IMG/VR virus record: IMGVR_UViG_3300042514_000542
Span: 60,370-124,369 of that record
Reading direction: 5' to 3' (one strand)
DNA: 64,000 nucleotides
DNA from: a virus
Shown: positions 1 through 64,000 of the stretch, one piece after another
Layout of the letters: each line of letters begins with the position of its first letter
How positions within the stretch are numbered: position 1 is the first letter of the stretch
Made by a program: the position numbers and the translations under genes
The notes under the pieces: model-generated
The model's database searches: none
Seen by the model: the letters and a program-made list of their open reading frames with translations, nothing else
Told to the model about the DNA's origin: nothing

Positions 1-56
1 ATAGTAGTCTTCTTGGTGACTCGATACCTACGGTTATTGATTGTTTTCTCTTTCAT
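1..56 (-). CDS. hypothetical protein, 5' part only (ATG at 54-56, ORF open to window edge)
   Basis: Open minus-strand frame from position 1 to ATG at 54-56; a motif copy lies at 86-107 upstream. Confidence 0.3.
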   Translation of the reverse strand, partial: MKEKTINNRRYRVTKKTT

Positions 57-85
57 ATCAGAACCTTATCTATTTTCATAACCAA

Positions 86-107
86 ATTATACTTCGGTTT
101 TAATTAA
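86..107 (-). promoter_or_regulatory. 22-bp intergenic cassette motif copy (stop/TATAAT-like box/start)
   Basis: +strand ATTATACTTCGGTTTTAATTAA; the stop of gene 104..304 lies inside TTAATTAA. Confidence 0.6.
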
Positions 108-304
108 TACTCCCAACCTTCATACTTCTTATAGGTTGGTTGACATTCTGGATCAAGTTTAGCCTTACGTCTTTCTTCCCTCTTCTTGGACTTCTTTAGA
201 AAGTCTCTATACCTTGATCGTTTATGTGAACCATCCTTCTTGGGAAAGTCCATATACCTTTCGATTTGTTCATTCATAATGAGATAATTGTTCAATCTTA
301 TCAA
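104..304 (-). CDS. hypothetical small basic protein (TTG start in track)
   Basis: ORF whose TAA stop is embedded in a motif copy; Lys/Arg-rich product. Confidence 0.35.
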   Translation of the reverse strand: MIRLNNYLIMNEQIERYMDFPKKDGSHKRSRYRDFLKKSKKREERRKAKLDPECQPTYKKYEGWEY

Positions 305-334
305 AAAGTTAAGTCTGTTCCGATAAATAATATT

Positions 335-1030
335 ATGGCAAAGAAGATAAATTTAGATGTTGAGAAGTTGAAAAGTTTAAATGATGAGGGTATGACGATA
401 ACGGAAATAAAATTACATTTTGGAGTCTCGGATGACTTAATTAGAAATTATTTCAAATTATATAATTTAATACCTAATCGAAAGAAGAGGAAATGGTCTG
501 AAGACGAAAAGTTAAAAATTTCTAAAAGAAGAAAGATTTTCCTAAAGGAGAATCCCGATAAACATCCTTGGAGGTCTAAGGATAAGTTTAAATCAGTTCC
601 ATGTGAGAAGGTTAAAGATTTTTTGAATAATTTAGGTGTGAAGTTTATTGAAGAATATGATCCAAATATACACAATAGAACATTTTCTATTGATATTGCC
701 ATGCCCGATAAGTTAATAGCATTAGAGATTAATGGTAATCAACATTACGAGAGTGATGGTAGTTTGAAACCATACTATCAAGAACGTCACGATCTATTAG
801 AATCCAACGGATGGACTGTATATGAAATACATTATAGTGCTTGCTTCAATCTCGATAAGTGGAAAAATTTTGTCGATGAATTAAAGTCATCTAATAATAA
901 GATTAATTTCAATTACTTCGAATATACACCTAACGAAATCAAAAAATGGATATGCTCTGATTGTGGTTGTGATGTTAGCCGTGGATCAATTAGATGTAAA
1001 TCTTGTTATTATATTTCTCGAATAAAATAA
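335..1030 (+). CDS. homing-endonuclease-like protein: N-terminal HTH, PD-(D/E)XK (Vsr/DUF559-like) nuclease core, C-terminal CxxC..CxxC zinc ribbon
   Basis: Probable start is MAKKINLD at 335, not the track's 266. Motif FSIDIAMPDKLIALEINGNQH resembles Vsr-like endonuclease cores. Only + strand gene in its neighbourhood and lacks the cassette motif. Confidence 0.55.
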   Translation: MAKKINLDVEKLKSLNDEGMTITEIKLHFGVSDDLIRNYFKLYNLIPNRKKRKWSEDEKLKISKRRKIFLKENPDKHPWRSKDKFKSVPCEKVKDFLNNLGVKFIEEYDPNIHNRTFSIDIAMPDKLIALEINGNQHYESDGSLKPYYQERHDLLESNGWTVYEIHYSACFNLDKWKNFVDELKSSNNKINFNYFEYTPNEIKKWICSDCGCDVSRGSIRCKSCYYISRIK

Positions 1031-1033
1031 TGG

Positions 1034-1110
1034 TAGCCCCGACACGATTCGAACGTGCATATATCCAATTACCCTTTTTCCTCGTTAGAAGCGAGAGGGG
1101 ATACAAGGCC
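1034..1110 (-). ncRNA. tRNA-like element (possible tRNA-Arg UCU, non-canonical fold)
   Basis: Minus strand: GGCCTTG..UA..TCTCG-CTTCTAA-CGAGG (anticodon-arm-like, TCT)..GCACG-TTCGAAT-CGTGT-CGGGGCT-A-CCA. T-arm, acceptor and CCA are clear; no D-arm could be folded by hand. Confidence 0.3.
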
Positions 1111-1125
1111 ATTGAAAGTTATTTA

Positions 1126-1386
1126 TTATAGAGTCTCATTAATTACACTATACAGTTCCTTCTTCAACTTAATAGCATCCTTAATAATATTATAAGAAAA
1201 CATAATGTCAACCATGCTTACACAAACACTATGAGCATCACGAAGGTCTAGGTTATTATCAAGACAATACTTTGTAGCCTGATTAGAAGCATCTTGCATG
1301 ATGCGTTCAAGATCGGTAACATCATCACCAATGGCAGCACCATATTTGTTATAGAGTCTCTTTTTCATATTACCAAATCTTTCCAA
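1126..1386 (-). CDS. hypothetical protein
   Basis: 86-aa ORF in the minus-strand gene tiling. Confidence 0.45.
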   Translation of the reverse strand: MERFGNMKKRLYNKYGAAIGDDVTDLERIMQDASNQATKYCLDNNLDLRDAHSVCVSMVDIMFSYNIIKDAIKLKKELYSVINETL

Positions 1387-1699
1387 GTGTTTCCATCACT
1401 TTTTCTTTAACTCTTTCGTCCCAGCCAGCAGTTCTATTAACACGACCATTCTTAATAACACCACGATTGGTCTTAGTATTAACAGCAGCAATCCTTATGG
1501 CATCAGCACCCACTTTTCTTGATACACCATTAGGAGTAACAGAAGAGAACACCTTGATTAGAATGTCTGTATTCTTTTTGACTACAAGAGTATATACATA
1601 CTCACCACCTTCGATTACCTTGTTCCAACCCTTATCAGGTTTGAAGAGTGTATCGGTTTCAATTTCTGTAACGGTAACGTATGTTGCAGCCATACACAA
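1370..1699 (-). CDS. hypothetical protein
   Basis: 109-aa ORF; ATG is 8 nt downstream of the TATAAT-like box of the motif copy at ~1705-1727. Confidence 0.5.
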   Translation of the reverse strand: MCMAATYVTVTEIETDTLFKPDKGWNKVIEGGEYVYTLVVKKNTDILIKVFSSVTPNGVSRKVGADAIRIAAVNTKTNRGVIKNGRVNRTAGWDERVKEKVMETLGKIW

Positions 1700-1704
1700 A
1701 TTAT

Positions 1705-1727
1705 AGTTCGGTTTTAATTAATCTCTT
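1705..1727 (-). promoter_or_regulatory. cassette motif copy
   Basis: +strand ATTATAGTTCGGTTTTAATTAA; flanked by the start of 1370..1699 and the stop of 1714..1953. Confidence 0.6.
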
Positions 1728-1953
1728 CCCACAAGTTTTCCAAAGCCTCAAGCATTTCACCTTCATTTCCCTTATAGTATTTCTCAAGATATGTAAAGAA
1801 TCCCGTGAAACCATATTCCTTAAAAGTTTCCCTAAGATTATTCTTATCCCTCCAACGTGTTCCAGACTTTATTTCCTCTAATACACATTTGAAAGCAGCA
1901 TCCTTAAAGTCTTCCATAGCTTTAACTTCTTCTGGAGATAATGTGATCTTCAT
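1714..1953 (-). CDS. hypothetical protein
   Basis: 79-aa ORF; stop inside a motif, start followed by the next motif. Confidence 0.5.
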   Translation of the reverse strand: MKITLSPEEVKAMEDFKDAAFKCVLEEIKSGTRWRDKNNLRETFKEYGFTGFFTYLEKYYKGNEGEMLEALENLWEEIN

Positions 1954-1959
1954 AACAGT

Positions 1960-1980
1960 ATTATAGTTCGGTTTAATTAT
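1960..1980 (-). promoter_or_regulatory. cassette motif copy (one T shorter)
   Basis: +strand ATTATAGTTCGGTTTAATTAT. Confidence 0.55.
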
Positions 1981-2143
1981 CCCTGTTTCTAAGTTCTTCT
2001 AGAATTTCTTCTTGAAGCTGTATTTGACGTTGTTGTGGCGTAATAACAATATCACGGGACACGACATAATATACTCCATAATATACTCCAATTGCTAATG
2101 CAATAGCAAATACAACAGCTACTAAAATTTCAGATGATTTCAT
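1973..2143 (-). CDS. small membrane protein (56 aa, below ORF-track cutoff)
   Basis: Hand translation MKSSEILVAVVFAIALAIGVYYGVYYV...; ATG at 2141-2143; stop in the TTAATTAT box. Confidence 0.35.
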   Translation of the reverse strand: MKSSEILVAVVFAIALAIGVYYGVYYVVSRDIVITPQQRQIQLQEEILEELRNRDN

Positions 2144-2144
2144 A

Positions 2145-2546
2145 TTAGTCTAAGCTCCAATCAATTTCCTCTTCCAATTCACCCACACACTCTTCCGCCC
2201 ATTGAGACTCTCGAAAATTCCTATAAGACATACCAACCCATAAGGAAAGCATAGCCAATAGTGCCAGTTCCAAAGTCTTGTGTTTGGAATGTTCTACATA
2301 GTCTGTAGTGGGAGGTTCCAAATAAGAACCACTATCATACGCCTCATGTCCAACTTCAAACTCCGTGAAGTCTTCATTCGCCATGATAGTAATGCCATCA
2401 AAGTTCATACCCCAATATCCATCCATGTCTTGATAGAACTCATTGGGGAATACACTAATCTTTTGCTTGAGATTACTCTCAACAAATTTTAGAAATACTT
2501 CCACTTCTTTATTAGCGAACTTAATCTGTCTTTCTAGGTTATCCAT
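2145..2546 (-). CDS. hypothetical protein
   Basis: 133-aa ORF followed by a motif copy. Confidence 0.5.
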   Translation of the reverse strand: MDNLERQIKFANKEVEVFLKFVESNLKQKISVFPNEFYQDMDGYWGMNFDGITIMANEDFTEFEVGHEAYDSGSYLEPPTTDYVEHSKHKTLELALLAMLSLWVGMSYRNFRESQWAEECVGELEEEIDWSLD

Positions 2547-2552
2547 GATAGT

Positions 2553-2574
2553 ATTATAGTTCGGTTTTAATTAT
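2553..2574 (-). promoter_or_regulatory. cassette motif copy
   Basis: +strand ATTATAGTTCGGTTTTAATTAT. Confidence 0.6.
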
Positions 2575-2737
2575 TGACAAATAACCAAATTCCCACAATT
2601 ATACATAAAGCAGCCAACAATGAAATTAGTGATAAAATAATTACCAACCAACCACATGTGATTATAATATCTATAATCACCAAAACTGGCAGAAAGATGA
2701 GAAACAATCCTAGATATTTTTTAAATATATTTGACAT
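2567..2737 (-). CDS. small membrane protein (56 aa, hand-called)
   Basis: MSNIFKKYLGLFLIFLPVLVIIDIIITCGWLVIILSLISLLAALCIIVGIWLFVNN; stop in the motif. Confidence 0.35.
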   Translation of the reverse strand: MSNIFKKYLGLFLIFLPVLVIIDIIITCGWLVIILSLISLLAALCIIVGIWLFVNN

Positions 2738-2820
2738 ATTTCTATTAACTAACTTTTATATATTGTGCTATCACTATCAGAATACCAATAATAATCGCAG
2801 CTATTACCATATCATTCATA

Positions 2821-3018
2821 TTAAAAATTTCCAAATTTTTCGTCAGAGGGAAAATCAGATTTGATTAGTTCCTGTATATCCTTCCTAAATTCATAATATT
2901 TGTCAAGAAGTTGACTCGCAACATTATCGGAAAAATATTCTGTATCGAATAATTCGTGAGCAACATTATCGAAGACACTTTCCAGTTCTTCGATAATGTT
3001 CTTTCTATTAGCGTTCAT
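2821..3018 (-). CDS. hypothetical protein
   Basis: 65-aa ORF in the tiling. Confidence 0.4.
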   Translation of the reverse strand: MNANRKNIIEELESVFDNVAHELFDTEYFSDNVASQLLDKYYEFRKDIQELIKSDFPSDEKFGNF

Positions 3019-3250
3019 ATTTAAGAATTAGAGGATTGGTTGGTAAAACATTAGAAAACTTTGCGGGACGTTTATAGTAACCACGAATTTGTTCACCTTT
3101 TTTATTATAGAAATGATTAAGCCTTCCATTAGTGGATGCTACAATCATTTTATGAGTCTTCTTAGCCGATTCAAGCTTCCTATCAAAGTCCTTAATGAAT
3201 AAGCTATAGAAGAATTGTTTAAATGTTCGTTTGTCTTTCTCGTCTTTCAT
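3008..3250 (-). CDS. hypothetical protein
   Basis: 80-aa ORF; motif copy at 3257-3278 upstream. Confidence 0.45.
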   Translation of the reverse strand: MKDEKDKRTFKQFFYSLFIKDFDRKLESAKKTHKMIVASTNGRLNHFYNKKGEQIRGYYKRPAKFSNVLPTNPLILKYER

Positions 3251-3256
3251 ATTGCT

Positions 3257-3278
3257 ATTGTAGTTCGGTTTTAATTAC
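3257..3278 (-). promoter_or_regulatory. cassette motif copy
   Basis: +strand ATTGTAGTTCGGTTTTAATTAC; stop of 3275..3676 inside. Confidence 0.6.
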
Positions 3279-3676
3279 GTAAATCCTACGGTTCCCATCA
3301 AACATTCTGGACGTTCAATGATCTTATATCCATAATCGGACATATCATACTTAAACCAGACCTCATTACTATAATCCTCACCCCACTTAAGTCCATCAAT
3401 ACAATCTAAGTAATGGGTTTCGATCAGTAGGTATTCATAGTATCCTTCACAGATACCATACGGATCATTGGACTTCTTAACAGTCCCAATAAGTTCATCT
3501 TTGTCTAGGAATGATCCACGATACTTTCCACCAGATTGCCAAGCATGATAAAGTTCTTTATCTTCTCTCCACTTATCCTTAGCAACACTATCACGATTTT
3601 TCTCGCATTCCCTATATACTTCCCAAGACTTAATCCAAGTTTCGGGAAATGCTATTAGATGGTGAATTTCTTTCAT
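3275..3676 (-). CDS. hypothetical protein
   Basis: 133-aa ORF. Confidence 0.5.
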   Translation of the reverse strand: MKEIHHLIAFPETWIKSWEVYRECEKNRDSVAKDKWREDKELYHAWQSGGKYRGSFLDKDELIGTVKKSNDPYGICEGYYEYLLIETHYLDCIDGLKWGEDYSNEVWFKYDMSDYGYKIIERPECLMGTVGFT

Positions 3677-3682
3677 ATCAGT

Positions 3683-3704
3683 ATGATATTTCGGTTTTAA
3701 TTAA
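3683..3704 (-). promoter_or_regulatory. cassette motif copy
   Basis: +strand ATGATATTTCGGTTTTAATTAA. Confidence 0.6.
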
Positions 3705-3988
3705 TCAAATTCAAACCCATAGATCACATAATCATTCCCACATTTGATTTCAACTAATCCACCACGATACAAATCAGTATAGTTTTCGTGTAGTTCATCA
3801 AAACCTTCTCTTGTTGGAGAGATTGATATAATGGTTCCTGATTCATAATAATCAGTCCGATACAATGAATCAACTGTTACGGTATAATCATTATAATTAG
3901 GATGGGACTTAGCTACTGATTGTAACTCTTTGATATGATCCCACCTAAGATTCTGTTTCTCTTGATACTCTTTGAGTTTCTTATTCAT
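3701..3988 (-). CDS. hypothetical protein
   Basis: 95-aa ORF. Confidence 0.5.
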   Translation of the reverse strand: MNKKLKEYQEKQNLRWDHIKELQSVAKSHPNYNDYTVTVDSLYRTDYYESGTIISISPTREGFDELHENYTDLYRGGLVEIKCGNDYVIYGFEFD

Positions 3989-4716
3989 GCTTCTAGAAAG
4001 TTCTTATAACGCTTTGTATCAACCACAAACCCACTGGAGTCCTTACGACCTTTACCTAGTGCTACAAGTCCTGCAATGGTATTCTTAGGATCAATGAAGC
4101 GTAGGTCATGCTTAGTTGCATCAATAACTTTCTTACCCTTATACTTGGCGGGAAGTCTCTTATCAAAGACTACCGCTACGTTTCCGCCATTACCCAAGAC
4201 GATATTAACTCGGTCTTGATTATCTTCCTTACGAGAAAATGTAAGGTGATAGTTGGATGGGAACTTACCCATAAGAAAGTTCATAACCCTCTTAAGGTTA
4301 GGTGTGTAATCATAAAATTGAACCGTAGGAAAGTGTTCCATGAAGGTCTTACCATCAAGCTTAACAGTCTCCCATGCAACATCAGAAGTAAGGTTAAGAC
4401 GAAAAGATACTAGCTCACCTTTCTTAGCAGCAGTATTAACCTTGGCATTAATCTCCTTATAGAGTTGGCGAAGGAATGCTTCACGATTCTCATGGAAGAA
4501 CCTAGTCTTTTTAATACGAGCTTGTTGAACCCTTGGATATGCGCCCATTCCAGAACTGAAAAGGCAAGCCTTAATACATCCAGAACTTGCATTAGGACAA
4601 ATGTTCTTACCACCTAATGTATAAGGTGCAAGATGCAAGCCAAAAGAAGTCCAACCATATTTTGTATTCTTCTCCAGTTTAGGATTAGATCGTGATAGTA
4701 GTTTTTGCGTGGTCAT
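3985..4716 (-). CDS. hypothetical protein with Cys cluster (CPNASSGCIKAC), possibly metal-binding
   Basis: 243-aa ORF; ATGA overlap with the downstream gene. Confidence 0.5.
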   Translation of the reverse strand: MTTQKLLSRSNPKLEKNTKYGWTSFGLHLAPYTLGGKNICPNASSGCIKACLFSSGMGAYPRVQQARIKKTRFFHENREAFLRQLYKEINAKVNTAAKKGELVSFRLNLTSDVAWETVKLDGKTFMEHFPTVQFYDYTPNLKRVMNFLMGKFPSNYHLTFSRKEDNQDRVNIVLGNGGNVAVVFDKRLPAKYKGKKVIDATKHDLRFIDPKNTIAGLVALGKGRKDSSGFVVDTKRYKNFLEA

Positions 4717-4722
4717 AGCTAG

Positions 4723-4744
4723 ATTATATTTCGGTTTTAATTAA
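4723..4744 (-). promoter_or_regulatory. cassette motif copy
   Basis: +strand ATTATATTTCGGTTTTAATTAA. Confidence 0.6.
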
Positions 4745-4956
4745 GCCCTACAAACCGTAGAGGTAAAATTCTCTGTATCGAACTCAACAGTAATACTTTC
4801 ACCATAAGTAACCCATGTAGATATAATATCCATAATCTCTTCCTTCTTTTCATCAAAGTCGTCGGAAGTTGCAATATCTTCATAATCCAATGCGTCTTTT
4901 ACAGCATATTCTACTGCATCCGGTGTCTTAAATGATACTCTAATCTTCATACCCAA
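4741..4956 (-). CDS. hypothetical protein
   Basis: 71-aa acidic ORF. Confidence 0.45.
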   Translation of the reverse strand: MGMKIRVSFKTPDAVEYAVKDALDYEDIATSDDFDEKKEEIMDIISTWVTYGESITVEFDTENFTSTVCRA

Positions 4957-4978
4957 ATTGTAGTTCGGTTTTAATTAA
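4957..4978 (-). promoter_or_regulatory. cassette motif copy
   Basis: +strand ATTGTAGTTCGGTTTTAATTAA. Confidence 0.6.
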
Positions 4979-5232
4979 GCACCCTTCAGATAAAGAACAC
5001 CATCATTATCTTCAATAACCATAAATGTTGGATCATCGGAATCTTTAGTAGAACCAATCTTCATAAATTCGAAGTTATCAATAGGTATTGGAGTTGATGT
5101 AATAGTTGTATATATAATAGTGCCATCAGCATCACACATATCCAAAAAATCCAGTAGATTTTTCCAAGTTGTTATATCTAGTTTGTTCATATTATTTTGA
5201 TTTAAGAAAGAGACATAAAGGTTCAATAACAC
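4975..5232 (-). CDS. hypothetical protein
   Basis: 85-aa ORF. Confidence 0.45.
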   Translation of the reverse strand: MLLNLYVSFLNQNNMNKLDITTWKNLLDFLDMCDADGTIIYTTITSTPIPIDNFEFMKIGSTKDSDDPTFMVIEDNDGVLYLKGA

Positions 5233-5497
5233 ATACTCCCATTTGAGTTGCTACATCCGCTTTATGAAAGAAAGTAGGTGCATCAAAGTCATTCTTATAT
5301 ACAAATGCCGTTGTCACTTCATCCAATCTAACAAGAAATTGTGGATGTTCTTTTGTGATATTGTGATTAATTAAGATATCACATAGATGTTCGTATGCCT
5401 TATCAGAAGACTTAATTGGGCCTTGGAATACAAACCCATGAGTTTCGCTATAATCCTTTTTTAATTCCACAATATCCATATTTCTGTAGGTAATCAT
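5192..5497 (-). CDS. hypothetical protein
   Basis: 101-aa ORF. Confidence 0.45.
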   Translation of the reverse strand: MITYRNMDIVELKKDYSETHGFVFQGPIKSSDKAYEHLCDILINHNITKEHPQFLVRLDEVTTAFVYKNDFDAPTFFHKADVATQMGVCVIEPLCLFLKSK

Positions 5498-5503
5498 ATT
5501 GTA

Positions 5504-5525
5504 ATTATATTCCGGTTTTAATTAT
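5504..5525 (-). promoter_or_regulatory. cassette motif copy
   Basis: +strand ATTATATTCCGGTTTTAATTAT. Confidence 0.55.
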
Positions 5526-5572
5526 TGTAAATTAGGTTTAATATGTTTATTAGATTAAAAAGTTTATTAGAA

Positions 5573-5818
5573 TTAACCAATTCTAGTAGCAGCCGCCTTA
5601 ATAGATCCCATGGTGCGTCTATACTTACCAAGTGTATCAAATACTTTATCTTGTTCTTTGGTTAGAAGTTGTGCGATTTCTGTAGCACTTAAAGAAGGAG
5701 ATCTTGTATGTGATTGAATGATACCACGAAGCTTAATCATAAGTTCGTGTGTTACAGCATCGCCATGATTTTGAAATAGTGTACCATCATCTGTCTTGTA
5801 TACTTTTACTTGTTGCAT
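5573..5818 (-). CDS. hypothetical protein
   Basis: 81-aa ORF. Confidence 0.45.
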   Translation of the reverse strand: MQQVKVYKTDDGTLFQNHGDAVTHELMIKLRGIIQSHTRSPSLSATEIAQLLTKEQDKVFDTLGKYRRTMGSIKAAATRIG

Positions 5819-5823
5819 ATCTA

Positions 5824-5845
5824 ATTATACTTCGGTTTTAATTAA
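5824..5845 (-). promoter_or_regulatory. cassette motif copy
   Basis: +strand ATTATACTTCGGTTTTAATTAA; followed by ~200 nt of non-coding sequence. Confidence 0.6.
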
Positions 5846-6047
5846 AGGGATTCTGGTTTCGGCAACGCCATTCCAACGATCTAAGGTTTAACTTTTAATG
5901 TTTAACAACTAAAGGAACAAGTTTTAAGTTTTGAGTTTTATCCCAATTCGAAAATTGTATCGTTGTCATTAACATTATCGGTAGTTCGATTATCCCATTA
6001 CAGGATACTGTGCTGTTGAAACATTGTCACCTACTCCCAGAAATCAT

Positions 6048-6509
6048 TCAAATTTTTGTAGTGCCATTATAGACATCAATATCGTCTTGTAGATCTTCAA
6101 TCTGTTTTTGAACTCTTGTTACATTGGCATCAACTTCCTTACTAGGAATTGTGTTGATATAGTTCACCGTAACGTTGACATACTTACCATCAACATATTC
6201 ACTCTCCTTAAGTTCCTCAATAGGTTGACCAGAACGGAATGAAGTCCAAAATGCTAGTTCAGCCTTAGCTTCTGTAAGCATGATAAGCTTATCAGCAATA
6301 CCAACATTGGCCTTGGCAATCCTAGTCTTAAGATCAATTAGGAATGCCCACTCTTCTTGGAGAGACTTAAGAAGATCATTGGAATTATAATCCTGTTCCA
6401 CACCCTGCTTATACCTATTGTTGGCTACAATTTGTTTTTGTAGCTTGGTGATTCTACCAGTCGTGCGATTCTTTTCCTTTAGTGCTTTTGCGATACTCAT
6501 TGTGTTCAT
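6048..6509 (-). CDS. hypothetical protein
   Basis: 153-aa ORF. Confidence 0.5.
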   Translation of the reverse strand: MNTMSIAKALKEKNRTTGRITKLQKQIVANNRYKQGVEQDYNSNDLLKSLQEEWAFLIDLKTRIAKANVGIADKLIMLTEAKAELAFWTSFRSGQPIEELKESEYVDGKYVNVTVNYINTIPSKEVDANVTRVQKQIEDLQDDIDVYNGTTKI

Positions 6510-6515
6510 AGTTGT

Positions 6516-6537
6516 ATTATAGTTCGGTTTTAATTAA
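6516..6537 (-). promoter_or_regulatory. cassette motif copy
   Basis: +strand ATTATAGTTCGGTTTTAATTAA. Confidence 0.6.
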
Positions 6538-7187
6538 TAACCCCATGCTTTAAGGGTATGTTGGAATGGTTGTGATTCAATTCCTTTAACCAATTCAAGC
6601 ATTTTGGTGGCGATATCATTGATTTCTTTTTGTGCGTGTTCGGATTTTCTAAGTTTTAGAAAGTTTGCAAAGCTTCTCATGTTAAAGGAAACGTCTCCTT
6701 GAATTTGCGAGTTATACGTCTTAAAGAATCGTGCTGATTCCTTTGCCCTCTTACGTCCAAGAATAGGCTCTAGGTCTTTGAGGCATTGATGATAGAGTCT
6801 ATTAGATTCAATAGAAAAATCGTTCAATCTTTCAAGCCAAGTCATGTTTGGTGTCTCCCCATGAATATGGGAAATCTCTACATCCCAATCTTCTGGAAGA
6901 TAATACTTATCCTCTTTAAGTTCTTTATACCTAGCAGACTCCGCATTCATGCTAGAGATACGATGCTTAAGTAAATGAATGTGACTGGCAATATCTGTAT
7001 CTACTAGGAAGTGAACCATTCCTTTTTCGAATGGTGTCTCATGCCCATTCTCCCATAACATCTTAATCAAATTGGGAACACGATTCTTCTTATCTTCGGT
7101 TAGTTCTCTTGAAGTGCTAGTCCATGCTGAACATGCTATAACTTCGTCTGATCCATAGAATCCGATTAGTTCTACTTTATTATCCAT
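6534..7187 (-). CDS. thyX: flavin-dependent thymidylate synthase (ThyX-like)
   Basis: 217 aa; KHRISSMNAESARY matches the ThyX RHR-x7-S-xRY signature region. Confidence 0.55.
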   Translation of the reverse strand: MDNKVELIGFYGSDEVIACSAWTSTSRELTEDKKNRVPNLIKMLWENGHETPFEKGMVHFLVDTDIASHIHLLKHRISSMNAESARYKELKEDKYYLPEDWDVEISHIHGETPNMTWLERLNDFSIESNRLYHQCLKDLEPILGRKRAKESARFFKTYNSQIQGDVSFNMRSFANFLKLRKSEHAQKEINDIATKMLELVKGIESQPFQHTLKAWGY

Positions 7188-7190
7188 ATA

Positions 7191-7667
7191 TTATTGATAC
7201 TGATATGGTTTAACTTCTCTTGGAAGAGGATCAGTAGCACCTTTGGGTAATGATCCGACATTAGTAAAGCTATAATTGATCTTGGACATAGCAGCATTGT
7301 ATTCAGCGGCCAATGAGTTATAACTAGCAATTACACCAGCAACTTCTTGTTCCCAAAGATTGAATTGTTCTTTGTCTGTCCTATCCCAATCCTTACGGGG
7401 AGTTCCCTCGTAACTACCTTCCATTGAAGCTAGACGAGCTTTATATACTTGAACATCTGCAAGTTTCTTATCACATTCGGCAGCAACATTCTTGAACCAT
7501 TCATAACGTTTCAACAGAAGTCTTGGATCAACTTGTTCTTCTGCAACAATAGATGCTTTACCGATCCATGCACATCCTTTACCAAGGACACTGAATGTAA
7601 CCCATCCAACAATAAATGCCAGAACTAATGTTATAATTTTAAGTGTTTTCATATTATTGACTTTCAA
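7191..7667 (-). CDS. membrane-anchored protein (possibly LemA-like)
   Basis: N-terminal transmembrane helix; 158 aa. Confidence 0.4.
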   Translation of the reverse strand: MKVNNMKTLKIITLVLAFIVGWVTFSVLGKGCAWIGKASIVAEEQVDPRLLLKRYEWFKNVAAECDKKLADVQVYKARLASMEGSYEGTPRKDWDRTDKEQFNLWEQEVAGVIASYNSLAAEYNAAMSKINYSFTNVGSLPKGATDPLPREVKPYQYQ

Positions 7668-8199
7668 GATTTAGAACGATGTTCTTAGTGGCAATTGGTT
7701 GTTCCGATATATGAATGATTTGACCACCAGTGAAGAAGTGACTATGATACACACCCTTTGAAGAGAACCAATAAATGTATTCACATGAGCTTCCATATGT
7801 TCCATCATCTTGTAATACTTCTTCTGTTCTTTTGGCTTGACCACCAATATCAACACTCATTCCGTGAAATTGAGAATCGACAAATTCTCCATCATTAGAA
7901 GTTACAGTGTTTGGAGTTAGACGTTTTCCAGAGGATGTTACCTTACCCATTACAGTTGAATAGAGTAGGACTTGTCCACTGTAAGGACTGATAATATATA
8001 GATGTTTGATAGCACCCGGAACATTATCACGTTTAAGTCTTTCAGCGATATTTCTTTGTTCTGTAGTCCAACCATCTTCATCAGTCTGAACATCAACAGT
8101 TTTCTTTGTGACATTTCCAGATGCGGTTGTGGGATTACTTTCTTCGAGACATGATGTAACGAGAAATGGAATTAGTAGTAGTGTTAGTAGTTTCTTCAT
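7654..8199 (-). CDS. lipoprotein
   Basis: Signal peptide MKKLLTLLLIPFLVTSC with lipobox Cys. Confidence 0.5.
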   Translation of the reverse strand: MKKLLTLLLIPFLVTSCLEESNPTTASGNVTKKTVDVQTDEDGWTTEQRNIAERLKRDNVPGAIKHLYIISPYSGQVLLYSTVMGKVTSSGKRLTPNTVTSNDGEFVDSQFHGMSVDIGGQAKRTEEVLQDDGTYGSSCEYIYWFSSKGVYHSHFFTGGQIIHISEQPIATKNIVLNLESQ

Positions 8200-8205
8200 A
8201 GTTGA

Positions 8206-8227
8206 ATTATAGTTCGGTTTTAATTAA
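8206..8227 (-). promoter_or_regulatory. cassette motif copy
   Basis: +strand ATTATAGTTCGGTTTTAATTAA. Confidence 0.6.
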
Positions 8228-8229
8228 GC

Positions 8230-9600
8230 AGATTACGTTTTCGGTCTATGTTGAATACAGAGTTTATTATTTGCTGAGTGTAATCTTATCAAATCACATT
8301 TTTTGCTACGTGTCCTAGCCATTAGACGATACCATCTTATATAGAATGCGATGGCAGCAGGATTCGAACCTACATCACGATCTTAACAGGATATGCATTA
8401 TTTGCTGTTGTGATTTTATTCAAGAGTCTATTTCACTTTGCGGCAGACACATTATAAGTCTTCCTAAGAAGATTGTTATCGTTCGTCCCGTATCTGTTAC
8501 ATATCTATTACTAGACTTAGTTCCACTATCTACCATCGCCGTATCGGTTTCCCGACTCTAACTACCTTAGTGCCGTTATTCAGTTCTCTATATGCTGTTA
8601 GACTCTTTTTATCAGATTTATTATTGTGGCATCGAATCCACTAATGCTTACGCATATTATCCTTGTTGGTTTGCTGTAATAAATCTTTTCAAAATGCCAT
8701 TGTTGTTTGGACTCCAGCGTTTACCAATTCCGCCATACCTCACATTATTAATAACTGTGGAGGCAGTAGGACTTGAACCTACAAGATTTTCATCGGGAGT
8801 TTTGCTTCCTTTTATTTGCTGTTAGCATTTTTATTACAAATTCTGGCTATTCCTAGCTTATTTCCCTTGTTTATGTAGAGCGGGAAATATAAGAGTCGAA
8901 CTTATTAGTAAGATGCGGACAGAATTTTATCAGAACATGTTTTTGGGAAACCGTTCCCTATTAAGGCGGGAGTCGAACCCTAGCCCCACTTAGTTTTGGT
9001 AGTGATTTATTATTTGCTGTTAATGTTCTTATTCAGAAAAAGTGAAGATTAACTCCTATCTTAAGCTCCATATCACAACCTCTGATATGGTGAGGATACC
9101 CGCACGACTTTCATCGTTTTGCATATTTGCTTTTATTTTTGTTTTAGTTGCTGATACTTTTTCTTATACGATTGACGGATATGGAATCGAACCATTTTAG
9201 TTCCCTCGGGCCACCGACAGGTTATTTGATATAATAATTGTTTTAGTTGCTGAAGTCAATCTATCAGAGGACGTTTTTATTTCAATTAACGTTTGATTTT
9301 ATATATTTGCTGAATGTCCTCTTGTTATGGGATTTCCGATTCGTCACCCACTATTCAGCCTTTTATATCTTTCGACACCGCTTGACTGAATCACTTATTG
9401 ATCGTCTTAAATTTCGGATTACGTTTATTTTCAATAACAATGAATTTGGTTATTTGCTGATTGTAATCCTATATCAGATCGCGTTTTTTATTTCCAATAA
9501 TAAGTTAATATTTGCTGAATACGATCTTGTTGATAGTTTTTATTATTTCGAACCGTAGAACTACCAAACTACTGAGATTCTTTTATGTCCTCTACTCATG
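8230..9600 (-). ncRNA. non-coding region with several tRNA-like T-arm/acceptor motifs (possible divergent or decayed tRNA cluster)
   Basis: No credible ORF. Minus-strand GTAGG-TTCGAAT-CCTGC (~8358), GTAGG-TTCAAGT-CCTAC (~8770), ATAAG-TTCGACT-CTTAT (~8893), GGG-TTCGACT-CCC (~8972), ATGG-TTCGATT-CCAT (~9183). TATTTGCTG box recurs ~10 times. Canonical cloverleaves could not be completed by hand. Confidence 0.35.
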
Positions 9601-9638
9601 TATTTAAACATAGAGTAGAGGTTTGTCAACCACGACAA

Positions 9639-11297
9639 TTAGATTTCAACCATATTGAGGATTTCTTGGTCTAGGGCAATGTTGATAAGATCATAAGTAG
9701 TCTTAATCTTACCACTTAGGAAGCTTACAGCACTGGCTGAATATCCGCCCATATAATATACGTTCTGAACATCTTTACCAGTCTCAAACTTCTCACCAGT
9801 TCCTCGACCATATGCATTACTTTGAAGGTTCCAGAGAACAATCACAAAGTTATCTACATAAGCCTTGGAGAATCCAGCATTACGAAGTGTGTCTAGTGCC
9901 GCTTCAACATTAGTTCTACCTAGTGATGCTGGATTAAACTCTGAATCGGACACTGCTAGAATTCCACTAGGAAAATCTGATTCAGGTGTTCCCTCTCTCT
10001 TCATCTTAGCGAAAAGATTAATAACACTTTGGAAGTTAGTTCCACCATAAAAAGAAGACTTATCATTCTTCCACTTATCGACAGGTGTTTGACCAACCCA
10101 TTTCCTAAGTTTAGCATCGGAATTGAATTCAATCCAATGACCTGCAAAGGTTCCTTGTAGGAATTCACTGAAATATAGTGCTAGAGCTTTACCGACATTA
10201 TAACAACTTGATTTAGTTCCCGGACATTGTGAAGACATGCTGCCGCTTACGTCTCTTACCACGATAAGATCAGTAACTTCGTTATCTCTTGCCTTTTGGA
10301 CAAGTGTATCGAATTGCTTATTGATAGTTGCTTCCTTGTTCTTAACACCCATCCAAGAACCTTCAAAGAGTTCATGAACAAATCCAGTATACTTAACGTC
10401 CTTGGTTTCGGGTGCAGTAATCCATGCGGAATACTTGTCACTAAGACCATGATTCTTAAGGAACTTGGACTTAACAAGAATCGACAATGCACGACCATGA
10501 ATCTTATCAAACTCAAGTTCATTGAACTTAGCCTTAGAGATTAGCTTTTGCCAATCATGTGCGGTTCCACTGTTCTTAAGCTTACGATATTGCTTATAGG
10601 TAGAAGGGGTTTCCTTTTGTCCAAAGATCAATGAGCAGATCCACTTAGCGATTGCATTGTTGGATTGTGCATCAATGGTAGTAGCTTGGCTACGTGCTTT
10701 GATTTGTGGGAGATACTTCTTCACAAGATCACAAGTATTCTTGTTATGAAGTCCTGCAAGAATCAATTGACCAAACTTATCCCAATCAAGCTTACGGTTA
10801 TTCCAACCATTATAGCTAAGGTCATATTGAAGCATGGTGAATACATCGTGCCACGATCCAAGAGATACAAACAATAGGATGTTATTCCAGAATGCTTGTG
10901 GAGACTTGTCATGTAGCCAAATCATACGCATAATTGCTTCATGCTTAAGTTCAGTTCCCTTTTGAGGGGATTCAGTCTTAGTTCCATCAGGAAGATTAAC
11001 CGTGCGAGGAATGGTTCTCATAAACAAGGCAAACTTAGTAGCCTTAAGAGGATCTTCACCCCACAACATTTCACAATCTTGTGCGATTTCAGAATACTTA
11101 CGAGGAACTTTATACTTACCTGCTTTGGTGAACTGGTCAGTTAGGGAATCACCAGAACTTGAAAATTTCTTAGCACCGTTACCTGAACGGGTTACATTTG
11201 ATTGAGCCTTTGCATTATTTAGGAATGCATTAACTTCTCCACGGGTGACAGCTTTCTTAGTAGCTACGACTTCTGGTTTGCGTTTGTTTTCGAACAT
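9639..11297 (-). CDS. vWA-domain protein (MIDAS motif DVSGSM; DUF2828-like)
   Basis: 552 aa; LIVVRDVSGSMSS is a von Willebrand A MIDAS motif; unusually long ~90-nt leader. Confidence 0.5.
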   Translation of the reverse strand: MFENKRKPEVVATKKAVTRGEVNAFLNNAKAQSNVTRSGNGAKKFSSSGDSLTDQFTKAGKYKVPRKYSEIAQDCEMLWGEDPLKATKFALFMRTIPRTVNLPDGTKTESPQKGTELKHEAIMRMIWLHDKSPQAFWNNILLFVSLGSWHDVFTMLQYDLSYNGWNNRKLDWDKFGQLILAGLHNKNTCDLVKKYLPQIKARSQATTIDAQSNNAIAKWICSLIFGQKETPSTYKQYRKLKNSGTAHDWQKLISKAKFNELEFDKIHGRALSILVKSKFLKNHGLSDKYSAWITAPETKDVKYTGFVHELFEGSWMGVKNKEATINKQFDTLVQKARDNEVTDLIVVRDVSGSMSSQCPGTKSSCYNVGKALALYFSEFLQGTFAGHWIEFNSDAKLRKWVGQTPVDKWKNDKSSFYGGTNFQSVINLFAKMKREGTPESDFPSGILAVSDSEFNPASLGRTNVEAALDTLRNAGFSKAYVDNFVIVLWNLQSNAYGRGTGEKFETGKDVQNVYYMGGYSASAVSFLSGKIKTTYDLINIALDQEILNMVEI

Positions 11298-11387
11298 ATT
11301 GTTATTATTGGTTTGTTGTTGAAATTTAATTTACTCTATCTTTTTGGTTTGTCAAGCGATTGGCTTGAACTTTCTTTTGTTGAAGCT

Positions 11388-11409
11388 ATTGTATTTCGGT
11401 TTTAATTAA
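11388..11409 (-). promoter_or_regulatory. cassette motif copy
   Basis: +strand ATTGTATTTCGGTTTTAATTAA; serves the vWA gene through a ~90-nt leader with hairpin CAAGCCAATCGCTTG. Confidence 0.55.
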
Positions 11410-11912
11410 TCTTTCAGAACTTGTAGTCTCCATTTAGCCGTTGATCTACTAATCTGTCTCAATTCCTTTTGGTGTCTATGATGATCAATATCATTCTTAG
11501 CTTTATCGTTTAGAATTCTACGATTGGGGATTTTAATATTATCATAATCATATTCACTTATAAATTGTGGAACATAAAAATAAGAATTTACTGTATCCAT
11601 GGGTTTCTTAAATCTCCACCAACTTCCAAGTTGATAACACCAACATTGATATTTTTTCCAGTATTCATTTTTCTTAGATCGCAATCTAATACAAAACAAT
11701 AGACCTTCACGTTTAGGAAAACCGGGATCATCACATCTTTCAATATATCTTAATGGGCCATCATAATCTCTTCCTTCTTTAGCATAAGCTAACAATTCAT
11801 AATCATAACACTCTTCGGGTGTCAATGGTTCTTCATCTTCTTCGATTGGGATCTGATGCATGATACTAGAGAAGTCAGCATACCAATCAAGTTCTTTAAC
11901 TTTTAGTTTCAT
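11406..11912 (-). CDS. hypothetical protein
   Basis: 168-aa ORF. Confidence 0.5.
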   Translation of the reverse strand: MKLKVKELDWYADFSSIMHQIPIEEDEEPLTPEECYDYELLAYAKEGRDYDGPLRYIERCDDPGFPKREGLLFCIRLRSKKNEYWKKYQCWCYQLGSWWRFKKPMDTVNSYFYVPQFISEYDYDNIKIPNRRILNDKAKNDIDHHRHQKELRQISRSTAKWRLQVLKD

Positions 11913-11924
11913 GTCACTATTGTA

Positions 11925-12230
11925 TTATGGTAGATAATGGGTTACAAACCTTTCCTTAGCTTCCTTAAAATTCCTAGCACCACCTTCAAGATAGTGAAAA
12001 ATATTAGCACCGGAAAGGTCAATAACATTTAGTGGTTTAAAGAAATGTCTAAACACATTACCCTTGCAATCAACAATATACCAAAGGAAACCCTTACCAT
12101 TATCCTTCAAAAATTCAGATAGTAAGCATCCACAACTATTCTTATCAAGATTACCAGTTAGCATATCCAATGGTCTTTCGTCTGGTTGCTCCATCATCCA
12201 ATTATAAACATCTGTTATTGTGTATTTCAT
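11925..12230 (-). CDS. hypothetical protein
   Basis: 101-aa ORF. Confidence 0.5.
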   Translation of the reverse strand: MKYTITDVYNWMMEQPDERPLDMLTGNLDKNSCGCLLSEFLKDNGKGFLWYIVDCKGNVFRHFFKPLNVIDLSGANIFHYLEGGARNFKEAKERFVTHYLP

Positions 12231-12236
12231 ATCGTT

Positions 12237-12258
12237 ATTATAGTTCGGTTTTAATTAT
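12237..12258 (-). promoter_or_regulatory. cassette motif copy
   Basis: +strand ATTATAGTTCGGTTTTAATTAT. Confidence 0.6.
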
Positions 12259-12261
12259 GGT

Positions 12262-13032
12262 TCAAACATCCCACAGTCTAGCAAAGAATTCATCAAGTTC
12301 TTCTTTGGTTATCACGACCTTCTTACTAAAGATATAATCATTGATATCATTATAGTTAGTTAAGTTGAAGTTTTCACCATTAACATAAGACCACCATGAA
12401 CCATTCTTTTGTTGATCGGTGCATTCGGTAGCCCAATTATGTCCAATGTTGTGAAGCATTTCATGTTGATCGGCACGACCTTGACCATGTAGTTCTTTGG
12501 GTGAGAAGAATTGATTACAGAACATACTAAGACTATTACGTTCCCAATCCTTTACTCTCCATAGGAAGACATTGGCAACATCATCTTTAGGACATTGGAA
12601 TGCACGGGCATCAAAGATAGCAGGATTTGAATCTGCAAAATCCCAAACGTTGAAGAATTGTTGATAATTTTTAATTACCCAATTCTTATTAAAGTATGCT
12701 GTCATCATTGCAGCAGTAACACTTTCAATCTTATTCTGTCTACCACCAAACCATTGTTGTGTTTCAATGGTATCACTATCATCCAATACAAATGTCACTT
12801 CATCACTTTGAGCATATAAGGCTTTACATCCTTGCATTTGTTTTGCTACCTCTTTAGCAGACTCAAACATACAAGTAATAAGTGTTTGATCGAAAGGTCT
12901 TTGACAACCCTTTGTGAACTGACTAAAGCACTTGCCATCCACTCGTATAACTATAGGAATTTTAGGTAAGAAATAATTCTCACTTATAGATTCATATCGT
13001 TTTATTCTATCCCCCAAAGAGTCATTTTTCAT
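12262..13032 (-). CDS. Thg1-like protein (tRNA-His guanylyltransferase family, 3'-5' polymerase)
   Basis: RIKRYESISENYFLPKIPIVIRVDGKCFSQFTK...RPFD matches the Thg1/TLP N-terminal palm motifs; 256 aa. Confidence 0.55.
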   Translation of the reverse strand: MKNDSLGDRIKRYESISENYFLPKIPIVIRVDGKCFSQFTKGCQRPFDQTLITCMFESAKEVAKQMQGCKALYAQSDEVTFVLDDSDTIETQQWFGGRQNKIESVTAAMMTAYFNKNWVIKNYQQFFNVWDFADSNPAIFDARAFQCPKDDVANVFLWRVKDWERNSLSMFCNQFFSPKELHGQGRADQHEMLHNIGHNWATECTDQQKNGSWWSYVNGENFNLTNYNDINDYIFSKKVVITKEELDEFFARLWDV

Positions 13033-13972
13033 AATTCCATTTATATCCTTTATGTGTTTGTCTTTTCCCTTTACAACAAGCTACGATAGCTGATGGATCA
13101 AATCCAGTCGATTTGATGCTATCCCATGTTTTAATATGGTTATCATTTAAATCCTTTTGTTCAACTCTTATCCTGTTGTTTACGGGTGTGAAATTTATAT
13201 TATTATTCTTAAAGTAGTTTTTGATGCATTTTATAGGAACACCATATTTTTTGTAAAGCCTGTATATTGTATACTCTTCCGTTTTGAAATCTTTAACTAT
13301 ATCTAAATATTTTAAACTATGATCAATTGGTCCATCTTCATCAATTTTAGAATTTTTTAATTGTTTTATCTCCCACTTATGTTTGTATGATTCTACTGGA
13401 CAGTCACCAATATAATTTAAAAAATGTTTAGCAAATATTCGTTTGATATATATTCTGTTATTGGTGAAGTTGATCCATGATTTCCATTCCTGTAATTGCC
13501 CATTTAGAAACTCTAAACTATCTTTATCGAAGGAATCTGTGCATAATTTAATATATCCATGACTCTTATCTAATGAACCATCACCAACATACCATAACAG
13601 AATTATAGTGTTTGTCAACTCTAAATCTTTCGGAACTATTTTAAGTCCTTCTGGATACCACACCATTCTAAGGTTGTAGAATGTTATGCTGCTCTTAGTT
13701 CTTATGCTATAATTTATATATGTCTTCTTTGTTCTCTTATCGTAAATTTCTCTTCTGATCGGACCATCTTTATATCTGGGAGATACCAAGTCTTTAAGTT
13801 GATTCCATACATACTCCACATGATCTAAATTACTACTACCATACATGAAGCAAGAGCTTTTACCCTTTATAGATAAGCACCCATCACCTAATAAGCATCC
13901 TTGAATTACTTCTAATTCGTATTGTGTTAAATTTATTACACTCATACTATTATTTAGTGTAGAGTGTAACAC
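13022..13972 (-). CDS. LAGLIDADG homing endonuclease
   Basis: Two LAGLIDADG-type motifs (LLGDGCL..., LWYVGDGSL); overlaps the Thg1-like gene start by 11 nt. Confidence 0.6.
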   Translation of the reverse strand: MLHSTLNNSMSVINLTQYELEVIQGCLLGDGCLSIKGKSSCFMYGSSNLDHVEYVWNQLKDLVSPRYKDGPIRREIYDKRTKKTYINYSIRTKSSITFYNLRMVWYPEGLKIVPKDLELTNTIILLWYVGDGSLDKSHGYIKLCTDSFDKDSLEFLNGQLQEWKSWINFTNNRIYIKRIFAKHFLNYIGDCPVESYKHKWEIKQLKNSKIDEDGPIDHSLKYLDIVKDFKTEEYTIYRLYKKYGVPIKCIKNYFKNNNINFTPVNNRIRVEQKDLNDNHIKTWDSIKSTGFDPSAIVACCKGKRQTHKGYKWNYEK

Positions 13973-14297
13973 TTTTCACATTTGGACATAAGAAAGTTCC
14001 AGATATAAGAACGGGTCTGGACTCCGCATGAAAAAGACTCTTACTGTCTATGTGAATGGTGGCCGGGAATTCTCTGTATTATTGAACTTGTTTTCCTTGG
14101 CTCTTATAATGATCTTCCACCGGGACTTCCAGCAGTTATAAGACGGTTCTCAACAGCCGACCATTATATAGAATCAATAGTTGAAGGTAGTCATCAGCAC
14201 CCATCATTCGTCCCGATTTTACGGATCTTTTTAAACTCAGATGATATATACGAAGCTCCGAACTACCACTAAATATACCTAGTCTCAACTATTAAAA

Positions 14298-14648
14298 TTA
14301 TTCAGCCTCAGTGTAGGCACTTTCGATATTAGCTGGGCAAAGCTTAATCTTAGAAGGATCAAGATCCTTGAAGTATTTCAATGCCCTTGCTTCAAGACTT
14401 TCAAATGCCGCAAGAACCATAGCTTCACGTTCCAATACCTTTGGAAGTTGATATGATGGAGCCTTAGCACGGGCGATAGCAATATCAATACCAAGCTTCT
14501 TTTCAAAGCGATCCATCGTAGTGTTAAGAAGAGAGAATCCATAAAGGATTTCATCATTCTCACGAATTGCAACCGCAACACCGCGAGGTTGATTGGTTTG
14601 TGCGTTTCTAATATACTGCTTAATTACTGTTTGTTTTTCTGTTTTCAT
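14298..14648 (-). CDS. hypothetical protein
   Basis: 116-aa ORF. Confidence 0.5.
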   Translation of the reverse strand: MKTEKQTVIKQYIRNAQTNQPRGVAVAIRENDEILYGFSLLNTTMDRFEKKLGIDIAIARAKAPSYQLPKVLEREAMVLAAFESLEARALKYFKDLDPSKIKLCPANIESAYTEAE

Positions 14649-14672
14649 AATTTTGTCTTTCGTTGTAATGCT

Positions 14673-14694
14673 ATTGTATTTCGGTTTTAATTAA
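14673..14694 (-). promoter_or_regulatory. cassette motif copy
   Basis: +strand ATTGTATTTCGGTTTTAATTAA. Confidence 0.6.
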
Positions 14695-14993
14695 CTCTTT
14701 TCGAACTTAGCTTTCAATGCTTCATATTGTCTTTTCTCAAATTCAAACTGTCTTTGATTATACTCTACCTCTTGTTTAAGACGAAGTGCTTCTTCCTCGT
14801 CGGTTTCAAGCTTATCACCATATAGAGTGTGTCTATAATAAGACCCATCTTCACAACTGTAATCGTAATCGAGTTTCAAATTGGTGTATTCATCAGAATA
14901 ATAACCAAACTCTTGTGTCAAGCTATCAATGACTTCATAAAGGGTTCCTGAAAAATGTAGTGTTGTAAGAGTATGTGTCTTTATCTTTTTCAT
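14691..14993 (-). CDS. hypothetical protein
   Basis: 100-aa ORF. Confidence 0.5.
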   Translation of the reverse strand: MKKIKTHTLTTLHFSGTLYEVIDSLTQEFGYYSDEYTNLKLDYDYSCEDGSYYRHTLYGDKLETDEEEALRLKQEVEYNQRQFEFEKRQYEALKAKFEKS

Positions 14994-14999
14994 AACGTT

Positions 15000-15021
15000 A
15001 TTGTATTTCGGTTTTAATTAT
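15000..15021 (-). promoter_or_regulatory. cassette motif copy
   Basis: +strand ATTGTATTTCGGTTTTAATTAT. Confidence 0.6.
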
Positions 15022-15156
15022 GTGGGAAGTAGGGGAATTGCACCTAACCGTAAGACTATACGACTACTAACTAGTCTTCACCGTATAATCCCATAAGCCC
15101 TAATCGTTCGTCCTTATTGAACGCGCCTTTACTCTTTAAGACGTAACTTCCCCGTT

Positions 15157-15420
15157 TTAGATCCTATTACCATCTTTATCATACTTGACTTCAAACCTAT
15201 TAGGGTTCTCCTTGTCATATTTGATATACTCTTTGAATTCATTATCAAAGTCTTCAAAAGATGTGAAGTCTTTCCTATCTTGATATTGGTTAATCACCCT
15301 TTCAAGTTTGGTTGGTTTGTAATCATTATGTGAACCAGATGAGAATGAGAATATCAATCCCAATACTGGAATACCCACAATGAAAAGAAATAATACAATT
15401 GCTATAATAATACATTCCAT
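15157..15420 (-). CDS. small membrane protein
   Basis: 87 aa with N-terminal TM helix; 4-nt gap to the NAMPT-like gene. Confidence 0.45.
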   Translation of the reverse strand: MECIIIAIVLFLFIVGIPVLGLIFSFSSGSHNDYKPTKLERVINQYQDRKDFTSFEDFDNEFKEYIKYDKENPNRFEVKYDKDGNRI

Positions 15421-15424
15421 AATT

Positions 15425-16924
15425 TTAGAAGTGTTTTGCTACCCTCTCACGAATCTCTGCAAGCGTCCATTCTCGAATAATTTTCCCGTTGTTGAAGACT
15501 TCAACAAATTCACAATTAAGAACATCATCCCAAGTTGCCTGATCCTTTAGGTAAAATTCACCTTCAAGATCTTTATAGACTGCGAGCAATCCTTTAGCCG
15601 ATTTCTTCATACCACTAGTATCAGTTTTAGGATCTTTGTAAATTTCCACCAATTCTCCATTCTTAACACAAGCTGTAGCTTTACAAGCCCACCCATCAGT
15701 ATCTCTTGTAACCATTTGATATGTAAAACTTCCGATACCCAAAACAAGATTAGTAGATGCGAAACCCTTAGCTTTAAGACCCTCGCAGATTCTTTCTGCT
15801 ACCTCTAAAGTCACTCCATCACCAAGGATAGCACCAACCTTTTCGTGTAGGACTTTATAACCCTTATCATTAACAGTTCCCCCAAAAATATCCCATAGAA
15901 GTTCAACAGTTCCCAATCTTTCGGGACTACCTTCTGGAGCATCAGGATCACCAATGATAATTAGAACATTATCACCACTATCAGGTCTAAATACCGTTTT
16001 ATTAACGAAGTGTCCTTCACGGGAAAGGATAGCCCTTTGCACATCTTCCTCTCTAAGAGTTACGTTTAGGAAAGACCAATAATCGTAGGTGTCAGAAACT
16101 AAGCTAACAATACCATAAGGTTGAACTTCAGTGATGATGTGAAGCATCATTTCCTTCTCGCTTTTATCTCCCCACGAAGAAACCACGCTATGCTCAGTTG
16201 CGCTCACACTACATCCGACTAATTCTTCATCCGAATTAGCATTGTAATACTCTTCGGCAAAGTCTACACCCCAAACAGTATCAGTTCCTACGAAGCTAGT
16301 TAAATGCCCCATATCTACTAATGCAGCAGCCTCGGTTCCCATACAACCACGGGCAGAAAAATTATGACCCTGAAAAGGAACAAATGTTTCGTCACCAGTT
16401 TCCTTAGCATATTTTTCAAGCAAGAGTCTAAACTGATTTGCGGTAGTCGCAGAAGTAGATAAAGGCCAATAATTAGCACTAATAATAGTTTCAAGATAAT
16501 TAGTTACCCAAAAGAAGTTTTCATCATTAGGTTTAGTATTCCAATATTGAAATGTCGGAACCTTATATGGAACCTTACTACCTTCAGGGAGAGCATATAC
16601 TTGGATAGGTAGATACCCTAGATCATGTAATGCTTCCATGTGCTTAGTTCCTACAACATTCTTCTCTCCCAAGTAGTTATTAACCCTTCTAGTAAAGCGT
16701 TTAATTACCTTTTCCTTTGGTTGATCAAAAAATCCATTCCATTGGTTGATGAAAATCTCTTTAATAACATACTGCATACCTAGTGCAACTACATGTTTCG
16801 GAATGTTTTTTCGATAGGATTTTCTAGGAGTTCCATTACTCACTACTTGTTCGGTATCTGGGTGATAAGCGTTCTTATGGAACATTTTATACCCATCAAT
16901 TTGTGTTTCAGCGTTGTTTTGCAT
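15425..16924 (-). CDS. nicotinamide phosphoribosyltransferase family protein (NadV/NAMPT-like; candidate Namat of an NARP1-type NAD+ reconstitution pathway)
   Basis: 499 aa; length and overall sequence match the NAMPT family from memory of phage NadV proteins. Confidence 0.6.
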   Translation of the reverse strand: MQNNAETQIDGYKMFHKNAYHPDTEQVVSNGTPRKSYRKNIPKHVVALGMQYVIKEIFINQWNGFFDQPKEKVIKRFTRRVNNYLGEKNVVGTKHMEALHDLGYLPIQVYALPEGSKVPYKVPTFQYWNTKPNDENFFWVTNYLETIISANYWPLSTSATTANQFRLLLEKYAKETGDETFVPFQGHNFSARGCMGTEAAALVDMGHLTSFVGTDTVWGVDFAEEYYNANSDEELVGCSVSATEHSVVSSWGDKSEKEMMLHIITEVQPYGIVSLVSDTYDYWSFLNVTLREEDVQRAILSREGHFVNKTVFRPDSGDNVLIIIGDPDAPEGSPERLGTVELLWDIFGGTVNDKGYKVLHEKVGAILGDGVTLEVAERICEGLKAKGFASTNLVLGIGSFTYQMVTRDTDGWACKATACVKNGELVEIYKDPKTDTSGMKKSAKGLLAVYKDLEGEFYLKDQATWDDVLNCEFVEVFNNGKIIREWTLAEIRERVAKHF

Positions 16925-16977
16925 AATTTTATTTAATATTTTTGTTGGAATTATTTACGGAGTGACTAAATAATAGT

Positions 16978-17766
16978 ATGAAGTATTCAAAAGAAGAGGA
17001 ATCATTTATTATTGAGAACTACCCCAAATTCGGTGCGACTTATTGTAGTTCGGTTTTAATTAATAGAGATGTAGAAGCTGTCGGAGCTAAAGCTAGACGA
17101 ATGGGATTGCGACATGAAAGCAATTTTAAACATCCATCATTATGTAAAAATTTTTCTATAGACATAATTGAAAATCCGACAAAAGAGTTTGCATACTTAT
17201 TGGGGTTCTTATGGGCAGATGGATATATTTTAAAAAAGATTGATAAGAAAGGATTCAACCATAATAGAATTGTGTGTGAGATAGTGTCCGATGATTTTGA
17301 TATGATATGGAATAATTTTAAAGATTTTAGTAAGTGGTCTGTTAGTAAAAGAAAAAGAAGAGAGAATTGGAAGGAAACCAAAACTGCGACCATTAACAAT
17401 AAATATCTTTACGAATTTCTAGAATCTTTAGGTTTCAAATCTAAGCTTGAAGGATTCGATAAAGTATTTAAATACCTCCAGAAATTCAATCTTATTGATT
17501 ATTTTATATGTGGATTATTTGATGGTGATGGACATACTGATTTTAAAAAATTAATAGAATTATCATCTTCCATTTCCCAGAATTGGAAATCCATTGAAGA
17601 AATATTTAAAATTAATAACATTTCATACGGTCTTTATTATTACAAACATCCTACTAAAAACCATTCTGCATCCATTATTAAGATTCAAAATATTGAAGGT
17701 TTTAACTGGTTCAATAAAAACTTTCTTAAAAATGATATAGGTTTAAAAAGAAAGAGACTTAATTAA
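16978..17766 (+). CDS. LAGLIDADG homing endonuclease (N-terminal HTH-like region)
   Basis: LLGFLWADGY and GLFDGDGH motifs. + strand; its N-terminal codons read through a cassette motif copy at 17042-17063, so the true start may be the internal Met in RRMGLRHE. Confidence 0.55.
   Translation: MKYSKEEESFIIENYPKFGATYCSSVLINRDVEAVGAKARRMGLRHESNFKHPSLCKNFSIDIIENPTKEFAYLLGFLWADGYILKKIDKKGFNHNRIVCEIVSDDFDMIWNNFKDFSKWSVSKRKRRENWKETKTATINNKYLYEFLESLGFKSKLEGFDKVFKYLQKFNLIDYFICGLFDGDGHTDFKKLIELSSSISQNWKSIEEIFKINNISYGLYYYKHPTKNHSASIIKIQNIEGFNWFNKNFLKNDIGLKRKRLN
17042..17063 (-). promoter_or_regulatory. cassette motif copy displaced ~118 nt from the NAMPT-like start by homing-endonuclease insertion
   Basis: +strand ATTGTAGTTCGGTTTTAATTAA, lying inside the + strand endonuclease ORF. 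Confidence 0.5.
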
Positions 17767-18203
17767 ATTGTAAACGTCCACTTAGGTTTCTTAGGATGAA
17801 CGAAGGTGTTAAGAACACACTCAGCAATTCTCTTATGTGACATACCATTAGAACCATTGGCGGAAAAGCACTCACCATCATTCAAATCGGAAGCACAATA
17901 TTCACTAATACCACCAGTAATAGGATATACTAGATCGGGATTTACACCATCCCACCCAAAAAAATCAATAACATTTTGATGTGGGAATGCATCCTTATCA
18001 ATGTATCCTTCATCATTCGGATCATCTGGAATTTCCACTCCACATTCCTTAGCAACATTTTGTGCTACTGCTAGACAACAGCGACCACCATTTTTATACA
18101 TACCTCCGGTAGCCTTCTTCTTATTCTTAATTAGTGCTTCTGCCCAAAGTTGATTGCGTTGTTTGATTTGAGTCTTAGTTGGGTTTAGTAGGTTGTTTTT
18201 CAT
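17763..18203 (-). CDS. hypothetical protein
   Basis: 146-aa ORF. Confidence 0.5.
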   Translation of the reverse strand: MKNNLLNPTKTQIKQRNQLWAEALIKNKKKATGGMYKNGGRCCLAVAQNVAKECGVEIPDDPNDEGYIDKDAFPHQNVIDFFGWDGVNPDLVYPITGGISEYCASDLNDGECFSANGSNGMSHKRIAECVLNTFVHPKKPKWTFTI

Positions 18204-18212
18204 TGTATCAGT

Positions 18213-18234
18213 ATTATAGTTCGGTTTTAATTAA
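18213..18234 (-). promoter_or_regulatory. cassette motif copy
   Basis: +strand ATTATAGTTCGGTTTTAATTAA. Confidence 0.6.
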
Positions 18235-18252
18235 CGGTAAACGACAATTTCT

Positions 18253-19173
18253 TCATAGCTCAATTTTCATGCACACAACTCTCTCATCATGTGGATAGAA
18301 GTATTTGGTAGTCCAATTTTGTTTGGAATTTGTGGTATAAACCTTATCAAAATGCTCAGATACGTTTTTGATGCCATCATAGCAATCAGAGTGTGTGGTG
18401 AATAACATAAGCTTGCCACAATTCTTTTCACGAAGTTTCTTACCAAGGCCAATGAATGTTCCACCCATCGAATTAATATCATCGCAGATAAGTGTAGGAT
18501 GACCACCTAGATCATCAGCACCTACGAAGAACTCCTTAATAGAACCATCCTTGACATCACGAACTTTCTCACAACGAATTAGGTTGAATGTCTTAGCGTG
18601 ATACATGCAAGCAAGGTATTGTGTAATCTTACCTACGCGCTTTCCAGCACCAGCATCAGGACATACGATATTCCATTCCTTTTGGTTGACATCGCTTTGA
18701 ATGATTTGATCAATATATTTCAATTCATCAAGAACAATAACATTGTTAAGCAATGCTGGAGTCACTTCACTATGAGGACAAAGGATAGTAACACTGTTGA
18801 ATCCACAACCATTAATCATATCAGTAAAGACCTTAATGGTTAATGGTTCACCTTCATTACATACGCGGTCTTGACGAGCGGCGGGAAAGTATGGAAGAAT
18901 AAGTCTAATGTCATTAAAACCCATACGACGAGCAGCATCATTTGCCAGAATAATATCAAACAAATCGCCAATCTTATTATATCGTTGAGTGATTACCAGA
19001 GTAGATGCTTCTGGACATGCACATTTGTTAGTAATCTGAAAGTGCGGCTCCCCGCCTTTGAAGTCAAATTTCTTATAGAATACCTCAACACCCTCGAAAG
19101 GTGCGAAGGTTTCATCTAGGTTTAAAACGTATGGTCGTTCTGCTTTCATGTTCCAATGTATATGCTGCTTCAT
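18253..19173 (-). CDS. ribose-phosphate pyrophosphokinase (PRPP synthetase)-like protein; candidate ADPR-pyrophosphate synthetase (Adps) of an NARP1-type pathway
   Basis: 306 aa; LPYFPAARQDR, PDAGAGKR and DDI..MGGT resemble Prs motifs. Confidence 0.55.
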   Translation of the reverse strand: MKQHIHWNMKAERPYVLNLDETFAPFEGVEVFYKKFDFKGGEPHFQITNKCACPEASTLVITQRYNKIGDLFDIILANDAARRMGFNDIRLILPYFPAARQDRVCNEGEPLTIKVFTDMINGCGFNSVTILCPHSEVTPALLNNVIVLDELKYIDQIIQSDVNQKEWNIVCPDAGAGKRVGKITQYLACMYHAKTFNLIRCEKVRDVKDGSIKEFFVGADDLGGHPTLICDDINSMGGTFIGLGKKLREKNCGKLMLFTTHSDCYDGIKNVSEHFDKVYTTNSKQNWTTKYFYPHDERVVCMKIEL

Positions 19174-19179
19174 GTTGCT

Positions 19180-19201
19180 ATTGTAGTTCGGTTTTAATTA
19201 T
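19180..19201 (-). promoter_or_regulatory. cassette motif copy
   Basis: +strand ATTGTAGTTCGGTTTTAATTAT. Confidence 0.6.
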
Positions 19202-19259
19202 GGGGAACGGATAGTAATATTTCATACTATCCGTTCCGAGGTTTCTCTTACTATGAGAA

Positions 19260-20273
19260 TTAAGCAGGATCAAGAGTTACAACAGTAACACCATCCACTT
19301 CATCCCATTCATACCACAAGTCTTGTAGAATGTTTAGAACGGTTTCCTTGGTGATCCAAGCAGGAGAGAAACTATTCTGAATTTGGCGAATAGTAACTTG
19401 ATCATATCCAGCCTCTTCCTTTCTTTGAAGGTAGGTTTGAACCTTTCCGACTTTAGCTAGATACTCTTCATTAACCTCTTCGGTATCATCTTCAATGGTA
19501 TCGAAAACATCTTGACCTTTGCTATCCACAACAGAAGTGAAGATTTCCTCCACGAAGTCAGCAACAACTTCATACTTGGAGACACGGCACTTTTGGAATG
19601 AATAGTCTTTTGGAACAGATACTACATCCTTTGGATTAACCTTAACAAGAATAAGTCTTTGAGAGAATCCACGGGCATAGTCCAATGATCCACAGTGAAG
19701 TCCAAAGCTACATTCATTGGCTCGATTATCATCGACACAGTTACGTGCAACTTCGATCACTTCACCAACACCATTATAGATATGTCCATATTCATCGACA
19801 GTTCCTTGAAGGACTCTTGTTTCGGTATTTCCAGTGGCAGAATAGTAGTCATTTCTAACACCCTTATAGGCAATTAGATCACCATCTTCGGTGATAGGAA
19901 GTTCCTTATAAGAAAGGAAGTCCGTAAGTTCTGCAACAGATTGTGCAGAAGGATTCTCACGAAGCTTTTCCCAAAACTTCTCAAAGTGTTCGATGGGAAG
20001 ACCATCACGAACAATCGAAATAACCTTGGTCTTCAAGGCTTTAGGTAGTGATTCTCCTTGATAGGTAACATCATCACCATTGATAATAAATCCAGCAGAT
20101 GTGATCTTGCTAATTGGATTGATGATTTCCTTCACAGCAGACTCTTGTTCATCCTTCGGTAGTTCAAAGGTCTTAAGAATTCTTGCGTAGTTTTTGTCGG
20201 TTTTCTCGACACGAACCTTCTCACCAGTTGATAGGAGAAGGATGATTGCGTTTGCGTTAGTTATGTAGTTCAT
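19260..20273 (-). CDS. hypothetical protein
   Basis: 337 aa; contains CSFGLHCGSLDYARGF; no family assignable by eye. Confidence 0.5.
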   Translation of the reverse strand: MNYITNANAIILLLSTGEKVRVEKTDKNYARILKTFELPKDEQESAVKEIINPISKITSAGFIINGDDVTYQGESLPKALKTKVISIVRDGLPIEHFEKFWEKLRENPSAQSVAELTDFLSYKELPITEDGDLIAYKGVRNDYYSATGNTETRVLQGTVDEYGHIYNGVGEVIEVARNCVDDNRANECSFGLHCGSLDYARGFSQRLILVKVNPKDVVSVPKDYSFQKCRVSKYEVVADFVEEIFTSVVDSKGQDVFDTIEDDTEEVNEEYLAKVGKVQTYLQRKEEAGYDQVTIRQIQNSFSPAWITKETVLNILQDLWYEWDEVDGVTVVTLDPA

Positions 20274-20323
20274 TTTCTTTGTTTTTGTATTGTAATTCAG
20301 TTTTTTCGTTTGTCAATAGCTAG

Positions 20324-20345
20324 AATGTATTTCGGTTTTAATTAA
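20324..20345 (-). promoter_or_regulatory. cassette motif copy (with a degenerate second copy at ~20288-20307)
   Basis: +strand AATGTATTTCGGTTTTAATTAA; upstream ATTGTAATTCAGTTTTTTCG looks like a decayed copy. Confidence 0.55.
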
Positions 20346-20347
20346 AG

Positions 20348-20557
20348 TTACCTGCAATGGACGATCACATTCCCATCTTCATCAATCTCTCTATAACCAC
20401 CAACCCTTCCAACATCAGTATATGGTGCGCGATCTTCGCAAACTATATCGAACCAGTCATCCGCTTGTTGTTCACCTTGACCTTCATACCATTCAGCCAA
20501 TGCTTTCGCTTGTGCTGGGGTAAGATTAACGAATGTGCATGTCACCTTATCTTTCAT
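20348..20557 (-). CDS. hypothetical protein
   Basis: 69-aa ORF. Confidence 0.45.
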   Translation of the reverse strand: MKDKVTCTFVNLTPAQAKALAEWYEGQGEQQADDWFDIVCEDRAPYTDVGRVGGYREIDEDGNVIVHCR

Positions 20558-20563
20558 ATCAGT

Positions 20564-20585
20564 ATTGTATTTCGGTTTTAATTAA
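20564..20585 (-). promoter_or_regulatory. cassette motif copy
   Basis: +strand ATTGTATTTCGGTTTTAATTAA. Confidence 0.6.
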
Positions 20586-20587
20586 GA

Positions 20588-21046
20588 TCACCAGTCGATC
20601 AGTTTCACTTCTTTTTTGTAGATTCCAAAATTATCATCGCGATAATCCCATCCAGAAAGCCTTTTTTCTATTTTAGCCATTTCTATATAATCTTCATCAG
20701 ATTTAACATTTGTATCAACCTTTGGTTGAATCATCAAAATATGGGTATCATAATAATCTTTTCTACTTAAATTGTAGTAATGATAAATTAATGTAGGTAC
20801 TCTATACTTTGGTGGTGGTGGAAATCTAGTAATATACCCAACCTTAATCACTTGTCGCTTACCAATGAAAGTTGCGCCAGATGAATGTATATAATCGAAA
20901 CCTAAGTCTTTAATTTTTTTGACTAAATGTTTATCAATATATACCCCCGATAACTGAACACCATCCAATAGTTTAAAAGCTTCTTTAATTTGTTTGTCAA
21001 GACGTTTAATCTCCCCTTCACCATGTATTAATTGTAATTTTTTCAT
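20588..21046 (-). CDS. hypothetical protein
   Basis: 152 aa; ATGA overlap with the rIIA-like gene. Confidence 0.5.
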   Translation of the reverse strand: MKKLQLIHGEGEIKRLDKQIKEAFKLLDGVQLSGVYIDKHLVKKIKDLGFDYIHSSGATFIGKRQVIKVGYITRFPPPPKYRVPTLIYHYYNLSRKDYYDTHILMIQPKVDTNVKSDEDYIEMAKIEKRLSGWDYRDDNFGIYKKEVKLIDW

Positions 21047-21047
21047 A

Positions 21048-22976
21048 TCAATCTTTCATCAACAAAATCTTACGAAGATCCTGTCTAGTAATAGTTGCGT
21101 TGTAGTTGCCAAGAGATTTAAGGATACGTCCACGGGTAGAATTCTCCTTCATAATCTGTACCTTTACATCTTCAAGTTTTCCAAACTTAGAAGGATTTTT
21201 AGCAATATACTTTACAAGCCTATCCTTTGGTTTGGATGCATAGAAAAAGCCTTGAATGGAATATGTAGCATTATTAATGGCTCTTTGACGTTTATCCGCT
21301 TCATCAAATCTAGCCTTAGCGTCAGTATATTCTTGACTACTTGGAAGAATCCAACCAAGTTCCAAAAGGTTCTCAATCATCTTCTTACTATTAGCAGTCC
21401 AAAAATTATAGCGTGTTCCATAATCCTTGGTGGGTGCGATAGTTCTAGCATTGAGTTGATAAATGTTTTCCGTTTCAAGATGCCAATCATCTTCCAAATC
21501 AGCACCCTTGAAAGAATCCTTACGAACTTTTTCATCAAGTTCTTGAGCGGTGTAGTAATCCCTATTTCCATAGGAATTATACACAAGATATTGACCATTA
21601 TCTAGATTGGTATTAACAAGCTTTGGAAGTTTAAGGCTCTTAATATCTACAAAAGCACAATCGGAAATATCAATACTGTCGTCCAAGTTCTTCAACAACT
21701 CAGCATGATCCTTATTAGAAATATATACATATCCATCATAATCATCACCCTTAATAGATTTAAGGGCATTGATGAGACGTTTGTGCCAATTAGTGGTACT
21801 TTGAATGTCTGGAAAGATATAGATTATCTCCTTCGTGGCGGTAGAGTTAGCATAAACTTGTATAACGTGATCCCCAGCATTATCTCTACTACGTCCAACT
21901 TTATAATAATATTTATGAGTTGATGCGAAACAATCCTTGTATGAATAAGAGAACCAATCACCATCATAATTACTACCATGCTGCTCGTTACCAGTTACCA
22001 CAGCACCAAACTTTGGAGTAGTTAGGGCTGATACTTCTTCTTGTGTAATTTTATCTAATGCATCTTCAATCTCCTTAAAGACTTTTTCATTAAGGGGCGT
22101 GTTCTCAATACTCTCACGGGAGATTGGTAGTGATAATTTACCAATAGGAACATCTACCACGACATACTTAAAGAATGAACGGTTGACTCTAGTGGATGTA
22201 TTATATGGATAAATCACACCACCCATTCTCACATAATATTTATTACTATAATAGTCTGGTTCATACTCATATTGATGGAAAGTATATTCACCTACCGTCT
22301 TTGATCGAATTGGACTATATGGCTCGGCTTGGGTTTTATTGTACTGATTATCGAATTTAATATTAGAATTCGGTAGAAAGAATGATACGAATTTGTTGGT
22401 TTTTTGGCTAAAGTCATATACATCTAAAGACTTAACTTCAAGACTGATTTCAATACCTTGTTCCGTAGTAGGTTCTTGGGAGATTTCATAAATCTCACCA
22501 ACAGGGATACCACCATTACCAGCACCTAGAGTGCAGATGTAACTAGTCTTGATACCATTATGATAAGAGGTGATGTAGAAAGTATCACTATAGGCATGTC
22601 CAGCTTTTGAACCCACACCGAATCCACCAATGGAATCATTCTCATTGGTCTTAGTGGATTCGAAATACATACCGAAGACATTACGAACATCGTGATCATT
22701 AAGACCCTTTGCATAATCCCTTACAGCCCAAACCCATTGATTATTCACAGACTTAAGAGAAACATTTACAGCTTCTTTAATCTTATGTTTAACGTGTTCG
22801 TCTTGAGCATTGCAGATGTATTCTCGAATAACTGCAAGGGTTTTATCGGTATAGATACGATCCCGAAGGAAGTAGCTTGCCATTTCCATGCCCTTATTGG
22901 ACATACCCATGATACTCTTGTTATCTTTGATATCGTCAGAGGCGATAGTCTTTGTTGTTAGTATTCCCGTTTTCAT
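21048..22976 (-). CDS. rIIA: rIIA-like protein (GHKL/HATPase_c ATPase domain)
   Basis: 642 aa; N-terminal GHKL ATPase signatures (IREYICNAQDE...GGFGVGSKA); size and context fit T4-like rIIA. Confidence 0.45.
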   Translation of the reverse strand: MKTGILTTKTIASDDIKDNKSIMGMSNKGMEMASYFLRDRIYTDKTLAVIREYICNAQDEHVKHKIKEAVNVSLKSVNNQWVWAVRDYAKGLNDHDVRNVFGMYFESTKTNENDSIGGFGVGSKAGHAYSDTFYITSYHNGIKTSYICTLGAGNGGIPVGEIYEISQEPTTEQGIEISLEVKSLDVYDFSQKTNKFVSFFLPNSNIKFDNQYNKTQAEPYSPIRSKTVGEYTFHQYEYEPDYYSNKYYVRMGGVIYPYNTSTRVNRSFFKYVVVDVPIGKLSLPISRESIENTPLNEKVFKEIEDALDKITQEEVSALTTPKFGAVVTGNEQHGSNYDGDWFSYSYKDCFASTHKYYYKVGRSRDNAGDHVIQVYANSTATKEIIYIFPDIQSTTNWHKRLINALKSIKGDDYDGYVYISNKDHAELLKNLDDSIDISDCAFVDIKSLKLPKLVNTNLDNGQYLVYNSYGNRDYYTAQELDEKVRKDSFKGADLEDDWHLETENIYQLNARTIAPTKDYGTRYNFWTANSKKMIENLLELGWILPSSQEYTDAKARFDEADKRQRAINNATYSIQGFFYASKPKDRLVKYIAKNPSKFGKLEDVKVQIMKENSTRGRILKSLGNYNATITRQDLRKILLMKD

Positions 22977-22983
22977 CGTGGTT

Positions 22984-23005
22984 AGTATATTTCGGTTTTA
23001 ATTAT
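22984..23005 (-). promoter_or_regulatory. cassette motif copy
   Basis: +strand AGTATATTTCGGTTTTAATTAT. Confidence 0.55.
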
Positions 23006-23085
23006 CGTTTTCCAGTAAGTCTTTGAAATATGTGTTTGATCGCAACACCGATCATCCAAATAATTGTTTTAATTGCATCTATCAT
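23002..23085 (-). CDS. 27-aa hydrophobic peptide gene with its own motif copy
   Basis: Hand translation MIDAIKTIIWMIGVAIKHIFQRLTGKR; flanked by motif copies on both sides. Confidence 0.3.
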   Translation of the reverse strand: MIDAIKTIIWMIGVAIKHIFQRLTGKR

Positions 23086-23094
23086 AGTAGCTCT

Positions 23095-23116
23095 ATTGTA
23101 TTTCGGTTTTAATTAA
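23095..23116 (-). promoter_or_regulatory. cassette motif copy
   Basis: +strand ATTGTATTTCGGTTTTAATTAA. Confidence 0.6.
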
Positions 23117-23526
23117 TCATATTCGTTGAACCAAGTAGCATCTCTAGTTGAGATGGGCAATGTCCCACCAGCGAGAACATAACCATCTTCTGCTTTCTTA
23201 AGTTGTGATTTTAGAATCTCAATATGTCGTCTTTTCCTACATAGGAATGCATGTTTAGCGAGTTCTCTGGTTTCGTATGCGAATCTTTTCACGCCATCAT
23301 TACGAACAAATTTACGATATCTTTTGACATCTTCTTCATCATTCAAATTTGTCCAATCAGGAACCACCCAAACTCCTTTAGGTGTTCTTGAAGAAATTAT
23401 AAAAACCCTACACTCCAATCTAGTGTTATGGTTGTAGTAAGTATCTGCGTCATACCTAAACATATAGATATCATTCTCTGGTAAATCCTCTGGTGTAGGT
23501 TTATTAAAAAGTTTCATACGATCCAA
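23113..23526 (-). CDS. hypothetical protein
   Basis: 137-aa ORF. Confidence 0.5.
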   Translation of the reverse strand: MDRMKLFNKPTPEDLPENDIYMFRYDADTYYNHNTRLECRVFIISSRTPKGVWVVPDWTNLNDEEDVKRYRKFVRNDGVKRFAYETRELAKHAFLCRKRRHIEILKSQLKKAEDGYVLAGGTLPISTRDATWFNEYD

Positions 23527-24002
23527 TCTGGTTTATTTTGCTTCCATTGATGAATGTGCTTCTTATCGTGAATGTAATAAAGTCTGTAACAATTTACTGG
23601 ATCGCTTTCGTCAAATTCTGGAAGTGTTCTACAAATAGTATCATCGCTGATAGCTATTGCGAATTTCTGTAGATCATTAGAGTCAAATCCTAATCTCCAA
23701 CTATTGGACTCACACCAATCTAATACATCTTCACTCTTATGACGCTTACCATAACGTTCAGTATATTCATTAGCTGTAGCGTAAGCATGTTCAATAGTCC
23801 ATAGAAAATTATCATAACTAGAACGAATCCATTTCGAAGTCGGATGGTTCTCATGAGTTTTCTTATATGGGGCATCAACACCTTGTAAGTGATACATTGT
23901 GCAAAGCATCTGACAATGTTCAAGCAACATTTTCGTTGCGTGTTTATTAACTTGCCATTTGGCCGATTGAACGGGACAGTTATCAATATGGAACAGGTTC
24001 AT
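23514..24002 (-). CDS. hypothetical protein
   Basis: 162-aa ORF. Confidence 0.5.
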   Translation of the reverse strand: MNLFHIDNCPVQSAKWQVNKHATKMLLEHCQMLCTMYHLQGVDAPYKKTHENHPTSKWIRSSYDNFLWTIEHAYATANEYTERYGKRHKSEDVLDWCESNSWRLGFDSNDLQKFAIAISDDTICRTLPEFDESDPVNCYRLYYIHDKKHIHQWKQNKPDWIV

Positions 24003-24008
24003 AATATG

Positions 24009-24030
24009 ATTATAGTTCGGTTTTAATTAG
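24009..24030 (-). promoter_or_regulatory. cassette motif copy (read through as C-terminal ..LIKTEL of the upstream gene)
   Basis: +strand ATTATAGTTCGGTTTTAATTAG. Confidence 0.6.
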
Positions 24031-24666
24031 CTTGTTTGGAATTACTTCCGAATGCATCCAGTGTGTATCAGTCGTAACATGATTTGGTCTTACCCATTTC
24101 GCCACATTACTTCCAAAGTTTTCATATGCAAATCCATCGGCATTGCGAACTACGTATCCTTCATGCACCTTACGATCCCTATTCATAAAGTCTTCAATAT
24201 ATACTGAAACATTACCGGGACTTCTTTCATCCCATAGAAAAGGCTTGGCTATAATAGGAACATGTTCAATACCCAACAACTGACAGAACTCTACAGTATC
24301 TTTCCAAGACAAGCAATAGTTAGTTTCATCCCAAATGGAGAAACAGTAGAAGTATGATTTAAGATCATCATAACCAATGGAATGTTTAGCGTAAAGATTC
24401 TCACCACACACTCTCCATCCTTCTGGAATGTCATTCTTAATAGATGCATGAAATTGTTTGATCCATGAACGTGATGGATGATCTTTACTATCCAATGAAC
24501 GAGCATGATAATGATCATTATATAGAGTGGAATTTTCACCATCCATCTTTTCGGTGATAATCATTGACTTACCATTGAAGCATGAAGTATCCTTAAGAAT
24601 TTTATCATCAGAAGTCGCTCCCGGCGACCAGTTAAGGTGCTTTGTTCGTGGATACTTAATTTTCAT
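24010..24666 (-). CDS. RNA ligase family protein (nucleotidyltransferase motif I KxDG)
   Basis: 218 aa; N-terminal KYPRTKHL and MIITEKMDGEN match the RNA_ligase (Rnl2/PF09414-like) family. Confidence 0.5.
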   Translation of the reverse strand: MKIKYPRTKHLNWSPGATSDDKILKDTSCFNGKSMIITEKMDGENSTLYNDHYHARSLDSKDHPSRSWIKQFHASIKNDIPEGWRVCGENLYAKHSIGYDDLKSYFYCFSIWDETNYCLSWKDTVEFCQLLGIEHVPIIAKPFLWDERSPGNVSVYIEDFMNRDRKVHEGYVVRNADGFAYENFGSNVAKWVRPNHVTTDTHWMHSEVIPNKLIKTEL

Positions 24667-24672
24667 ACCACT

Positions 24673-24694
24673 ATTGTAGTTCGGTTTTAATTAA
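24673..24694 (-). promoter_or_regulatory. cassette motif copy
   Basis: +strand ATTGTAGTTCGGTTTTAATTAA. Confidence 0.6.
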
Positions 24695-25000
24695 AGGGTT
24701 GATAGAATAGAAGTGCGTTGTTACACCAAAGGAGTTATGATCATCTAGCGACCTAGAGTCACATCCTATGAAACGCAATTCACGAGCATCGCAGCACCTT
24801 TGCAACAGTGTATGGTATCGTCAGCCATTTCTATTTTGCAAGGATGTATGTCTTAGTTGAATTGTATACATACGAATTACCTCTTCTCCACGTTTAGTTC
24901 CATTCATTATAAGGTGGCTACCTCTAAGCCTACTTCCTTCTATTCTATCAATGTGGAACCGTGTTGTAATGATCAACAGTAATAACCTAGCTGAGTTAGC
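24695..25000 (-). ncRNA. ~310-nt GC-richer structured non-coding segment adjacent to a LAGLIDADG endonuclease gene (intron remnant or sRNA?)
   Basis: No ORF; composition differs from flanking sequence; bounded by an intact motif (24673-24694) and a degenerate motif (25001-25029). Confidence 0.3.
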
Positions 25001-25029
25001 ATTGTTATTTCGGTTCCGATCCTATTAAA
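25001..25029 (-). promoter_or_regulatory. degenerate cassette motif copy
   Basis: +strand ATTGTTATTTCGGTTCCGATCCTATTAAA; an insertion disrupts the TTAATTAA box. Confidence 0.4.
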
Positions 25030-25834
25030 TTTTACACCATTTCCTGTCCATTTTAGGAACATCAATAGACAACAGTTTATTTCTCAAATAGATATACTTT
25101 CCAGTCTTTAAATTACCACCAAAAGATAGCTTATATACCATATTTGTATTTTTGATTTTTTTAATCGTGGTATCTATATTACAATAACTAGAAAACACGT
25201 TCTTTATAAATTGTAAAATATCACATGTCCCAATAATGGTAATAATTTGATTTCCATGGCTAGAAGCGATACAACCATCTCCATCTATATACCCTATTAT
25301 ATAGGCCAAAGCATGATTAACTGTTGGTATGTTTTCTGGCGGTTTAATCGTCGCCGTCTTATTCTGAGTAATGTTAAATCTATTAACTAATGTATTAACA
25401 ATATCTGGAACCCCGGTGAATTCACATCCGACATATTTTCCACCACCTCTAAAATAAAGTGGGCCATCATATTTAAAGTGTTCTTTTAACAGATTAACTG
25501 TCTTTAAATCTCTAGAGTGTAGCGTTAAACGAACCCTATTATTGGCTTCATCAATACATCCATCTGCTGCTAACAACCCAACCAAATACCAAGTCGTCAG
25601 ATCATCATTATCGAAAGCCTTCTGATCTATATTATATCTTGAGCCTTTACGTTTACCATTTCTTTTACTTTTACGCACACCAATATCTAAAATAGATCTA
25701 CAAGATTTACATTGGGAAGTGTAAAGGTTTTTACTTTTTGATCTTTTATAAAAAGATTCTAATGGTTTAGTTTCTTTACAGGTTGTGCAGGTTTTGTTGT
25801 TAGTCATACTATTATTTAGTGTGATCAACAACAA
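25025..25834 (-). CDS. LAGLIDADG homing endonuclease with N-terminal zinc finger
   Basis: LVGLLAADGCI and IIGYIDGDGCI motifs; N-terminal CTTCK...CKSC. Confidence 0.6.
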   Translation of the reverse strand: MLLITLNNSMTNNKTCTTCKETKPLESFYKRSKSKNLYTSQCKSCRSILDIGVRKSKRNGKRKGSRYNIDQKAFDNDDLTTWYLVGLLAADGCIDEANNRVRLTLHSRDLKTVNLLKEHFKYDGPLYFRGGGKYVGCEFTGVPDIVNTLVNRFNITQNKTATIKPPENIPTVNHALAYIIGYIDGDGCIASSHGNQIITIIGTCDILQFIKNVFSSYCNIDTTIKKIKNTNMVYKLSFGGNLKTGKYIYLRNKLLSIDVPKMDRKWCKI

Positions 25835-25851
25835 AACCCAAACTAACCACC

Positions 25852-26079
25852 TTAGAATGTAGTAATTTTAGAATTTCTCAATTCACAGGCAATGTCTCTT
25901 GTATCAACATTAACCCATACGCCCATAAATTGGTTTTTCCTAATGAACACCTGTTGTTGTCCACCAATCAAATGAAAACTCCCATCTGCGTTTCTAACTG
26001 CTGTTAAGTTAAAAACTTTAGGTGATTTTAATTGATCCTTATTACGCATCCATCGTTTGTCTCTTTTTGTCTTTGTCAT
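25852..26079 (-). CDS. hypothetical protein
   Basis: 75-aa ORF. Confidence 0.4.
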   Translation of the reverse strand: MTKTKRDKRWMRNKDQLKSPKVFNLTAVRNADGSFHLIGGQQQVFIRKNQFMGVWVNVDTRDIACELRNSKITTF

Positions 26080-26081
26080 AC

Positions 26082-26318
26082 TTATATGTTTTTATTTTTT
26101 ATACCGGGACCATTGAGAAGAAAGTCTTCCACTTCCATCATATTGATTTCATCATCAACCTCTTCCTTAAGTTTACCCAATTCCTTGAATAATTTATCGA
26201 GATTTTCGATGCTGTTTGTAGTAACATCGAAATTACTAATATCTGATATCAACTTGTTGGTTTTTTGTTTCAACTGTTCTATTCTGCCACCCGATTCTTG
26301 TTCTTTGTTCACTGTCAT
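26082..26318 (-). CDS. hypothetical protein
   Basis: 78-aa acidic ORF. Confidence 0.4.
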   Translation of the reverse strand: MTVNKEQESGGRIEQLKQKTNKLISDISNFDVTTNSIENLDKLFKELGKLKEEVDDEINMMEVEDFLLNGPGIKNKNI

Positions 26319-26346
26319 AAAGAATCTATCACACCAAAACGCTTTG

Positions 26347-27009
26347 TCAAGACGTTCTTTGATGGTCTAAAATTTGTATGGATTTTGTTGACATCACATC
26401 TTCAATTTCGGAAAAACTCCAGACACTATTCTTATAGTCCCAACCAACATCCAATCCTTTTTGATATTGTGCATCTGGTTTACGACCTTTATCTTGTAGG
26501 TGGGAATGTCCAGATAATTGCCAAGCCCCACGATTATCCTTGTGCCAAATCCTTAGAGGAAAGTGGTTCATAACAATAATCTGCGTTCCTATCATAATCT
26601 CTTGATGATTTCCTATGAAGGTAAGATTCTTATACTTCAATGGGTAAATCTCCACATCGACAATACCGTATTGTTCTACTATCTGTTCCTTATAAATCCT
26701 ATACATGTTGGATTCATGATTCCCCCACATGACATAAATATTCTTACAATTAAGTCTATCGATCCAACCATTACATTGACCATCGGTAGCATTTAGGAAA
26801 AAATCTCCAAGGAACCACAATGTATCATCCTCACCAACAGTATCATTAATCTCCCTAAGAGTTTGTTCTGCTGCTTCCTCTGCATTATTATATCCACGCA
26901 TTTCCCAAATAGGGGAAGTCCAAGTTTTTGGATCGTGGAAAACATGCCAATCACTACTCCAATAGTGTTTGTTCCTCTGGTCGTATGGGAATTTCAGTAT
27001 TTTGTGCAT
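26347..27009 (-). CDS. metallophosphoesterase (calcineurin-like)
   Basis: 220 aa with GDFF, GNHE and GHSH motifs. Confidence 0.6.
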   Translation of the reverse strand: MHKILKFPYDQRNKHYWSSDWHVFHDPKTWTSPIWEMRGYNNAEEAAEQTLREINDTVGEDDTLWFLGDFFLNATDGQCNGWIDRLNCKNIYVMWGNHESNMYRIYKEQIVEQYGIVDVEIYPLKYKNLTFIGNHQEIMIGTQIIVMNHFPLRIWHKDNRGAWQLSGHSHLQDKGRKPDAQYQKGLDVGWDYKNSVWSFSEIEDVMSTKSIQILDHQRTS

Positions 27010-27253
27010 TTTTTAAATAGTCTACAATTTCGTTTATTGATGATAGCCTATCAGAGACTTCATCATTGTCAATTACTATTAAAACAGGGGTTGACTTTAT
27101 TTTATATTTGGCATATAGATCACTATCCGTTTTACCCTCTTCGTATAATGAAATATAATCGTAGGGTATTCCTTCACTATCTAATCTTCTAAATAACATG
27201 AAGTCAACGCCCCAGCATTTATTGAGAAATAGTATATGATTACTGATATCCAT
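26954..27253 (-). CDS. hypothetical protein (possible thioredoxin/glutaredoxin fold)
   Basis: 99 aa; TPVLIVID resembles a glutaredoxin-type motif; overlaps the metallophosphoesterase start by 56 nt. Confidence 0.35.
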   Translation of the reverse strand: MDISNHILFLNKCWGVDFMLFRRLDSEGIPYDYISLYEEGKTDSDLYAKYKIKSTPVLIVIDNDEVSDRLSSINEIVDYLKNAQNTEIPIRPEEQTLLE

Positions 27254-27425
27254 CCTGATCTTCTAATTCCTCTTCTGTTATATCAGATAAATCAATACAT
27301 TTTCTATACATATCTATCAACCTTTGTGTTACCTCAAAGTATTCTTCAAAATATTTATTGTTAATATATAGAGACTTCATTTTAGTAAGCTCTCCAAATC
27401 TAGGTATAAGTTCATCCTTTTTCAT
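27240..27425 (-). CDS. hypothetical protein
   Basis: 61-aa ORF. Confidence 0.4.
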   Translation of the reverse strand: MKKDELIPRFGELTKMKSLYINNKYFEEYFEVTQRLIDMYRKCIDLSDITEEELEDQDGYQ

Positions 27426-27871
27426 AGCAGTTGTCCAATACGTTGTGAAATGATCTTGTTATCAATACTACCATTAGATAGCTCCAATGCCCTCTTAATG
27501 GCTTTACCCATGTCTTTCTTAGATGTAGCACCAACATCAGCGATAGCTGTTACAATGATATTCTCAACCTCTGCTTCGGTCAATGGTGCTGGTAGGTATT
27601 CATTAAGAATCTCAATCTCATCTTTTTCAATTTTGATAAGATCATCTCTCATAGAGCTTACATAAAGCTTCATTGCATCTTCTCTTGTAGAGACAGCTTT
27701 ACGAACAATACCAAGAATCTCCAATTCACTAACTGGTTCATCAATATTACCCTTAGCCAACGAAGCATTGGTTATAGAATTTTTCAATGCACGAAGAACA
27801 TTCAACCTAGTTGTGTCCTTATCACGCATTGCCTGTTTTAGATCTGTATTTATTTTATCAATCATACTCAA
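27422..27871 (-). CDS. GatB/YqeY-domain protein
   Basis: 149 aa matching the YqeY-like family. Confidence 0.55.
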   Translation of the reverse strand: MSMIDKINTDLKQAMRDKDTTRLNVLRALKNSITNASLAKGNIDEPVSELEILGIVRKAVSTREDAMKLYVSSMRDDLIKIEKDEIEILNEYLPAPLTEAEVENIIVTAIADVGATSKKDMGKAIKRALELSNGSIDNKIISQRIGQLL

Positions 27872-27893
27872 ATTATATTTCGGTTTTAATTAA
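27872..27893 (-). promoter_or_regulatory. cassette motif copy
   Basis: +strand ATTATATTTCGGTTTTAATTAA. Confidence 0.6.
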
Positions 27894-28114
27894 CGCTTTG
27901 GTGTGTATTGTTTTACACACTTATCACAAAGTTCTTCTTCCACTAGGGATACGAACAATGACGTATCATATCCCCTTGAATACATAAGATTAAATGCTGC
28001 CTGAATCCATTGTTGACGACTCTTAGCAAAGTCATTACGTTCTTGTTTAAGAACTCTGATGATTTCCGTCTTACTTAAGTCGGAAAGATCAGTCGGATGT
28101 TGTTCACATTTCAT
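27890..28114 (-). CDS. hypothetical protein
   Basis: 74-aa ORF. Confidence 0.45.
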   Translation of the reverse strand: MKCEQHPTDLSDLSKTEIIRVLKQERNDFAKSRQQWIQAAFNLMYSRGYDTSLFVSLVEEELCDKCVKQYTPKR

Positions 28115-28650
28115 TAGATCGCTACAGTGAACTTCTGACTATCAGAATAATTCTTTGAGTTAGGATCAATAAGATTAATCTTATCAAGAAACTCATAGAT
28201 ATCCTTACATGTATAAGGATATCCCTTAAGTCTCGATTGAATCATCTTAGTGGTCACAGCACCATTATTCTTAAGGTAAGAATAGATTTTCTTTTGAACA
28301 TCGACAGGAATGTTAGTAGACGCCATAGCGGTTTGAACCACAGCAGTAGGTGTAGATTGCGCTGGTGTAATTGTAGTAGGTGATGCTACACCAAATTGAT
28401 ATTCACGATACCCATTAGGATTGTGGGTTTCATTAACACCCTCTAAAATACCATTTTCTAGAAGTTCGAGGAATAGTTCCTTCACATCATCGTGATATAC
28501 ATAATTTTCCTGATATGATGTATCGAGTAAATATACAATATCATTAAGATTTTTTCTAATCACCTTAGTAATATCCCAGATCGAAAACTTAGTAGTTCCG
28601 AATGATTTGATTGCTATAAGGATGGCCGTTGTTGTTTGTATTGTCTTCAT
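28114..28650 (-). CDS. hypothetical protein
   Basis: 178-aa ORF. Confidence 0.5.
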   Translation of the reverse strand: MKTIQTTTAILIAIKSFGTTKFSIWDITKVIRKNLNDIVYLLDTSYQENYVYHDDVKELFLELLENGILEGVNETHNPNGYREYQFGVASPTTITPAQSTPTAVVQTAMASTNIPVDVQKKIYSYLKNNGAVTTKMIQSRLKGYPYTCKDIYEFLDKINLIDPNSKNYSDSQKFTVAI

Positions 28651-28654
28651 AATT

Positions 28655-29890
28655 TTATTTTACTTCTAATAGATATTTGATTCTGATTTGATTTCCATTA
28701 TAGACAATCAATTCGTCATTTAGGAAAGATGTGTTTTGTGGCAATGCCCAGCAGGAATCATATCCAGATGGTAATTGACTGAAAGTATGTTTTGTATAGT
28801 AAGGATTACCCATCACGAAGTCACAGATAAATAACCACCCACTATCACCCTTACCTTGACCCCATCTACCTAGAGTATACCCTAAACTTTTTGATGCTGT
28901 TTCAGATCCGTAAGTCCCGTTTCCAAAGGCTTTTCCGGCTATAGCGACAGTAGATGGTGGACTAGGTTGTAGACCACTTTTTAAAATACTGAGAATATTT
29001 GCGGAAGAACTTCCATGCCACACTTCCTTAACATTCACCGGATTCTTCACAAAGTTAGCATTGTAATCCACAATGTCAACCTCATAAATGTTGATAATTT
29101 TAACATGTTGATAATGATGCATTGGTTTATTCGTGCTATTATACCAATCTTGAATTTTCTTAATAACCTTGGGATCAGTCACCAGAGACATATTGAGATT
29201 GAATACCTTTTCAGTAGAAGGTTTAGTGGCATCAACAGGTGCTTTAAGTGCCATTTCAACACTGTTATCAAGAGCGTCCAATACATCAGATTCCTTCTTA
29301 ACTACATCAACATTTGGAAAGATATTCTCATATAATAATCCACCACCCTTTGGTCTTGGGATGATCTTAAGATAATCATCAATTTTTTGATTGAAATCAT
29401 CCTGACCATTCTTCTTAATGTTTTTGAAGAAGTAATCGAGTAGAATACGTGCCTCTGAGATACCCTCTTTGGTTACGATACCCAAGGGGGTTTGGAATAC
29501 ACCGTTATTGAAACTAATACTAGTTGAGTTGGTGATCTTATGGACATTGCTATCTGCAAGTCTCTTAACAAGAGTCTTAAGACTACTATCCGATAACTTA
29601 ATTTGTGATAAGGCGATATCCGCCAATGACGTATTAGCAATAACCTTATTGGTTACAGCACCTTCCATTAGGACTTTAGCATGAGTATAACCCTTACGTT
29701 CCTTCTCACGGATTTTCTTATCAAAAAATGACTTACCAACACATCCGAAATCCTTTGATTGTGGGTTCTTTGCCCCAACTACACCAAATTCCGCCATAAC
29801 TCTTCCGTCGTCATGTAATTCGGCTTGCCAAAACTTATATGAGTTAGCTTTTAAGTCTGAGAAAACGAGCTTTACTTTTTCTTTTATCAT
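28655..29890 (-). CDS. poly(ADP-ribose) polymerase-like protein (WGR domain + PARP catalytic domain)
   Basis: N-terminal WGR-like YKFWQAEL...FGVVG. C-terminal VWHGSSSANILSILKSGL...TYGSE...IVYNGNQIRIKYLLEVK aligns with the eukaryotic PARP1 catalytic core (LWHGS...IVYDIAQVNLKYLLKLKF) recalled from memory. Confidence 0.65.
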   Translation of the reverse strand: MIKEKVKLVFSDLKANSYKFWQAELHDDGRVMAEFGVVGAKNPQSKDFGCVGKSFFDKKIREKERKGYTHAKVLMEGAVTNKVIANTSLADIALSQIKLSDSSLKTLVKRLADSNVHKITNSTSISFNNGVFQTPLGIVTKEGISEARILLDYFFKNIKKNGQDDFNQKIDDYLKIIPRPKGGGLLYENIFPNVDVVKKESDVLDALDNSVEMALKAPVDATKPSTEKVFNLNMSLVTDPKVIKKIQDWYNSTNKPMHHYQHVKIINIYEVDIVDYNANFVKNPVNVKEVWHGSSSANILSILKSGLQPSPPSTVAIAGKAFGNGTYGSETASKSLGYTLGRWGQGKGDSGWLFICDFVMGNPYYTKHTFSQLPSGYDSCWALPQNTSFLNDELIVYNGNQIRIKYLLEVK

Positions 29891-30171
29891 TAGTATGATT
29901 GTATTTCGGTTTTAATTATTCTTTCTATAACCCACTGTTGATATTGATATCCATCTTTTTGCGGATCATACAAATCATCATTATCAATACAATTCCATGT
30001 GTCTCCGACACGAATAGGAGTAAAACTTAAAAGATCGTTATATGTGTAAGTTAGACCATCACATAAGTTATTTGCGCATGAATACCTATCGGAAGATTCA
30101 TATATACGAATATTCTTTGGAATGTCCGATAACACTATACCGTATACCTTTTCGTGTTCATCCCATGTCAT
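29890..30171 (-). CDS. hypothetical protein
   Basis: 93-aa ORF. Confidence 0.45.
   Translation of the reverse strand: MTWDEHEKVYGIVLSDIPKNIRIYESSDRYSCANNLCDGLTYTYNDLLSFTPIRVGDTWNCIDNDDLYDPQKDGYQYQQWVIERIIKTEIQSY
29898..29919 (-). promoter_or_regulatory. cassette motif copy
   Basis: +strand ATTGTATTTCGGTTTTAATTAT. Confidence 0.6.
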
Positions 30172-31250
30172 AAGTCTAATAGTTGTTCCATTGCCACTTT
30201 CACAAGTTTATCTTCAACCACTCTATCATCAAGTAGACAGAATGCCAATGATGTTTGCCAAGCCTTGAATCTACCAGTGATATATAGTGCCTGTTCCTTA
30301 CGGGTTTCCAAAAGCTTAATATGATTCTTAAGTTCGTATTCTATAATATTGAGAGTATGAACATACTTACCATAAGATTCTGTGACCTTACCGATAAAGT
30401 CCTTACACTTCTCCGCAATTTCGAAATCAAGTGTCGTTTCGATGTAATTATAGAATTCCTTCTCTTCTACAAACTTAGGTGAAGCCAAGAACACATCAAG
30501 AACTTGCTTGATGCCTTTGATACCAGTAGCAAGCTTGTGGAGTTCACAGTATTCATCTGCCTTGATCTTCTTTAATGTTTGACCATCAGGTGAATATAAC
30601 ACTACGCCTTCTTTACCAGTCCATGCTGCAACATCAAGGATACATTCTTCGACAGAATTATATTCATACTTTTCAGGACGATTAACTCCAAACATTTTAG
30701 ATGAACCATCCAATGCGGCTTGATTTGCATATCTCATTGTGCGGTGTCCCACAATACCAACCAAAGTTAAAGTAGGTTCATCATGTTCACGAAGAACAAT
30801 AATGTTTGAAGGAGTGGTCCATTCAAATAACAATGATGATATCCCAGCATCCAACCAATTATTATCAAATGCCTTTGGATACTTCTTTATAAGAAGATCA
30901 ATCTCATGACCATTAGCCATTTGACGAGCATCAACAGTTCCACGGGTTCTTATGATAAGTTCCCCTTTATACTTTGAAACGATTAATAAACTTCCGTCTA
31001 ATTTATGTCGCGCTTCGATCTTCCATGAGTTGTCCCAAGGTTGAAAATCAGGACGCTCACCAAAGTTAGTGAACTTGGCAAAACCTTGTGATACTACAAA
31101 GTTATCAGACTTACGAACAATACAAGAACGGAATCGTGCATTGTCATCAAACCACTTCGTAGCCATATCGACAGGGTTGATCAACCAACATTCATCTCCT
31201 GCTATGGTGCAGTCTTTGAATTTGAATTGTTCTGGATCGGGTAACTTCAT
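30168..31250 (-). CDS. rnlA: RNA ligase 1 (T4 RnlA-like)
   Basis: 360 aa; motif I HKLDGSL (T4 Rnl1 KEDGSL); size matches Rnl1. Confidence 0.55.
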   Translation of the reverse strand: MKLPDPEQFKFKDCTIAGDECWLINPVDMATKWFDDNARFRSCIVRKSDNFVVSQGFAKFTNFGERPDFQPWDNSWKIEARHKLDGSLLIVSKYKGELIIRTRGTVDARQMANGHEIDLLIKKYPKAFDNNWLDAGISSLLFEWTTPSNIIVLREHDEPTLTLVGIVGHRTMRYANQAALDGSSKMFGVNRPEKYEYNSVEECILDVAAWTGKEGVVLYSPDGQTLKKIKADEYCELHKLATGIKGIKQVLDVFLASPKFVEEKEFYNYIETTLDFEIAEKCKDFIGKVTESYGKYVHTLNIIEYELKNHIKLLETRKEQALYITGRFKAWQTSLAFCLLDDRVVEDKLVKVAMEQLLDL

Positions 31251-31432
31251 AGTCTTTTGTATTCTTTTAATAATTCCTTCGCGGCATGTTCTATATCGGG
31301 ATTAAGCCAATCCCGATTTTGAGGTAAATCGTCAATAATAGCTTTCAACAATAACAGACACTCATCAAAATCTTTGTTGCGTTTCGTAATCAATAATTCC
31401 TTATATTCCTCGAATATATTATTCATATGGTA

Positions 31433-31454
31433 AGTATACTTCGGTTTTAATTAA
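31433..31454 (-). promoter_or_regulatory. cassette motif copy
   Basis: +strand AGTATACTTCGGTTTTAATTAA; serves a ~58-aa ORF at ~31255..31428. Confidence 0.55.
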
Positions 31455-31457
31455 TGG

Positions 31458-31490
31458 ACTTACTTGGAAATTTCAACCTCCAAGTAAGTT
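31458..31490 (-). other. perfect 10-bp inverted repeat hairpin downstream of the SPFH gene
   Basis: CTTACTTGGA..TCCAAGTAAG; no U-tract follows on the minus strand, so not a canonical intrinsic terminator. Confidence 0.35.
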
Positions 31491-31495
31491 AAGTT

Positions 31496-32467
31496 TTATT
31501 TCAATTGCATTAGCATATTGGTAGCGTCACCTGTAATCATAGTAGGTGTCTTACCATCCCACTTCTTAACAGCATCAGCCAGAGCATTAGCCTTAATCAT
31601 TTCAATTTCAATATCAACAAGTTTCTTACGTTCTTCGGCAGCAGCAGAGAACTCAATAGCTTGTGCTTTCTGACCTTCGGCTTCTGACAATAGGCGTTTA
31701 TTGATTTCAAGTTGTTGTGCAGTTCTTTGTTTCTCACGCTCAACTTCCATTTCTGCAACATAAGCATCATTAATAGCCTTTTGAATTTCTGGTTGTTCAA
31801 AGAACAGACCTTCAGCAAGACCAATGGATGTAATGGTAATACCATACTTCTTGAAATGTTCAGTGACTTGAGTTTTCAAGGCTTCTGTAATTTCATTTTT
31901 CTCAGATTTACTTTCTTGTAGGGATCTTGATGCAAATTCTTGTGATAGAACTGTGTGAACTCGCTCACGGACATTTTGATCCATAATAGTTGTTAGATCA
32001 CCACCACGATAGTAGTATAGATAAGTCGCTGTATCAGCTTCTTCTACGTGTGCTGATGCGTTAATACCAACACTGAATCCAATAGAATCCCTAGATTCAA
32101 CACCGAAAGTTTTTTCGGATAGATTTATCCTATTACCAGTAGGTTCGGTAATCCAATTTCGAGTAACAGGACTTCTATTAACGGTAATAACCCTAACGGT
32201 TGGAATCCATTCAATACTATGTCCCCATCTACCTACTTGTCTTTCCCTTTGAGGAATTACAATTCGTTTTGCGGCTACCTGATTTTCTTGTAGAAATTCA
32301 ATACTTTCCAATTTCTCCTGATTCTCTGTTCCCATTTCAAGGGGGATTACAAATGCAGTTTCATTGGGTTCAATTTCTACGATTGGGTCAACTCGAACTG
32401 GTTTCATACAAGATGATTGCATAATTACCAGTGCGGCTAGTGTCATTGTTATTAGTGTTTTCTTCAT
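31496..32467 (-). CDS. SPFH/band-7 (stomatin/HflK-like) lipoprotein
   Basis: Signal peptide with lipobox ...IMQSSC; band-7-like coiled region. Confidence 0.5.
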   Translation of the reverse strand: MKKTLITMTLAALVIMQSSCMKPVRVDPIVEIEPNETAFVIPLEMGTENQEKLESIEFLQENQVAAKRIVIPQRERQVGRWGHSIEWIPTVRVITVNRSPVTRNWITEPTGNRINLSEKTFGVESRDSIGFSVGINASAHVEEADTATYLYYYRGGDLTTIMDQNVRERVHTVLSQEFASRSLQESKSEKNEITEALKTQVTEHFKKYGITITSIGLAEGLFFEQPEIQKAINDAYVAEMEVEREKQRTAQQLEINKRLLSEAEGQKAQAIEFSAAAEERKKLVDIEIEMIKANALADAVKKWDGKTPTMITGDATNMLMQLK

Positions 32468-32468
32468 A

Positions 32469-32717
32469 TTATTTCTGTTTTGTTTTTGGTTTGATAATTC
32501 GAACTACGAATAGTCCATAGAAGACAACAGCAGCAACCTTTACCGCTGTTTGTGTGGTTTGCCAAAATTGGTATTCGGCTCTTGCAGCTTGATAATCAAA
32601 TCCCTTAAGGACTTGCTTTGATGCTGCGATTGCAGATTCCCCTTCGAAAAACCATCCGAAGTTGAAGCTGATTATAGTCAGTAATACTGCTATTGTCAAG
32701 TATATATATTTTGTCAT
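32469..32717 (-). CDS. small membrane protein (possible NfeD-like partner of the SPFH protein)
   Basis: 82 aa with two TM helices, directly downstream of the SPFH gene. Confidence 0.4.
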   Translation of the reverse strand: MTKYIYLTIAVLLTIISFNFGWFFEGESAIAASKQVLKGFDYQAARAEYQFWQTTQTAVKVAAVVFYGLFVVRIIKPKTKQK

Positions 32718-32892
32718 ATTTTGTATTGTTAAATGTCTTTCCAGATCAAGCCTTTTCTGAATTTCGTAATTAGTTCTTTTTCCTTAGCTGTCATTACTCT
32801 CTTCTTACTCTTGAATCGAGTAGTCATAGAATCCTTCACAAGACTCTTGGTGTTCATGTGAAAGGTTTTACCCATTGTGTAATATTGTGGCA

Positions 32893-33306
32893 TTATCTTA
32901 GCTTAAGAGACTGTTTAATATTATTCTCATGTCTTTCAAGAATTTCTTCTCCCACACCATGAACGTTCTTACCACCATGACGATTTTCAACCACTAGGAA
33001 TATAACATCCGCATCAAAGTTTTTAGCCTCTTTTTCATAATAGGTAAAATCATTAACTTTGGTATTAGTATTATTCACGATGATATCAGTTACAGTGGAT
33101 TCCTTAAGAGCTTCTTTGAAATTATACATACAAACACTATGGGCATGTGCAAGTTTATTAACATCCCAATTATAATTTCCATCCTTATCAGTAAAGAAAT
33201 CATCAGCACTAACAGAAACCCATCCAATATTTCGAGTAAGTTTTGTGGTTACAAAATCCTTACCAGCACCGGAACATCCTCTCAAAATCCATACAGTTTT
33301 TTTCAT
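32893..33306 (-). CDS. pnk: polynucleotide kinase-like P-loop kinase (T4 Pnk kinase-domain-like)
   Basis: MKKTVWILRGCSGAGKD resembles the T4 Pnk N-terminus MKKIILTIGCPGSGKS; 137 aa, no phosphatase domain. Confidence 0.5.
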   Translation of the reverse strand: MKKTVWILRGCSGAGKDFVTTKLTRNIGWVSVSADDFFTDKDGNYNWDVNKLAHAHSVCMYNFKEALKESTVTDIIVNNTNTKVNDFTYYEKEAKNFDADVIFLVVENRHGGKNVHGVGEEILERHENNIKQSLKLR

Positions 33307-33310
33307 ATTA

Positions 33311-33748
33311 TTATTTCTTAATTTCTATCATTTTAGGCCAATCTGGAAATACCGAATTGTTTTTTCCGTTCGCCACTGTTAAATGTAATCCTCTATAGTT
33401 TTCACCATCAACAATACCTAATTTCTTTTTCATCTGATCAAGGTCTTCAGAAAAGACCTTGAGGTAATACATAAGGAATCCTTTACGATAACCACCTTCA
33501 ATCAAGTAAGGATCATAAGTAAATTCAAACTCTTTCTTATCATACCACATAGCCTTTTTCCAGTTGACTTTGGTATGATGTTTTTGTGAGAAGATTGTAA
33601 TGTGACTTCCATGCCTGGGAGTTCCCATACGAATCCAATAGTGAGTTGAAATAAACCAATAGTAAAGCTTAACGAAATCAGGCGACACATCAAGGACGAT
33701 ACGACCTTTGTGTGGCTCAACTGAAATTTTCCCAATAGCGGTTAACAT
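33311..33748 (-). CDS. 2H phosphoesterase (LigT/cyclic phosphodiesterase-like)
   Basis: Two H-x-T-x motifs (GSHITIF, GLHLTVA) typical of the 2H superfamily. Confidence 0.5.
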   Translation of the reverse strand: MLTAIGKISVEPHKGRIVLDVSPDFVKLYYWFISTHYWIRMGTPRHGSHITIFSQKHHTKVNWKKAMWYDKKEFEFTYDPYLIEGGYRKGFLMYYLKVFSEDLDQMKKKLGIVDGENYRGLHLTVANGKNNSVFPDWPKMIEIKK

Positions 33749-33754
33749 AGGGTT

Positions 33755-33776
33755 AGTGTATTTCGGTTTTAATTAA
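33755..33776 (-). promoter_or_regulatory. cassette motif copy
   Basis: +strand AGTGTATTTCGGTTTTAATTAA. Confidence 0.6.
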
Positions 33777-34485
33777 TTCTTTCTTTAGCTATGTTAAAAT
33801 ACTCTTCGGATATCTCACTACCTATAAAGTTCATATTCATTTCTTTAGCAACTTTTCCAGTAGTTCCAGTTCCCATGAATGGGTCATATACAGTATCACC
33901 ATCAGCACCAAATCTGCGAAGTATTCTTTCAACTAATTGTTCTGGAAATGTTGCCCCATGTCCTTTGATTCTTTTACCTCTGGGTATTTCCCAAATATTA
34001 GGTTCAGTTCCACGACCAAAGTTACATTTAGAAAACATTCTACTTATAGCCTTCTCTTCGTCTTCAAATATTAGAAGTAATTCTGTTCTACTATTTAAAA
34101 CATTGGATTGCATTGCGGGTTGACCATGACCCTTATCCCAAACTATAATGTCTTTTAAGTTATCGGAAAAGTCTCCAATCATCTTAAAAAATGCTCTCTT
34201 ACTTCCAGTGACAATTTGAATATTGTAAAAAACAATATCACCAACCCTTATAAGTTCCTTTAGGATAGAACTGTGTAATTCATAAAATTCTTCAATTGGT
34301 AGGTTATCAGAAAATCCATTATACTTTGTTGAGAATTCTTTAGTTACCTGTCTTGAGCAATACTTACCATTCATAATACGAAGATTCATATTGTATGGTG
34401 GTGAAGTTACAACAATATCTATAGACTTGTCATCCATTCTAGATAAAGTATCTAGACAACTCTCATTATGTAGTATGGTCAACAT
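33769..34485 (-). CDS. DNA methyltransferase (N6-adenine/N4-cytosine, beta-class)
   Basis: DIVVTSPPY motif IV; 238 aa. Confidence 0.6.
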   Translation of the reverse strand: MLTILHNESCLDTLSRMDDKSIDIVVTSPPYNMNLRIMNGKYCSRQVTKEFSTKYNGFSDNLPIEEFYELHSSILKELIRVGDIVFYNIQIVTGSKRAFFKMIGDFSDNLKDIIVWDKGHGQPAMQSNVLNSRTELLLIFEDEEKAISRMFSKCNFGRGTEPNIWEIPRGKRIKGHGATFPEQLVERILRRFGADGDTVYDPFMGTGTTGKVAKEMNMNFIGSEISEEYFNIAKERIN

Positions 34486-34491
34486 GATCTT

Positions 34492-34513
34492 ATTATATTT
34501 CGGTTTTAATTAA
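34492..34513 (-). promoter_or_regulatory. cassette motif copy
   Basis: +strand ATTATATTTCGGTTTTAATTAA. Confidence 0.6.
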
Positions 34514-35157
34514 TTCTTTGTTGTTAAAGGTGTCAGTCCACTCAATCCTGTTACAGTGTCTATTAAAAACACTTCACCATTTCTGGGATTTTTATATCTC
34601 TCGAAATCCTTTACAGACCATCCCAAGAGATACATTAAATAAAGCTTGTTAAACTCTCCGTGAGCTACCACAATATTGTGTTCATACTTACTAGTAGCTA
34701 GAATATGTTGATGGAACAATACTGCGCGTTGGTAACAGTCGGCAAACGACTCACCACCAGAAGGACGGTAATAGAAATTGAAATGTGATTCTGTTTTATT
34801 TCCCATTTCAACAATATCCCTAAGATTACCCCATTCTCTTTCACGTATCAGGGGCAATTCTTCAAATTTATTAATTTGATAGTTTTGATAACCCGTGATC
34901 CTACCATGTAGGATATTTGCTGTTTGGTATGCCCTCTTATAAGAACTATGATATAAATTAAAATTACATCTGGGTTCTCTAGGTGGATTGTCTGATTTAG
35001 CGTCATGTTCAACCAAACTCATAATATCATCAGCCGCATTAATAGCATCATCCTTTCCTCGTTCAGCCAATTCAATATCACAATCTAGATTTCTAAAATA
35101 TTCAGATTTATCGATATTCCCCTTCGACAATCCGTGTCTAACTAAGTAAATTTTCAT
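34510..35157 (-). CDS. histidine phosphatase superfamily protein (phosphoglycerate-mutase-like)
   Basis: N-terminal LVRHGLSKGN (RHG catalytic motif); 215 aa. Confidence 0.55.
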   Translation of the reverse strand: MKIYLVRHGLSKGNIDKSEYFRNLDCDIELAERGKDDAINAADDIMSLVEHDAKSDNPPREPRCNFNLYHSSYKRAYQTANILHGRITGYQNYQINKFEELPLIREREWGNLRDIVEMGNKTESHFNFYYRPSGGESFADCYQRAVLFHQHILATSKYEHNIVVAHGEFNKLYLMYLLGWSVKDFERYKNPRNGEVFLIDTVTGLSGLTPLTTKN

Positions 35158-35160
35158 ATT

Positions 35161-35616
35161 CTATTCCTTAAAGTATGCATCAGTGATCACTTCATTTTTA
35201 TCATAATCAATCACTAACATAGGTGATCCATCGTATCTCACATCATCCCTCAATTGAAGACCCCACTTATAAGTCATACAAAGTGTCATGATATCTATTG
35301 CAAAGAACTTACCAATCAAATCTTTTAGATCAACTTCAGGAAGATCCCACTCGAAACTATGCATGTTGAAGAATGGTTGATCCCTACCATCGAGAGGATC
35401 GTTATCATCAAATATATTAGGATATTCCTCTAACCACACATATGTAGAGGAAGAATTTAATTCCGTTTTTCTAACAGTATATTGTTGACCCGGAACTAGT
35501 TTCTTAGCATCTTCGTTAACGTTAATAAACCAACTTCTAGTAGGCTCTATAAATGTTATCTTCTGCCCTACTTTTGGTAGACCATGTAATATTTTTCTGT
35601 CATTAAACATGCTCAT
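35161..35616 (-). CDS. hypothetical protein
   Basis: 151-aa ORF. Confidence 0.5.
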   Translation of the reverse strand: MSMFNDRKILHGLPKVGQKITFIEPTRSWFINVNEDAKKLVPGQQYTVRKTELNSSSTYVWLEEYPNIFDDNDPLDGRDQPFFNMHSFEWDLPEVDLKDLIGKFFAIDIMTLCMTYKWGLQLRDDVRYDGSPMLVIDYDKNEVITDAYFKE

Positions 35617-36029
35617 AATAGTGGTAGATGGTCTGTTAGACCATCGAATTTGCTCGATTCATGTGGCCCGATTGCAATTGCCGTCTTAGTCTTAACTCCA
35701 TTAAATTCAGTCGCACCGTTGTCGATAATCATATGGGATATTAACCCATTGTCAAGAGCCTTTTGGTGAAGTTCGTCAAGTTCTTGTTCACTGTTGACAT
35801 AGACACAGATTTTACGAAATGAGTTTTTCAACCAATGGTCTATTTCATCGACATGTTTAGATTCTAAGTCTTGATAAAAGTAGTCATCCCTATACACATG
35901 TTGATAATCGTAGTCAACCCGACCACCTTTTGTTAAGAATGACATTGATGCATGACTCGATTGGGCGCACATCTTCCCCTTCCTCATGTTGAGGTCTTTT
36001 CGGATTACTATAACCTGTTTAGTATTCAT
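35613..36029 (-). CDS. peptidyl-tRNA hydrolase PTH2-like
   Basis: RKGKMCAQSSHAS and AIAIGPHE match PTH2 motifs (GKGKIAAQCSHA, AIGPGP). Confidence 0.6.
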   Translation of the reverse strand: MNTKQVIVIRKDLNMRKGKMCAQSSHASMSFLTKGGRVDYDYQHVYRDDYFYQDLESKHVDEIDHWLKNSFRKICVYVNSEQELDELHQKALDNGLISHMIIDNGATEFNGVKTKTAIAIGPHESSKFDGLTDHLPLL

Positions 36030-36370
36030 ATTTCGTTATTAGTGAACCAATTTTCCAGTGTTAGAAATGATATATTTTCTAATGATATATCACAACTAAA
36101 CTCTTTAGTGAGAAAAGTAAAATAAGGACTTATGTTGTGAGTTTTCACATACTCGTCATATTTTACACGAAACCCATTAAAATCATCGTTCAAAATGGTT
36201 GGTTGGTTATCTTTAAACCATGTATTATATTCATCATATGATTTCTTAGAATCTTCATATAATTGCAAAAAATCATACTCTGCCTTTTCCAAGGATTCAT
36301 AGGTAAATGGATATGTGTTCACACCACAATACTCTTCATCGCTATAATACTCTGTTAATACTAATTTCAT
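36026..36370 (-). CDS. hypothetical protein
   Basis: 114-aa ORF. Confidence 0.5.
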   Translation of the reverse strand: MKLVLTEYYSDEEYCGVNTYPFTYESLEKAEYDFLQLYEDSKKSYDEYNTWFKDNQPTILNDDFNGFRVKYDEYVKTHNISPYFTFLTKEFSCDISLENISFLTLENWFTNNEI

Positions 36371-37050
36371 TACTTACAAGTGTAGATTCTCGACGGAACA
36401 TGTCCCCCTTGAAATGTCCCCCAAGGGACTGTCATTGCATCGCCTGTTACGTCCGAAAACTTAGCCATTTTAGGATACCACATCTTATCAGTAATTTTAT
36501 CAACCTTGTCCTTATGGACAAAGATGTGATATCCACCACGGGTTTCCGTTACATCACAGTAGCCACCGCAAAGTTCAATACATGTTTGAAGAGTTTCATC
36601 GTTTTTATCGTCAACATCAAACATGATATACTTTCGTTCACCTACGGACTTTTGGATTTCACTCATTACCTCTTGATGTGGATTAGAATTCTTCCCACCA
36701 CATTCTAGAACAGTAGCAAGCTTGCCAATACTACGCACAGTAGCCTTCCACAGATCCCTTGGACTGATACTGATGTAACATGCCAAAGACTCTTGTGGAA
36801 CGTCTCTACCATCCAATTTATAAGCACCAACCCTGCATTGCATTTGATCGATCTTATCGAAGATATACTCCTTCTTGGAAGTCTTTCTACATAGTTGCCC
36901 TTTGTCGCTTTTAATCCACGGCATTTCGGGGCAATACTTCTTCCTACAAAATAGAGTAAGATAGTATTGTTCGGTTTCCTTACAATCGGGTAGCCATTCA
37001 ATAAACTCTCTCAACTTTTGCTCGTCTTTGATGATTTCGTAATGTTTCAT
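36370..37050 (-). CDS. hypothetical protein, possible AEP-type primase-polymerase fold
   Basis: 226 aa; MFDVDDKND (DxD) and TRGGYHIFV (sGxGxHhh-like) resemble AEP motifs I/II; weak. Confidence 0.35.
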   Translation of the reverse strand: MKHYEIIKDEQKLREFIEWLPDCKETEQYYLTLFCRKKYCPEMPWIKSDKGQLCRKTSKKEYIFDKIDQMQCRVGAYKLDGRDVPQESLACYISISPRDLWKATVRSIGKLATVLECGGKNSNPHQEVMSEIQKSVGERKYIMFDVDDKNDETLQTCIELCGGYCDVTETRGGYHIFVHKDKVDKITDKMWYPKMAKFSDVTGDAMTVPWGTFQGGHVPSRIYTCK

Positions 37051-37056
37051 GTTGTG

Positions 37057-37078
37057 ATTATACTTCGGTTTTAATTAA
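37057..37078 (-). promoter_or_regulatory. cassette motif copy
   Basis: +strand ATTATACTTCGGTTTTAATTAA. Confidence 0.6.
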
Positions 37079-38490
37079 CTCTCTTCCTCCATATCGGCTT
37101 CGTTATTATCCCTCGCAGCGGATTCCTTAATAACAAATTTAGGTGATTTGAATTTTAATGCGGTTCTCTTGGGATTGTTTTCAATTCTAAGAACAATACC
37201 CTCATTAACAACACCAGTGGTGCAAAGTTCACAATCCTTATCAAGATGAGCCTCCTTAAGTTTTGCCAAGAAATTATCATTCCAATCTTTATCCATAGGG
37301 ATATCATCAGCAAACATATCTCTAGCCAATCCAGTATAATATACTGGAACTGTTTTCAATCCAAGATCATGACAAAATTCCTCAATCTCATACCATTCCA
37401 ATTCGTAGATTTTACCTTCAGGTAGGTTACAAGTAATTCTATATACTCGGAATTCGCATTCACCTTTAGCTACACCGTAATCATAACCCTTTTGGATGGT
37501 CGCACCACCGGAGGTATATCCCACAATTTCACCATACACAGTATAACGTTCTGGAATTTCACCCTCAAGTTCTGCTGCAATAACACCCCATACATCATCA
37601 GTATAGTTCCCATCGCGTCTATTCTTAAGAACACTACGACTAGAGTATACGAACTTATATTCCGTGTCTGGAATATTAAGTCCAAGATTGGGTACATAAT
37701 ATCCGATCTTATTAAGAATAGGTCTAGTGATGCTGAATGGTTTCTTACAAAGAATGTTCGCAAAGATCGCAGACGTTCCATGCATCTTAGAAGATACCGT
37801 AATAAAATCATCAGGATTAACTAAGAAGATATTCCTACCAAGATGTTCAGTCTTATAATGAAATGCGAATTGACCATCAACAAGTTGAGATTTGATACCT
37901 TCGGCCTTTCTATTGAACCATGCATTAATAGGCTTATATAGTTTAACACGAATAGGTCTTGGCATGACACCAATGGTTTTCTCAACCCATTTTGGAACAC
38001 GGCTCTTTTTCTCATTAGCTTCACCGCTATTTCTAGCATCACCCTTAACGTATTTCTTGGCTAGAACATCTTCACCAACAGTATCAAAGATATCACCAAG
38101 TTTAAAGGTGTCTTCATCTACTTCATAATATTTTGCTAGTTCGGATACTTTGAATAGGAATCCTTGGGATGGAATGGATCTTAGGCCAATAGCCTTAACA
38201 CGACCATGCTTACCGAAAAATCCCTTGGTTTTTCCATCAGCATTAAGTTCGGCGTTATCTCTAAGATTTGCCCAAGATAGGAACTTAAGAGAAATGGCAC
38301 ATTCTACTGGAAAGTAGACCACAAGATCACCTTCGTTATAAGAACCTTTTCCAATGATAATAGTATTACCAAAGACTTCCACCAAAGAAAGTCTATCTGC
38401 GTTGGGGTGATCCTTAATAACAGGAACCTTTACGACAGTTGGTAGGTAGTTGGGATCTGCACCCTCGCTAATAGTTAATTTTGCTTTCAT
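37075..38490 (-). CDS. rnlB: RNA ligase 2-like enzyme fused to an N-terminal tRNA-binding (Myf/EMAP-II/Trbp111-type) OB domain
   Basis: N-terminus HPNADRLSLVEVFGNTIIIG resembles tRNA-binding domains; KMHGTSAIF matches T4 Rnl2 motif I KIHGTN; 471 aa. Confidence 0.55.
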   Translation of the reverse strand: MKAKLTISEGADPNYLPTVVKVPVIKDHPNADRLSLVEVFGNTIIIGKGSYNEGDLVVYFPVECAISLKFLSWANLRDNAELNADGKTKGFFGKHGRVKAIGLRSIPSQGFLFKVSELAKYYEVDEDTFKLGDIFDTVGEDVLAKKYVKGDARNSGEANEKKSRVPKWVEKTIGVMPRPIRVKLYKPINAWFNRKAEGIKSQLVDGQFAFHYKTEHLGRNIFLVNPDDFITVSSKMHGTSAIFANILCKKPFSITRPILNKIGYYVPNLGLNIPDTEYKFVYSSRSVLKNRRDGNYTDDVWGVIAAELEGEIPERYTVYGEIVGYTSGGATIQKGYDYGVAKGECEFRVYRITCNLPEGKIYELEWYEIEEFCHDLGLKTVPVYYTGLARDMFADDIPMDKDWNDNFLAKLKEAHLDKDCELCTTGVVNEGIVLRIENNPKRTALKFKSPKFVIKESAARDNNEADMEEES

Positions 38491-38496
38491 AGTGTG

Positions 38497-38518
38497 ATTA
38501 TACTTCGGTTTTAATTAA
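38497..38518 (-). promoter_or_regulatory. cassette motif copy (translated as C-terminal ..LIKTEV of the upstream gene)
   Basis: +strand ATTATACTTCGGTTTTAATTAA. Confidence 0.6.
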
Positions 38519-38800
38519 GTCCTTCTTCAGTTCACCAAATGTTTTCGATCTATTATGGTAGCCATATTCAATAATTTCTGATAGATATTTATCATCTTCA
38601 AATCGGGCAACTGGTGAACCAGAAAACATCCAAGATACACTACCACACCATTCAAATTCTGGAAATCCATTATGTCTACCATATTGAACCATAACACAAC
38701 CACAGGGGTCGTTATCAAGACATTCTCTCATATCAACATTTCTATCATCGGGTTGTGATTCAATCCAATCGTGAAATTCTTTAATTTTTACTCTTTTCAT
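38498..38800 (-). CDS. hypothetical protein
   Basis: 100 aa; stop is the TAA of the TATAAT-like box. Confidence 0.5.
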   Translation of the reverse strand: MKRVKIKEFHDWIESQPDDRNVDMRECLDNDPCGCVMVQYGRHNGFPEFEWCGSVSWMFSGSPVARFEDDKYLSEIIEYGYHNRSKTFGELKKDLIKTEV

Positions 38801-38981
38801 TTAATTTCTCTATTTCTTTCTCGGTTTTTTCTTTAATCTTTTTAGCAACTTCCAGCATTTTTAATGCGAAATCATCTGGATGTTTTTCTACATGAATCTC
38901 CCAGAACATGACATACCCAATGGCATTCATCAAGCGTTTACCGTAGATTCTTTTAAGTCTGTATGGATCTTCTTCAAGCAT
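38781..38981 (-). CDS. hypothetical protein
   Basis: 66-aa Lys/Glu-rich ORF. Confidence 0.35.
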   Translation of the reverse strand: MLEEDPYRLKRIYGKRLMNAIGYVMFWEIHVEKHPDDFALKMLEVAKKIKEKTEKEIEKLNEKSKN

Positions 38982-39045
38982 TCTTTACATGTCACTCTTT
39001 TACGTTTCGGTGTAACTCTACCAGACGATTGTGAGAATTCCATAT

Positions 39046-39897
39046 TTATTCAAAATCGCGGATACTATGGATAAAGGGAAATCTGGGAATTTGCTTATCA
39101 GGTGTCTTATTAAAGAAAACCACAGTAGCCAATTTACCAATGTAGTTATCCTTGTTATCTAACAGTTCTTTAAGGTATGCTCTATCACCTTTAATATTGG
39201 AATTGAAACTATGTCCAAGTTCGTTTTCAAAAACCATAGCACCTGCAAGCCCCGCACGATTTCCAACACCTTCCACAATATCAAGAATCTTATACTCTTC
39301 ATCTTGGAATTCTTTCCTCTTAAGAAGATTAGCAGAACGCTTGAATTCATACGGTGTATCGAGTCGAACCATTTGACCCTCATAACCTCTATCAAGATAT
39401 GCACCATAAACTTTATCTAAGGTTTCAAGATCATCAATTCTTTGTGTAGTTACTCTAACAATACAATCGGGAAGATTAAAATTTTCTTTGATTGTTTTGA
39501 TCCAATTTTTACGTTGTCTAAAAGTGTGTTTATCACTGGCAGTATCATACCACCAGAATTGAACCATTTCGGCACTTTCCACCAAATCATCTTTGGTCGG
39601 TTTTTGCTTCTTAATCAAAGATGACATTTTGTTGAAGTCATGCTTCAAATCGTGGTTGTATAATTCACCATCAAGGATCAAATCTGGATACTTTTCAAAT
39701 ACGGGTTCCAGTGCTTCAAGAATATGTGGAATAGTTGCCCAAGGTTTACCATTACGAGACTTTGCCCCATTACGAGTAATCACCGCTCGACAATTATGAA
39801 CTAATATATCATTAGCGTAGAAGTTATGATTATCTTCTACTTCTATATCATATCGATCATAAAAATCTTCTAATTTTTCTATCTTAACAATTTTCAT
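39046..39897 (-). CDS. ATP-dependent DNA ligase C-terminal fragment, preceded by a split-intein C-half (IntC, ~35 aa)
   Basis: Starts MKIVKIEKLEDFYDRYDIEVEDNHNFYANDILVHN|C, closely resembling Npu DnaE IntC (MIKIATRKYLGKQNVYDIGVERDHNFALKNGFIASN|C). Ligase motifs follow: ILDGELY, GYEGQMVR, LLKRK. Confidence 0.7.
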   Translation of the reverse strand: MKIVKIEKLEDFYDRYDIEVEDNHNFYANDILVHNCRAVITRNGAKSRNGKPWATIPHILEALEPVFEKYPDLILDGELYNHDLKHDFNKMSSLIKKQKPTKDDLVESAEMVQFWWYDTASDKHTFRQRKNWIKTIKENFNLPDCIVRVTTQRIDDLETLDKVYGAYLDRGYEGQMVRLDTPYEFKRSANLLKRKEFQDEEYKILDIVEGVGNRAGLAGAMVFENELGHSFNSNIKGDRAYLKELLDNKDNYIGKLATVVFFNKTPDKQIPRFPFIHSIRDFE

Positions 39898-40777
39898 ATT
39901 TATTTAAAATCTCCTCAACTCGTTCTTTATTAATCTCATCATCCCAAATAGTCTCAAAGTTATAATTTAAATTGATTATGTGGTCTTCTTTTATTTTATC
40001 TCTTTGCCATATTTGTTCCGCTGTTAACTTTCCATGGATTGTATTGAACATATCATGTGGTTTATAATATTTTGGATTTGCGTGCCAAAAGCACCCGTTA
40101 ACCTCAATCACCAATTTTTTATTAGGTATGTATATATCAACAATTGGGCAAAACCTTCTCTCCATAATTGGATTGTAAGATTTAAAGTATTCATTTGTTT
40201 CGGTTTCATATTCTACTCCCAAATCGTCTAAAATCTGCAATGTATCTCTATGCGGTTTAGATAATCTAAATGTCTTTCGAAAAAATCCCGGAATCTCCGA
40301 TGGATGCTCGACACCATGATTAGTTATCCAGTAATCTTTAATTTTTTGTTTAATTACAGGAGATTTAAAATTATTATCTACTCCATATGTGTCTAAACAT
40401 TTTAATCTCTTTTGTTCCTTTACTATATTTGACTGGGATATATTTGTTATATTCTCACCATATTTCTCTCTTATAGTTTTAATTTTACTGGCACTAACAC
40501 TTGGAAGGAAACATGTATCGGAAATGTTTCTAGTTTCAACTCCTGTTTCATTTCGTAATCTATCTATAATAACACCAGCACCACCTATAGATATTCCAAT
40601 TTCTTGGAAATACTTGACTATAGAGTTTGCACTCATATGTTCATTAAGATATAAATCAATTAATAAATCATTTGTTATTATTTCTCTAATATATTTTCTT
40701 CTATCGTGATTATTTGGGTGTTTCGACAATACATCTCTATCCAATATCAAGCTTTCAAATTTTTCCTTTTCAGTCAT
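39884..40777 (-). CDS. free-standing Vsr-like (PD-(D/E)XK) homing endonuclease between the intein halves
   Basis: 297 aa; LVIEVNGCFWHANP matches the Vsr signature FxDGCFWHxH; separated by stop codons from the IntN ORF and overlaps the IntC ORF by 14 nt. Confidence 0.6.
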   Translation of the reverse strand: MTEKEKFESLILDRDVLSKHPNNHDRRKYIREIITNDLLIDLYLNEHMSANSIVKYFQEIGISIGGAGVIIDRLRNETGVETRNISDTCFLPSVSASKIKTIREKYGENITNISQSNIVKEQKRLKCLDTYGVDNNFKSPVIKQKIKDYWITNHGVEHPSEIPGFFRKTFRLSKPHRDTLQILDDLGVEYETETNEYFKSYNPIMERRFCPIVDIYIPNKKLVIEVNGCFWHANPKYYKPHDMFNTIHGKLTAEQIWQRDKIKEDHIINLNYNFETIWDDEINKERVEEILNKYENC

Positions 40778-40816
40778 CTATATTATTTAGTCAAAACTGG
40801 ATGGTTTCAACCAAAA

Positions 40817-41506
40817 TTAGATGGAATTTTTTAAAGTTTCTGTTCCATCCAATTCATCGACTCTTCGCCAACATTTAAGATTATCTACCCAAACTCTATG
40901 ATTACCAGTAAGAACTAACTCTTTACCACTGTCTGTTGTAATTTTATACCAATTAGATGTTTTCTCTTTTATGTCTACTCCGTTCAACATAACACATTTT
41001 ATAGACTTGTATTCATTCTCCCCTGTAGTCTCGTTATAAGTTTTAATTTTTGGTAAATCTGTTGTCATAGAATCTAGAAATAATTCATACAACTCATGTA
41101 TCTTCATATCTTCATTTTCTAATGATATCATACTATATCCATGCAAACATCCATCAAGCTTGGGTTGACTATATACAGGAAATTTTACCTTATCTTTACG
41201 GTCTTCCCATTTCTTAGCAAGCATGGGTTCTACGTATTCAGAGGTGTCGATCTTTGAGATATCAACATGATATCCAGTGTCCTTCTTCTTAGTCCAAGAT
41301 GCTTGTGCTTCGAATAACGCCTGTTCTTCTGGTGTTCTTTGATTTGCACGATTTTCGTTTGTAACTAAACAGACAGTCCATTCCGTAGTCTGTAACTTGC
41401 CATTAAGTTGTCCATGAATAGTTCTATACGAATCTTTTTCGATTTCTACAGTCCATGTTTGAATCGCTCCCGTATTTGTTCGGGAATATAATGTGGGTAG
41501 TTGCAT
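40817..41506 (-). CDS. ATP-dependent DNA ligase N-terminal fragment (through motif I KLDG) fused to a split-intein N-half (IntN, ~120 aa)
   Basis: KVKFPVYSQPKLDG|CLHGYSM... cf. T4 gp30 KFPAFAQLKADGARC. Intein block B ELVLTGNHRVWVDN; ends ...LKNSI then stop. Confidence 0.7.
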   Translation of the reverse strand: MQLPTLYSRTNTGAIQTWTVEIEKDSYRTIHGQLNGKLQTTEWTVCLVTNENRANQRTPEEQALFEAQASWTKKKDTGYHVDISKIDTSEYVEPMLAKKWEDRKDKVKFPVYSQPKLDGCLHGYSMISLENEDMKIHELYELFLDSMTTDLPKIKTYNETTGENEYKSIKCVMLNGVDIKEKTSNWYKITTDSGKELVLTGNHRVWVDNLKCWRRVDELDGTETLKNSI

Positions 41507-41513
41507 GTGATGA

Positions 41514-41535
41514 TTATAGTTCGGTTTTAATTAAT
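41514..41535 (-). promoter_or_regulatory. cassette motif copy (printed coordinates may be off by 1 nt here)
   Basis: +strand ATTATAGTTCGGTTTTAATTAA; encodes the C-terminal ..LIKTEL of the YopX gene. Confidence 0.6.
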
Positions 41536-41957
41536 TCGGGATTTTCGTAGATATTTCCAATAATTTCATATTTTTTAAAATCCTTGGATGTGTGGTTAAA
41601 GGCTCTACCGACTACTTCTGACTTAGATTCTCCGATCCTTCTATATATGTAAGGTGAATTAAAACTACCATCATAAAAGTCCACAACCATAAGAAATCTC
41701 AAATCTATTCCTTGCATCTGATGAAAGTTTTTAGATATAGTTTCTAAGATATCTCCCTCATAAATCTCTTTACCGTTTTTATCTTTAAATCCAGTGAATT
41801 GCATAACCTTAGAATACTTCAACCAATCATTGAAATCCCACACATCACCACCCCGACCACTCATTGAGTTATGTTCTACATGATGTTTTTCAATACCATG
41901 ATGCATTTTATCATTATACCACGCTCTAAATTTAATTTCTCTATTCATATCATTCAA
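41514..41957 (-). CDS. YopX-family protein
   Basis: 147 aa; EIKFRAWYNDKM... and C-terminal EIIGNIYENPEL match the YopX domain. Confidence 0.55.
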   Translation of the reverse strand: MNDMNREIKFRAWYNDKMHHGIEKHHVEHNSMSGRGGDVWDFNDWLKYSKVMQFTGFKDKNGKEIYEGDILETISKNFHQMQGIDLRFLMVVDFYDGSFNSPYIYRRIGESKSEVVGRAFNHTSKDFKKYEIIGNIYENPELIKTEL

Positions 41958-42175
41958 CCATCATAAACTCCAAGCTGTCTCCAACCTCTTCTTCCCCAAA
42001 CAAAATCACAACCATCCTTGTGTCCACTCTCGTCTGTAATATCAACTAACCCTTTACAATTTTCACAACATTTAAAATTGTCCAAATCAGAATTTTTTAA
42101 CTTAGTCCCATCAAACGGACAATACCAATATCCATCTTGATCATAATTGGCTAGACATTTGGGACATCTTATCAT
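41954..42175 (-). CDS. zinc-ribbon protein
   Basis: 73 aa with CPKC...CP and CCENCK Cys pairs. Confidence 0.45.
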   Translation of the reverse strand: MIRCPKCLANYDQDGYWYCPFDGTKLKNSDLDNFKCCENCKGLVDITDESGHKDGCDFVWGRRGWRQLGVYDG

Positions 42176-42717
42176 AATGGAATGTATACTGAACTTTTTG
42201 GCTTCTCTGTAGGCTTCATTTCCCCATTATCTATATCATAGATGATAAATTCAACAGGGAATTTTGATTCAATATCCTTAAGGATAGCTTCTACAATGAT
42301 CCACGAACCACCAGCACGAACAGATGCCATACCGTATGGAATACCAATAGTGAATGGAGATTCTAGTTTACATAGTCGATCACATGCTCTATAGATAGCA
42401 TCATATAGATAGTCATACCTACAGTTCCTATTTAAAGGATGACCATCATTACCGATACCAACTTGGCCATATAGATTAATGACCAACCTATTATCAGGTA
42501 GAATTGCGACTGAACTTCTACCGAGTTTATCGCTCTTTTGAGCTATCATACTACTACCCATGAGATTATCATGATAATCTAAGTCTGCTTGATAAACCTC
42601 TGGCCATTTTTCCTTAAGGTAGTATGCAATACCACTACCCATAACACATTCGATATTGGCACAATGCATTGCAACATCCCAATCCCCGTCAAGCAAATTT
42701 CCTTTTTTATATTTCAT
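42172..42717 (-). CDS. macro-domain protein (ADP-ribose binding/hydrolase)
   Basis: KKGNLLDGDWDVAMHCANIECVMGSGIAYYL fits the macro-domain N-terminal signature. Confidence 0.55.
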   Translation of the reverse strand: MKYKKGNLLDGDWDVAMHCANIECVMGSGIAYYLKEKWPEVYQADLDYHDNLMGSSMIAQKSDKLGRSSVAILPDNRLVINLYGQVGIGNDGHPLNRNCRYDYLYDAIYRACDRLCKLESPFTIGIPYGMASVRAGGSWIIVEAILKDIESKFPVEFIIYDIDNGEMKPTEKPKSSVYIPL

Positions 42718-43109
42718 ATATATTTTTCTGTTTTAATAAATGACTCTGTATGAGTTTCGTTCAAGATTTTATACTTCATATCTGGATAATGTAGTTCCAT
42801 ATATAAGTCTAACTCATCTTCATTTAAAGCGCATACAAAAAACTTCTTTTCATCAATACCAACCTCATACATATTATGTAGAATGGTATCGTAATAGATG
42901 ACTTTGTAAACTCTACCATAACCGACACGAATAGCGTATTCAGCAAATAAGAAAAACACACAGATGACCATCCACCAATTAGTATCAGTTCCGAATATCC
43001 AACCAACACCACCAAACTTACACATTAAGAGCAATCCGATAATTGACATGATCCAGCCCCACCAATCAAATGGTTTAAATAATCTACCTACTTCTTTTGG
43101 TGTGTTCAT
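42714..43109 (-). CDS. membrane protein
   Basis: 131 aa with two or three TM helices. Confidence 0.5.
   Translation of the reverse strand: MNTPKEVGRLFKPFDWWGWIMSIIGLLLMCKFGGVGWIFGTDTNWWMVICVFFLFAEYAIRVGYGRVYKVIYYDTILHNMYEVGIDEKKFFVCALNEDELDLYMELHYPDMKYKILNETHTESFIKTEKYI
42718..42745 (-). promoter_or_regulatory. degenerate cassette motif copy
   Basis: +strand ATATATTTTTCTGTTTTAATAAATGA upstream of the macro-domain gene start. Confidence 0.35.
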
Positions 43110-43291
43110 TTGGTTCCTAATTTTTGTTTAATCGCTTCTTCAAGTTTATCTATGACTTTGGTCAATTCCGGTGTCTTTCCAATATTTTCCTTTTTATATA
43201 GTTTGAAATATCTCTCCCTCAAAGAGACTAATACTTCATCTACAGGTTCGGGTTCTACTTTCTTTTTTCGTTTAGCAGCCATTATACCCAA
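43106..43291 (-). CDS. hypothetical protein
   Basis: 61-aa ORF. Confidence 0.4.
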   Translation of the reverse strand: MGIMAAKRKKKVEPEPVDEVLVSLRERYFKLYKKENIGKTPELTKVIDKLEEAIKQKLGTK

Positions 43292-43473
43292 TCCTCCTTT
43301 TTACCATATGCATAAAAATGATTAGTGTTGTTTCTAATTGAGCCTTCTGCATGACCATCCCAATAACACGTATTTGATAGTTCTTCCATCTTCTCACGAA
43401 TAGAGTTTAACTCTTCTGCGCCATACCCCCACTCATCTTTCAGTTCCTTTAGTAGTGTCGTAATCATAGTCAT
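43282..43473 (-). CDS. hypothetical protein
   Basis: 63-aa ORF. Confidence 0.4.
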   Translation of the reverse strand: MTMITTLLKELKDEWGYGAEELNSIREKMEELSNTCYWDGHAEGSIRNNTNHFYAYGKKEDWV

Positions 43474-43475
43474 AG

Positions 43476-43497
43476 TATAGTTCGGTTTTAATTAATA
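43476..43497 (-). promoter_or_regulatory. cassette motif copy
   Basis: +strand ...TATAGTTCGGTTTTAATTAA. Confidence 0.55.
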
Positions 43498-44072
43498 CCA
43501 AGTGCATTGAGCATCTGAATCTTCAATTTTTCAAAATCATCTTTTTGATATCCCATTTTCTCTTTCCATACTTCAAACTCATTAACTCTTACGAATTGTT
43601 CTTTTGGTAGATTGTTTAGGAATGCGGCTTTACCATATTGTTCTCTGGAATGTTCACAATACGGTAGATTATCAACCAATATGTTATGAGTGTTGACGAA
43701 CTTGGGATTTACTTCTATGGATAAAATATCTTCTCTCGAAAAAATATTCGAATTTGGATCAAACCCCAATTCAAGTTTCTTATTACACCATCTTATGTAG
43801 TCCCCTACTGATGCTGTTAGAATATAGACATTATCATGCCCTACCAATTCTCTGGAAAATTTGATAAGATCATCCGTCCACGATCTTTTACAGGTAACAT
43901 ACCATTCTATTTCACCATGAACATCCCAACCCTTGGGATTCACGTAAAACTTCTCACATCTCCAATGTTCACCATACATGTCAATCAATTGATCAGCATG
44001 TTTCTCATGGTCGGCGTATAAGCTGTGGGCAAGGCATTCGTCGTAATCGAGCATAATAACTCTTTTTTTCAT
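43488..44072 (-). CDS. hypothetical protein, possible HAD-like hydrolase (5'-nucleotidase-like)
   Basis: N-terminal IMLDYDECL resembles HAD motif I; weak. Confidence 0.4.
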   Translation of the reverse strand: MKKRVIMLDYDECLAHSLYADHEKHADQLIDMYGEHWRCEKFYVNPKGWDVHGEIEWYVTCKRSWTDDLIKFSRELVGHDNVYILTASVGDYIRWCNKKLELGFDPNSNIFSREDILSIEVNPKFVNTHNILVDNLPYCEHSREQYGKAAFLNNLPKEQFVRVNEFEVWKEKMGYQKDDFEKLKIQMLNALGIN

Positions 44073-44086
44073 ATTTTTTGTAGATT

Positions 44087-45100
44087 ATGGTGTGTGATAG
44101 GTTAAATATATTTATGCGAAAGTCAAAAATTAGTTTAGCAGATGAAGAAGCGATTGTCAATCAGTATTTAAAGGAAAAAAATGTAGAAAAATTAAGATCT
44201 AAATATAAAACATCATTTAAAGATATTAAAAATATTCTAATTAAAAATAATATATATTCAGGTAGAAGATCAACTTCATTGAATTTAAAATATTTTGAAA
44301 ATATAGATAGTAATGAAAAAGCTTATTGGTTAGGATTTATTTCGGCTGATGGATCTTTGTCTAAAAATGGGTATAAATTATCCTTTGGTGTTAAGGATTC
44401 TGATATATTAGAAAAATTTAAAAGAGCCATATCATCTGGAAGCCCTGTATCAGATTTCAACGTATATGATGAGAGGACAGATAAAACTTACAATAGATAT
44501 AGTCTTCAGATATGTTCTAAAGAATTTTGCCAATATATAAGAAATCATGGAGTTGATGAAAACAAGTCAAAAGTATTCAAATTCCCAAAGATTGATGAGA
44601 AATATTACTCCCATTTTATTAGAGGGTTATATGACGGTGATGGTAGTATATGTATAGTCAAATCCAAGGTTATAGAGAATATCAACTTTAGGGCAAATAT
44701 TATAAGTTCTTTGGAGTGTGTTAACTACATTAAAGTTTATTTAGAAAGCATCAATATCTCATCTAATAAAATATTTTCCAAACACGACCAAAATATTCAC
44801 TATATTACATTTGGAAAGGACGTTATTAAATTTTTAAATTGGATTTATAAAGACTCATCCGAAGAAACTAGGTTGGATAGAAAATACAATAAATTTATCG
44901 ATAATCTACATGATTATAATACCCAACATAAGATTTTTCAAATTAAAAATCATCAAACCGGAGTTACACATAAAGTTAAGAATTTGATTAAATTCTGTAA
45001 AGATAATAATTTAAACGATAATTACTTGAGGTATAATATGACTAATGGAAAAATTCCAACAAAAGGTAAGCACTTAGGATGGGAATTATTACCCAATTAA
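44087..45100 (+). CDS. LAGLIDADG homing endonuclease
   Basis: LGFISADGS and GLYDGDGS motifs; + strand; no cassette motif upstream. Confidence 0.6.
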   Translation: MVCDRLNIFMRKSKISLADEEAIVNQYLKEKNVEKLRSKYKTSFKDIKNILIKNNIYSGRRSTSLNLKYFENIDSNEKAYWLGFISADGSLSKNGYKLSFGVKDSDILEKFKRAISSGSPVSDFNVYDERTDKTYNRYSLQICSKEFCQYIRNHGVDENKSKVFKFPKIDEKYYSHFIRGLYDGDGSICIVKSKVIENINFRANIISSLECVNYIKVYLESINISSNKIFSKHDQNIHYITFGKDVIKFLNWIYKDSSEETRLDRKYNKFIDNLHDYNTQHKIFQIKNHQTGVTHKVKNLIKFCKDNNLNDNYLRYNMTNGKIPTKGKHLGWELLPN

Positions 45101-45104
45101 TCTA

Positions 45105-45839
45105 TCATACTTTATATTCTTTCTCAGAGTCAAAGAAAAATAACTCATTTATATCTACACAGCGACAATATACACCATCAACAGTTTGTCTCATATTGTT
45201 GTGCATATGTCCGTGGAATATTGTTTTACATTCGACCACCTTTACTATTTCACTTACCAATTCTCTCTGGGCGAGACAGTCATGATAAAGTGTTGGGTCT
45301 ACGTCATGAAATCTTTTCCAGTGTGTTGGTATGGTATGTGATGAGTGATTAAACTGTTCGGGACAATCATGTGAAAACATGATATCACATTTCTCTATAA
45401 CTTTATAGTCTATTGGTATTGTTCCTTCGGCAGTCCAATAATCATAATCTTGTCTTCTACTATATCTATCAATGCTTATACCACCAGCAAGTAATAATGC
45501 CTTCTTCCCATTAGGGAATACTGCATATGCATGATCTTTAATTAGGAAAACATTTGAAAATTTCTGATCCCATATTTCATCATATGTTGCATCATGATTA
45601 CCACGGATGATGTAAAAATTAATACCTAAATTATGACATAGTTTATTAGTATTATACAACCACATAGTTGTATTCTTAATGGCATATTCTTTTTTGGCAA
45701 ATCCCAAGCCAACATCACCCAGATGGATAAGATCAACCCCGCCATCAACCCTACTTCCTATGATATCTTTGGTAATTTGTTGTGAATGTGTATCACCTAA
45801 AAGGATCACTTTATCATTTTTGAATTTATAATTTTCCAT
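45105..45839 (-). CDS. metallophosphoesterase
   Basis: GDTH, GDVG and GNHD motifs; 244 aa. Confidence 0.55.
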   Translation of the reverse strand: MENYKFKNDKVILLGDTHSQQITKDIIGSRVDGGVDLIHLGDVGLGFAKKEYAIKNTTMWLYNTNKLCHNLGINFYIIRGNHDATYDEIWDQKFSNVFLIKDHAYAVFPNGKKALLLAGGISIDRYSRRQDYDYWTAEGTIPIDYKVIEKCDIMFSHDCPEQFNHSSHTIPTHWKRFHDVDPTLYHDCLAQRELVSEIVKVVECKTIFHGHMHNNMRQTVDGVYCRCVDINELFFFDSEKEYKV

Positions 45840-46365
45840 TTTCTAATATTTCTCGAATAATTGGCCTTGCGGCACTGTTTGCTGTATGTATATAATACTT
45901 TGGAATACTTACATTACGGGCTTTACAAGCCTTTACCAGATATTCGGCGCAATGCGCCCCTGTTTTGATTTTAAAGTCTTGCCATCCTATCATCTGAAAC
46001 TGTTTTGTCAACTCTTCACTAGTTGGATTTGTGGCTAACTCTCTAGAAACATCCCAAAGATCATTATCAAAACTGACAACATCAGGAATACCTACATCAT
46101 CGATGTATTTAACAAATTCATCATAAGATCTAACGATATCCCAACTACCCTCTGGTATTCCACTCACATCCAATAGATGTTGTTTAATATCCCAAATAAC
46201 CGCTCTTTTCGGCATTCTCACATCATCCAAGAACAGACATCTTTCATGATTGTAATTTACATTACTCTCCTTCTTCTTCCATAATGGACTATCCCAATAT
46301 GCCTTAATATTTGTTACACGGGATCTATCTCCCTTTCCTCCATGCCATGCTTCACTCATAACCAA
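45826..46365 (-). CDS. hypothetical protein
   Basis: 179-aa ORF. Confidence 0.5.
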   Translation of the reverse strand: MVMSEAWHGGKGDRSRVTNIKAYWDSPLWKKKESNVNYNHERCLFLDDVRMPKRAVIWDIKQHLLDVSGIPEGSWDIVRSYDEFVKYIDDVGIPDVVSFDNDLWDVSRELATNPTSEELTKQFQMIGWQDFKIKTGAHCAEYLVKACKARNVSIPKYYIHTANSAARPIIREILENGKL

Positions 46366-46577
46366 GTTAAATCTATTTCTATGTTAAAGTTTTCTTTGTT
46401 TGTCTCAATAATACCTTCTTCTTCGAAATATCTAAGGTAATTTATAAGCTTTTCATCTATAAACCAATTCGACTCTCTAGGTAGATGTGGAAGTGCCATC
46501 AATATGTATATTGCACCTATCTCTTCTAGAGTCATCCCATCAGCTAATTCTAAAGGTAATGTTATTTCCTTTTTCAT
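46356..46577 (-). CDS. hypothetical protein
   Basis: 73-aa ORF. Confidence 0.45.
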   Translation of the reverse strand: MKKEITLPLELADGMTLEEIGAIYILMALPHLPRESNWFIDEKLINYLRYFEEEGIIETNKENFNIEIDLTWL

Positions 46578-47491
46578 ACTTTATATTTTTTCCACACAGC
46601 ACTTTGACCCCTACCAAACTTAAGAAGCTTCATATCGTTTTCAAGTTCAGATAATAGTAGTTTTGCTGTTTGTTCTTGAATACCACAAGTCTCCATCACA
46701 CGATTTAAGGTGATCAATGGAGGCTCATCAATAGCTAGAATGAGTTCTTTTCTTGTTTCTTTGATGGGTTCTTTTTTAACTTTCACTTCTTCGGATTTTT
46801 CGGGTTTTTCATATTCACCGATAAACTCATAACCACCGGATGTAAAAATCGCTTCGTGCATCATTGTAGCACCAAATCTGTTTTTGTAAACATCAAAAAG
46901 TCTAGAATCTTTATTATCCTTGTTCTTCAAGATTTCGATGTTCGTATCAACAGCATATAGAAGGGATGTTCCACCACGTATCTCGCCACTCACTGTCTCT
47001 TGAACAATGAATAGAATGGTACAATCATGATCCTTAGCCCTCTTAACTAGATTATTAGTGAAATATTCATTCTTGGCTTTAGAATTCAGTTCCTCAATAG
47101 TGGTTAAAGTCTGGTAGGAATCGATAACCATAAAGTCCCTATCGGGAATGGTATCCATGATTTCCTCAATATCTGTTATAGTTCCAACTTCAAGGTTTTC
47201 GATACCAAGCCTCTTACAGTTATAGGCTATTTGAAATACTGCTTCCTCACCAGTGGAGTAAGCAACATTATAACCCACATTGGTAAGCATTTCGGCAAGA
47301 GTTAAGGCAAATACGCTCTTACCCACTCCCGGTCTTGCCTTGAGTGTTATAGTAGAACCGGGAAGTATACCACCCATACCAAATATAGCATCCAAGTTAT
47401 CTTCACCCGTTTTAAGCCTGTTAAAAAAAATATCCGGTATTTGAATATCGGATATTTTCGTAAATGGTGTCTTTTCTAAATCCAGTGTCAT
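46574..47491 (-). CDS. RadA/Sms-like RecA-fold ATPase (Sak4-like recombination protein)
   Basis: GGILPGSTITLKARPGVGKS Walker A in a RadA-like context; KNRFG motif near the C-terminus. Confidence 0.5.
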   Translation of the reverse strand: MTLDLEKTPFTKISDIQIPDIFFNRLKTGEDNLDAIFGMGGILPGSTITLKARPGVGKSVFALTLAEMLTNVGYNVAYSTGEEAVFQIAYNCKRLGIENLEVGTITDIEEIMDTIPDRDFMVIDSYQTLTTIEELNSKAKNEYFTNNLVKRAKDHDCTILFIVQETVSGEIRGGTSLLYAVDTNIEILKNKDNKDSRLFDVYKNRFGATMMHEAIFTSGGYEFIGEYEKPEKSEEVKVKKEPIKETRKELILAIDEPPLITLNRVMETCGIQEQTAKLLLSELENDMKLLKFGRGQSAVWKKYKV

Positions 47492-47493
47492 GG

Positions 47494-47515
47494 AGCTAGT
47501 GTATTTCGGTTTTAA
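47494..47515 (-). promoter_or_regulatory. cassette motif copy
   Basis: +strand AGTGTATTTCGGTTTTAATTAA. Confidence 0.6.
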
Positions 47516-47703
47516 TTAACATTATTAATGTGCCAGTAGCTTATTTCTGCATGGAAGTCCTTCTCAGTCTTTATCGACCCCTCCTTTACGTATATAAATG
47601 ATTCAGGTCGTTCATTATCATACCCCCAAATCTCGATCATATTATCATCCACCATCTGGAAACTGTATGACCCAATCACTCCTTCGTATATCGCTTCTTT
47701 CAT
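47512..47703 (-). CDS. hypothetical protein
   Basis: 63-aa ORF. Confidence 0.45.
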   Translation of the reverse strand: MKEAIYEGVIGSYSFQMVDDNMIEIWGYDNERPESFIYVKEGSIKTEKDFHAEISYWHINNVN

Positions 47704-47704
47704 T

Positions 47705-48601
47705 TTATAGTCTTGTTAATACGTTTTTTACTAACGATTTAAATTTATATGTCATTTTGTTATTTGGGAATTGCTTCCAGTATTGTATCACAACTGCGAA
47801 GAATTCATCTGAGTTCAACAACCCATATTCCGGGAAACCCAATTTTTTAGACATGTTAGACCTGATGGTTGGGGTTATTGTCTTACCCTTACCTTTTTTC
47901 ATGGCTTTATAATACATGTCAATCATATCTTGATATGCGTGTTTCAATAAAACCTCTGTCTGTCTTGGTATCTGGTCTGCTACGTGATGGGCATATTCGT
48001 GGATGTAAATATCATGGTCATCCATTTGTTTTGAATTTATAAAAATCGAATCACTAAAATAAAGTCCCCTATCCCTTTTATCACTATGTTTTTTAGTGTC
48101 GGGATTTCTTAATAAATCGGTAATTATAAATGTTGGTCTTCTATTGGGTAGTAAATCTTTTATATAGATCATAAATTTTCTAATCACACTATTTAAAATT
48201 CTATAATTATATGAATTTTTAGAAAAATCACCATCAACAGTATTAGTGTCTATTAGAACTTTCACACCCATATATTCCAAAACTTGAGTGTAATGGGTTT
48301 TAGATGGTTTTTTTAAACCATTTAAATATTTATCAAACTCATTATTCAAAAAGATTGAAGCCTTTTCTGGGTAGATCTCTAATAGATTATCATAACTACT
48401 TCGGATAATTTTATCATTTTCATCATCGAAATCATCCACATCACTATCAGTAATATAATCAATCCAATTCTGTTTAAATTGTGGAGTGTTAAAATCGACA
48501 TTTCCAATGTATGATAGTTCCCTCTTCCTTAGAGGGTTTCTCTGTTTTCTCTCATAAAACAATTTAAATGGCATCATCAATATATTTATCGATTTTTCCA
48601 A
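47705..48601 (-). CDS. hypothetical protein with HExxH zinc-metallopeptidase-like motif
   Basis: HEYAHH motif; 298 aa. Confidence 0.45.
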   Translation of the reverse strand: MEKSINILMMPFKLFYERKQRNPLRKRELSYIGNVDFNTPQFKQNWIDYITDSDVDDFDDENDKIIRSSYDNLLEIYPEKASIFLNNEFDKYLNGLKKPSKTHYTQVLEYMGVKVLIDTNTVDGDFSKNSYNYRILNSVIRKFMIYIKDLLPNRRPTFIITDLLRNPDTKKHSDKRDRGLYFSDSIFINSKQMDDHDIYIHEYAHHVADQIPRQTEVLLKHAYQDMIDMYYKAMKKGKGKTITPTIRSNMSKKLGFPEYGLLNSDEFFAVVIQYWKQFPNNKMTYKFKSLVKNVLTRL

Positions 48602-49179
48602 GATTTATAGTGATCATCGCAGAGAGATTTATACCAGTTCTCCGTTCGAAGAACTCCTACATCACCACATTTTTCACAAGTTGTAGTGGATTTTCCTAGA
48701 ATTTCATCAAGTTTTCGATACTCCTCATAATATAATTTATAATCCTCACCATAGAAATCACCTTGATCACGTAATTCTCCGAATTTCTCTTTGAAAATAC
48801 AAGTCTTATAGTGAACATCATGACCTTTAGATTTAGCATCATCTAGTAACTTCTTCATTTCCGTGAAATATTCACGGATGATTTCTTTCCAGCCAATACC
48901 ACATTCAAAACCATATCGAAGATTTGTTAGGTCTTCTTTTTTCATATTCACTTCTGGGCAAAAGTTATGGTATCTATCATACCATTCTTCTACATATGGT
49001 GATAACTCCAAAGTGAATTCGGGAAACTCATTAACAAGATCCCACCATTCCTCACTTATATTACTTTTTACAAATTCCATACTTTCGATTATTTTTCCAC
49101 CAGATTCAATTATAAATCTGATTGGACAGTATTTCTTCTTCCCTAGCTTTCTTAAGCTTATAATGGGTCGATTCTTCAT
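48586..49179 (-). CDS. hypothetical protein
   Basis: 197-aa ORF. Confidence 0.5.
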   Translation of the reverse strand: MKNRPIISLRKLGKKKYCPIRFIIESGGKIIESMEFVKSNISEEWWDLVNEFPEFTLELSPYVEEWYDRYHNFCPEVNMKKEDLTNLRYGFECGIGWKEIIREYFTEMKKLLDDAKSKGHDVHYKTCIFKEKFGELRDQGDFYGEDYKLYYEEYRKLDEILGKSTTTCEKCGDVGVLRTENWYKSLCDDHYKSWKNR

Positions 49180-49183
49180 GCAC

Positions 49184-49205
49184 CCACTATACTTCGGTTT
49201 TAATT
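49184..49205 (-). promoter_or_regulatory. cassette motif copy
   Basis: +strand ...CTATACTTCGGTTTTAATTAA. Confidence 0.6.
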
Positions 49206-50277
49206 AAGCCTTTATCGTGCAACCAAGTGTAGAGATGTTCGCCTTACCATTGGATATAAGAACTTGTTCTACAGAGAAAAGATCCTTATCCTCACCGACA
49301 CTTACGATGTTGAAACCTTGTTGCCAATTCATTCCCGAACCGTATGCAGCGTCCAATGAACATAAACAACCACCTTCGAATCCATAATACTGTTTCTCTG
49401 GACGACCACCAATAGATGGAACTCTTTGGCATGATGATCCAATTCTATGAGTGTGACCATGTAGAATGGATGTGTGCCACTTATCAAGTTCACCCCTAGC
49501 AGACGCACCCCCATTTTTTCGAACCGTTTCACCATGAGTTACAATAAGACCATTAAGATCTACGTAATCGACATGTTCGACCTTATCCTTAAATTCTCCC
49601 ATGAATACATTTTCATATGAGAGAATATCAGTAATGTTTGATAAACTTCCAAGCTCTCCAAGTCTATCTGACAGATATCGTCTCCATCTACCACTAACAG
49701 ATTGTCCCGAATGGTTACTAACCGTTTCGTAAATCTTAGCACCACCAGAAACACCAATCAACTCATGTAGGAAAGCATGATATGCTTCTCTCTCTGATTG
49801 AAGCGACCAACTATTCTTAAGATCTTTTGGATATTTTGAAATAGCCAAGAAGTCCATTGTGTCGCCATTTAGAATGATGGTCTTTGGCTTTAATTGAAAT
49901 ATTGTTTCAAGAAAAATATCAATCGCCTTCTTATCCTCACAACCGAAGTGGAAATCGGAACCAACAACGGCATAATCATTAAGCGTTATTTTTGACGAGT
50001 TTTCGTATTTGGGTTCAATCTTAATCGGTGCTAATTGTGATAGGAACTCAAGAACCTCATCTTCATTCCTTTGAAACCTTTTAGGTTTATCTCTTTGGAG
50101 ATTATCATTGATATACGGGACGACATCAGGAACTCCTGTTCCGTCAACCCCAAAATCTTCGATATATGCTCTATACCAATCTGCTGCTGTTGACTTGGCA
50201 ACACCAAACTCTTCTTTAATTTGGCTATACGTATAACCGTTTTGCCTCGCTGAAATTACCTGTTGTTTTACATTCAT
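49204..50277 (-). CDS. HTH-domain + metallophosphoesterase protein
   Basis: N-terminal helix-turn-helix (YSQIKEEFGVAKSTAADWYRAY); GSDFH, NGDTMD, THGE and GHTH phosphoesterase motifs. Confidence 0.5.
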   Translation of the reverse strand: MNVKQQVISARQNGYTYSQIKEEFGVAKSTAADWYRAYIEDFGVDGTGVPDVVPYINDNLQRDKPKRFQRNEDEVLEFLSQLAPIKIEPKYENSSKITLNDYAVVGSDFHFGCEDKKAIDIFLETIFQLKPKTIILNGDTMDFLAISKYPKDLKNSWSLQSEREAYHAFLHELIGVSGGAKIYETVSNHSGQSVSGRWRRYLSDRLGELGSLSNITDILSYENVFMGEFKDKVEHVDYVDLNGLIVTHGETVRKNGGASARGELDKWHTSILHGHTHRIGSSCQRVPSIGGRPEKQYYGFEGGCLCSLDAAYGSGMNWQQGFNIVSVGEDKDLFSVEQVLISNGKANISTLGCTIKA

Positions 50278-50291
50278 ATTTTATTTTTATT

Positions 50292-50507
50292 TTACATTCT
50301 ATCATAGGTATCTTTCAATTCATTGAAAAATGCCATAATCTCTGCTTGAGATGGTTTAGTATCCATATCGGTGAGTTCATCCTTCGCGTCCTCATATGTA
50401 TCATGACTACTACGTATTGTCAAGCGACCAGAATGAACATCTTTCATCAAAATAACGAAAGTTCCATCCTTCTGTGGTTGAATTTTATATTTAACGTGTT
50501 CCTTCAC
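50292..50507 (-). CDS. hypothetical protein
   Basis: 71-aa ORF. Confidence 0.45.
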   Translation of the reverse strand: MKEHVKYKIQPQKDGTFVILMKDVHSGRLTIRSSHDTYEDAKDELTDMDTKPSQAEIMAFFNELKDTYDRM

Positions 50508-50512
50508 TTCTA

Positions 50513-51487
50513 TTATTTATTCTTTCCGGCGTAAAACTGAACCGTTGAGGTTAATGCATCGATATGATCGAATAGGTCGAATTGTCTATAATAATATCTT
50601 GACTCCAAGGCATATCTGAAATCGTGACCCTTTCGATCTTCTACAAATTTAATCTTTGGTTCGATCATTAAAATTTTACCGATATCCTCAATCATTTTTA
50701 AATTTGTCATTTCAACACCAGATCCAATATTATAAACTTTCCCAGATTCTCCAATTTCAGCAATTTCTAAAATACTCTTATTATGATCATCAACATATAT
50801 CCACTCTCTTATATTCTCACCTGTTCCATATACAGGAACACTCTTACCAGATAAAATATTTCTAATGATTGTCGGTATTAGTTTTTCATCATGTTGATGT
50901 GAGCCAAAGTTATTACAGCAACGGGTCGTTACAATATCTAATCCGAAAGTTTCAGCATATGAATTAGCAACTAAATCTGCCGATGCTTTAGATGCTGAAT
51001 ATGGACTTCTTGGATTTAGATTTGAATCTTCCGTAAATGGTTTTTGATGTGCTTTTAAATGACCATAGACTTCATCGGTGGAAATATTAATCACTCTAGC
51101 TTGTGGTTGTTTCAACCTAACCATCTCAAGTAACTTTGTGATACCCATAACATTGTTATAGATGAATGCCTGTGGTCCACTAATACTTCTATCAACATGA
51201 GATTCTGCTGCAAAGTGAAATATGTAGTCAAACTTCGTCTTGTTTATGTGACCATTCCAGAAGAAATCACTATCTGGATCTAGATTACATAAATCGAAGG
51301 GGATTTCCTCATACTTGTTTTCGTTTTGGAAAAAGTGGGTTGACATTTTTCTATGACCAACACCCCATTTATCTACATTTACTATAAACATTTTTTTATA
51401 GTTTTTATCAATGTATTCTATAAAGTTACTTCCTATGAAGCCGCAACATCCAGTTAAAAGGATATTTTTATTGTTTAAATCTACCAT
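50513..51487 (-). CDS. rmlB: dTDP-glucose 4,6-dehydratase (RmlB/NAD-dependent epimerase-dehydratase family)
   Basis: LLTGCCGFIGSNF Rossmann motif, HFAAESHVDRS, YSASK catalytic motif; 324 aa. Confidence 0.65.
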   Translation of the reverse strand: MVDLNNKNILLTGCCGFIGSNFIEYIDKNYKKMFIVNVDKWGVGHRKMSTHFFQNENKYEEIPFDLCNLDPDSDFFWNGHINKTKFDYIFHFAAESHVDRSISGPQAFIYNNVMGITKLLEMVRLKQPQARVINISTDEVYGHLKAHQKPFTEDSNLNPRSPYSASKASADLVANSYAETFGLDIVTTRCCNNFGSHQHDEKLIPTIIRNILSGKSVPVYGTGENIREWIYVDDHNKSILEIAEIGESGKVYNIGSGVEMTNLKMIEDIGKILMIEPKIKFVEDRKGHDFRYALESRYYYRQFDLFDHIDALTSTVQFYAGKNK

Positions 51488-51492
51488 ATTTT

Positions 51493-51684
51493 TTATTTAA
51501 TTAAATCCCAATATAAACTAAACGTTGCATAGTTCGATTCAAATACCCATGGCGAATCAGGATCTTTTAATCTTATAAAGTCCTTTTTCAAATCGCAACA
51601 TTCTAAAATTCCAATTGATCCGTCATAAATAAGTTTATATCTTCCACCACAAATGATCGGAAATTCATCTTCAAGTGTTATCAT
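51493..51684 (-). CDS. hypothetical protein
   Basis: 63-aa ORF. Confidence 0.4.
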   Translation of the reverse strand: MITLEDEFPIICGGRYKLIYDGSIGILECCDLKKDFIRLKDPDSPWVFESNYATFSLYWDLIK

Positions 51685-51732
51685 TCCTATGTTTTATCAT
51701 TGATTATCCCGTTGTCAAGGGTAAATATCCTT

Positions 51733-52203
51733 ATGGACGAAGAGGAAGACCTTGACCGTGATGTTGATTCTATCATAGCTCAAATTAAAAATCAAGGAAA
51801 AACAATCAAAAATGTTGAAAAAGAAAGACCCGAACTGAATAAGGAGGATCTTGAAAAATTCATCATTGATAATGCTGCGTCTGTTGTTGCGGATTCCATA
51901 GAGATGATTCAAAGCCTCAAAATAGACGTTATGGCTGGGAAAGACTCTAGGATAGTGGAATCTACCGCAGAACTCGTTAAAGCCGTCACAGGTGCTATTG
52001 ACGCTCTTTCTAAGCTTAAGCTGTCTGATGACAAGATCAAGGCACAAAAAGATATTAAGAAAATGGATATTGATGCTAAGGGTGATCAATTAGCACTAGG
52101 TAATCAAGCTGGTGTCTTTTTGAGTAGAGAAGAAATAATTAAAAATCTTTTCAATAGAGTTGAAGAACCTAAGACTACTGAACCGCCCGCAATTGACGTT
52201 TAG
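51733..52203 (+). CDS. hypothetical acidic protein (late-type start; track start 51700 probably too long)
   Basis: GTAAATATCCTT-ATG places a TAAATA late box 6 nt upstream of the ATG at 51733; only + strand gene in the structural block. Confidence 0.45.
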   Translation: MDEEEDLDRDVDSIIAQIKNQGKTIKNVEKERPELNKEDLEKFIIDNAASVVADSIEMIQSLKIDVMAGKDSRIVESTAELVKAVTGAIDALSKLKLSDDKIKAQKDIKKMDIDAKGDQLALGNQAGVFLSREEIIKNLFNRVEEPKTTEPPAIDV

Positions 52204-53120
52204 TTGCCCAATTGTCCAGAATTTGTGTGAAGCAAATACTCTTTATCCCTTTCGATACCGGAAATCTTAATTTTCGATGATCTTATTTCATCTGAATCGA
52301 ACTCATCACCCATAAGATCTAGAACCACTTCTCTCTCCTTATCACCATCCTTAAATACTTTCTTGATTTGTGAATTAGTGGATTTTGAAGTATTTTTCTC
52401 AGAATCGAATGGATTAAATTTTTTCTTATCCCCATACATGCGGAAATCCTCTTCACCTAGATAATCCTCAACCTTTTTGAAAATATCCTCCGATACATCA
52501 TTAACGGTAAGATAAAAATAGGAATCTTTTATCATATAATTCCCAACAGGTTTTATAACCCATTTACCCAACTTCTCTTCTGCGTATCTTGTCTGATTAG
52601 CCTTATCGACAATTGGTAGTGTATTATCAGTTTCAGATGAACTCTTGAGACTACTCCTAAACACATTCTCAGTCTGCTTAATAGAATTGGTAATTGTGGT
52701 CTGAATAAATGGTGGTAATTTATTATATGTGTCTACTGCACATCCAAGCATATAACTACCATCCTCATGGATTGTGTTGTTTTGATGGGAAACTATCCTA
52801 TTACCAAGCATCCCCATTATATCGGGACTATTTACAAAATATTTTTTATCCTTGGAGAATTCACGAACATATGAACCAAGAGGACCATTTAATAAAACTT
52901 CGATATAATACATTATCGAGTAAGTGTCTAAGTCCTTACCCTCTTCGTCAAGCTTATCTATAAACTTCTTAAGTTGTGATAATCCAAGCTCATAGATCTT
53001 TTTGAACTCTACCATGAATTCAATATCCTTCTCGGTAAAAGAATCACCAAGATTTGTAATTGTTTCCAAATCTTCTTTAGTGAAGCACAATGCTCGAAGC
53101 GTTTCAACACGATTATTCAT
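52200..53120 (-). CDS. putative baseplate/tail structural protein
   Basis: 306 aa in the tail module downstream of gp18/gp19. Confidence 0.4.
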   Translation of the reverse strand: MNNRVETLRALCFTKEDLETITNLGDSFTEKDIEFMVEFKKIYELGLSQLKKFIDKLDEEGKDLDTYSIMYYIEVLLNGPLGSYVREFSKDKKYFVNSPDIMGMLGNRIVSHQNNTIHEDGSYMLGCAVDTYNKLPPFIQTTITNSIKQTENVFRSSLKSSSETDNTLPIVDKANQTRYAEEKLGKWVIKPVGNYMIKDSYFYLTVNDVSEDIFKKVEDYLGEEDFRMYGDKKKFNPFDSEKNTSKSTNSQIKKVFKDGDKEREVVLDLMGDEFDSDEIRSSKIKISGIERDKEYLLHTNSGQLGN

Positions 53121-54454
53121 TACTCTACATCCTCCTTAATATCTGATTTAGGTCCAATATACGTTTTTGTTGCAAATATCTGGTTGGTATATAGATCAGC
53201 GAAGAATATATGTCTAACCTCCGTGGCATACCATCTACCTAAAAGCTTTTCATCACTTTTTAAAGCATCCTTAGAGTTCTTCAGTTTCTTGGCCGAAAAT
53301 ATATCTAAAAATTTACCAGAACTTCTTGAGGTGTTTCCGACATTTGTGAATGTTAGTTGAAGATTATAAAATGTAAGAGCGTTGTGAACTTCAGCTTCCA
53401 CAATTTTAATTCCATGATCTACCGAATATGGGAACTTGTATCTCTTAAATCTTTCATCGGTTGAATTATTCTTAATAGCAAAAGGTTTAACCTTACCAGA
53501 ATTTGCCTTAAAAATATCTACAAACTTTTTCGCCCATTTTTTCTTAATTTCTTCAAAATCCAATTTCTTAATTTTTTGCTGACCTAGTGTATGATCATAT
53601 CCAATAACTAGGGAATTGATGAAGTAATCGGATGTCCATGAATACATAGGTGTTGAATATCCAAGACTTCTCAACCCACCGATGTATTCACCAACTTCTG
53701 GCCCAGATGGTGGGTTATTAGGATTATCGAAACCGATATCTGTTACAAGATCACCAAGAGCAAATGCTTCCATTTCATAATCCTTATTATCCTTATATAT
53801 TTTAGATAGTAGATCCAACCTATATTTCTTAGTGGTATCATCATAACTAATGAAGCCCTTCACATAAATCTCATCATCTTTGGCGTAAAATAGTCTCAGG
53901 AAATATCTCATCAAATCCATATATCGAAATGTTGCTGGTGGATAGTAAGTTAATTCAAAGTCACCAGATTCCCAATTTTCTTCATCGACCATATCTTCCC
54001 CAAGAACTTCCTTAAATATTTCTTTTAGAATATCACCAATTTTACCACTATATATTTTCCCATATGGAACCATGTCGGTGAATGCTATAGCTTCCTTAGC
54101 TACCAATGTTAATGTTTTAAAATTTTCTGCGCGGGTCATTGGATTAACGGTATCTGAATCATCTAAAACGACAAATGTGTGTTCAAATCCGATATCATTT
54201 TTAAATTTCGGGTCAACTGGTTTGAATTTTATTAAAAATTCATCCCTACCATCACCCCTTAAAAAATATTCACGCTCCATGAAATCAAATGGATTGGCTA
54301 TGGATATAGTCCCTTCCATAAAGGGTTCGAATACATTATCAATTAATGTCATACCACGGACAGCAGACTTCGTAAATGAAACTTCTTGGTTATCTGGGTT
54401 AGATAACTTGAATTCACATTCATAGTCAATGTCATTAATTTTAAATGTTTCCAT
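53120..54454 (-). CDS. putative baseplate structural protein
   Basis: 444 aa; ATGA-coupled to neighbours. Confidence 0.4.
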   Translation of the reverse strand: METFKINDIDYECEFKLSNPDNQEVSFTKSAVRGMTLIDNVFEPFMEGTISIANPFDFMEREYFLRGDGRDEFLIKFKPVDPKFKNDIGFEHTFVVLDDSDTVNPMTRAENFKTLTLVAKEAIAFTDMVPYGKIYSGKIGDILKEIFKEVLGEDMVDEENWESGDFELTYYPPATFRYMDLMRYFLRLFYAKDDEIYVKGFISYDDTTKKYRLDLLSKIYKDNKDYEMEAFALGDLVTDIGFDNPNNPPSGPEVGEYIGGLRSLGYSTPMYSWTSDYFINSLVIGYDHTLGQQKIKKLDFEEIKKKWAKKFVDIFKANSGKVKPFAIKNNSTDERFKRYKFPYSVDHGIKIVEAEVHNALTFYNLQLTFTNVGNTSRSSGKFLDIFSAKKLKNSKDALKSDEKLLGRWYATEVRHIFFADLYTNQIFATKTYIGPKSDIKEDVE

Positions 54455-54855
54455 TAGTAATGTCTTCCACCAAATATAGTTGAATCTGTAATATCCTGAT
54501 AAATTGCAACTCTTACCGCATCTGAAATATATTTAATCTGAACACCACCATCAACATAAAATGGTGCGCCTGTAAATTTATCCTTATTAAGTAAGTATAA
54601 TATCCACCAACTATCAATATCTCCGTAAATATTATACGAAAGTATTGTCATTGCCATACGACTTGGTGGTGTGTAAAACTCGATGTATTGACTATCGATT
54701 TCTGGGAAGTCAACCTTGTTCAGAATGTTATAGGTGTAAAATTCCTTATCATCGGTTGACTGTTTAAAGACTTTGAAAATACGTTCATAATCTCTTATAT
54801 CCAATGCCGATAGAGATGCTACTTCATTTTGATAATTACCAATATCTATACTCAT
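54454..54855 (-). CDS. putative baseplate/tail protein
   Basis: 133 aa. Confidence 0.4.
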   Translation of the reverse strand: MSIDIGNYQNEVASLSALDIRDYERIFKVFKQSTDDKEFYTYNILNKVDFPEIDSQYIEFYTPPSRMAMTILSYNIYGDIDSWWILYLLNKDKFTGAPFYVDGGVQIKYISDAVRVAIYQDITDSTIFGGRHY

Positions 54856-54856
54856 A

Positions 54857-55744
54857 TTATACTTCTTTCATGAAACCTGCGTGTTCCAACGTAAGTGACT
54901 GGAATGACATTGTTATTTGATATGCTTCTGGGACGATAACACCATTAATTTCTCTTCTGGTTCCTAATAAATTAACTGAAAACTGATTACAGTAAGCCCA
55001 ACGTATGAAACGATGACCGGGAACCTTAACTTTATAAATTCTAGGTGGATCAACGGCAATACTATTCTTCCTCAATGGCCTATTGATTTCTGTTAGTTTA
55101 TGTATGAGTGTTTTATTTTTTTCGATGCTGTCGGGATTTATGGTATTCGATAATACAAATGATACTTCTAATGGTCCATCATTCTTTTCAAACTGATAGA
55201 ACATTGGAGATTCGATATATGTTCCGGGGTTTCCACCAGATCCCATTGTTTTAGCGGCAGACATAATATCCGACCCTGCCGCTTTCATATTACCCTTGAG
55301 AGCATTCCCAGCGGCACTCGCAACACTTCCGGCAGCAGATTTAAGAGATGCACCATCACTTAAATTCATAGCTTGTCCAATACCACCAGCAAGCCCTTTA
55401 GCCCCCTCAAATATATCCCCACCGATACCACCAGAACCACCTATACCATTTTGGAACGTATCACCAAAGGTGTTACCGAATGATCTTACATTATCACCAA
55501 AGAATGGGAAGTTGAAATCGTCTTCCGCTTCTGTAGCCTCACCATACATCTTATCATAAAATGCTTTAGCATCACCACTCCCACCCTCTGTTGCAATTGC
55601 AACAAAGCCCTGAATGGCTTGCATGATCTGATTAGATTTCAACCTATATGACTTCACCCAAACTCTGGGTGCTTTTTTACGCATACCAGAACCTCTTGGA
55701 GAACTTGTCCAATCATATTCCTTAACCACATCATACTTCGACAT
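54857..55744 (-). CDS. Gly-rich tail protein, possible tail-tube-family (gp48/gp54-like) junction protein
   Basis: 295 aa; the C-terminal half loosely resembles the tail-tube fold family; late box CTTAAATAATAAT-ATG upstream. Confidence 0.35.
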   Translation of the reverse strand: MSKYDVVKEYDWTSSPRGSGMRKKAPRVWVKSYRLKSNQIMQAIQGFVAIATEGGSGDAKAFYDKMYGEATEAEDDFNFPFFGDNVRSFGNTFGDTFQNGIGGSGGIGGDIFEGAKGLAGGIGQAMNLSDGASLKSAAGSVASAAGNALKGNMKAAGSDIMSAAKTMGSGGNPGTYIESPMFYQFEKNDGPLEVSFVLSNTINPDSIEKNKTLIHKLTEINRPLRKNSIAVDPPRIYKVKVPGHRFIRWAYCNQFSVNLLGTRREINGVIVPEAYQITMSFQSLTLEHAGFMKEV

Positions 55745-55752
55745 ATTATTAT

Positions 55753-57663
55753 TTAAGCGATGGCATATGGGCTAGATGTAAACCTAGACCTATTGTTTGA
55801 AATTGTCTCCATTTGCTTAGGTGATTGTTGTGGTTGTTGAACAACCGTAACATTACTACCACCAGAACCAGTTCCAGATATTCTCTTGAGTTCATTCAAA
55901 CTATTAGCACCAATATTAACCATAGATGTTAATAATTTGGTTTGTTGCATAGCCTGAGTGTGTAACAATAGTAAGGCTTTAACTTCGGTGTTTGAACCCC
56001 TTATAAGCATAGAAAAATTCTCATTATTACTACCTGTAAAGTTTTCTTTTGATGTTTGGGTTTTAGACTCTTGGATTTTCTTCTCATCCTCCGAGGTGAA
56101 TAGATTTGCGATCCACCCACCAATCTTATCGGCTATACCTCTTAGAACCTTCATAGCACTATCAGCAATGCCAGAAATTGTATCAACGATTCCGGGTATC
56201 CACTTGTTTATCATCTCTTTGGTTTTATCTGCCATTACATTCAAACTATCAGCAAACCATGCACCAGCTTCCTTAGCCTTATCCCAAGCCTTACTAGAAA
56301 AATCTTTAACGGTATTCCACACCTTGGGTGCTTCTTCAGAAACTTTATTCCATGTATCTTTGGCGAAATCTGATGTCTTTTTCCACGCATCTTTTGTAAA
56401 GTCTCCAATAACACTAACGGCATCACCCATTGGTCCTTTAATGTTATCCCAAACACCCTTAACATAGTTTACAACACCCTTAGAAGCATCCTTAGATCCT
56501 CCTTCAGCTATCTTACCACTATTATCTGTCTCATCGTCTAATATACCAAACCATCTCAATGGTGCAGCTAACCAATCAGGTAAATCCTTAAGTTTTTTCT
56601 TAATCCATTCTTTTAAGCGACCCATCCAAGAATTATCCGCTTTAAAGGTTCCTTCTTTTTCTTTTGGGGAATTCAACCATCCAGATAAGACTTCAAAACC
56701 TTTAATTATCATACCACCCGTAGGAACCATAGTTAATAAACCAAGACCTATTTGTTTCAGTCCTTCACCAACATTACCACCCTTAAATGCATCATAAGCC
56801 ATACCGAAACGTTTAAATGTTCCGATAAGTGGAAGATATAATGCATTATCGATTATGGTTTGCCCGATAGTTGCCATCCACCCTTTAATGGTCTTCCAAC
56901 CATTTTCAGGACTTAATGCACCGCCTTTGTCGAACACACCCTTACTTTGGGTAAATGCTATCAATAAATCAGCACCTATAGATAGAAATGGTCCAATACC
57001 GGGAATGAAATTAAGGAATGCTGATATAAGTTCGGCAACACCTAAGAATATATCACCATTCTTAAATGCCTTGATAGCAAATGCAAATCCAATTATACCA
57101 CCAATGAATGGTAATTTCTTTAATAGCTTTAGAGAAAACTTCTTGAGAATTGTTTTTGATAGCATTTTCAATGCCCCCATCATTCCCAATTTACCGATTG
57201 CCGCTACAACCTTACCACCAGCATCACCAAAAAATCCAGATATGGATGCTATAATACCACCAACGGATGCTGCTAATAATGCTAGACCACCTAAAATCAT
57301 AGACATTAAACCACCACCTTTTGTTTCTTCTGATTGTGGTGATGGTGAGGGTGTCACAGCTTTTCTTTGTGACTTTGCTATCGAACTAGATAATGTTTTC
57401 TCTGCCTTATCTTTGGTTTGTTTCTTCTGATATTCAAAGAATAGTGTGTTGAAAAGTGTGAATGTCTCCGTTAGTCTTTTCTTCTCCACACCAGATAGTG
57501 TGGACTTACTTTTTGATTTCTCACCTTCATCTAAGGGAGAATCCTCGGATTTAATGATATTTTTATTAATTAAAGAGTTACCTTTAGGTACACCTCTCTC
57601 TTCAGAAAGTTGGTCTAATAAGCCCAACATCTTACTCAAGAGATTTACAATATCGTCATTCAC
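55753..57663 (-). CDS. putative tape-measure/tail length determinator (gp29-like)
   Basis: 636 aa with Gly-rich hydrophobic segments; GTG start preceded by ATTAAATACTATAT. Confidence 0.4.
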   Translation of the reverse strand: MNDDIVNLLSKMLGLLDQLSEERGVPKGNSLINKNIIKSEDSPLDEGEKSKSKSTLSGVEKKRLTETFTLFNTLFFEYQKKQTKDKAEKTLSSSIAKSQRKAVTPSPSPQSEETKGGGLMSMILGGLALLAASVGGIIASISGFFGDAGGKVVAAIGKLGMMGALKMLSKTILKKFSLKLLKKLPFIGGIIGFAFAIKAFKNGDIFLGVAELISAFLNFIPGIGPFLSIGADLLIAFTQSKGVFDKGGALSPENGWKTIKGWMATIGQTIIDNALYLPLIGTFKRFGMAYDAFKGGNVGEGLKQIGLGLLTMVPTGGMIIKGFEVLSGWLNSPKEKEGTFKADNSWMGRLKEWIKKKLKDLPDWLAAPLRWFGILDDETDNSGKIAEGGSKDASKGVVNYVKGVWDNIKGPMGDAVSVIGDFTKDAWKKTSDFAKDTWNKVSEEAPKVWNTVKDFSSKAWDKAKEAGAWFADSLNVMADKTKEMINKWIPGIVDTISGIADSAMKVLRGIADKIGGWIANLFTSEDEKKIQESKTQTSKENFTGSNNENFSMLIRGSNTEVKALLLLHTQAMQQTKLLTSMVNIGANSLNELKRISGTGSGGSNVTVVQQPQQSPKQMETISNNRSRFTSSPYAIA

Positions 57664-57676
57664 ATATAGTATTTAA

Positions 57677-58399
57677 TCATGAATCGAAAAACGAGACATC
57701 AACATCCAACACTTTATTTGTATTATATGTTAGAACTTCAATTTCCTTAGTTTTCAACTCTTGAATATATGCAATAATCTCTTTATTGATAGTTAGAGGG
57801 AGATTCTCAACGATTTTGAATCTATCCTTAATTGGAAGATTTGATACCTCTAAAGTATCCTCACCAACAGTAAGTTTGTCCACATATTTCACAATTTCAT
57901 ATGTATAAATATTACCGATATTTTTACCAAACTCAGAATCATCCTTTTTAACTGAATCCATTGCCGATTGAATCACCTTGGATTCTGCTGCAAGTGTTGG
58001 AACTTTCAACTCTACCTGAACCGAACCCTTAACAGTTTTTGTGGTTTTTGGTGTATTCTTTTTCGCTGTTTCAATTATTGGTAGTAGATCAATCTCTACT
58101 TCATCTTTAGTTATTTTACTACCAATAACATCTGATCTTAGCTTTAAAACGATGGATAGTTTATCTGTAACCAGAATATCAGATTTTCCCGTATTCTCAA
58201 TAATCACATCATTTAGAACTTTCTGAAATTTTAATGCGGCGATAACACCATCACCAATTGTGCTAATTAAATCCTTTTGTTGTTTGAAGGATAAATTTGA
58301 ACACTCTATGTCTTTTTTCAGAGAGTTTACATAAACCTTGGTTTTTTGATCCTTAATCTCTTGGATCTTTTCTAAAAATGATTTTACATTATCTTCCAT
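57677..58399 (-). CDS. putative tail/baseplate protein
   Basis: 240 aa; TGTAAATAACTTT-ATG late box. Confidence 0.4.
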   Translation of the reverse strand: MEDNVKSFLEKIQEIKDQKTKVYVNSLKKDIECSNLSFKQQKDLISTIGDGVIAALKFQKVLNDVIIENTGKSDILVTDKLSIVLKLRSDVIGSKITKDEVEIDLLPIIETAKKNTPKTTKTVKGSVQVELKVPTLAAESKVIQSAMDSVKKDDSEFGKNIGNIYTYEIVKYVDKLTVGEDTLEVSNLPIKDRFKIVENLPLTINKEIIAYIQELKTKEIEVLTYNTNKVLDVDVSFFDS

Positions 58400-58420
58400 A
58401 AAGTTATTTACATCGACAGT

Positions 58421-59155
58421 TTAAATATTCAAGTTTTGATTCTGATTATCCATCTCTTCCGAATATTTCTCAATATAATATTGAATTTCCATAGGTGTAC
58501 TTTGGAGTAGAATGTTTCCATCAATTCTTTTGGATAATAGGAATATCACATCTTTGAAATAGTATTCATCAAAATTTCCAAACAGTCCTCTTAGGAAAAA
58601 GTATATATCATTTGATAAAAAGTTTAATCTAAAGTCTTTCAGAGATGGGTTATCTACAGAAAATATCTTAGATTTCTCAGAAATGATTTTATTATAAATT
58701 TTGTTATAAATTACAGGTGGTAGATTATCAATAATATCATGTTTCTCCTGTATTGATAGATTTATTAGATTTATAGATATACCAGAAATGTTTATATATT
58801 TTATAATATTATATACTGGAATGAAGTCATCTCTCTGAAATAGGTTTGGTAAACCTATAATAATTTTCAAATCATTCTCTTCTATTACTATATCTTCTGA
58901 TATATCAAAAAGCTGTGATATGATATATGAGAGTTGAATTTTGATGGGTTTATTATTAAAATTGAAATTAATAGTAGAGGATACATCCATATCCCAACAC
59001 TTCAGCAGATTTTCAAATTTCTGAAAAGTATTCGACCCCTCGAAAGAATTGATATACTTTATGAATTGATCGTCGTACCCCTTAGCTAATATTTCAGATA
59101 TATCTTTTAGATCCGAAAAAGTTATTTTACAATTGTTCATAATTTTCACAACCAA
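58421..59155 (-). CDS. putative tail/baseplate protein
   Basis: 244 aa; the track start is TTG, an internal ATG at 59138-59140 is possible. Confidence 0.4.
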   Translation of the reverse strand: MVVKIMNNCKITFSDLKDISEILAKGYDDQFIKYINSFEGSNTFQKFENLLKCWDMDVSSTINFNFNNKPIKIQLSYIISQLFDISEDIVIEENDLKIIIGLPNLFQRDDFIPVYNIIKYINISGISINLINLSIQEKHDIIDNLPPVIYNKIYNKIISEKSKIFSVDNPSLKDFRLNFLSNDIYFFLRGLFGNFDEYYFKDVIFLLSKRIDGNILLQSTPMEIQYYIEKYSEEMDNQNQNLNI

Positions 59156-59726
59156 ATGTAACAGATCTTATCTTAAATTCGGTATCTGCATAATCCAAGG
59201 TGTATCCTTCAACCGCTGTTGGAAACACCTTTTTAAACTTAAATCCCTTGATGAATTGACCACCGTTGGTATATTGTTTGACCACCATAGTCCCTTTTAG
59301 AGATGTTCCCTCTTCAATCAACCCTTTAATACCCAATGCAATCATCCATGGTCTGAAATAATTATGATCAATATCTAATTGGGTTTCCAAGAAATTAACA
59401 GAAAAGCCCCTATCTAGAAAGTTTGATCTGGCATTCAGACCATAACCGGGAAGAAACCCACCCATAGTAGATCCAGACTCCATCGCCACAAATCCCGATG
59501 ATTCATCAGGTAGTGCTACGGATTGTGCTACCAATATATTACCACTCTTAGTCATGGCATTTGGTGAAGTTTTAGCTTGCCATTTTTCACCAGCCTCACT
59601 TAGAACGCTATTAATAGATCCCTCGGATACACCATCTATGCTTACTGACCATATTACTGGTAGATGTAGGAAAAATCTTTGATCACCCGAAAATGCTCCA
59701 AGGAATTCGTTAATACTGTTACTCAC
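59127..59726 (-). CDS. putative tail protein (start revised to GTG at 59724-59726)
   Basis: The track's TTG start at 59759 lies inside a terminator hairpin; CTTAAATAATATT-GTG gives a late-box-flanked start. Confidence 0.4.
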   Translation of the reverse strand: MSNSINEFLGAFSGDQRFFLHLPVIWSVSIDGVSEGSINSVLSEAGEKWQAKTSPNAMTKSGNILVAQSVALPDESSGFVAMESGSTMGGFLPGYGLNARSNFLDRGFSVNFLETQLDIDHNYFRPWMIALGIKGLIEEGTSLKGTMVVKQYTNGGQFIKGFKFKKVFPTAVEGYTLDYADTEFKIRSVTFGCENYEQL

Positions 59727-59747
59727 AATATTATTTAAGTATAAAAA

Positions 59748-59782
59748 CAAAAATCCCAACCGATAAACGATTGGGATTTTAA
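59748..59782 (-). terminator. rho-independent terminator downstream of the tail tube gene
   Basis: Minus strand AAAATCCCAA-tcgtttatcg-GTTGGGATTTT followed by TGTTTTTATAC. Confidence 0.55.
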
Positions 59783-59791
59783 GGATTTTTA

Positions 59792-60358
59792 TTACTTGGC
59801 GAAGTTCTCATACCAGTGATATGAGAATGTTGTCGGAATCGATAGAATTTCACCCGTTCCGTCAGCGATTTGATAACCAATTTCACCAATGGTTTTAATA
59901 GCCATACCAACAAACTTGATCTGTTCAATAACTTCGAAACCCTGACCACCGCTATTATTTTGTCCACATGGAACTGCTAATAGATCCAGAATCATATAAG
60001 ATTCTGGTCCAGGCATACACATTTGTCCAGTAGTAGTTTCATTATCGAATGATGTTCTGGATGCTATTTCGAATTTCTTACGAAGACTTAAATCTTGTGT
60101 GTGATAAAATTCTATAGCATAACTTTCAGAACCCGGATATGATGATTTACCATTAAGGTTGAATGTTTGTCCTGAATAGTTAACTTGCTTATTCTCAATA
60201 TCTCTACCGGGAATTGAAGCTGTTTTAGCGAATACTAAATCAGTCTCCCCGTTCAATGATAGACCGGGAAGTTCGATTTGTTTAACTCTCATGAAGAAAT
60301 CCCTAGCGAATTGTCTTTGAGATGCAAGATTGAAGAATGTGTTGATGTCTGCGGGCAT
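59792..60358 (-). CDS. gp19: tail tube protein (T4 gp19-like)
   Basis: 188 aa; FARDFFMRVKQIELPGL resembles T4 gp19 FARPNLFQVEISYLG; immediately downstream of the sheath gene. Confidence 0.55.
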   Translation of the reverse strand: MPADINTFFNLASQRQFARDFFMRVKQIELPGLSLNGETDLVFAKTASIPGRDIENKQVNYSGQTFNLNGKSSYPGSESYAIEFYHTQDLSLRKKFEIASRTSFDNETTTGQMCMPGPESYMILDLLAVPCGQNNSGGQGFEVIEQIKFVGMAIKTIGEIGYQIADGTGEILSIPTTFSYHWYENFAK

Positions 60359-60381
60359 ATTATTATTTAGTTATAAAGTTA

Positions 60382-62691
60382 TTATCCAATCAATTCTGTG
60401 AAGTTTGCATCGGTGCGAGTTGCGATAAAGCTAACTAAGATGAACTCAGCAGTTCTCACTGGTTTGATGTAAATATCTGCCCTCATCTCATTACTATCGA
60501 TCACTTGAGGTGTATTATTCCTTTCGTCACAAACGATAACGTAGTCATAAATACCTTGATTATTCTTAGCATACTCAAAGATAGGTGTAATAGTGTTGAC
60601 AAATCTTGTTCTAGTGAACTCGGTATTCGGTTCAAAAACAAAGAACACTGAGGCTTTCTTAGTTGGTCTTTCTAGAGCTAAGAAACATCTACGAACATTA
60701 ATTCTATCAAATGCACTTGGTTTTCTACTCATAGTCTTTTGACCGAAGATAGCCATACCTTGTGATGGTGAGAATAGAACTGGGTTAAGATTGCTCTTAT
60801 AGAGTTCGTCACGTTGTTTTTGGTTAGGTGTGATTGCGATATTCACCACATTTCCACTTACTAATCCTCTGGTGTATCCAGCAGGAGCAGACCATGGGAA
60901 TTCAGCGGCATCGTTACGAGCAAACGTTGCACCCGCCACAGGGGAGAATGGAACCCAAATCTTATCACCTAAGAATTCATCATATACTTGCGCCCAGTTT
61001 GCATATACAGCGGCATAGGAAGTATTTTCCAATTCGAATTGGTGTCTCATCGCCCAATAGATATCTGTTTGGAAATTTTTATCTCTATCTGATAGAACTT
61101 TAGTATTCTTACCAGTGATCATAATATGGCGAATTGGGTCTGCGATTAGCATACAGTCACCACGACCACCTGTATTAGATGGAAGGTTACAGAAGTTTTC
61201 AAACTTATTGAAGATTACGCTATAATTAGCTCTAATGTCTTCACCAGCAGCAGTTAAGCTATTGGATGTTCTAAGTTCTTCGATCTTAGCACTTAATGCT
61301 ATTGAGTATGCAGCATCATCGTAGTAAGTGCTAGATAGTCCTTGCATATTCGTTATAACATGGATAGTTCCAAGTCCTGCTTCAACCACAACATCAATGT
61401 CGTAGATTTCGTCATTTTTAACTGCTTCTAATGCTCTTTCAAGTTTTGAAGGAATCGATCCCAACTCTTTGGTTGTGATTTGACCAGAACTAAATGTTCC
61501 GACAGGATATAGGTTATCTGAAACTTCAAGTTGTCCAACAAGTGTTGTATATCCAACAGAATCGATACCAGATACAGTAACACCAGCAGCAGAAAGTGTA
61601 GTTGTTAGCATACGAACCTTACGTGTTGGAATACCAGAAATACCAACAGAAGTCGTTCCAAATTTGTTAGAGACATATGGATTGACAAGAACTTCGATAT
61701 TTCTATCAGTTGAATCTTCACTTTCTAGGAAGAATGATACGAATGGCCCACCCGTTTGATTAGGGCGAGTTCTATACGAATCAATAGATCCTACAATCGC
61801 ACCATCGAGAATATAGTCAAGTTTATATGATTCAGTGGCATAAAGACTCTTACGAAGTTTAAACACACCAATGTTAAGAAGATCATCATCTTCTCTACCG
61901 TCAATGTTATAATCGGTAAGGTTTTCCATGATTTGGGAAATACTACCAGAGTTACCATTTGGTGTTGCGGTTAGTGCAAATTGGAAGGTTCCAAGTGGAA
62001 CGTTTGTGAAGTTCGAAGTAAAGGTTGAAGATACACTTACAGTCTTTGCGCCGATGATCGCATCATAATTAGTTGATGGGTTGATATTAGAGTTATCTGA
62101 AACACCGACATAATAACCTTCAAACTGACTATTGATAGTAGTTTGAGCTTTGTTAAGAATGATAAGACCAGCTTGGCCAAGTGCAGAGAAAGATGAAAGT
62201 TGTGCGCGGTTACAACCAGATTGACTCCATGTGAATAGAGAACCTTCTTGAATTTGGTTATATTGAGTTTCACTAAGAGTTACATGAACAGGATTCCCCA
62301 GAACTATAGTTGAATTAGCAGTAGTTAAATCTGATCTAATAGAAGAAAGGGATGTGGCATATGCTTTAGCAGGATATACCAACGCTGAATATTCCGATCC
62401 GAATCCAGTTCCAGAACCAGCACCATAAGGAAGACGAGAAGTGTAGATATGTGCAGGTGAATTAAGTAATTCTTTAATACCGTGATAGAAATATCTCTCT
62501 GCTGCGTTGGTAGGAACTCCGTAAATTTGATCTAAATCTGCCTTAGACGTAATCTTAATTACCTCGTCTGTATAACCTTGGGATGCATATCCAGCAATGA
62601 AAATGTTCGTTCCTACGTTCTGTGGAGCGATAAGAGATAGATCACGTTCGAAGATTTCGACACCGGGAGATAAAATTGTGCGAGTTGCCAT
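60382..62691 (-). CDS. gp18: tail sheath protein (T4 gp18-like)
   Basis: 769 aa. N-terminus MATRTILSPGVEIFE vs T4 MTLLSPGIELKE. C-terminal WSAPAGYTRG...SAFDRINVRRCF...YDYVIVCDERNNTPQVIDSNEMRADIYIKP aligns with T4 WMSPAGYNRG...SPFDRINVRRLF...YEYRVVCDTTNNTPSVIDRNEFVATFYIQP. Confidence 0.8.
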   Translation of the reverse strand: MATRTILSPGVEIFERDLSLIAPQNVGTNIFIAGYASQGYTDEVIKITSKADLDQIYGVPTNAAERYFYHGIKELLNSPAHIYTSRLPYGAGSGTGFGSEYSALVYPAKAYATSLSSIRSDLTTANSTIVLGNPVHVTLSETQYNQIQEGSLFTWSQSGCNRAQLSSFSALGQAGLIILNKAQTTINSQFEGYYVGVSDNSNINPSTNYDAIIGAKTVSVSSTFTSNFTNVPLGTFQFALTATPNGNSGSISQIMENLTDYNIDGREDDDLLNIGVFKLRKSLYATESYKLDYILDGAIVGSIDSYRTRPNQTGGPFVSFFLESEDSTDRNIEVLVNPYVSNKFGTTSVGISGIPTRKVRMLTTTLSAAGVTVSGIDSVGYTTLVGQLEVSDNLYPVGTFSSGQITTKELGSIPSKLERALEAVKNDEIYDIDVVVEAGLGTIHVITNMQGLSSTYYDDAAYSIALSAKIEELRTSNSLTAAGEDIRANYSVIFNKFENFCNLPSNTGGRGDCMLIADPIRHIMITGKNTKVLSDRDKNFQTDIYWAMRHQFELENTSYAAVYANWAQVYDEFLGDKIWVPFSPVAGATFARNDAAEFPWSAPAGYTRGLVSGNVVNIAITPNQKQRDELYKSNLNPVLFSPSQGMAIFGQKTMSRKPSAFDRINVRRCFLALERPTKKASVFFVFEPNTEFTRTRFVNTITPIFEYAKNNQGIYDYVIVCDERNNTPQVIDSNEMRADIYIKPVRTAEFILVSFIATRTDANFTELIG

Positions 62692-62742
62692 ATTGTTATT
62701 TATCTTTTACTTGACAAACTTTATAAAAGATTAAATACAAAA

Positions 62743-63324
62743 TCAATTTTCATTCAGAATCTCTACATGCATCTGGCTATATAAGAACGTGAAGCCACTT
62801 TCGATCTCTTCACCCTGATCACTTTTTTGATTATATGTAATCTGATCAATGCTTGTTGGAAATGCTTTTATATACTTGAAATGAATTCTCTTCTTTTGGA
62901 ACTCATCAAGACCATAAACAGATAAATCTGTCATATAATCATTGAAATTAGCATCATCTGGAACCAATCCTTTCTGATTATATACACCAGTTTTATGGTC
63001 GTGTAATAAATTCAACCAAGACCATATAGTGAAATAGTTATTATACATGGAGTCCACATTGAATTTAATGTTAACTGGTGGTGGGGAATCCTTACTAAAA
63101 GAAGACTGATACAATGTAGATCCAGCAAATCGAGTTTCCACACCCTTTACGGCAACTTCTGGTATAACTGTTCCAAATACAGAGAATTGAACACTATCTG
63201 GTAAAATGGTGGAATTATTCCTAGTGTATTTGCTGGCAATTGGTTTTAAAATGGAGGGAAGGTCAAAAACAAGTATAAACTTGTCTTGACGGGCTTTATT
63301 TAAGACGCTTTGTTGGATATCCAT
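62743..63324 (-). CDS. tail-tube-family protein (gp19 paralog/gp54-like?)
   Basis: 193 aa; LPDSVQFSVFGTVIPEVAV resembles tube-family strands; GTTAAATAATAAC-ATG late box. Confidence 0.35.
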   Translation of the reverse strand: MDIQQSVLNKARQDKFILVFDLPSILKPIASKYTRNNSTILPDSVQFSVFGTVIPEVAVKGVETRFAGSTLYQSSFSKDSPPPVNIKFNVDSMYNNYFTIWSWLNLLHDHKTGVYNQKGLVPDDANFNDYMTDLSVYGLDEFQKKRIHFKYIKAFPTSIDQITYNQKSDQGEEIESGFTFLYSQMHVEILNEN

Positions 63325-63332
63325 GTTATTAT

Positions 63333-63836
63333 TTAACTACCCAATTTAGTCGAATTCTCTAAAACTGCATTTTCAATGTATTTGACTACATCTTTGGGAA
63401 TAGCTTGAAGGACTGACTCGGCTTTTTTTAAATCGGTTTCTCTATCTGATATATCAAAAGAAAGATGTTTATCGAAAACTCTCCTTTGGGTGTGACCACC
63501 ATGAAATATTGAAACAGATGCCCATAAATTACCTTGATACTCATCAAACCTACAACTCCAAACAAATCTCCAACCACGTTCCTTTCCCCAGTGTTTTTCC
63601 ACTTTTATATTATATGCCTCATCTTCTGTTTTTGGTGGTGGAAACGAGTAGTCATTAGTTTTCCAATCAAATATCAAACCACCAACACCATACTTATCTT
63701 TCGCACCTTTAAAAATTATAGGAGATAAAAATTTCAAAGCTGTCTCTTCCAAACTTTTTGCGTAACCCACTTCTGGTTCTTTTTTTGGAATTTCTCTACC
63801 CAATAATTCACTAATAGCTATTCCTTTCACTGCCAC
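63333..63836 (-). CDS. putative structural protein (GTG start)
   Basis: 167 aa. Confidence 0.4.
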   Translation of the reverse strand: MAVKGIAISELLGREIPKKEPEVGYAKSLEETALKFLSPIIFKGAKDKYGVGGLIFDWKTNDYSFPPPKTEDEAYNIKVEKHWGKERGWRFVWSCRFDEYQGNLWASVSIFHGGHTQRRVFDKHLSFDISDRETDLKKAESVLQAIPKDVVKYIENAVLENSTKLGS

Positions 63837-63857
63837 GATACCAAATCCATCATCAGC

Positions 63858-64000
63858 TACTATATAATTAGCATTATGACCTATTTCACCATTTAATCCT
63901 ACCCAATAATCAATAAACTTTTTAGCTTGTTCTCTTGCGGTTGGACCACTATAAGTTTCAACCGTATCATCAGAATCCCCGCTATGATTTCTATAAGTAA
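63858..64000 (-). CDS. hypothetical protein, 3' part only (runs off window end)
   Basis: Single open minus-strand frame from 64000 to the TAG at 63858-63860. Confidence 0.3.

Follow-up and report, generated by a model that had tools for sequence, protein, structure and literature searches.

An uncultured T4-like phage encodes a predicted catalytically intact Thg1-like protein (TLP) of the bacterial type, flanked on one side by a Ro60-like gene with a tandem array of putative tRNA mimics and on the other by a LAGLIDADG homing endonuclease gene. In the joint reading that we favour as the probable one, the TLP would rebuild 5' ends within an RNA-maintenance neighbourhood, and the endonuclease would be a recently arrived, free-standing gene driven by a late promoter. 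TLPs and such endonucleases are both known kinds of phage gene; the Ro60-like gene with its array is the more unusual feature of the locus. Positions below refer to the window, the whole 64,000-nt stretch of DNA analysed, whose tail sheath, rIIA and rIIB genes mark it as T4-like and agree with the initial annotation's view that the gene is phage-encoded. Megablast of the window DNA against 50,697 phage records gave no match.

A bacterial-type Thg1-like protein with a conserved active site

12262..13032, minus strand: TLP gene of the bacterial TLP type, ATG start, 256 aa (profile, structure and fold matches)

Palm motifs in the translation (...PIVIRVDGKCFSQFTKGCQRPFDQ...) had led the initial annotation to call a Thg1-like 3'-5' polymerase, and we uphold that family assignment. 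The profile search that it proposed matched Pfam PF04446 (Thg1) at 105.3 bits (curated cut-off 29.2 bits; E 2.8e-30) over profile positions 2–130 of 130, and the protein also matches PHROG 4717 'tRNA-His guanylyltransferase' (E 1e-71) and the structure of the B. thuringiensis Thg1-like protein (BtTLP; 4kgk, E 9.3e-40), all far above chance level in these sequence comparisons. An AF2 model (pLDDT 91.6) has the polymerase-like palm fold, with 4kgm_B as top Foldseek match (E 1.1e-20, TM 0.75/0.84) and only Thg1 or TLP entries among the 31 matches that follow.

The catalytic carboxylates on which the initial call turned are all present: D32, D77 and E78 align with D30, D75 and E76 of BtTLP, the conserved carboxylates that correspond to human D29, D76 and E77 (residue roles in PMC3701042). 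E14, R30 and R143 align with BtTLP E12, R28 and R131, residues which, together with the equivalents of yeast S75, K96 and N161, serve 5'-end activation and nucleotidyl transfer (PMC3701042); by our reading of the alignment, K101 and N166 would be the equivalents of yeast K96 and N161. None of D32, D77, E78, R30, E14, S76, K101, R143 and N166 changes among 52 relatives of 44–86% identity. We conclude that the product is a member of the Thg1/TLP superfamily, bacterial in type and catalytically intact as judged from its residues, with predicted activity.

BtTLP (PDB 4KGK/4KGM) and other bacterial TLPs share with the window protein their family and fold (about 33% identity, TM 0.75–0.84), the three carboxylates, the nucleotide-binding residues, a similar length and the lack of a HINNLYN motif, and colinearity with BtTLP runs from residue 4 onward. 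The window protein differs in being encoded by a T4-like phage, with an activity that is predicted, in its last ~55 residues, which are unaligned by sequence, and in a variable insertion at ~117–137 that forms a low-pLDDT block. Eukaryotic Thg1 (PDB 3OTB, 3WBZ and 5XOX) has the same palm fold, two-metal carboxylates and two-step chemistry, but here ERNSL--S stands opposite the HINNLYN of C. albicans Thg1 (KNSISM in BtTLP), and the window protein matches the eukaryotic enzymes at only E 1e-10 to 5e-05. For both reasons the name tRNA-His guanylyltransferase should be avoided.

Phage TLPs are already catalogued, PHROG 4717 containing members from 164 isolate genomes, and have already been proposed as tRNA 5'-end repair enzymes (PMC7824862). 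Examples are those of Rhodococcus phages Grayson and Weasels2, Omega-like mycobacteriophages, Bacillus phage vB_BmeM-Goe8 and Cronobacter phage GAP32. They belong to the same family, at 34–50% identity to the window TLP, and may have similar neighbours (NAMPT and PRPP synthetase in Grayson; polynucleotide kinase in Kalah2); none exceeds 50% identity or matches at the DNA level, and the window TLP differs from them in lying beside a Ro60-like gene that comes with an array of Y-like RNAs, and in having an endonuclease at its start. We found no characterised phage TLP in the searchable literature.

Searches returned 421 TLP homologues at E<=1e-10, many of them full length and 70–93% identical, which we count as evidence of selection. 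That the gene is dispensable cargo without a selected function, shuffled by recombination and endonuclease traffic, is accordingly the reading to which we give least credence: the region is indeed mosaic, endonuclease-rich and hypervariable, and TLPs are sporadically distributed among phages (PMC7824862), but this TLP is full-length, its active site is invariant among the 52 relatives despite their divergence, and its position is kept across at least 12 distinct genomes.

A Ro60-like gene and an array of Y-RNA-like units

9639..11297, minus strand: Ro60-like protein (TROVE + vWA fold) of the DUF2828/DUF7788 sequence family, 552 aa, predicted to bind RNA
8230..9527, minus strand: tandem array of 11 Y-RNA-like units (motif, stem and covariation), lying after the Ro60-like gene
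11925..12230, minus strand: ORF of 101 aa between the TLP and Ro60-like genes, 71% identical in relative L007
11406..11912, minus strand: ORF of 168 aa between the TLP and Ro60-like genes, 90% identical in L007

The model of the 552-aa protein (AF2, pLDDT 81) has Ro60 structures as its top Foldseek matches (2i91, E 6.5e-06, TM 0.52/0.54; 1yvr; and 9l5y, the Ro60 of Thermus phage phiLo), and the product is modelled with the Ro60 fold, a HEAT-repeat ring plus vWA. In sequence it matches PHROG 850 'RNA-binding protein' and Pfam DUF7788 (41.3 bits); DUF7788 (DUF2828 in relatives) is the only Pfam family at E<=0.01, TROVE not being matched, and no PDB sequence matches at E<=1. Homologues in mycobacteriophages carry the annotation 'Ro-like RNA binding protein'. 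The 101-aa and 168-aa ORFs match no family in Pfam, PHROG or NCBIfam; in L172, a 168-aa gene occupies the position of the latter, a likeness of size and place alone.

Each array unit is built on a 7–10-bp closing stem, with CAGCAA(A/C)TA (two variants) directly past the 5' strand and usually GA(T/A)A past the 3' strand. The motif occurs 12 times in the window (0.84 expected), 9 of the 12 in the array on one strand; closing stems score 9.4, those in shuffles 6.2 +/- 2.1; and GA[TA]A follows the closing stem in 9/11 units against a 2% background. At least three units (T-arms at 8905, 8782 and 8373) hold a complete tRNA-like module in permuted order, from T-arm through a 7-bp acceptor-like stem-loop to D-arm, and three further units contain T-arm-like hairpins. 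Covariation on A3 gave 96% pairing in the acceptor-like stem, with compensatory changes at 7/7 pairs (0/500 shuffles); 89% of cells are paired against 69% in shuffles, with double changes in 11/16 pairs. These data demonstrate tRNA-like modules in the array at the level of sequence. ARAGORN calls no tRNA in the array, and Rfam gives sub-threshold matches only, with no Y-RNA family at E<=1.

YrlA RNAs combine a closing stem with a tRNA-like domain ordered T-arm, acceptor-like stem-loop and D-arm (PMC4201824), and the predicted units share this layout beside a Ro60 gene. The likeness to the Ro60/Rsr and YrlA systems of bacteria, mycobacteriophages and Thermus phage phiLo thus covers the Ro60 fold, the adjoining small RNA genes, the closing stem and the order of arms. 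The window departs from them in a protein that matches DUF2828/DUF7788 and not Pfam TROVE, in 11 tandem units as against 1–4, and in units that carry CAGCAAAUA in place of the GNCGAAN0-1G Ro-binding motif and match no Rfam Y-RNA model.

Proximity invites the idea that the TLP partners this module: RNase P would cut the tRNA-like modules, as it does M. smegmatis YrlA, and the TLP would maintain their 5' ends or be tethered to the ring, giving an RNA-repair particle. The gene order rIIB–PRPP synthetase–NAMPT–TLP–Ro60-like is kept in at least seven relatives, in which the TLP gene precedes the Ro60-like gene by ~1 kb on a shared strand; NCA or CCA often follows the 7-bp acceptor-like stems; in relatives, tRNA-like pieces lie directly upstream of the TLP gene; and Y RNAs are already known to tether effector enzymes. 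Such a partnership nonetheless seems rather improbable to us. Each partner is found apart, the TLP without a Ro60-like gene in L172/L173, L010/L011 and L035, and the Ro60-like gene plus array without a TLP within 6 kb in Leptolyngbya phage Lbo-JY46; across 81 TLP loci, a Ro60-like gene lies within 6 kb only in the window's own clade, so that the adjacency is clade-specific; and processing and interaction are both predicted from gene context.

RNA-processing and NAD-salvage neighbours

24010..24666, minus strand: RNA ligase of the PF09414 family, 11 kb upstream of the TLP gene (Pfam RNA_ligase, 112.9 bits, E 2.3e-32; PHROG RNA ligase families)
26347..27009, minus strand: calcineurin-like metallophosphoesterase, a possible end-healing enzyme (Pfam Metallophos, 29.9 bits; PHROG 547 phosphoesterase)

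The ligase and phosphoesterase lie 11–14 kb upstream of the TLP gene. We rejected a split of the ligase by a third endonuclease, since ORF 24010–24666 spans the full PF09414 profile. We likewise rejected the idea that phage TLPs generally go together with RNA ligase, kinase or Ro60 genes: when 1,753 ORFs from 81 diverse TLP loci were clustered, only NAMPT (13 loci) and PRPP synthetase (11) recurred outside the close clade.

That recurrence, at 13/81 and 11/81 loci near the TLP genes of unrelated phages, Rhodococcus phage Grayson included, raises the thought that the palm enzyme has an activity other than repair, be it modifying other RNAs at the 5' end or making or breaking down a nucleotide signal, linked to recurring NAD-salvage and anti-defence neighbours. 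The palm domain is also weakly similar in fold to nucleotide cyclases and Cas10 (Foldseek ranks 34–47). We regard this as very unlikely, because every residue specific to the two-step Thg1/TLP reaction is retained, TLP folds match ~15 orders of magnitude better than cyclases do, and adjacency to NAD salvage may reflect just a common auxiliary-gene region.

A recently mobile, free-standing LAGLIDADG endonuclease

13022..13945, minus strand: free-standing LAGLIDADG homing endonuclease, ATG start, 307 aa (source-contig gene call)
13946..14297, minus strand: ORF-free stretch of 352 nt between a 116-aa gene and the endonuclease gene
12879..14378, minus strand: tract 100% identical to relative L007 (per-100-nt identity profile)

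The initial annotation placed a LAGLIDADG endonuclease against the start of the TLP gene, and this we observe: the two genes overlap by 11 nt, the endonuclease stop codon falling within TLP codons 2–4. An alternative GTG start at 13972 would give 316 aa (ORF 13022..13972). The protein matches Pfam LAGLIDADG_2 (PF03161) at 69.6 bits (cut-off 25) and PHROG 11023 at E 5.8e-30, and its translation holds two LAGLIDADG motifs, LLGDGCL and YVGDGSL, with the conserved Asp; its C-terminal stretch has weak NUMOD-like/HNH-family similarity (I-HmuI NUMOD-like, 18.1 bits, below the cut-off of 27). Its closest isolate homologues, from Bacillus phage phiNIT1 ('RNA maturase') and haloviruses, are only ~30% identical.

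LAGLIDADG enzymes are more often encoded within introns or inteins. We rejected a group I intron or intein here: the endonuclease has an ORF and a start of its own, the TLP is colinear with BtTLP, and no intron model matched, from which we take the gene to be free-standing, a departure from the usual setting. Seg and Mob are free-standing homing endonucleases of T4-like phages that sit between genes, beside conserved ones. The window endonuclease resembles them in its intergenic insertion abutting a conserved gene, its late-promoter-like leader, its presence/absence polymorphism and an identical tract over itself and the adjacent gene, as co-conversion predicts, and differs in being LAGLIDADG, not GIY-YIG or HNH.

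The leader, late-promoter-like CTAAATAATA at 13957..13948, stands directly before the endonuclease ATG. Further into the 352-nt stretch, a 181-nt element (14172..13992) is 95% identical to an endonuclease-free relative. We rejected the stretch as a structured RNA, as nothing in Rfam matches it and it shows no excess stability on folding (z -0.63 and -0.14); its conserved hairpin, sought in viral contigs with a degenerate pattern, matched 72 times, 0 of them with flanking arms. A scan of 8000–15500 for sigma-70 promoters and terminators did not rise above shuffles.

Among close relatives gathered by exact-protein look-ups, the endonuclease is present in window/L003 and L007 and absent from L004-6, L008/9, L010/11, L012, L013, L035, L169/170, L171, L172/173 and the P0022 contig. 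Against L007, identity is 100/100 in every 100 nt from 14378 to 12879, 84–87% upstream, and 91–97% falling to 43–74% downstream. Besides the endonuclease gene and the 352-nt non-coding stretch, the identical tract includes ~80 nt from the end of the 116-aa gene upstream and ~155 nt from the start of the TLP gene; protein identities to L007 are 100% for the endonuclease, 83% for the TLP, 91% for p116 and 71% for p101. We read the tract as probable co-conversion or recent transfer and, from presence or absence at a fixed site together with flank identity, judge the endonuclease recently mobile. It would lately have entered the slot between the conserved non-coding element and the TLP start codon, its presumed target site, swapping out ~46 nt, the first TLP codons among them, and co-converting ~155 nt of the TLP gene. 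The tract could also have arisen when co-infecting relatives recombined in the ordinary way, with no part for homing by the endonuclease, as a second identical tract of 3.5 kb at 18784–15285 would suggest.

The initial annotation's proposal that the locus is a homing target stands in part. Homing agrees with the absence of the gene from ~10 syntenic relatives and with the 1.5-kb identical tract between flanks of only 84–91% identity; specificity for the TLP locus is not supported, as three LAGLIDADG genes lie within 13 kb, all sharing the same late-promoter-like leader. A mobile endonuclease with two more of its kind so close amounts to ordinary T4-like endonuclease traffic.

What the TLP may do

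By homology, the TLP would use ATP or GTP to activate an RNA end that bears a 5'-monophosphate and then add nucleotides 3'-5', templated by the 3' strand of the tRNA acceptor stem; 5'-truncated tRNAs or tRNA-like RNAs would in this way be rebuilt in infection. We infer this activity and its substrate, as we would any link to host defence. The TLP would form part of an RNA-maintenance neighbourhood with the Ro60-like protein, the 11 Y-RNA-like tRNA mimics, the RNA ligase and the phosphoesterase, adjoined by NAD-salvage genes, and this context supports a role in RNA repair.

We found no support for the more specific suggestion that the TLP offsets damage which a host defence does to tRNA 5' ends. 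Neither such damage nor such a defence is evidenced, ARAGORN finds no tRNA gene in the 64-kb window, and we know of no tRNA 5'-end-trimming nuclease that acts in phage defence. The suggestion also had a precedent, in the earlier proposal of phage Thg1 as a 5'-end tRNA repair enzyme (PMC7824862).

In 26/80 viral loci the TLP gene has tRNA genes within 6 kb of it, nearly all encoded on its own strand, which also favours the repair reading. The database source names and the label used by PHROG would suit another role, that of a dedicated enzyme for tRNA-His maturation, adding G-1 to phage or host tRNA-His that lacks it. TLPs of bacteria and archaea are able to add G-1 opposite C73, and in two relatives of 61–62% identity a tRNA-His(GUG) gene lies upstream of the TLP gene, 0.6 kb away in L014 and 2.6 kb away in L015. 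We think this role unlikely, given that HINNLYN, the motif tied in eukaryotic Thg1 to tRNA-His anticodon recognition, is missing, that tRNA-His occurs in only 2 of the 26 TLP loci with nearby tRNAs and was not found in the window or its close relatives, and that BtTLP, the best match, is described as acting primarily in 5'-end repair across a broad range of tRNAs (PMC3701042). Editing of tRNA 5' ends was also considered and rejected: a weak tRNA-Val-like gene that precedes the TLP gene by 41 nt in L004-6 seemed acceptor-mismatched in the Rfam alignment, but ARAGORN folds it with a fully paired A/U-rich stem, and it therefore gives no evidence for editing substrates.

General 5'-end repair is our preferred role for the TLP, and the locus offers a clean, intact phage TLP with many natural variants for studying templated 5'-end repair. 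Endonuclease polymorphism, with endonuclease-free relatives on a contig of the same metagenome sample (3300059473), likewise makes it a natural system for free-standing LAGLIDADG homing in T4-like phages. Why phages carry a TLP is a modest question; the locus is worth more because a Ro60-like gene and an unusually long tRNA-mimic array adjoin it. The TLP, by homology a tRNA-end-repair enzyme, is a concrete candidate partner for the tRNA-like domain of bacterial Y RNAs. As a speculation that we hold to be improbable, it may be a working part of a Ro60-like/Y-RNA particle in this T4-like clade, either keeping RNase P-opened tRNA mimics, their 7-bp acceptor stems being true ones, 5'-complete or being tethered by them, perhaps with the RNA ligase, to Ro60-captured RNAs. 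If so, the particle would be a phage-encoded repair counterpart of the Ro60–Y RNA–PNPase degradation machine, and the TLP would give the tRNA-like domain of Y RNAs its first assigned effector.

A phage Thg1-like protein with an intact active site

12262-13032, minus strand: Thg1-like protein (TLP) gene, ATG start, 256 aa in the ORF listing

The 256-aa product covers the entire Pfam Thg1 profile (PF04446; 105.3 bits against a cut-off of 29.2, E 2.8e-30) and matches PHROG 4717, 'tRNA-His guanylyltransferase' (E 1e-71). Its translation contains the VIRVDGKCFSQFTK...RPFD motifs from which the initial annotation had proposed a phage Thg1-like polymerase at this position, an assignment that these searches confirm. 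Compared with all PDB sequences, the best match is the Bacillus thuringiensis TLP (BtTLP; 4kgk, E 9.3e-40, residues 4-201), with eukaryotic Thg1s and the archaeal TLP weaker (1e-10 to 5e-05). The same alignment equates phage D32, D77 and E78 with the three conserved BtTLP carboxylates D30, D75 and E76, the first two of which coordinate two Mg2+ ions, and phage E14, R30 and R143 with E12, R28 and R131, the residues that place the nucleotide to be added (PMC3701042). All six are invariant in a MAFFT alignment of 52 relatives (44-86% identity), as are S76, K101 and N166. Absence of the carboxylates, which the initial annotation had named as its refutation, is thus not what the alignments show. 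ERNSL--S stands where eukaryotic Thg1 has HINNLYN (KNSISM in BtTLP), which marks the phage protein as a TLP rather than a tRNA-His-specific Thg1. The AlphaFold2 model derived from the alignment (mean pLDDT 91.6) has BtTLP chains as its top structural matches (E 1e-20, TM 0.75/0.84), and each of 31 further matches is a Thg1 or TLP.

The phage origin of the gene is borne out by a T4-type tail sheath, rIIA and rIIB encoded in the window, from which we assign the virus to an uncultured T4-like myovirus. A search of 50,697 phage records gave no match at the DNA level. ARAGORN found no tRNA genes in the 64-kb window.

A homing endonuclease polymorphism at the TLP start

13022-13972, minus strand: LAGLIDADG endonuclease ORF, GTG start, ending 11 nt within the TLP ORF

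The endonuclease noted initially at the TLP start matches LAGLIDADG_2 (69.6 bits, cut-off 25) and PHROG 11023, with a weak, below-cut-off NUMOD-like match at its C terminus; gene callers on the source contigs use an ATG at 13945, giving 307 aa. Among the viral loci compared (L-numbers), the gene occurs only in the window, its duplicate L003 and L007. It is missing from L004-6, L008/9, L010/11, L012, L013, L035, L169/170, L171 and L172/173, and from P0022, a contig that shares its source sample with the window's own. The endonucleases of the window and L007 are 100% identical, against 83% for TLP, 91% for the upstream 116-aa protein and 71% for the downstream 101-aa protein. In a per-100-nt profile, identity is 100/100 from 14378 to 12879, a tract that takes in the end of the 116-aa gene, the endonuclease gene together with the non-coding stretch before it, and ~155 nt at the start of TLP, and that is flanked by 84-87% identity on one side and by 91% dropping to 43-74% on the other. 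Relative to endonuclease-free alleles, ~46 nt including the TLP start are replaced, so that TLP begins MKNDSLGD with the endonuclease and MKDGLGD or MNNKDGLGD without it.

Because nothing interrupts the TLP frame, which runs colinear with BtTLP, and intron models gave no match, the endonuclease is free-standing; an intron or intein origin was ruled out on the same grounds. Such a pattern is standard for homing endonucleases of this free-standing kind in T4-like phages. The mosaic may instead stem from general recombination among co-infecting relatives, since the window and L007 share a second identical tract of 3.5 kb (18784-15285). The endonuclease itself is an ordinary mobile element, of a family less common among free-standing phage endonucleases, and its nearest isolate relatives are ~30% identical.

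Two further endonuclease genes lie within 13 kb of the TLP gene:
16978-17766, plus strand: LAGLIDADG_3-type endonuclease, between a 146-aa gene and NAMPT, within the 3.5-kb tract identical to L007
25025-25834, minus strand: LAGLIDADG_3-type endonuclease, N-terminal zinc-finger-like region

CTACACTAAATAATAGTATG stands before all three endonuclease genes (starts at 13945, 16978 and 25807). CTAAATAATA, a putative T4-type late promoter, occurs five times in the window against 0.61 expected:
13948-13957, minus strand: immediately before the endonuclease start at 13945
16966-16975, plus strand: immediately before the LAGLIDADG-type gene at 16978
25810-25819, minus strand: immediately before the LAGLIDADG-type gene at 25807
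40781-40790, minus strand: just upstream of an ORF starting at 40777
60361-60370, minus strand: just upstream of an ORF starting at 60358, next to the tail-sheath gene

Scanning 8000-15500 for sigma-70 promoters and terminators gave nothing above shuffles. Structured RNA was rejected for the 352-nt stretch upstream of the endonuclease (no Rfam match, no excess folding energy). Its 181-nt core (13992-14172, minus strand) is 95% identical to endonuclease-free L169 (5068-5249), exceeding the conservation of the flanking genes, and likewise has neither an Rfam match nor excess folding energy. L008 and L171 share a shorter hairpin-like core of this element, located directly before the TLP region.

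Gene neighbourhood

15425-16924 and 18253-19173, minus strand: NAMPT and PRPP synthetase (NAD salvage), at 2-6 kb from TLP
24010-24666, minus strand: RNA ligase (PF09414, E 2.3e-32), further upstream

Relatives, and the same contig, were recovered through exact-protein and pattern look-ups. They reveal a clade of ~200-kb phages in which at least seven distinct genomes keep the order rIIA, rIIB, PRPP synthetase, NAMPT, small genes, TLP, small genes and a 550-aa DUF7788 protein. A metallophosphoesterase gene also lies further upstream, on the strand shared by TLP and the RNA ligase; a ligase split by an endonuclease was ruled out, its ORF spanning the whole PF09414 profile. When 1,753 ORFs drawn from 81 TLP loci were clustered, NAMPT (13 loci) and PRPP synthetase (11) were the only recurrent neighbours outside the close clade, including in unrelated phages (for example, Rhodococcus phage Grayson; loci L001, L057 and L080-L088). 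NAMPT is called as two ORFs in L004/L006 (5117-7486) and L005 (4973-6704), NAMPT_N of ~275 aa and NAPRTase of ~285 aa, separated in L004/L006 by a 234-aa opposite-strand ORF; either an insertion or the splitting of a gene may account for this.

Elsewhere in the window, 28655-29890 (minus strand) is a predicted poly(ADP-ribose) polymerase-like gene, in whose 411-aa product a PARP catalytic domain scores 88 bits and a WGR domain is borderline (21.5 bits, cut-off 22). At 44001-46000, G+C falls to 0.30, GC skew flips sign and a 337-aa plus-strand ORF (44087-45100) interrupts an otherwise minus-strand region; the segment may be another mobile insertion.

A Ro60-like gene and a tandem array of Y-RNA-like units

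9639-11297, minus strand: Ro60-like protein, 552 aa, DUF7788/DUF2828 family
8230-9527, minus strand: 11 tandem units in the ORF-free ~1.3-1.4 kb downstream

A PDB sequence search with the DUF7788 protein gave no match. Its model (pLDDT 81) is closest to Ro60 (2i91, E 6.5e-06, TM 0.52/0.54), followed by 1yvr and the Thermus phage phiLo Ro60 (9l5y). Homologues occur in 510 phage isolate records, spanning Felixounavirus, Listeria P100-like, Enterococcus and mycobacteriophages, the last annotated 'Ro-like RNA binding protein'.

Each array unit has a 7-10-bp closing stem with CAGCAA(A/C)TA, in two variants, directly after its 5' strand and usually GA(T/A)A after its 3' strand. The first motif occurs 12 times in the window (0.84 expected), nine of these within the array and on one strand; GA[TA]A follows the closing stem in 9 of the 11 units (background 2%), and the closing-stem score is 9.4, with shuffled controls at 6.2 +/- 2.1. 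At least three longer units contain a canonical T-arm, a 7-bp acceptor-like stem with an A/U-rich loop and a canonical D-arm, in that order, with T-arm-like hairpins in three additional units. Across 11 tRNA-like modules from 7 genomes, the T-arm is paired in 100% and the acceptor-like stem in 96%, with compensatory changes at all seven pairs; slid controls reach only 39-51%, and none of 500 shuffles matched the observed covariation score. No Rfam Y-RNA or tRNA model matches the array at threshold, and ARAGORN calls nothing there. The modules have the same topology as Y RNAs of the YrlA type; in M. smegmatis, YrlA carries an acceptor stem of 7 bp, undergoes RNase P cleavage and has CCA added (PMC4201824).

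Arrays are restricted to relatives carrying the Ro60-like gene. The cultured Leptolyngbya cyanophage Lbo-JY46 (L246, PP438436.1) has an unannotated array of the same grammar at 6915-7300 (closing stem, CAGCAAA.., CTGATAAG; one unit with a T-arm), adjoining the downstream side of a Ro60-like gene 44% identical to the window's. Two units (9265-9321 and 9475-9526, minus strand) score 30.7 and 30.9 bits against Rfam Dictyostelium Class I RNA (gathering threshold 41.5), in which a short terminal stem likewise precedes a CAGCAA motif; this likeness in architecture and motif is probably coincidence.

A probable role in RNA repair

TLP is kept without a Ro60-like gene in L172/173, L010/11 and L035, Lbo-JY46 has the Ro60-like gene and array with no TLP within 6 kb, and Ro60-like and RNA-ligase genes do not recur near TLP outside the close clade (81 loci), all of which counts against tight coupling. 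A tRNA-related role is favoured by the tRNA genes near TLP: of 80 viral loci, 26 have such genes within 6 kb of it, nearly always on its own strand, and in about a dozen the distance is ~1 kb or less. In close relatives, a tRNA or a tRNA-like element precedes TLP by 30-450 nt. Among the relatives, L004/L005/L006 carry at 7887-7960 a weak tRNA-Val(GAC)-like gene, 41 nt before TLP and enclosed by a GGGCGG/CCGCCC stem; L094 has tRNA-Ala (151-222) at ~30 nt, and L014 has tRNA-His and tRNA-Ser (5348-5551) at 450-650 nt. A tRNA 5'-editing idea was dropped, the A/U-rich acceptor stem of the tRNA-Val-like gene being fully paired in the ARAGORN fold.

From these two bodies of evidence, the family's known mechanism is the best-supported: the TLP would rebuild truncated 5' ends by templated 3'-5' addition, on tRNAs or tRNA-like RNAs, a repair function set within a phage with a heavy investment in RNA maintenance. 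The initial interpretation is partly supported: family, phage context and endonuclease mobility hold, whereas enzymatic activity, its substrate and any connection to a host defence are inferences.

Phage TLPs were known before: homologues occur in 164 isolate genomes, many of them with an annotation, and a PHROGs family exists, though the literature searched held no biochemical study of any phage TLP. Iyer et al. 2021 described Thg1 and a ROT/TROVE protein with a tRNA-like partner as sporadic jumbo-phage RNA-repair components and already proposed 5'-end restoration by phage Thg1 (PMC7824862), and phage Ro60 with Y-like RNAs is documented (PMC12135203). New here is a Ro60-like gene of the DUF2828 type accompanied by 11 arrayed units and a new conserved motif, a variant of the Ro60/Y-RNA theme and the most interesting feature near the TLP. 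The TLP locus stands out through this Ro60-like/Y-RNA context and its clean natural endonuclease polymorphism.

Follow-up and report, generated by a model that had tools for sequence, protein, structure and literature searches.

A PARP-family WGR-HD-ART protein and its conserved partner gene in an uncultured T4-like phage

We found that an uncultured T4-like myovirus of ~207 kb encodes a genuine PARP-family protein that is comprised of a WGR domain, a helical (regulatory, HD) domain, and an ADP-ribosyltransferase (ART) catalytic domain. The gene lies at 28655..29890 on the minus strand of the window, by which we mean the whole stretch of 64,000 nucleotides of viral DNA that was analysed, and is an uninterrupted ORF of 411 aa with an ATG start. 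This minimal WGR-HD-ART layout is that of the break-sensing PARPs, namely PARP2, PARP3, and the bacterial PARPs. The gene is followed by a conserved gene that we call X, and elsewhere in the window are a macrodomain gene and a pair of genes for rebuilding NAD+ that probably correspond to the phage pathway NARP1. A regulated PARP acting with X, a macrodomain that erases its mark, and NARP1 recycling together form what we regard as the best explanation of these genes, with a probability of roughly 0.55.

The ART domain spans aa 230-411 (28658..29203, minus strand) and contains a Pfam match to PF00644 at aa 244-384 (E = 7.2e-25, 88.1 bits with a gathering cut-off of 26.7). At the N-terminus is a WGR-fold domain (aa 1-75; 29666..29890, minus strand) that was assigned from a sub-threshold Pfam WGR match (21.5 bits at aa 6-71, just under the cut-off of 22) and a profile alignment on W589-G-R591 of PARP1; many PARP homologues exceed the threshold of the precomputed WGR model. 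The helical domain (aa 89-215; 29246..29626, minus strand) was assigned from alignment with PARP1, residue invariance, and the helices of an AF2 model. Pfam PARP_reg scores 18.8 bits at aa 103-214, under its cut-off of 26.8, and phmmer aligns aa 124-215 with the HD of PARP1. Conserved HD residues include P135-L136-G137 and L151, L204, and L207, which are the equivalents of L713, L765, and L768 in PARP1. [quoted passage not shown]

Comparisons over the full length of the protein agree with this assignment. The protein matches PHROG 23333 (E = 2.7e-46, aa 3-411 with profile positions 3-383 of 383), and a profile made from 38 family members spans PARP1 and PARP2 WGR-CAT chains from the WGR to the C-terminus (E = 1e-36). 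An NCBIfam scan of PARP and X gave no match. Among solved structures, catalytic fragments of human PARP1 match best (E = 6.5e-17). When the full-length AF2 model (pLDDT 84, pTM 0.72) was searched with Foldseek, the leading matches were PARP1 and PARP2 WGR-CAT chains on DNA breaks, including 4dqy_C, the PARP1 WGR-CAT chain on a DNA break (E = 2.6e-22, TM 0.65). An earlier note on this DNA had proposed a WGR plus PARP catalytic protein in a phage, which is borne out by Pfam, the PARP1 alignment, Foldseek, and the intact catalytic triad. The note had also described a WGR-like motif at the N-terminus; the WGR fold is present, but the motif letters are F35-G36-V37 rather than W-G-R.

Alignment with the PARP1 structure pairs WHGS of the phage protein with H862-G863-S864, GTYGSE with GIYFAD (Y896), SKSLGY with SKSANY (K903, Y907), and NDELIVY...IKYLLEVK with YNEYIVY...LKYLLKLK (E988). 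HMM searches with PARP and WGR profiles and structure prediction, proposed in the earlier note as a check, place the H-Y-E triad at H292, Y327, and E393 (PARP1 H862, Y896, and E988) in a fold that is that of PARP1 and PARP2. The nicotinamide-pocket residues G293, K334, S335, and Y338 are the equivalents of G863, K903, S904, and Y907. Among 120 homologues, with identity to the window PARP down to 42%, H292, G293, Y327, K334, Y338, and E393 are invariant (120/120), as are the equivalents of PARP1 L713 and L768, and H-Y-E is retained in 44/44 fetched loci, including more distant ones. This indicates purifying selection on the active site, and judging from these residues the phage PARP is apparently a catalytically competent H-Y-E ADP-ribosyltransferase. 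The triad does not separate mono- from poly-ADP-ribosylation because PARP4, named a mono-ADP-ribosyltransferase, also matches the phage PARP in structure and profile searches. We know of no biological role for the prokaryotic and viral relatives of PARP, and a literature search found no functional or biochemical study of any phage PARP. Two bacterial WGR-HD-ART proteins, HaPARP of Herpetosiphon aurantiacus and CdPARP of Clostridioides difficile, show activity in vitro, and DNA is needed to activate HaPARP (PMC8120803).

We consider it very improbable that the protein is degenerate or not a transferase, whether as a pseudo-PARP devoid of activity or as nothing more than an NAD+ glycohydrolase. 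A pseudo-PARP would be in keeping with the loss of the WGR signature residues and with the absence, compared with PARP1, of ~25 residues immediately before the catalytic Glu. Against it stands the conservation of the triad and of the G863, K903, and Y907 equivalents across the homologues and distant loci described above. A glycohydrolase would waste NAD+ and so oppose the phage's own NAD+-reconstitution genes.

In PARP1-3 the signal from DNA is relayed by residues that are altered in the phage protein, which has F35, V37, and Y18 in place of W589, R591, and N567 of PARP1. PARP1 or PARP2 requires each of these three for its activation by DNA (PMC4081085; PMC8190142). Activation by breaks may therefore not hold for the window PARP, and in this subclade the trigger or its coupling probably differs in some way from that in canonical PARPs. 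The change is found in the whole subclade at 57% or higher identity to the window PARP, which has [FY]-G-[VA] with Tyr. Outside this subclade the Arg is kept in all lineages and the Asn in nearly all, and a sister subclade has the canonical W-G-R and Asn together with the same partner X. In bacterial PARPs, too, Y or F often stands for W in the WGR motif (PMC5966428). These changes in relay residues within the window subclade are new here.

The earlier description of the protein as eukaryote-like is misleading because its closest relatives are phage and bacterial proteins with 27-91% identity, whereas human PARP1 and PARP2 are just 19-24% identical to it in the Foldseek alignments. The phage PARP has domain order and fold in common with PARP2, PARP3, and the WGR-CAT module of PARP1 (Foldseek E ~1e-22), and like the human PARPs it keeps H-Y-E, the equivalents of G863, K903, S904, and Y907, the core leucines of the HD, and PLG. 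It differs from them in having no disordered or zinc-finger N-terminal region, in the relay residues and the deletion already described, in an Asn at the equivalent of Y986, and in being paired with a gene for a tandem winged-helix protein. Eukaryotic contamination was considered and rejected; the gene overlaps its neighbours within a T4-type string (Rnl1, rIIA and rIIB, tail sheath). Megablast searches with the PARP gene and with the surrounding 24 kb found no match in 50,697 phage records, indicating that this phage is not a sequenced isolate.

PARP is already known as a kind of phage protein and has been listed for phages since 2014 (PMC4245714; also PMC9503650). The earlier statement that PARP homologs are rare in phages is correct for cultured phages, where we found PARP in 16 of 50,697 records, all with no more than 33% identity to the window PARP. 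In large environmental T4-like phages the family is abundant, with 474 protein clusters, many of them from contigs of ~200-214 kb. Annotated members with the same family (PHROG 23333) and architecture are gp111 of Klebsiella phage vB_KpM_FBKp34 and the PARPs of Xanthomonas phages XacN1 and Xoo-sp13 and Cellulophaga phages phi4:1 and phi17:2. The PARPs of these five phages are at most 33% identical to the window PARP, keep F/Y-G-R and the Asn, and are followed by no detectable homologue of X. Neither gp112 of FBKp34 nor the vWA neighbour in XacN1 is detectably related to X. Relatives in bacterial genomes (Abditibacterium, Chthonomonadales, Armatimonadales, Treponema) have 33-37% identity and keep the Arg and Asn and, unlike the window phage, have no X partner.

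Gene X (28114..28650, minus strand) starts 4 nt past the stop codon of PARP, and the two genes are translationally coupled. It is predicted to encode a protein of 178 aa in which a disordered linker rich in Pro and Thr connects two winged-helix-like domains, and its AF2 model (pLDDT 78) has a tandem winged-helix fold. Foldseek searches of PDB and BFVD gave only generic winged-helix/HTH matches (E = 1e-3 or worse) and a Pfam scan gave only noise. From the modelled fold, X is predicted to be a nucleic-acid-binding protein. Counting within 10 kb on each side of PARP, in lineages that are only partly independent, we found X downstream of PARP in 25 of 33 loci. A homologue was present 0-3 kb downstream and on the same strand in every locus where the PARP is 39% or more identical to the window PARP, an association that is new here. 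The X family has 398 representatives, among which we found no fusion to PARP or to a macrodomain; longer relatives carry DUF7695 or nothing.

The PARP gene sits in a string of overlapping genes. Its start codon overlaps (TAATG) the stop codon of a 93-aa ORF (29890..30171, minus strand) with no family match in Pfam, PHROG, NCBIfam, or PADLOC. The upstream member of the string is a gene for a T4 Rnl1-type RNA ligase (30168..31250, minus strand; Pfam RNA_lig_T4_1 E = 5e-12, PHROG 562 E = 6.5e-34). In the same operon as PARP is a YqeY-like gene (27422..27871, minus strand; Pfam YqeY E = 2e-36). The synteny with Rnl1 and YqeY is restricted to the close clade, with the exception of YqeY in Klebsiella phage FBKp34, where it is two genes downstream of PARP. 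Rnl1 and YqeY belong to a set of end-healing and end-sealing genes around PARP, the others being two more RNA ligases, a DNA ligase, a Thg1-like protein, an AAA_33 kinase, His_Phos_1, metallophosphatases, cREC_REC, and PTH2. PADLOC assigned none of PARP, X, YqeY, and the small ORFs beside them to a defence system, and no tRNA genes were found. The only perfect sigma-70 consensus in the window is upstream of the PARP operon (32699-32671, minus strand). At least one such match occurs in 16% of shuffled sequences, so it is not significant and we left it out as evidence.

The earlier note had placed a macrodomain at 42172-42717, and it is real. A direct Pfam scan of this ORF (42172..42717, minus strand) gave no match and its single-sequence PDB matches are weak, but a profile of its family matches BT1257 (E = 6e-24), SCO6735 (3e-21), TARG1 (4.5e-18), and DarG (1.3e-16) in the PDB, and its homologues carry PF01661. 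We therefore consider it a macrodomain of the BT1257/SCO6735/TARG1/DarG class and a candidate eraser. Its NLYGQ and RAGG align with NMIGQ and LAGG of BT1257, suggesting that it resembles the SCO6735/BT1257 type, and it also has DarG motif matches and matches to Appr1p phosphatases. No Lys or Asp is invariant in the family; the catalytic Lys and Asp dyad of TARG1 is K84 and D125. In the window this gene is 12 kb from PARP. Elsewhere the distance from PARP to an upstream macrodomain gene is ~50 nt to 2.5 kb across FBKp34 (2.4 kb) and loci L013/L014, L024, L027, and L030/L031, amounting to at least five lineages with varying intervening genes and with PARPs that are 27-50% identical to that of the window. 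This proximity of a macrodomain gene to PARP (0.05-2.5 kb) in several lineages is also new here.

Two further genes bear on the NAD+ supply. One is Prs-like (18253..19173, minus strand; Pfam Pribosyltran_N and Pribosyltran) and is probably Adps, the ADP-ribose pyrophosphorylase of NARP1. The other is NAMPT-like (15425..16924, minus strand; Pfam NAPRTase E = 2e-35) and is probably Namat of NARP1. The Prs-like protein scores 97 bits with TIGR01251, under the cut-off of 113, and is closer to bas61_0254 of phage Bas61 (32% identity, 144 bits, E = 1.6e-45, with indels in common) than to E. coli Prs (24% identity, 63 bits, E = 1e-15). The NAMPT-like protein is 34% identical to the Namat-type protein bas61_0255 of Bas61 (E = 2e-100). 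The NAMPT-like gene is two genes downstream of the Adps-like gene, in the order found in the NARP1 operons of phages Bas63 and SpbetaL1, and within the ten genes used to associate a Namat homologue with an Adps-like gene (10.1101/2024.02.11.579819). Unlike in NARP1, a 146-aa ORF and an opposite-strand LAGLIDADG endonuclease gene lie between the two. These similarities make it more likely that the pair is NARP1 (Adps and Namat) than classical Prs and NAMPT. Thus, the earlier proposal of a NAMPT/Prs pair that rebuilds NAD+ is upheld as to the presence of NAD+-rebuilding genes and revised as to their probable identity. NARP1 makes NAD+ from ADPR, ATP, and nicotinamide, is present in 4.3% of phages, and has been shown by experiment to counter NAD+-depleting defences (10.1101/2024.02.11.579819). 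In our searches a Prs-like gene occurs in 1,557 phage records compared with 16 for PARP. The NARP1-like pair of the window is 9-13 kb from PARP; other loci have a Prs-like gene 1.2 kb upstream of PARP (L015-L017, L025, and L029) or a NAMPT-like gene less than 7 kb away (L002 and L020). None of the scanned ORFs of the 64-kb window matched PARG, ARH, NADAR, NUDIX, or NMNAT.

We infer from these genes a plausible writer-eraser-recycler loop. The HD would hold PARP off until the WGR domain, possibly aided by X, binds to an end or a nick in a nucleic acid. Activated PARP would then use NAD+ to ADP-ribosylate itself, X, other proteins, or the termini of nucleic acids, and the macrodomain would strip this mark, freeing ADP-ribose. 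NARP1 would rebuild NAD+ from the freed ADP-ribose and the nicotinamide released by PARP, so that ADP-ribose signalling would not drain NAD+. The recurrent linkage of PARP with macrodomain and Adps genes in relatives supports such a self-contained circuit, which the earlier note had also proposed. It is also quite possible, at somewhat less than even odds, that the macrodomain and Adps/Namat are independent counter-defence or RNA-repair tools and that PARP acts alone or only with X. The macrodomain would then be directed at DarT-type DNA ADP-ribosylation or soluble ADPr derivatives and NARP1 at NAD+-depleting immunity. Each has an established independent role of this kind (PMC9503650; 10.1101/2024.02.11.579819), Iyer et al. 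argued that soluble ADPr derivatives are the main targets of macro domains in phages (PMC9503650), the macrodomain matches both DarG models and Appr1p phosphatases, NARP1 is far commoner than PARP, and in the window both are 9-13 kb from PARP. Weighing against independence are the short distances between macrodomain genes and PARP in at least five lineages despite varying intervening genes, the Prs-like genes just upstream of PARP in other loci, and the fact that the substrates of NARP1, ADP-ribose and nicotinamide, are exactly the by-products of PARP plus macrodomain.

Other explanations concern what PARP modifies. We think it rather unlikely that PARP is a host-takeover effector that ADP-ribosylates host proteins early in infection, either constitutively or under the control of X and independently of breaks. 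T4 Alt, ModA, and ModB set the precedent, being phage NAD+-dependent ADP-ribosyltransferases used during infection, and those phage ARTs that have a known function act on host proteins. They come from the R-S-E rather than the H-Y-E clade of ARTs, have no WGR/HD module, and are mono-ARTs with known host protein targets. The loss of the relay Arg and Asn in the window subclade and the position of the gene in an early-type non-structural string downstream of the sole perfect sigma-70 consensus would fit this role, but that consensus is of no statistical weight, the sister subclade combines canonical W-G-R and Asn with the same X, and the strict conservation of the autoinhibitory HD core (L713, L765, and L768 equivalents) and WGR fold argues for regulated rather than constitutive activity. 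Modification of nucleic-acid ends is unlikely as well. PARP1-3 act in this way on DNA breaks, and PARP10, PARP11, PARP15, and TRPT1 on RNA 5'-phosphate. By analogy the phage PARP would attach ADP-ribose to the terminal phosphates of DNA or RNA, reversibly by a TARG1-class macrodomain, and so shield, tag, or block ends while the phage replicates, while host DNA is degraded, or in conflicts involving tRNA nucleases. This would suit a gene surrounded by end-healing and end-sealing genes at unusual density, with Rnl1 directly upstream, the presence of a DNA ligase gene near PARP in other loci (1.8 kb upstream in L002, beyond a GIY-YIG gene, and no more than 5-8 kb away in L024, L027, and L035), and the predicted binding of nucleic acid by X; modification of DNA ends has been reported for PARP1-3 and PARP2. 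However, unrelated genes are mixed together in the early regions of T4-like phages, making guilt by association weak, the conserved gene order with Rnl1 and YqeY does not extend past the close clade (YqeY of FBKp34 excepted), and none of the sequence features examined separates a protein from a nucleic-acid acceptor. A more specific version of the circuit, which we regard as doubtful, is that PARP and X form a phage-specific two-component system. In it X would recognise nucleic acid or serve as the acceptor, the relay would be re-wired (N to Y, W to F/Y, and R to V) to a new trigger such as RNA or tRNA ends or modified phage DNA, and the mark would be placed on nucleic-acid ends or nucleoid proteins, erased by the macrodomain, and balanced by NARP1 restoring NAD+. 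If true, a virus would encode a closed, NAD+-neutral writer-eraser-recycler loop.

PARPs are central to DNA-damage signalling in eukaryotes and are drug targets. At 411 aa, with a constant candidate partner and recurrent links to eraser and NAD+-reconstitution genes, the phage PARP offers a minimal system for reconstitution in vitro, in which the trigger, target, reversal, and NAD+ economy could each be addressed. The two sister subclades, with W-G-R and Asn in one and F/Y-G-V and Tyr in the other, amount to a natural mutagenesis of the allosteric relay through which PARP1-3 couple the sensing of breaks to catalysis. Should the link of PARP with the macrodomain and NARP1 hold, NARP1 would gain, besides counter-defence, a housekeeping role in the phage's own ADP-ribosylation.

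The open reading frame at 28655-29890 (-) runs without interruption from an ATG start codon and is predicted to encode a protein of 411 aa. Residues 244-384 match the Pfam PARP catalytic domain (E 7.2e-25, 88 bits, cut-off 26.7), and matches to WGR at aa 6-71 (21.5 bits, cut-off 22) and PARP_reg at aa 103-214 (18.8 bits, cut-off 26.8) fall below threshold. The protein matches PHROG 23333 ('polymerase') from end to end (E 2.7e-46), and a sequence search of solved structures returned only PARPs, with human PARP1 (6.5e-17) followed by PARP4, PARP2 and PARP3. When aligned to PARP1, WHGS falls on H862-G863-S864, GTYGSE on GIYFAD (Y896), SKSLGY on SKSANY (K903, S904, Y907) and NDELIVY...IKYLLEVK on YNEYIVY...LKYLLKLK (E988); about 25 residues directly before the catalytic Glu of PARP1 have no equivalent in the phage protein. 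The PARP catalytic motifs claimed in the earlier note are therefore real and far above chance.

Using this protein in a deep search, we found 474 homologous clusters at E <=1e-5. Nearly all are about 405-425 aa long, many are on contigs of 197-214 kb, and several had already been named 'poly [ADP-ribose] polymerase' by JGI. The H-Y-E triad, for which the earlier note had proposed a profile search and structure prediction, is in place as H292, Y327 and E393 and is invariant in an alignment of 38 sequences, as are G293, K334, Y338 and the helical domain (HD) motif P135-L136-G137. Equivalents of PARP1 H862, G863, Y896, K903, Y907 and E988, and of the HD-core leucines L713 and L768, occur in 120/120 homologues; the equivalent of Y986 is Asn in 107 of the 120. 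An AlphaFold2 model built from the alignment (pLDDT 84, pTM 0.72) divides into a beta-rich N-terminal, a helical and an ART domain. Its best Foldseek matches, over the full length, are WGR-CAT chains of PARP1 and PARP2 on DNA breaks (4dqy_C, PARP1 WGR-CAT: E 2.6e-22, TM 0.65). The family profile matches the same chains at E 1e-36, in an alignment that begins within the WGR domain. Based on these results, the protein is a true PARP catalytic-family member, with the minimal three-domain architecture. We put the probability of an active PARP-type transferase at about 85%.

Phage PARP homologues have been noted before. Aeromonas phage Aeh1 and Cellulophaga phage phi4:1 appear in a 2014 list (PMC4245714), PART/PARP is one of the commonest families of viral H-Y-[EDQ] ARTs (Iyer et al. 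2022, PMC9503650), and several GenBank phage records annotate a PARP gene. Thus, the gene belongs to a group that is known but uncharacterised. Bacterial WGR-HD-ART PARPs have in vitro activity, and activation of HaPARP needs DNA (PMC8120803, PMC5966428); we found no functional study of any phage PARP in the literature. The description of the protein as eukaryote-like did not hold, since the proteins related to it at 27-91% identity come from viruses or bacteria, whereas human PARP1 and PARP2 are 19-24% identical to it.

The N-terminal WGR-like motif of the earlier note is correct as to fold, according to the profile and Foldseek matches, but not as to the motif itself. In the profile alignment the family's 'y-G-r-V-G' falls on PARP1 W589-G590-R591-V-G and its second Asn on N567; the phage protein has F35-G36-V37 and Y18 at the W589-G590-R591 and N567 positions. 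Its own subclade (about 65 of 120 proteins, 57-100% identical to it) carries [N/R/H]-Y ... [F/Y]-G-[V/A], and the sister subclade (42-55%) carries N-N ... W-G-R. Across the other fetched lineages, comprising Klebsiella phage FBKp34, Xanthomonas phage XacN1, distant viral contigs and bacterial MAGs, the Arg is always kept and the Asn nearly always (two viral contigs have Tyr). These positions relay the DNA signal in characterized PARPs: PARP1 W589A, PARP2 W138A and PARP3 W101A, like PARP1 R591A, lack DNA-dependent activity (PMC4081085), PARP2 N129A is inactive, and R153 and N127 of PARP2 bridge DNA to the regulatory domain (PMC8190142). The N-terminal domain is thus predicted to be a WGR fold whose defining relay residues were swapped in concert in this lineage. 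Decay would be one explanation. Because the relay residues are replaced while the catalytic site and HD core are strictly conserved, the pattern points instead to a re-wired trigger or coupling.

The window is part of a large T4-like myovirus. G+C is uniform at about 35%, and the minus strand carries nearly all genes. Among them are rIIA-like (21048-22976), rIIB-like (19260-20273), a T4 Rnl1-type RNA ligase, ThyX and a tail sheath that, over its C-terminal third alone, shares about 41% identity with sheaths from T4-like phages of Pseudomonas, Synechococcus and Pelagibacter. A megablast of the PARP gene and the 24 kb around it against 50,697 phage records matched no sequenced phage; an identical copy of a PARP-neighbouring gene is on a 206,590-bp contig. 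The PARP gene lies in a string ordered Rnl1 (30168-31250), a 93-aa ORF, PARP, a gene that we call X (28114-28650, -), a 74-aa ORF and YqeY (27422-27871). From Rnl1 through the 74-aa ORF each gene either overlaps the next by 1-4 nt or is separated from it by 4 nt; an 18-nt gap precedes YqeY. The string is headed by an SPFH/Band7 gene (31496-32467, -) encoding an N-terminal lipoprotein-like signal sequence. Upstream of it is the window's only perfect TTGACA-N17-TATAAT (32671-32699, -), which is not significant alone, as at least one match occurred in 16% of shuffles. Elsewhere, 9639-11297 (-) encodes a 552-aa DUF7788 protein.

Nucleic-acid end-repair genes are abundant in the 35 kb around PARP, including two further RNA ligases, metallophosphatases, a DNA ligase and the Thg1-like, PTH2, His_Phos_1, AAA_33 and cREC_REC genes. 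An unusually dense RNA/tRNA repair or processing set (12262-13032, 24010-24666, 30168-31250, 32893-33306, 34510-35157, 35613-36029, 37075-38490 and 45105-46365) holds three RNA ligases along with PTH2, a Thg1-like 3'-5' polymerase, an AAA_33 kinase and a His_Phos_1 phosphatase; a metallophosphatase in the set adjoins a protein with a cREC_REC 'cyclic-phosphate processing' domain. The DNA ligase gene (39046-41506, -) is fractured. The ORF at 40817-41506 encodes the ligase N-terminal part as far as motif I, KLDG, with an N-intein (CLHGYS...) immediately after it; 39884-40777 encodes a separate DUF7487 and Vsr-like endonuclease; and 39046-39897 opens with a 35-aa C-intein (...ILVHN|C) before the ligase adenylation and OB domains. 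This looks like a split intein with a free-standing homing endonuclease gene between the halves.

X (178 aa) received no family assignment from Pfam, PHROG, NCBIfam or PADLOC. At 33% identity (E 9e-21), it matches the gene after a PARP that is 45% identical to the window's. Using iterated profiles against 33 fetched PARP loci, we found X on the same strand, 0-3 kb downstream, in every locus with a PARP identity of at least 39% (25/33), except in the L013/L014 phage, where it is 9 kb upstream. It was not found next to bacterial-genome PARPs or the FBKp34 or XacN1 PARPs. One locus with X is a 49.9-kb 'Nitrospinales MAG' contig (JAYOZP010000018.1), which also encodes a DNA ligase and a PARP with 45% identity to the window's and seems to be phage DNA mis-binned into a bacterial MAG. 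PARP and X form a conserved two-gene module. The AlphaFold2 model of X (pLDDT 78) has two winged-helix-like domains with a disordered Pro/Thr/Ser-rich linker between them and an invariant IQSRLKG..YTC motif in the C-terminal one, and all Foldseek matches were to generic tandem winged-helix or HTH proteins. An exhaustive profile search gave 398 representatives, mostly stand-alone. N-terminal extensions (DUF7695 or unassigned) occur in some, and fusions to PARP or a macrodomain in none. For X we infer a role in nucleic-acid binding, recruitment or as acceptor. On an Abditibacterium chromosome (OZ251992.1), a 1,277-aa ORF with no Pfam match (7297-11127 of the fetched locus) directly follows a PARP homologue (34% identity) and may be a different partner.

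The macro domain reported at 42172-42717 was borne out. This ORF has no direct Pfam match, its homologues carry PF01661, DarG models match it, and its family profile matches BT1257 (6e-24), SCO6735 (3e-21), TARG1 (4.5e-18), DarG (1.3e-16) and Appr1p phosphatase; it is a true TARG1-like macrodomain. A macrodomain gene lies about 50 nt upstream of PARP in loci L030 and L031 (Pfam Macro above threshold), 1 kb upstream in L027, and 2.4-2.5 kb upstream in FBKp34, L013/L014 and L024, with intervening genes that differ from locus to locus. The spacing in L030 (9070-9891) and L031 (9113-9874), two distant viral contigs of 215 kb and 165 kb whose PARPs are 27-28% identical to the window's, is the closest that we saw for a writer and an eraser. 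In FBKp34 (MW394390.1; 4064-4579 and 7001-9192), the window's macrodomain has a homologue in gp105, which carries the annotation 'putative phosphatase' and lies 2.4 kb upstream of PARP gp111; the YqeY-like gp113, two genes downstream of PARP, mirrors the window's arrangement. Because the proximity recurs in genomes of about 150-215 kb, it is unlikely to be accidental, with lineages that are only partly independent.

The earlier note proposed that NAD+ is rebuilt by a NAMPT/Prs pair. Such genes are present, but probably constitute NARP1 rather than the classical pair. In phage NARP1 operons, Adps pyrophosphorylates ADP-ribose to ADPR-PP, Namat joins ADPR-PP and nicotinamide to give NAD+, and a Namat homologue is at most 10 genes away for 97% of Adps-clade genes (Osterman et al., 10.1101/2024.02.11.579819). 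The Prs-like protein (18253-19173) scores 97 bits with TIGR01251, below the cut-off of 113, and is 32% identical to the Prs-like protein of BASEL phage Bas61 (E 1.6e-45, shared indels) and 24% to E. coli Prs (E 1e-15). Between the NAMPT-like protein (15425-16924) and the product of the adjacent Bas61 gene, identity is 34% (E 2e-100). NMNAT is the NARP2 partner, and none was found among the ORFs scanned in the 64-kb window. Four LAGLIDADG-type homing endonuclease genes are present (13022-13972, -; 16978-17766, +; 25025-25834, -; 44087-45100, +), two on the otherwise almost empty plus strand and one between the Adps-like and Namat-like genes. In other fetched loci, a Prs-like gene is 1.2 kb upstream of PARP (L015-L017, L025, L029) or a NAMPT-like gene is within 7 kb of it (L002, L020); in L002, NUDIX and NADAR genes are close by as well.

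If the pair is NARP1, the loop would be chemically exact: PARP would give off nicotinamide and the macrodomain ADP-ribose, and NARP1 uses just these two and ATP. Against such a circuit stand the established independent roles of NARP1 and the macrodomain, both found in far more phages than PARP. We regard their functional coupling to PARP as tentative, somewhat short of an even chance. The observation in the earlier note stands, and its reading as an ADP-ribosylation circuit is partly supported, with a coupling that we infer. Three features seem undescribed: that this subclade lost its relay residues in concert, that X is an obligatory partner, and that PARP is recurrently linked with the macrodomain and NARP1.

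Domain architecture and active-site conservation are the observed parts of the mechanism that we propose. The protein would be a regulated H-Y-E ADP-ribosyltransferase that is kept off by its helical domain and switched on by a nucleic-acid feature through the WGR domain, perhaps jointly with X; that this trigger is a nucleic-acid end is close to an even bet. The macrodomain would then remove the modification, and NARP1 would make the process NAD+-neutral.

Follow-up and report, generated by a model that had tools for sequence, protein, structure and literature searches.

The 471-aa protein encoded at 37075..38490 on the minus strand of the window, a 64,000-nucleotide stretch of viral DNA, is probably a nick-sealing RNA ligase of the Rnl5 type, in which the N-terminal OB fold would act as a co-opted catalytic module and not as a tRNA-targeting device. 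The ORF starts with ATG, lies 7 nt from the upstream ORF, and constitutes a complete gene for an ATP-dependent RNA ligase of Rnl5 architecture. Pfam detects PF21189 ("PHA02142 OB-fold domain") at aa 17-113 (E 1e-8, or 5e-10 when the isolated domain is searched) and PF09414 (RNA_ligase) at aa 230-447 (E 1e-10). Both matches are far above chance level, and PHROG 968 "RNA ligase" matches the full length of the protein (E 8e-59). The position of the ORF and its two-domain anatomy, with an HPNADRL motif at aa 28-34 and KMHGTS at aa 235-240, agree with the initial annotation.

Rnl5 enzymes are defined by an N-terminal OB domain and a C-terminal nucleotidyltransferase (NTase) domain without a further C-terminal domain, as in DraRnl and NgrRnl (PMC1807946). 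The protein is a new member of this already described architecture. [quoted passage not shown] The same combination is also present in Pfam (PF21189 plus PF09414), in PHROG 968 and in about 380 cultured phage genomes. The suggestion that such a fusion is not a described architecture holds for the T4 enzymes, which do not have this N-terminal domain, but the layout itself is the published hallmark of Rnl5.

Four regions can be distinguished in the protein, and the domain and motif coordinates that follow are all on the minus strand. The N-terminal OB domain (aa 1-146; 38053..38490) is of the Rnl5 type, belongs to the tRNA_bind fold group and carries the Rnl5-specific C-terminal extension. It is followed by a clade-specific inter-domain segment (aa 147-205; 37876..38052), which no Pfam model covers in a search of the protein. 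This segment consists of a disordered linker (aa 151-161, AF2 pLDDT below 50) and a strongly basic helical hairpin (aa 163-194, pI 11.6), with AF2 helices at 167-174 and 178-192; about 29 of its residues are absent from the short-form relatives P0108-P0120. The NTase (adenylyltransferase) domain spans aa 206-449 (37144..37875). Beyond motif V (K446 and K448), AF2 secondary structure and charge delineate one helix and an acidic tail only (aa 450-471, pI 4.3; 37078..37143), and the protein ends 23 aa later, at aa 471. The NTase domain therefore has no further appendage, and a C-terminal domain is absent. The acidic tail is found in 229 of 256 relatives.

The NTase domain contains a full set of nucleotidyltransferase motifs. 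Residue conservation was counted in 35 relatives, and the K.HG and acidic-tail counts refer to 256 full-length relatives. Motif I, read from the translation, is SSKMHGTS (aa 233-240; 37771..37794), with KMHGTS at aa 235-240 (37771..37788), and K235 is the predicted AMP-accepting lysine. K235, H237 and G238 are invariant (35/35), and K.HG is present in all 256 full-length relatives. The counterpart in DraRnl comprises T163, K165, H167 and G168, so that a KxHG motif I is common to both proteins (PMC1807946). YSSRS (aa 282-286; 37633..37647), with invariant S284 and R285, is assigned to motif Ia from its position. YGEIVGY (aa 319-325; 37516..37536), with invariant E321 and G324, aligns with the motif III region of T4 Rnl2, and FRVYRI (aa 347-352; 37435..37452), in which R351 is invariant, is taken as the motif IIIa region from its alignment with FYVFDI of T4 Rnl2. 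Motif IV is NEGIVLR (aa 429-435; 37186..37206; E430 and G431 invariant), where DraRnl has EGVVV (PMC1807946), and motif V is ALKFKS (aa 444-449; 37144..37161; K446 and K448 invariant). All 12 of these catalytic-motif residues are thus conserved in 35 of 35 relatives.

By sequence, the NTase domain is nearer to Rnl2 than to canonical Rnl5. The family profile matches the NTase of T4 Rnl2 in the PDB (E 1.7e-6), and when the NTase domain alone was searched, six of ten clade members matched the Rnl2 model TIGR02307 and none of the ten matched the DraRnl model TIGR02306. No detectable sequence similarity was found between this domain and the NTase domains of the canonical Rnl5 enzymes K8 and NgrRnl. 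A family profile was needed for these PDB comparisons, as a single-sequence search missed NgrRnl and gave only marginal matches to Rnl2. The initial description of the protein as "Rnl2-type" is therefore apt for the NTase sequence and fails as a family label, because the all-helical C-terminal signature domain of Rnl2, present in T4 Rnl2 (PDB 1S68/2HVQ) and kinetoplastid REL1, is missing here. The Rnl2 profile alignments end at about position 220 of 326, where the phage protein ends, and the protein falls far under the TIGR02307 cutoff of 197 bits. Moreover, Rnl2 enzymes have no N-terminal OB domain.

The OB domain carries two conserved motifs. HPNADRL (aa 28-34; 38389..38409), identified in the translation, is a signature of tRNA_bind-type OB domains and occurs in canonical phage Rnl5 as well. 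H28, A31 and L34 are invariant in the clade, D32 is present in 32 of 35 members, and the counterpart in the phage K8 ligase is HPNADSL. The second, LRSIPSQG (aa 103-110; 38161..38184), aligns with LRGQLSQG of NgrRnl and LRKELSQG of K8, and its residues L103, R104, S108 and G110 are invariant. Alignment bridges through K8 also locate the positions at which NgrRnl contacts ATP and metal. NgrRnl D53, which makes a water-mediated contact with the non-catalytic metal (PMC7261155), corresponds through K8 D56 to E63 (codon at 38302..38304), a position occupied by Glu in 34 and Asp in one of the 35 clade members. NgrRnl K121, which contacts the ATP gamma-phosphate (PMC7261155), corresponds through K8 K124 and a shared KYVK to K146 (codon at 38053..38055), which is invariant (35/35). 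NgrRnl R4 maps to the invariant N14 and not to a basic residue. As judged from these alignments, two of the three ATP- or metal-contacting positions of NgrRnl (R4, D53 and K121) are kept, as E63 and K146.

The initial annotation had likened the N-terminal domain to tRNA-binding domains, and this resemblance is real. The domain falls into the tRNA_bind fold group, so it is not a generic OB barrel devoid of tRNA-binding homology, and it is 30-33% identical to MetRS-C domains. It shares the OB fold variant of the tRNA_bind domains (PF01588: Trbp111-like, CsaA, MetRS C-terminal, PheRS-beta B2 and EMAPII/p43/Arc1p-C), but differs from them in a C-terminal extension that is common only to Rnl5 N-domains and in being joined to a ligase, with its active site packed next to the domain. 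Accordingly, 114 residues align to NgrRnl versus 80-93 to tRNA-binding domains, and Pfam puts the domain into the separate family PF21189. The Pfam tRNA_bind model PF01588 does not match the query domain even at E<=10, and matches 9 of 35 relatives weakly (best E 5.8e-4).

The biochemistry of the homologues bears on what this domain does. Step-1 lysine adenylylation by NgrRnl and DraRnl depends on the OB module, which touches a metal as well as the gamma-phosphate of ATP; deleting the module abolishes adenylylation while step 3 is kept (PMC7261155, PMC4408790, PMC1807946). Both enzymes seal generic nicked duplexes and do not need tRNA (PMC7261155, PMC4408790, PMC1807946), and Rnl5 enzymes act on 3'-OH/5'-PO4 nicks in duplexes with an RNA 3'-OH strand (PMC4408790, PMC1807946). 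By homology, Lys235 of motif I would attack ATP to form ligase-AMP while the OB domain would cover the nucleotide site in the manner of NgrRnl, and E63, K146 and possibly N14 would orient the pyrophosphate leaving group and the second metal. AMP would then pass to the 5'-phosphate at the nick, and attack by the 3'-OH of the RNA strand would seal it. The tRNA-binding-like fold would be an inherited family module co-opted for catalysis.

An alternative proposal makes the OB domain a functional tRNA-recognition module, which would steer sealing to broken tRNAs, for example at stem nicks, any role in adenylylation being additional. We consider this unlikely. Retention and conservation of HPNADRL and LRxxxSQG speak for it, as do the weak tRNA_bind matches in the relatives, and the physiological substrates of Rnl5 have been termed "uncharted" (PMC5397189). 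The two retained tRNA_bind-type motifs and the identity to MetRS-C make an additional RNA-binding role of the domain possible. However, the OB domain of NgrRnl and DraRnl is dispensable for recognition and sealing of an adenylylated nick (PMC7261155, PMC4408790, PMC1807946), and the conserved OB residues are those common to canonical Rnl5, the ATP- and metal-contact positions included; the query itself lacks a tRNA_bind match. T4 Rnl1 owes its tRNA specificity to a helical domain at its C-terminus (Wang et al. 2007, cited in PMC4408790) and not to an OB fold, and the 471-aa protein is not a homologue of Rnl1. Since the Rnl5 layout is known, the OB domain promotes adenylylation in the homologues, and E63 and K146 are kept, neither a novel architecture nor a tRNA-targeting module finds support.

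The preferred reading, a divergent Rnl5-type ligase with a catalytic OB module, is consistent with the family comparisons. Domain order is the same in NgrRnl (PDB 5COT/5COU), DraRnl (DR_B0094, TIGR02306), Aeromonas phage 44RR2.8t and Pseudomonas phage K8 gp089, and the N-domains are homologous, including the Rnl5-specific extension with K146 (K121) and the acidic E63 (D53). The family profile matches NgrRnl aa 7-106 (E 4e-7), and the N-domains of the query and the K8 ligase share 34% identity; the K8 ligase itself passes the DraRnl cutoff (166.7 versus 151 bits). TIGR02306 matches the N-terminal part of the query (E 4.6e-10) and scores 38.9 bits there, whereas the equivalog cutoff for DraRnl is 151.15, which is a database threshold and not the published definition of the Rnl5 family; at the level of sequence, a score below it indicates a divergent subfamily and not a DraRnl ortholog. 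Compared with canonical Rnl5, the phage protein is about 130 aa longer (471 versus 340-380 aa). It adds the basic helical hairpin, an insert after motif I (approximately aa 250-275), a conserved cysteine trio (C373, C420 and C423) and the acidic C-terminal tail, and has an invariant Asn where NgrRnl has R4. The extra residues, this Asn, the low TIGR02306 score and the lack of NTase similarity to K8 and NgrRnl weigh against the preferred reading. We also considered that a tRNA-binding domain had been fused to a ligase independently, by convergence, and rejected this because the N-domain has its Rnl5-specific extension, and the protein its KYVK junction, in common with the canonical Rnl5 of phage K8.

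Several genes around the ligase have RNA-related predicted products; the first six named here are on the minus strand. A T4 Rnl1-type RNA ligase of 360 aa (30168..31250; PF09511 E 5e-12; T4 Rnl1 in the PDB, E 2e-4) lies 6 kb off and is also close to the ligase homologue in the related loci L003 and L004. A small AAA_33 kinase-like protein (32893..33306), also encoded in L004, matches PF13671 (E 2e-6, barely over the cutoff), gives no sequence match in the PDB, and is a candidate 5'-OH polynucleotide kinase. A histidine-phosphatase-superfamily protein (34510..35157; PF00300 E 6e-21) adjoins or is near the ligase homologue in L003, L004 and L007, and a PTH2-type peptidyl-tRNA hydrolase (35613..36029; PF01981 E 2e-30) is close to it in L004 and L007. 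Further away are a third RNA ligase, a stand-alone NTase of 218 aa (24010..24666; PF09414 E 2e-32), and a Thg1-like protein (12262..13032; PF04446 E 3e-30; B. thuringiensis TLP 4kgk, E 9e-40). The third ligase is 28% identical to the 471-aa protein over 78 aa only, and L004 has an equivalent 210-aa gene. Thg1-like proteins (TLP) form a family of 3'-5' polymerases with a function in the repair of tRNA 5' ends (PMC4820378). A YqeY gene is found in the same neighbourhood. The product of 42172..42717, assigned to PHROG 335 "phosphatase", was initially taken as a HAD-type Pnkp-like phosphatase; this candidate was dropped, as its PDB matches indicate a macrodomain.

The Rnl1-type ligase, PTH2, His_Phos_1 and AAA_33 kinase genes recur beside homologues of 44-86% identity, and from this we infer an association of the Rnl1-type ligase, kinase, phosphatase and PTH2 genes with the ligase gene. 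T4 Rnl1 and Pnkp form a phage tRNA-repair pathway against the PrrC anticodon nuclease. The setting here is perhaps analogous, with a ligase of the Rnl1 type, a kinase-like protein and a number of phosphoesterases likewise encoded close to the gene; T4 pairs Rnl1 with Rnl2, compared with the three ligases of this phage. The tRNA-related neighbours (PTH2, YqeY, Thg1-like protein and Rnl1-type ligase), partly kept in relatives, would also suit an OB domain that recognises tRNA. Against that reading, the window already has a separate gene for an Rnl1-type ligase, the kind responsible for tRNA repair in T4, and contains no tRNA or tmRNA genes; with no Rfam family reaching its gathering score either, no RNA substrate is co-encoded. 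A more elaborate proposal, which we regard as quite unlikely, makes the long-form clade a distinct lineage whose Rnl2-like NTase, tRNA-binding OB domain and basic hairpin target nick sealing to damaged tRNAs within a conserved tRNA-repair island directed against tRNA-cleaving defences of the host. The members of that island would be the Rnl1-type ligase, the stand-alone ligase, the Thg1-like polymerase, PTH2, the kinase and the phosphoesterases.

Other genes nearby raise the question of a DNA substrate. The RNA ligase gene is some 0.5 kb away from that of the ATP-dependent DNA ligase of the phage and near a DnaB-like ATPase gene, and the homologue in the Omegavirus Halley sits amid primase/helicase and DnaQ genes. 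DraRnl requires RNA only at the 3'-OH side of the nick, and its deletion slows genome reassembly after irradiation; a part in DNA repair has been raised for Rnl5 and Rnl2 ligases (PMC5397189). The enzyme could accordingly act mainly on duplex DNA nicks with ribonucleotides on the 3'-OH side, left by primers or misincorporated rNMPs, as an accessory of replication or repair. This appears very unlikely, given that the genes most steadily linked in relatives are RNA- or tRNA-related (Rnl1-type ligase, PTH2, kinase and phosphatases) and not replication genes, and that the phage already has a dedicated DNA ligase. Returning to an Rnl5-type RNA ligase, its role in the phage may, more tentatively, be to seal breaks in base-paired RNA once the ends have been healed. 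Similarly, the gene context hints that the enzyme could work alongside the two other RNA ligases within an RNA/tRNA-repair set that counters RNA-cleaving defences of the host.

The long-form phage clade to which the protein belongs comprises at least 548 clusters at 50% identity (E<=1e-30). We found no characterised member in the searchable literature and no paper in a search for "PHA02142". Megablast found no match to the locus among cultured phages, so the genome is without a close relative in culture. In L007 the ligase gene is interrupted; a group I intron was considered, and no Rfam intron match was found. A homologue in mycobacteriophage Faith1 is annotated "RNA ligase" and has a polynucleotide kinase 4 kb off.

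In sum, the architecture dates back to the DraRnl work, and Pfam, PHROGs and phage annotations already list it. Some interest remains in a very large phage-borne subclade that combines an Rnl2-like NTase with a basic insert and an acidic tail, and in a ligase gene embedded in a set that resembles an unusually complete RNA/tRNA-repair kit. What Rnl5-type ligases repair in vivo could be approached in a cultured relative, such as mycobacteriophage Faith1 (gp88) or Synechococcus phage B3 (gp24).

The RNA ligase ORF (37075..38490, minus strand) begins with ATG, encodes 471 aa, and lies amid a long run of minus-strand genes. Its translation carries HPNADRL at residues 28 to 34 and KMHGTS at residues 235 to 240. 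Pfam assigned the N-terminal part to PF21189, the PHA02142 OB-fold domain (aa 17-113, E = 1e-8), and the C-terminal part to PF09414, RNA_ligase (aa 230-447, E = 1e-10), and PHROG 968 (RNA ligase) covers the protein end to end (E = 8e-59). The ORF, its coordinates, and the KMHGTS motif are as described in the initial annotation; with these matches far beyond chance, the two-domain ligase is a real observation. A word-indexed search retrieved 836 homologs. Almost all of them share the two Pfam domains and measure 430-470 aa, and many were found on contigs of roughly 200 kb. When representatives clustered at 50% identity were scanned exhaustively with HMMER, 2,892 proteins passed E ≤ 1e-3, of which 548 also passed E ≤ 1e-30. 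Full-length homologs are encoded in 381-383 cultured-phage records, mostly actinophages, where they are annotated as RNA ligase, and the best cultured-phage match is to Synechococcus phages B3 and B23 (38% identity). Residues invariant in a 35-sequence alignment include K235, H237, and G238 (motif I), S284-R285 (Ia), E321 and G324 (III), R351, E430-G431 (IV), and K446 and K448 (V), and K.HG is kept in all 256 full-length relatives. The protein is thus predicted from its sequence to be a functional, conserved enzyme.

The combination of an OB domain with a ligase had been regarded as undescribed for the T4 enzymes. These do lack an OB domain, but the architecture is known from the Rnl5 family, defined by NgrRnl of Naegleria gruberi and DraRnl of Deinococcus radiodurans. 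In 2007, Raymond and Shuman reported that the N-domain of DraRnl, a putative OB fold, is similar to domain B2 of PheRS-beta, and they aligned DraRnl with a homolog from Aeromonas phage 44RR2.8t (PMC1807946). Rnl5 ligases were later stated to occur in bacteria, bacterial viruses, archaea, and eukarya (PMC5397189, PMC7261155), so the architecture has already been described.

The long-form phage clade to which the window ligase belongs departs from canonical Rnl5 proteins, being about 130 residues longer, and the window ligase scores 38.9 bits against the DraRnl equivalog (TIGR02306), whose cutoff is 151. BLASTP, a clade HMM with all filters off, and a PDB profile search detected no similarity of its nucleotidyltransferase (NTase) domain to that of NgrRnl or of the Pseudomonas phage K8 ligase (gp089). 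In contrast, the clade NTase domain matches T4 Rnl2 (E = 1.7e-6), and when NTase-only sequences were searched, 6 of 10 clade members matched the Rnl2 model and none the DraRnl model. The label Rnl2-type therefore suits the sequence of the catalytic domain but not family membership, which is ruled out because the signature C-terminal domain of Rnl2 is absent. The extra residues include an insert after motif I, a linker predicted to be disordered (aa 151-161), and a helical hairpin at aa 163-194 that is strongly basic (pI 11.6) and missing from short-form relatives. Also among them are an acidic C-terminal tail, RDxxExxxEEE (37078..37143, minus strand), kept in 229 of 256 relatives, and three near-invariant cysteines (C373 in 35/35; the pair C420-x-x-C423 in 32/35 and 34/35). 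The canonical Rnl5 of phage K8 has neither the tail nor the cysteines. The window ligase is a divergent Rnl5-architecture protein with an Rnl2-like catalytic domain, and our literature search found no paper characterising a long-form member.

The likeness of the N-domain to Trbp111, EMAPII, and the MetRS C-terminus is genuine, and the domain did not prove to be a generic OB fold. The resemblance is weak at the sequence level: the Pfam tRNA_bind model gave no match to the query N-domain at a cutoff as loose as E ≤ 10, and only weak matches to 9 of 35 relatives. NgrRnl and DraRnl that lack the OB domain lose ligase adenylylation and with it overall nick sealing, while phosphodiester formation at a pre-adenylylated nick is retained; crystals of the NgrRnl-ATP-Mn2 complex show R4 and K121 of the OB domain touching the gamma-phosphate and D53 reaching the second metal via water; and the substrates are generic nicked duplexes with an RNA 3'-OH strand, with no tRNA involved (PMC7261155, PMC4408790, PMC1807946). 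These residues were carried over to the window ligase through alignments of the K8 ligase, which clears the DraRnl equivalog cutoff (166.7 versus 151 bits), aligns with NgrRnl at E = 3e-58, and shares 34% identity with the window ligase in the N-domain. D53 corresponds to K8 D56 and window E63 (Glu in 34/35 clade members), K121 to K8 K124 and window K146 (Lys in 35/35), and R4 to K8 R7 and window N14, an invariant Asn in the clade. The two domains are predicted to pack against each other just as those of NgrRnl do. The characterised role, the residue mapping, and the modelled packing therefore favour, by homology, the known catalytic role for the OB module. The proposal that it directs sealing to tRNAs is unsupported, since the OB domain of NgrRnl and DraRnl serves adenylylation and generic nicks are sealed without tRNA; of the initial interpretation, the domain identities stand, whereas the novelty of the architecture and the tRNA-targeting mechanism do not.

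Interrupted ligase genes were also observed. The gene for the ATP-dependent DNA ligase is broken up (39046..41506, minus strand): ORF 40817..41506 ends in KLDG|CLHG, the N-extein up to and including motif I joined to the start of an intein, and ORF 39046..39897 opens with the C-terminal end of an intein (VHN|C), after which come DNA_ligase_A_M and an OB domain. Between them lies a free-standing endonuclease-like ORF (39884..40777; DUF7487 and a weak Vsr match), and the arrangement resembles a split intein accompanied by a homing endonuclease. A relative, locus L007, has an intact DNA ligase (367 aa); there it is the RNA ligase gene (6001-8256; P0063, 86% identity) that is interrupted. A homing-endonuclease ORF of the GIY-YIG/NUMOD1 type splits it after motif Ia, at about aa 290, into ORFs of 290 and 194 aa; Rfam detected no group I intron there. 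Database entries P0100, P0104, P0106, P0107, and P0109 look like similar RNA ligase halves. A faintly matching LAGLIDADG-like gene (44087..45100), the sole sizeable plus-strand gene in the minus-strand run, coincides with a GC dip (0.30) and a sign change in GC skew and is probably a recently inserted homing endonuclease. Another LAGLIDADG ORF lies at 25025..25834.

Other window genes include a eukaryote-like PARP of 411 aa (28655..29890, minus strand; WGR, PARP regulatory, and catalytic domains) and a macrodomain protein (42172..42717, minus strand; PDB 5e3b, E = 3e-3), which, together with NADAR and NUDIX genes located nearby in relative L004, suggest a theme of ADP-ribosylation and de-ADP-ribosylation. 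NAD+ salvage genes at 15425..16924 and 18253..19173 (both minus strand) encode a nicotinamide phosphoribosyltransferase (PHROG 448, E = 1e-176) and a PRPP-synthetase-like protein. The ORFs directly flanking the ligase, 36370..37050 (226 aa) and 38498..38800 (100 aa), both on the minus strand, match nothing in Pfam or PHROG and are conserved in position in three relatives (L001, L002, and L007); in the 226-aa protein, the strings DVDD and GGYHIFVH may correspond to primase-polymerase motifs. A 552-aa protein (9639..11297, minus strand) matches PHROG 850 (RNA-binding protein) and Pfam DUF7788.

The window is part of a myovirus of about 200 kb, with tail sheath, tape-measure protein, and RIIA/RIIB, and the longest contig with the ligase protein spans 206,590 bp. 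The window is free of tRNA genes, and no Rfam family reached its gathering score there. Neighbours of the ligase include a PTH2 peptidyl-tRNA hydrolase, YqeY, a T4 Rnl1-type ligase of 360 aa (30168..31250, minus strand; PF09511), and a stand-alone 218-aa PF09414 NTase (24010..24666, minus strand; E = 2e-32); the three RNA ligases lie within 15 kb, and L004 has all three as well. Also among the neighbours are a histidine phosphatase, a small AAA_33 kinase-like protein, two metallophosphoesterases, and a Thg1-like protein (12262..13032, minus strand; PF04446, E = 3e-30; closely related to Bacillus thuringiensis TLP 4kgk, E = 9e-40). The Thg1-like family consists of 3'-5' polymerases acting in the repair of tRNA 5' ends (PMC4820378). 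The Thg1-like gene is directly adjoined by a LAGLIDADG endonuclease gene (13022..13972). Rnl1-type ligase, PTH2, His_Phos_1, and AAA_33 genes recur in the vicinity of ligase homologs of 44-86% identity, and in mycobacteriophage Faith1 a polynucleotide kinase lies 4 kb from the homolog; a NAMPT-type gene adjoins that kinase. The neighbours and their recurrence support an RNA- or tRNA-repair setting, which would be analogous to that of T4 Rnl1, Rnl2, and Pnkp. DNA repair at nicks with 3'-ribonucleotides, suggested for DraRnl (PMC5397189), is a rather improbable role for the window ligase. The gene context is, as such, no demonstration of tRNA recognition by the OB domain, and the separate Rnl1-type ligase is a mild argument for assigning anticodon-loop repair to an enzyme other than the window ligase. 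The interest of this protein lies in an uncharacterised subclade and its repair-gene neighbourhood rather than in the architecture.
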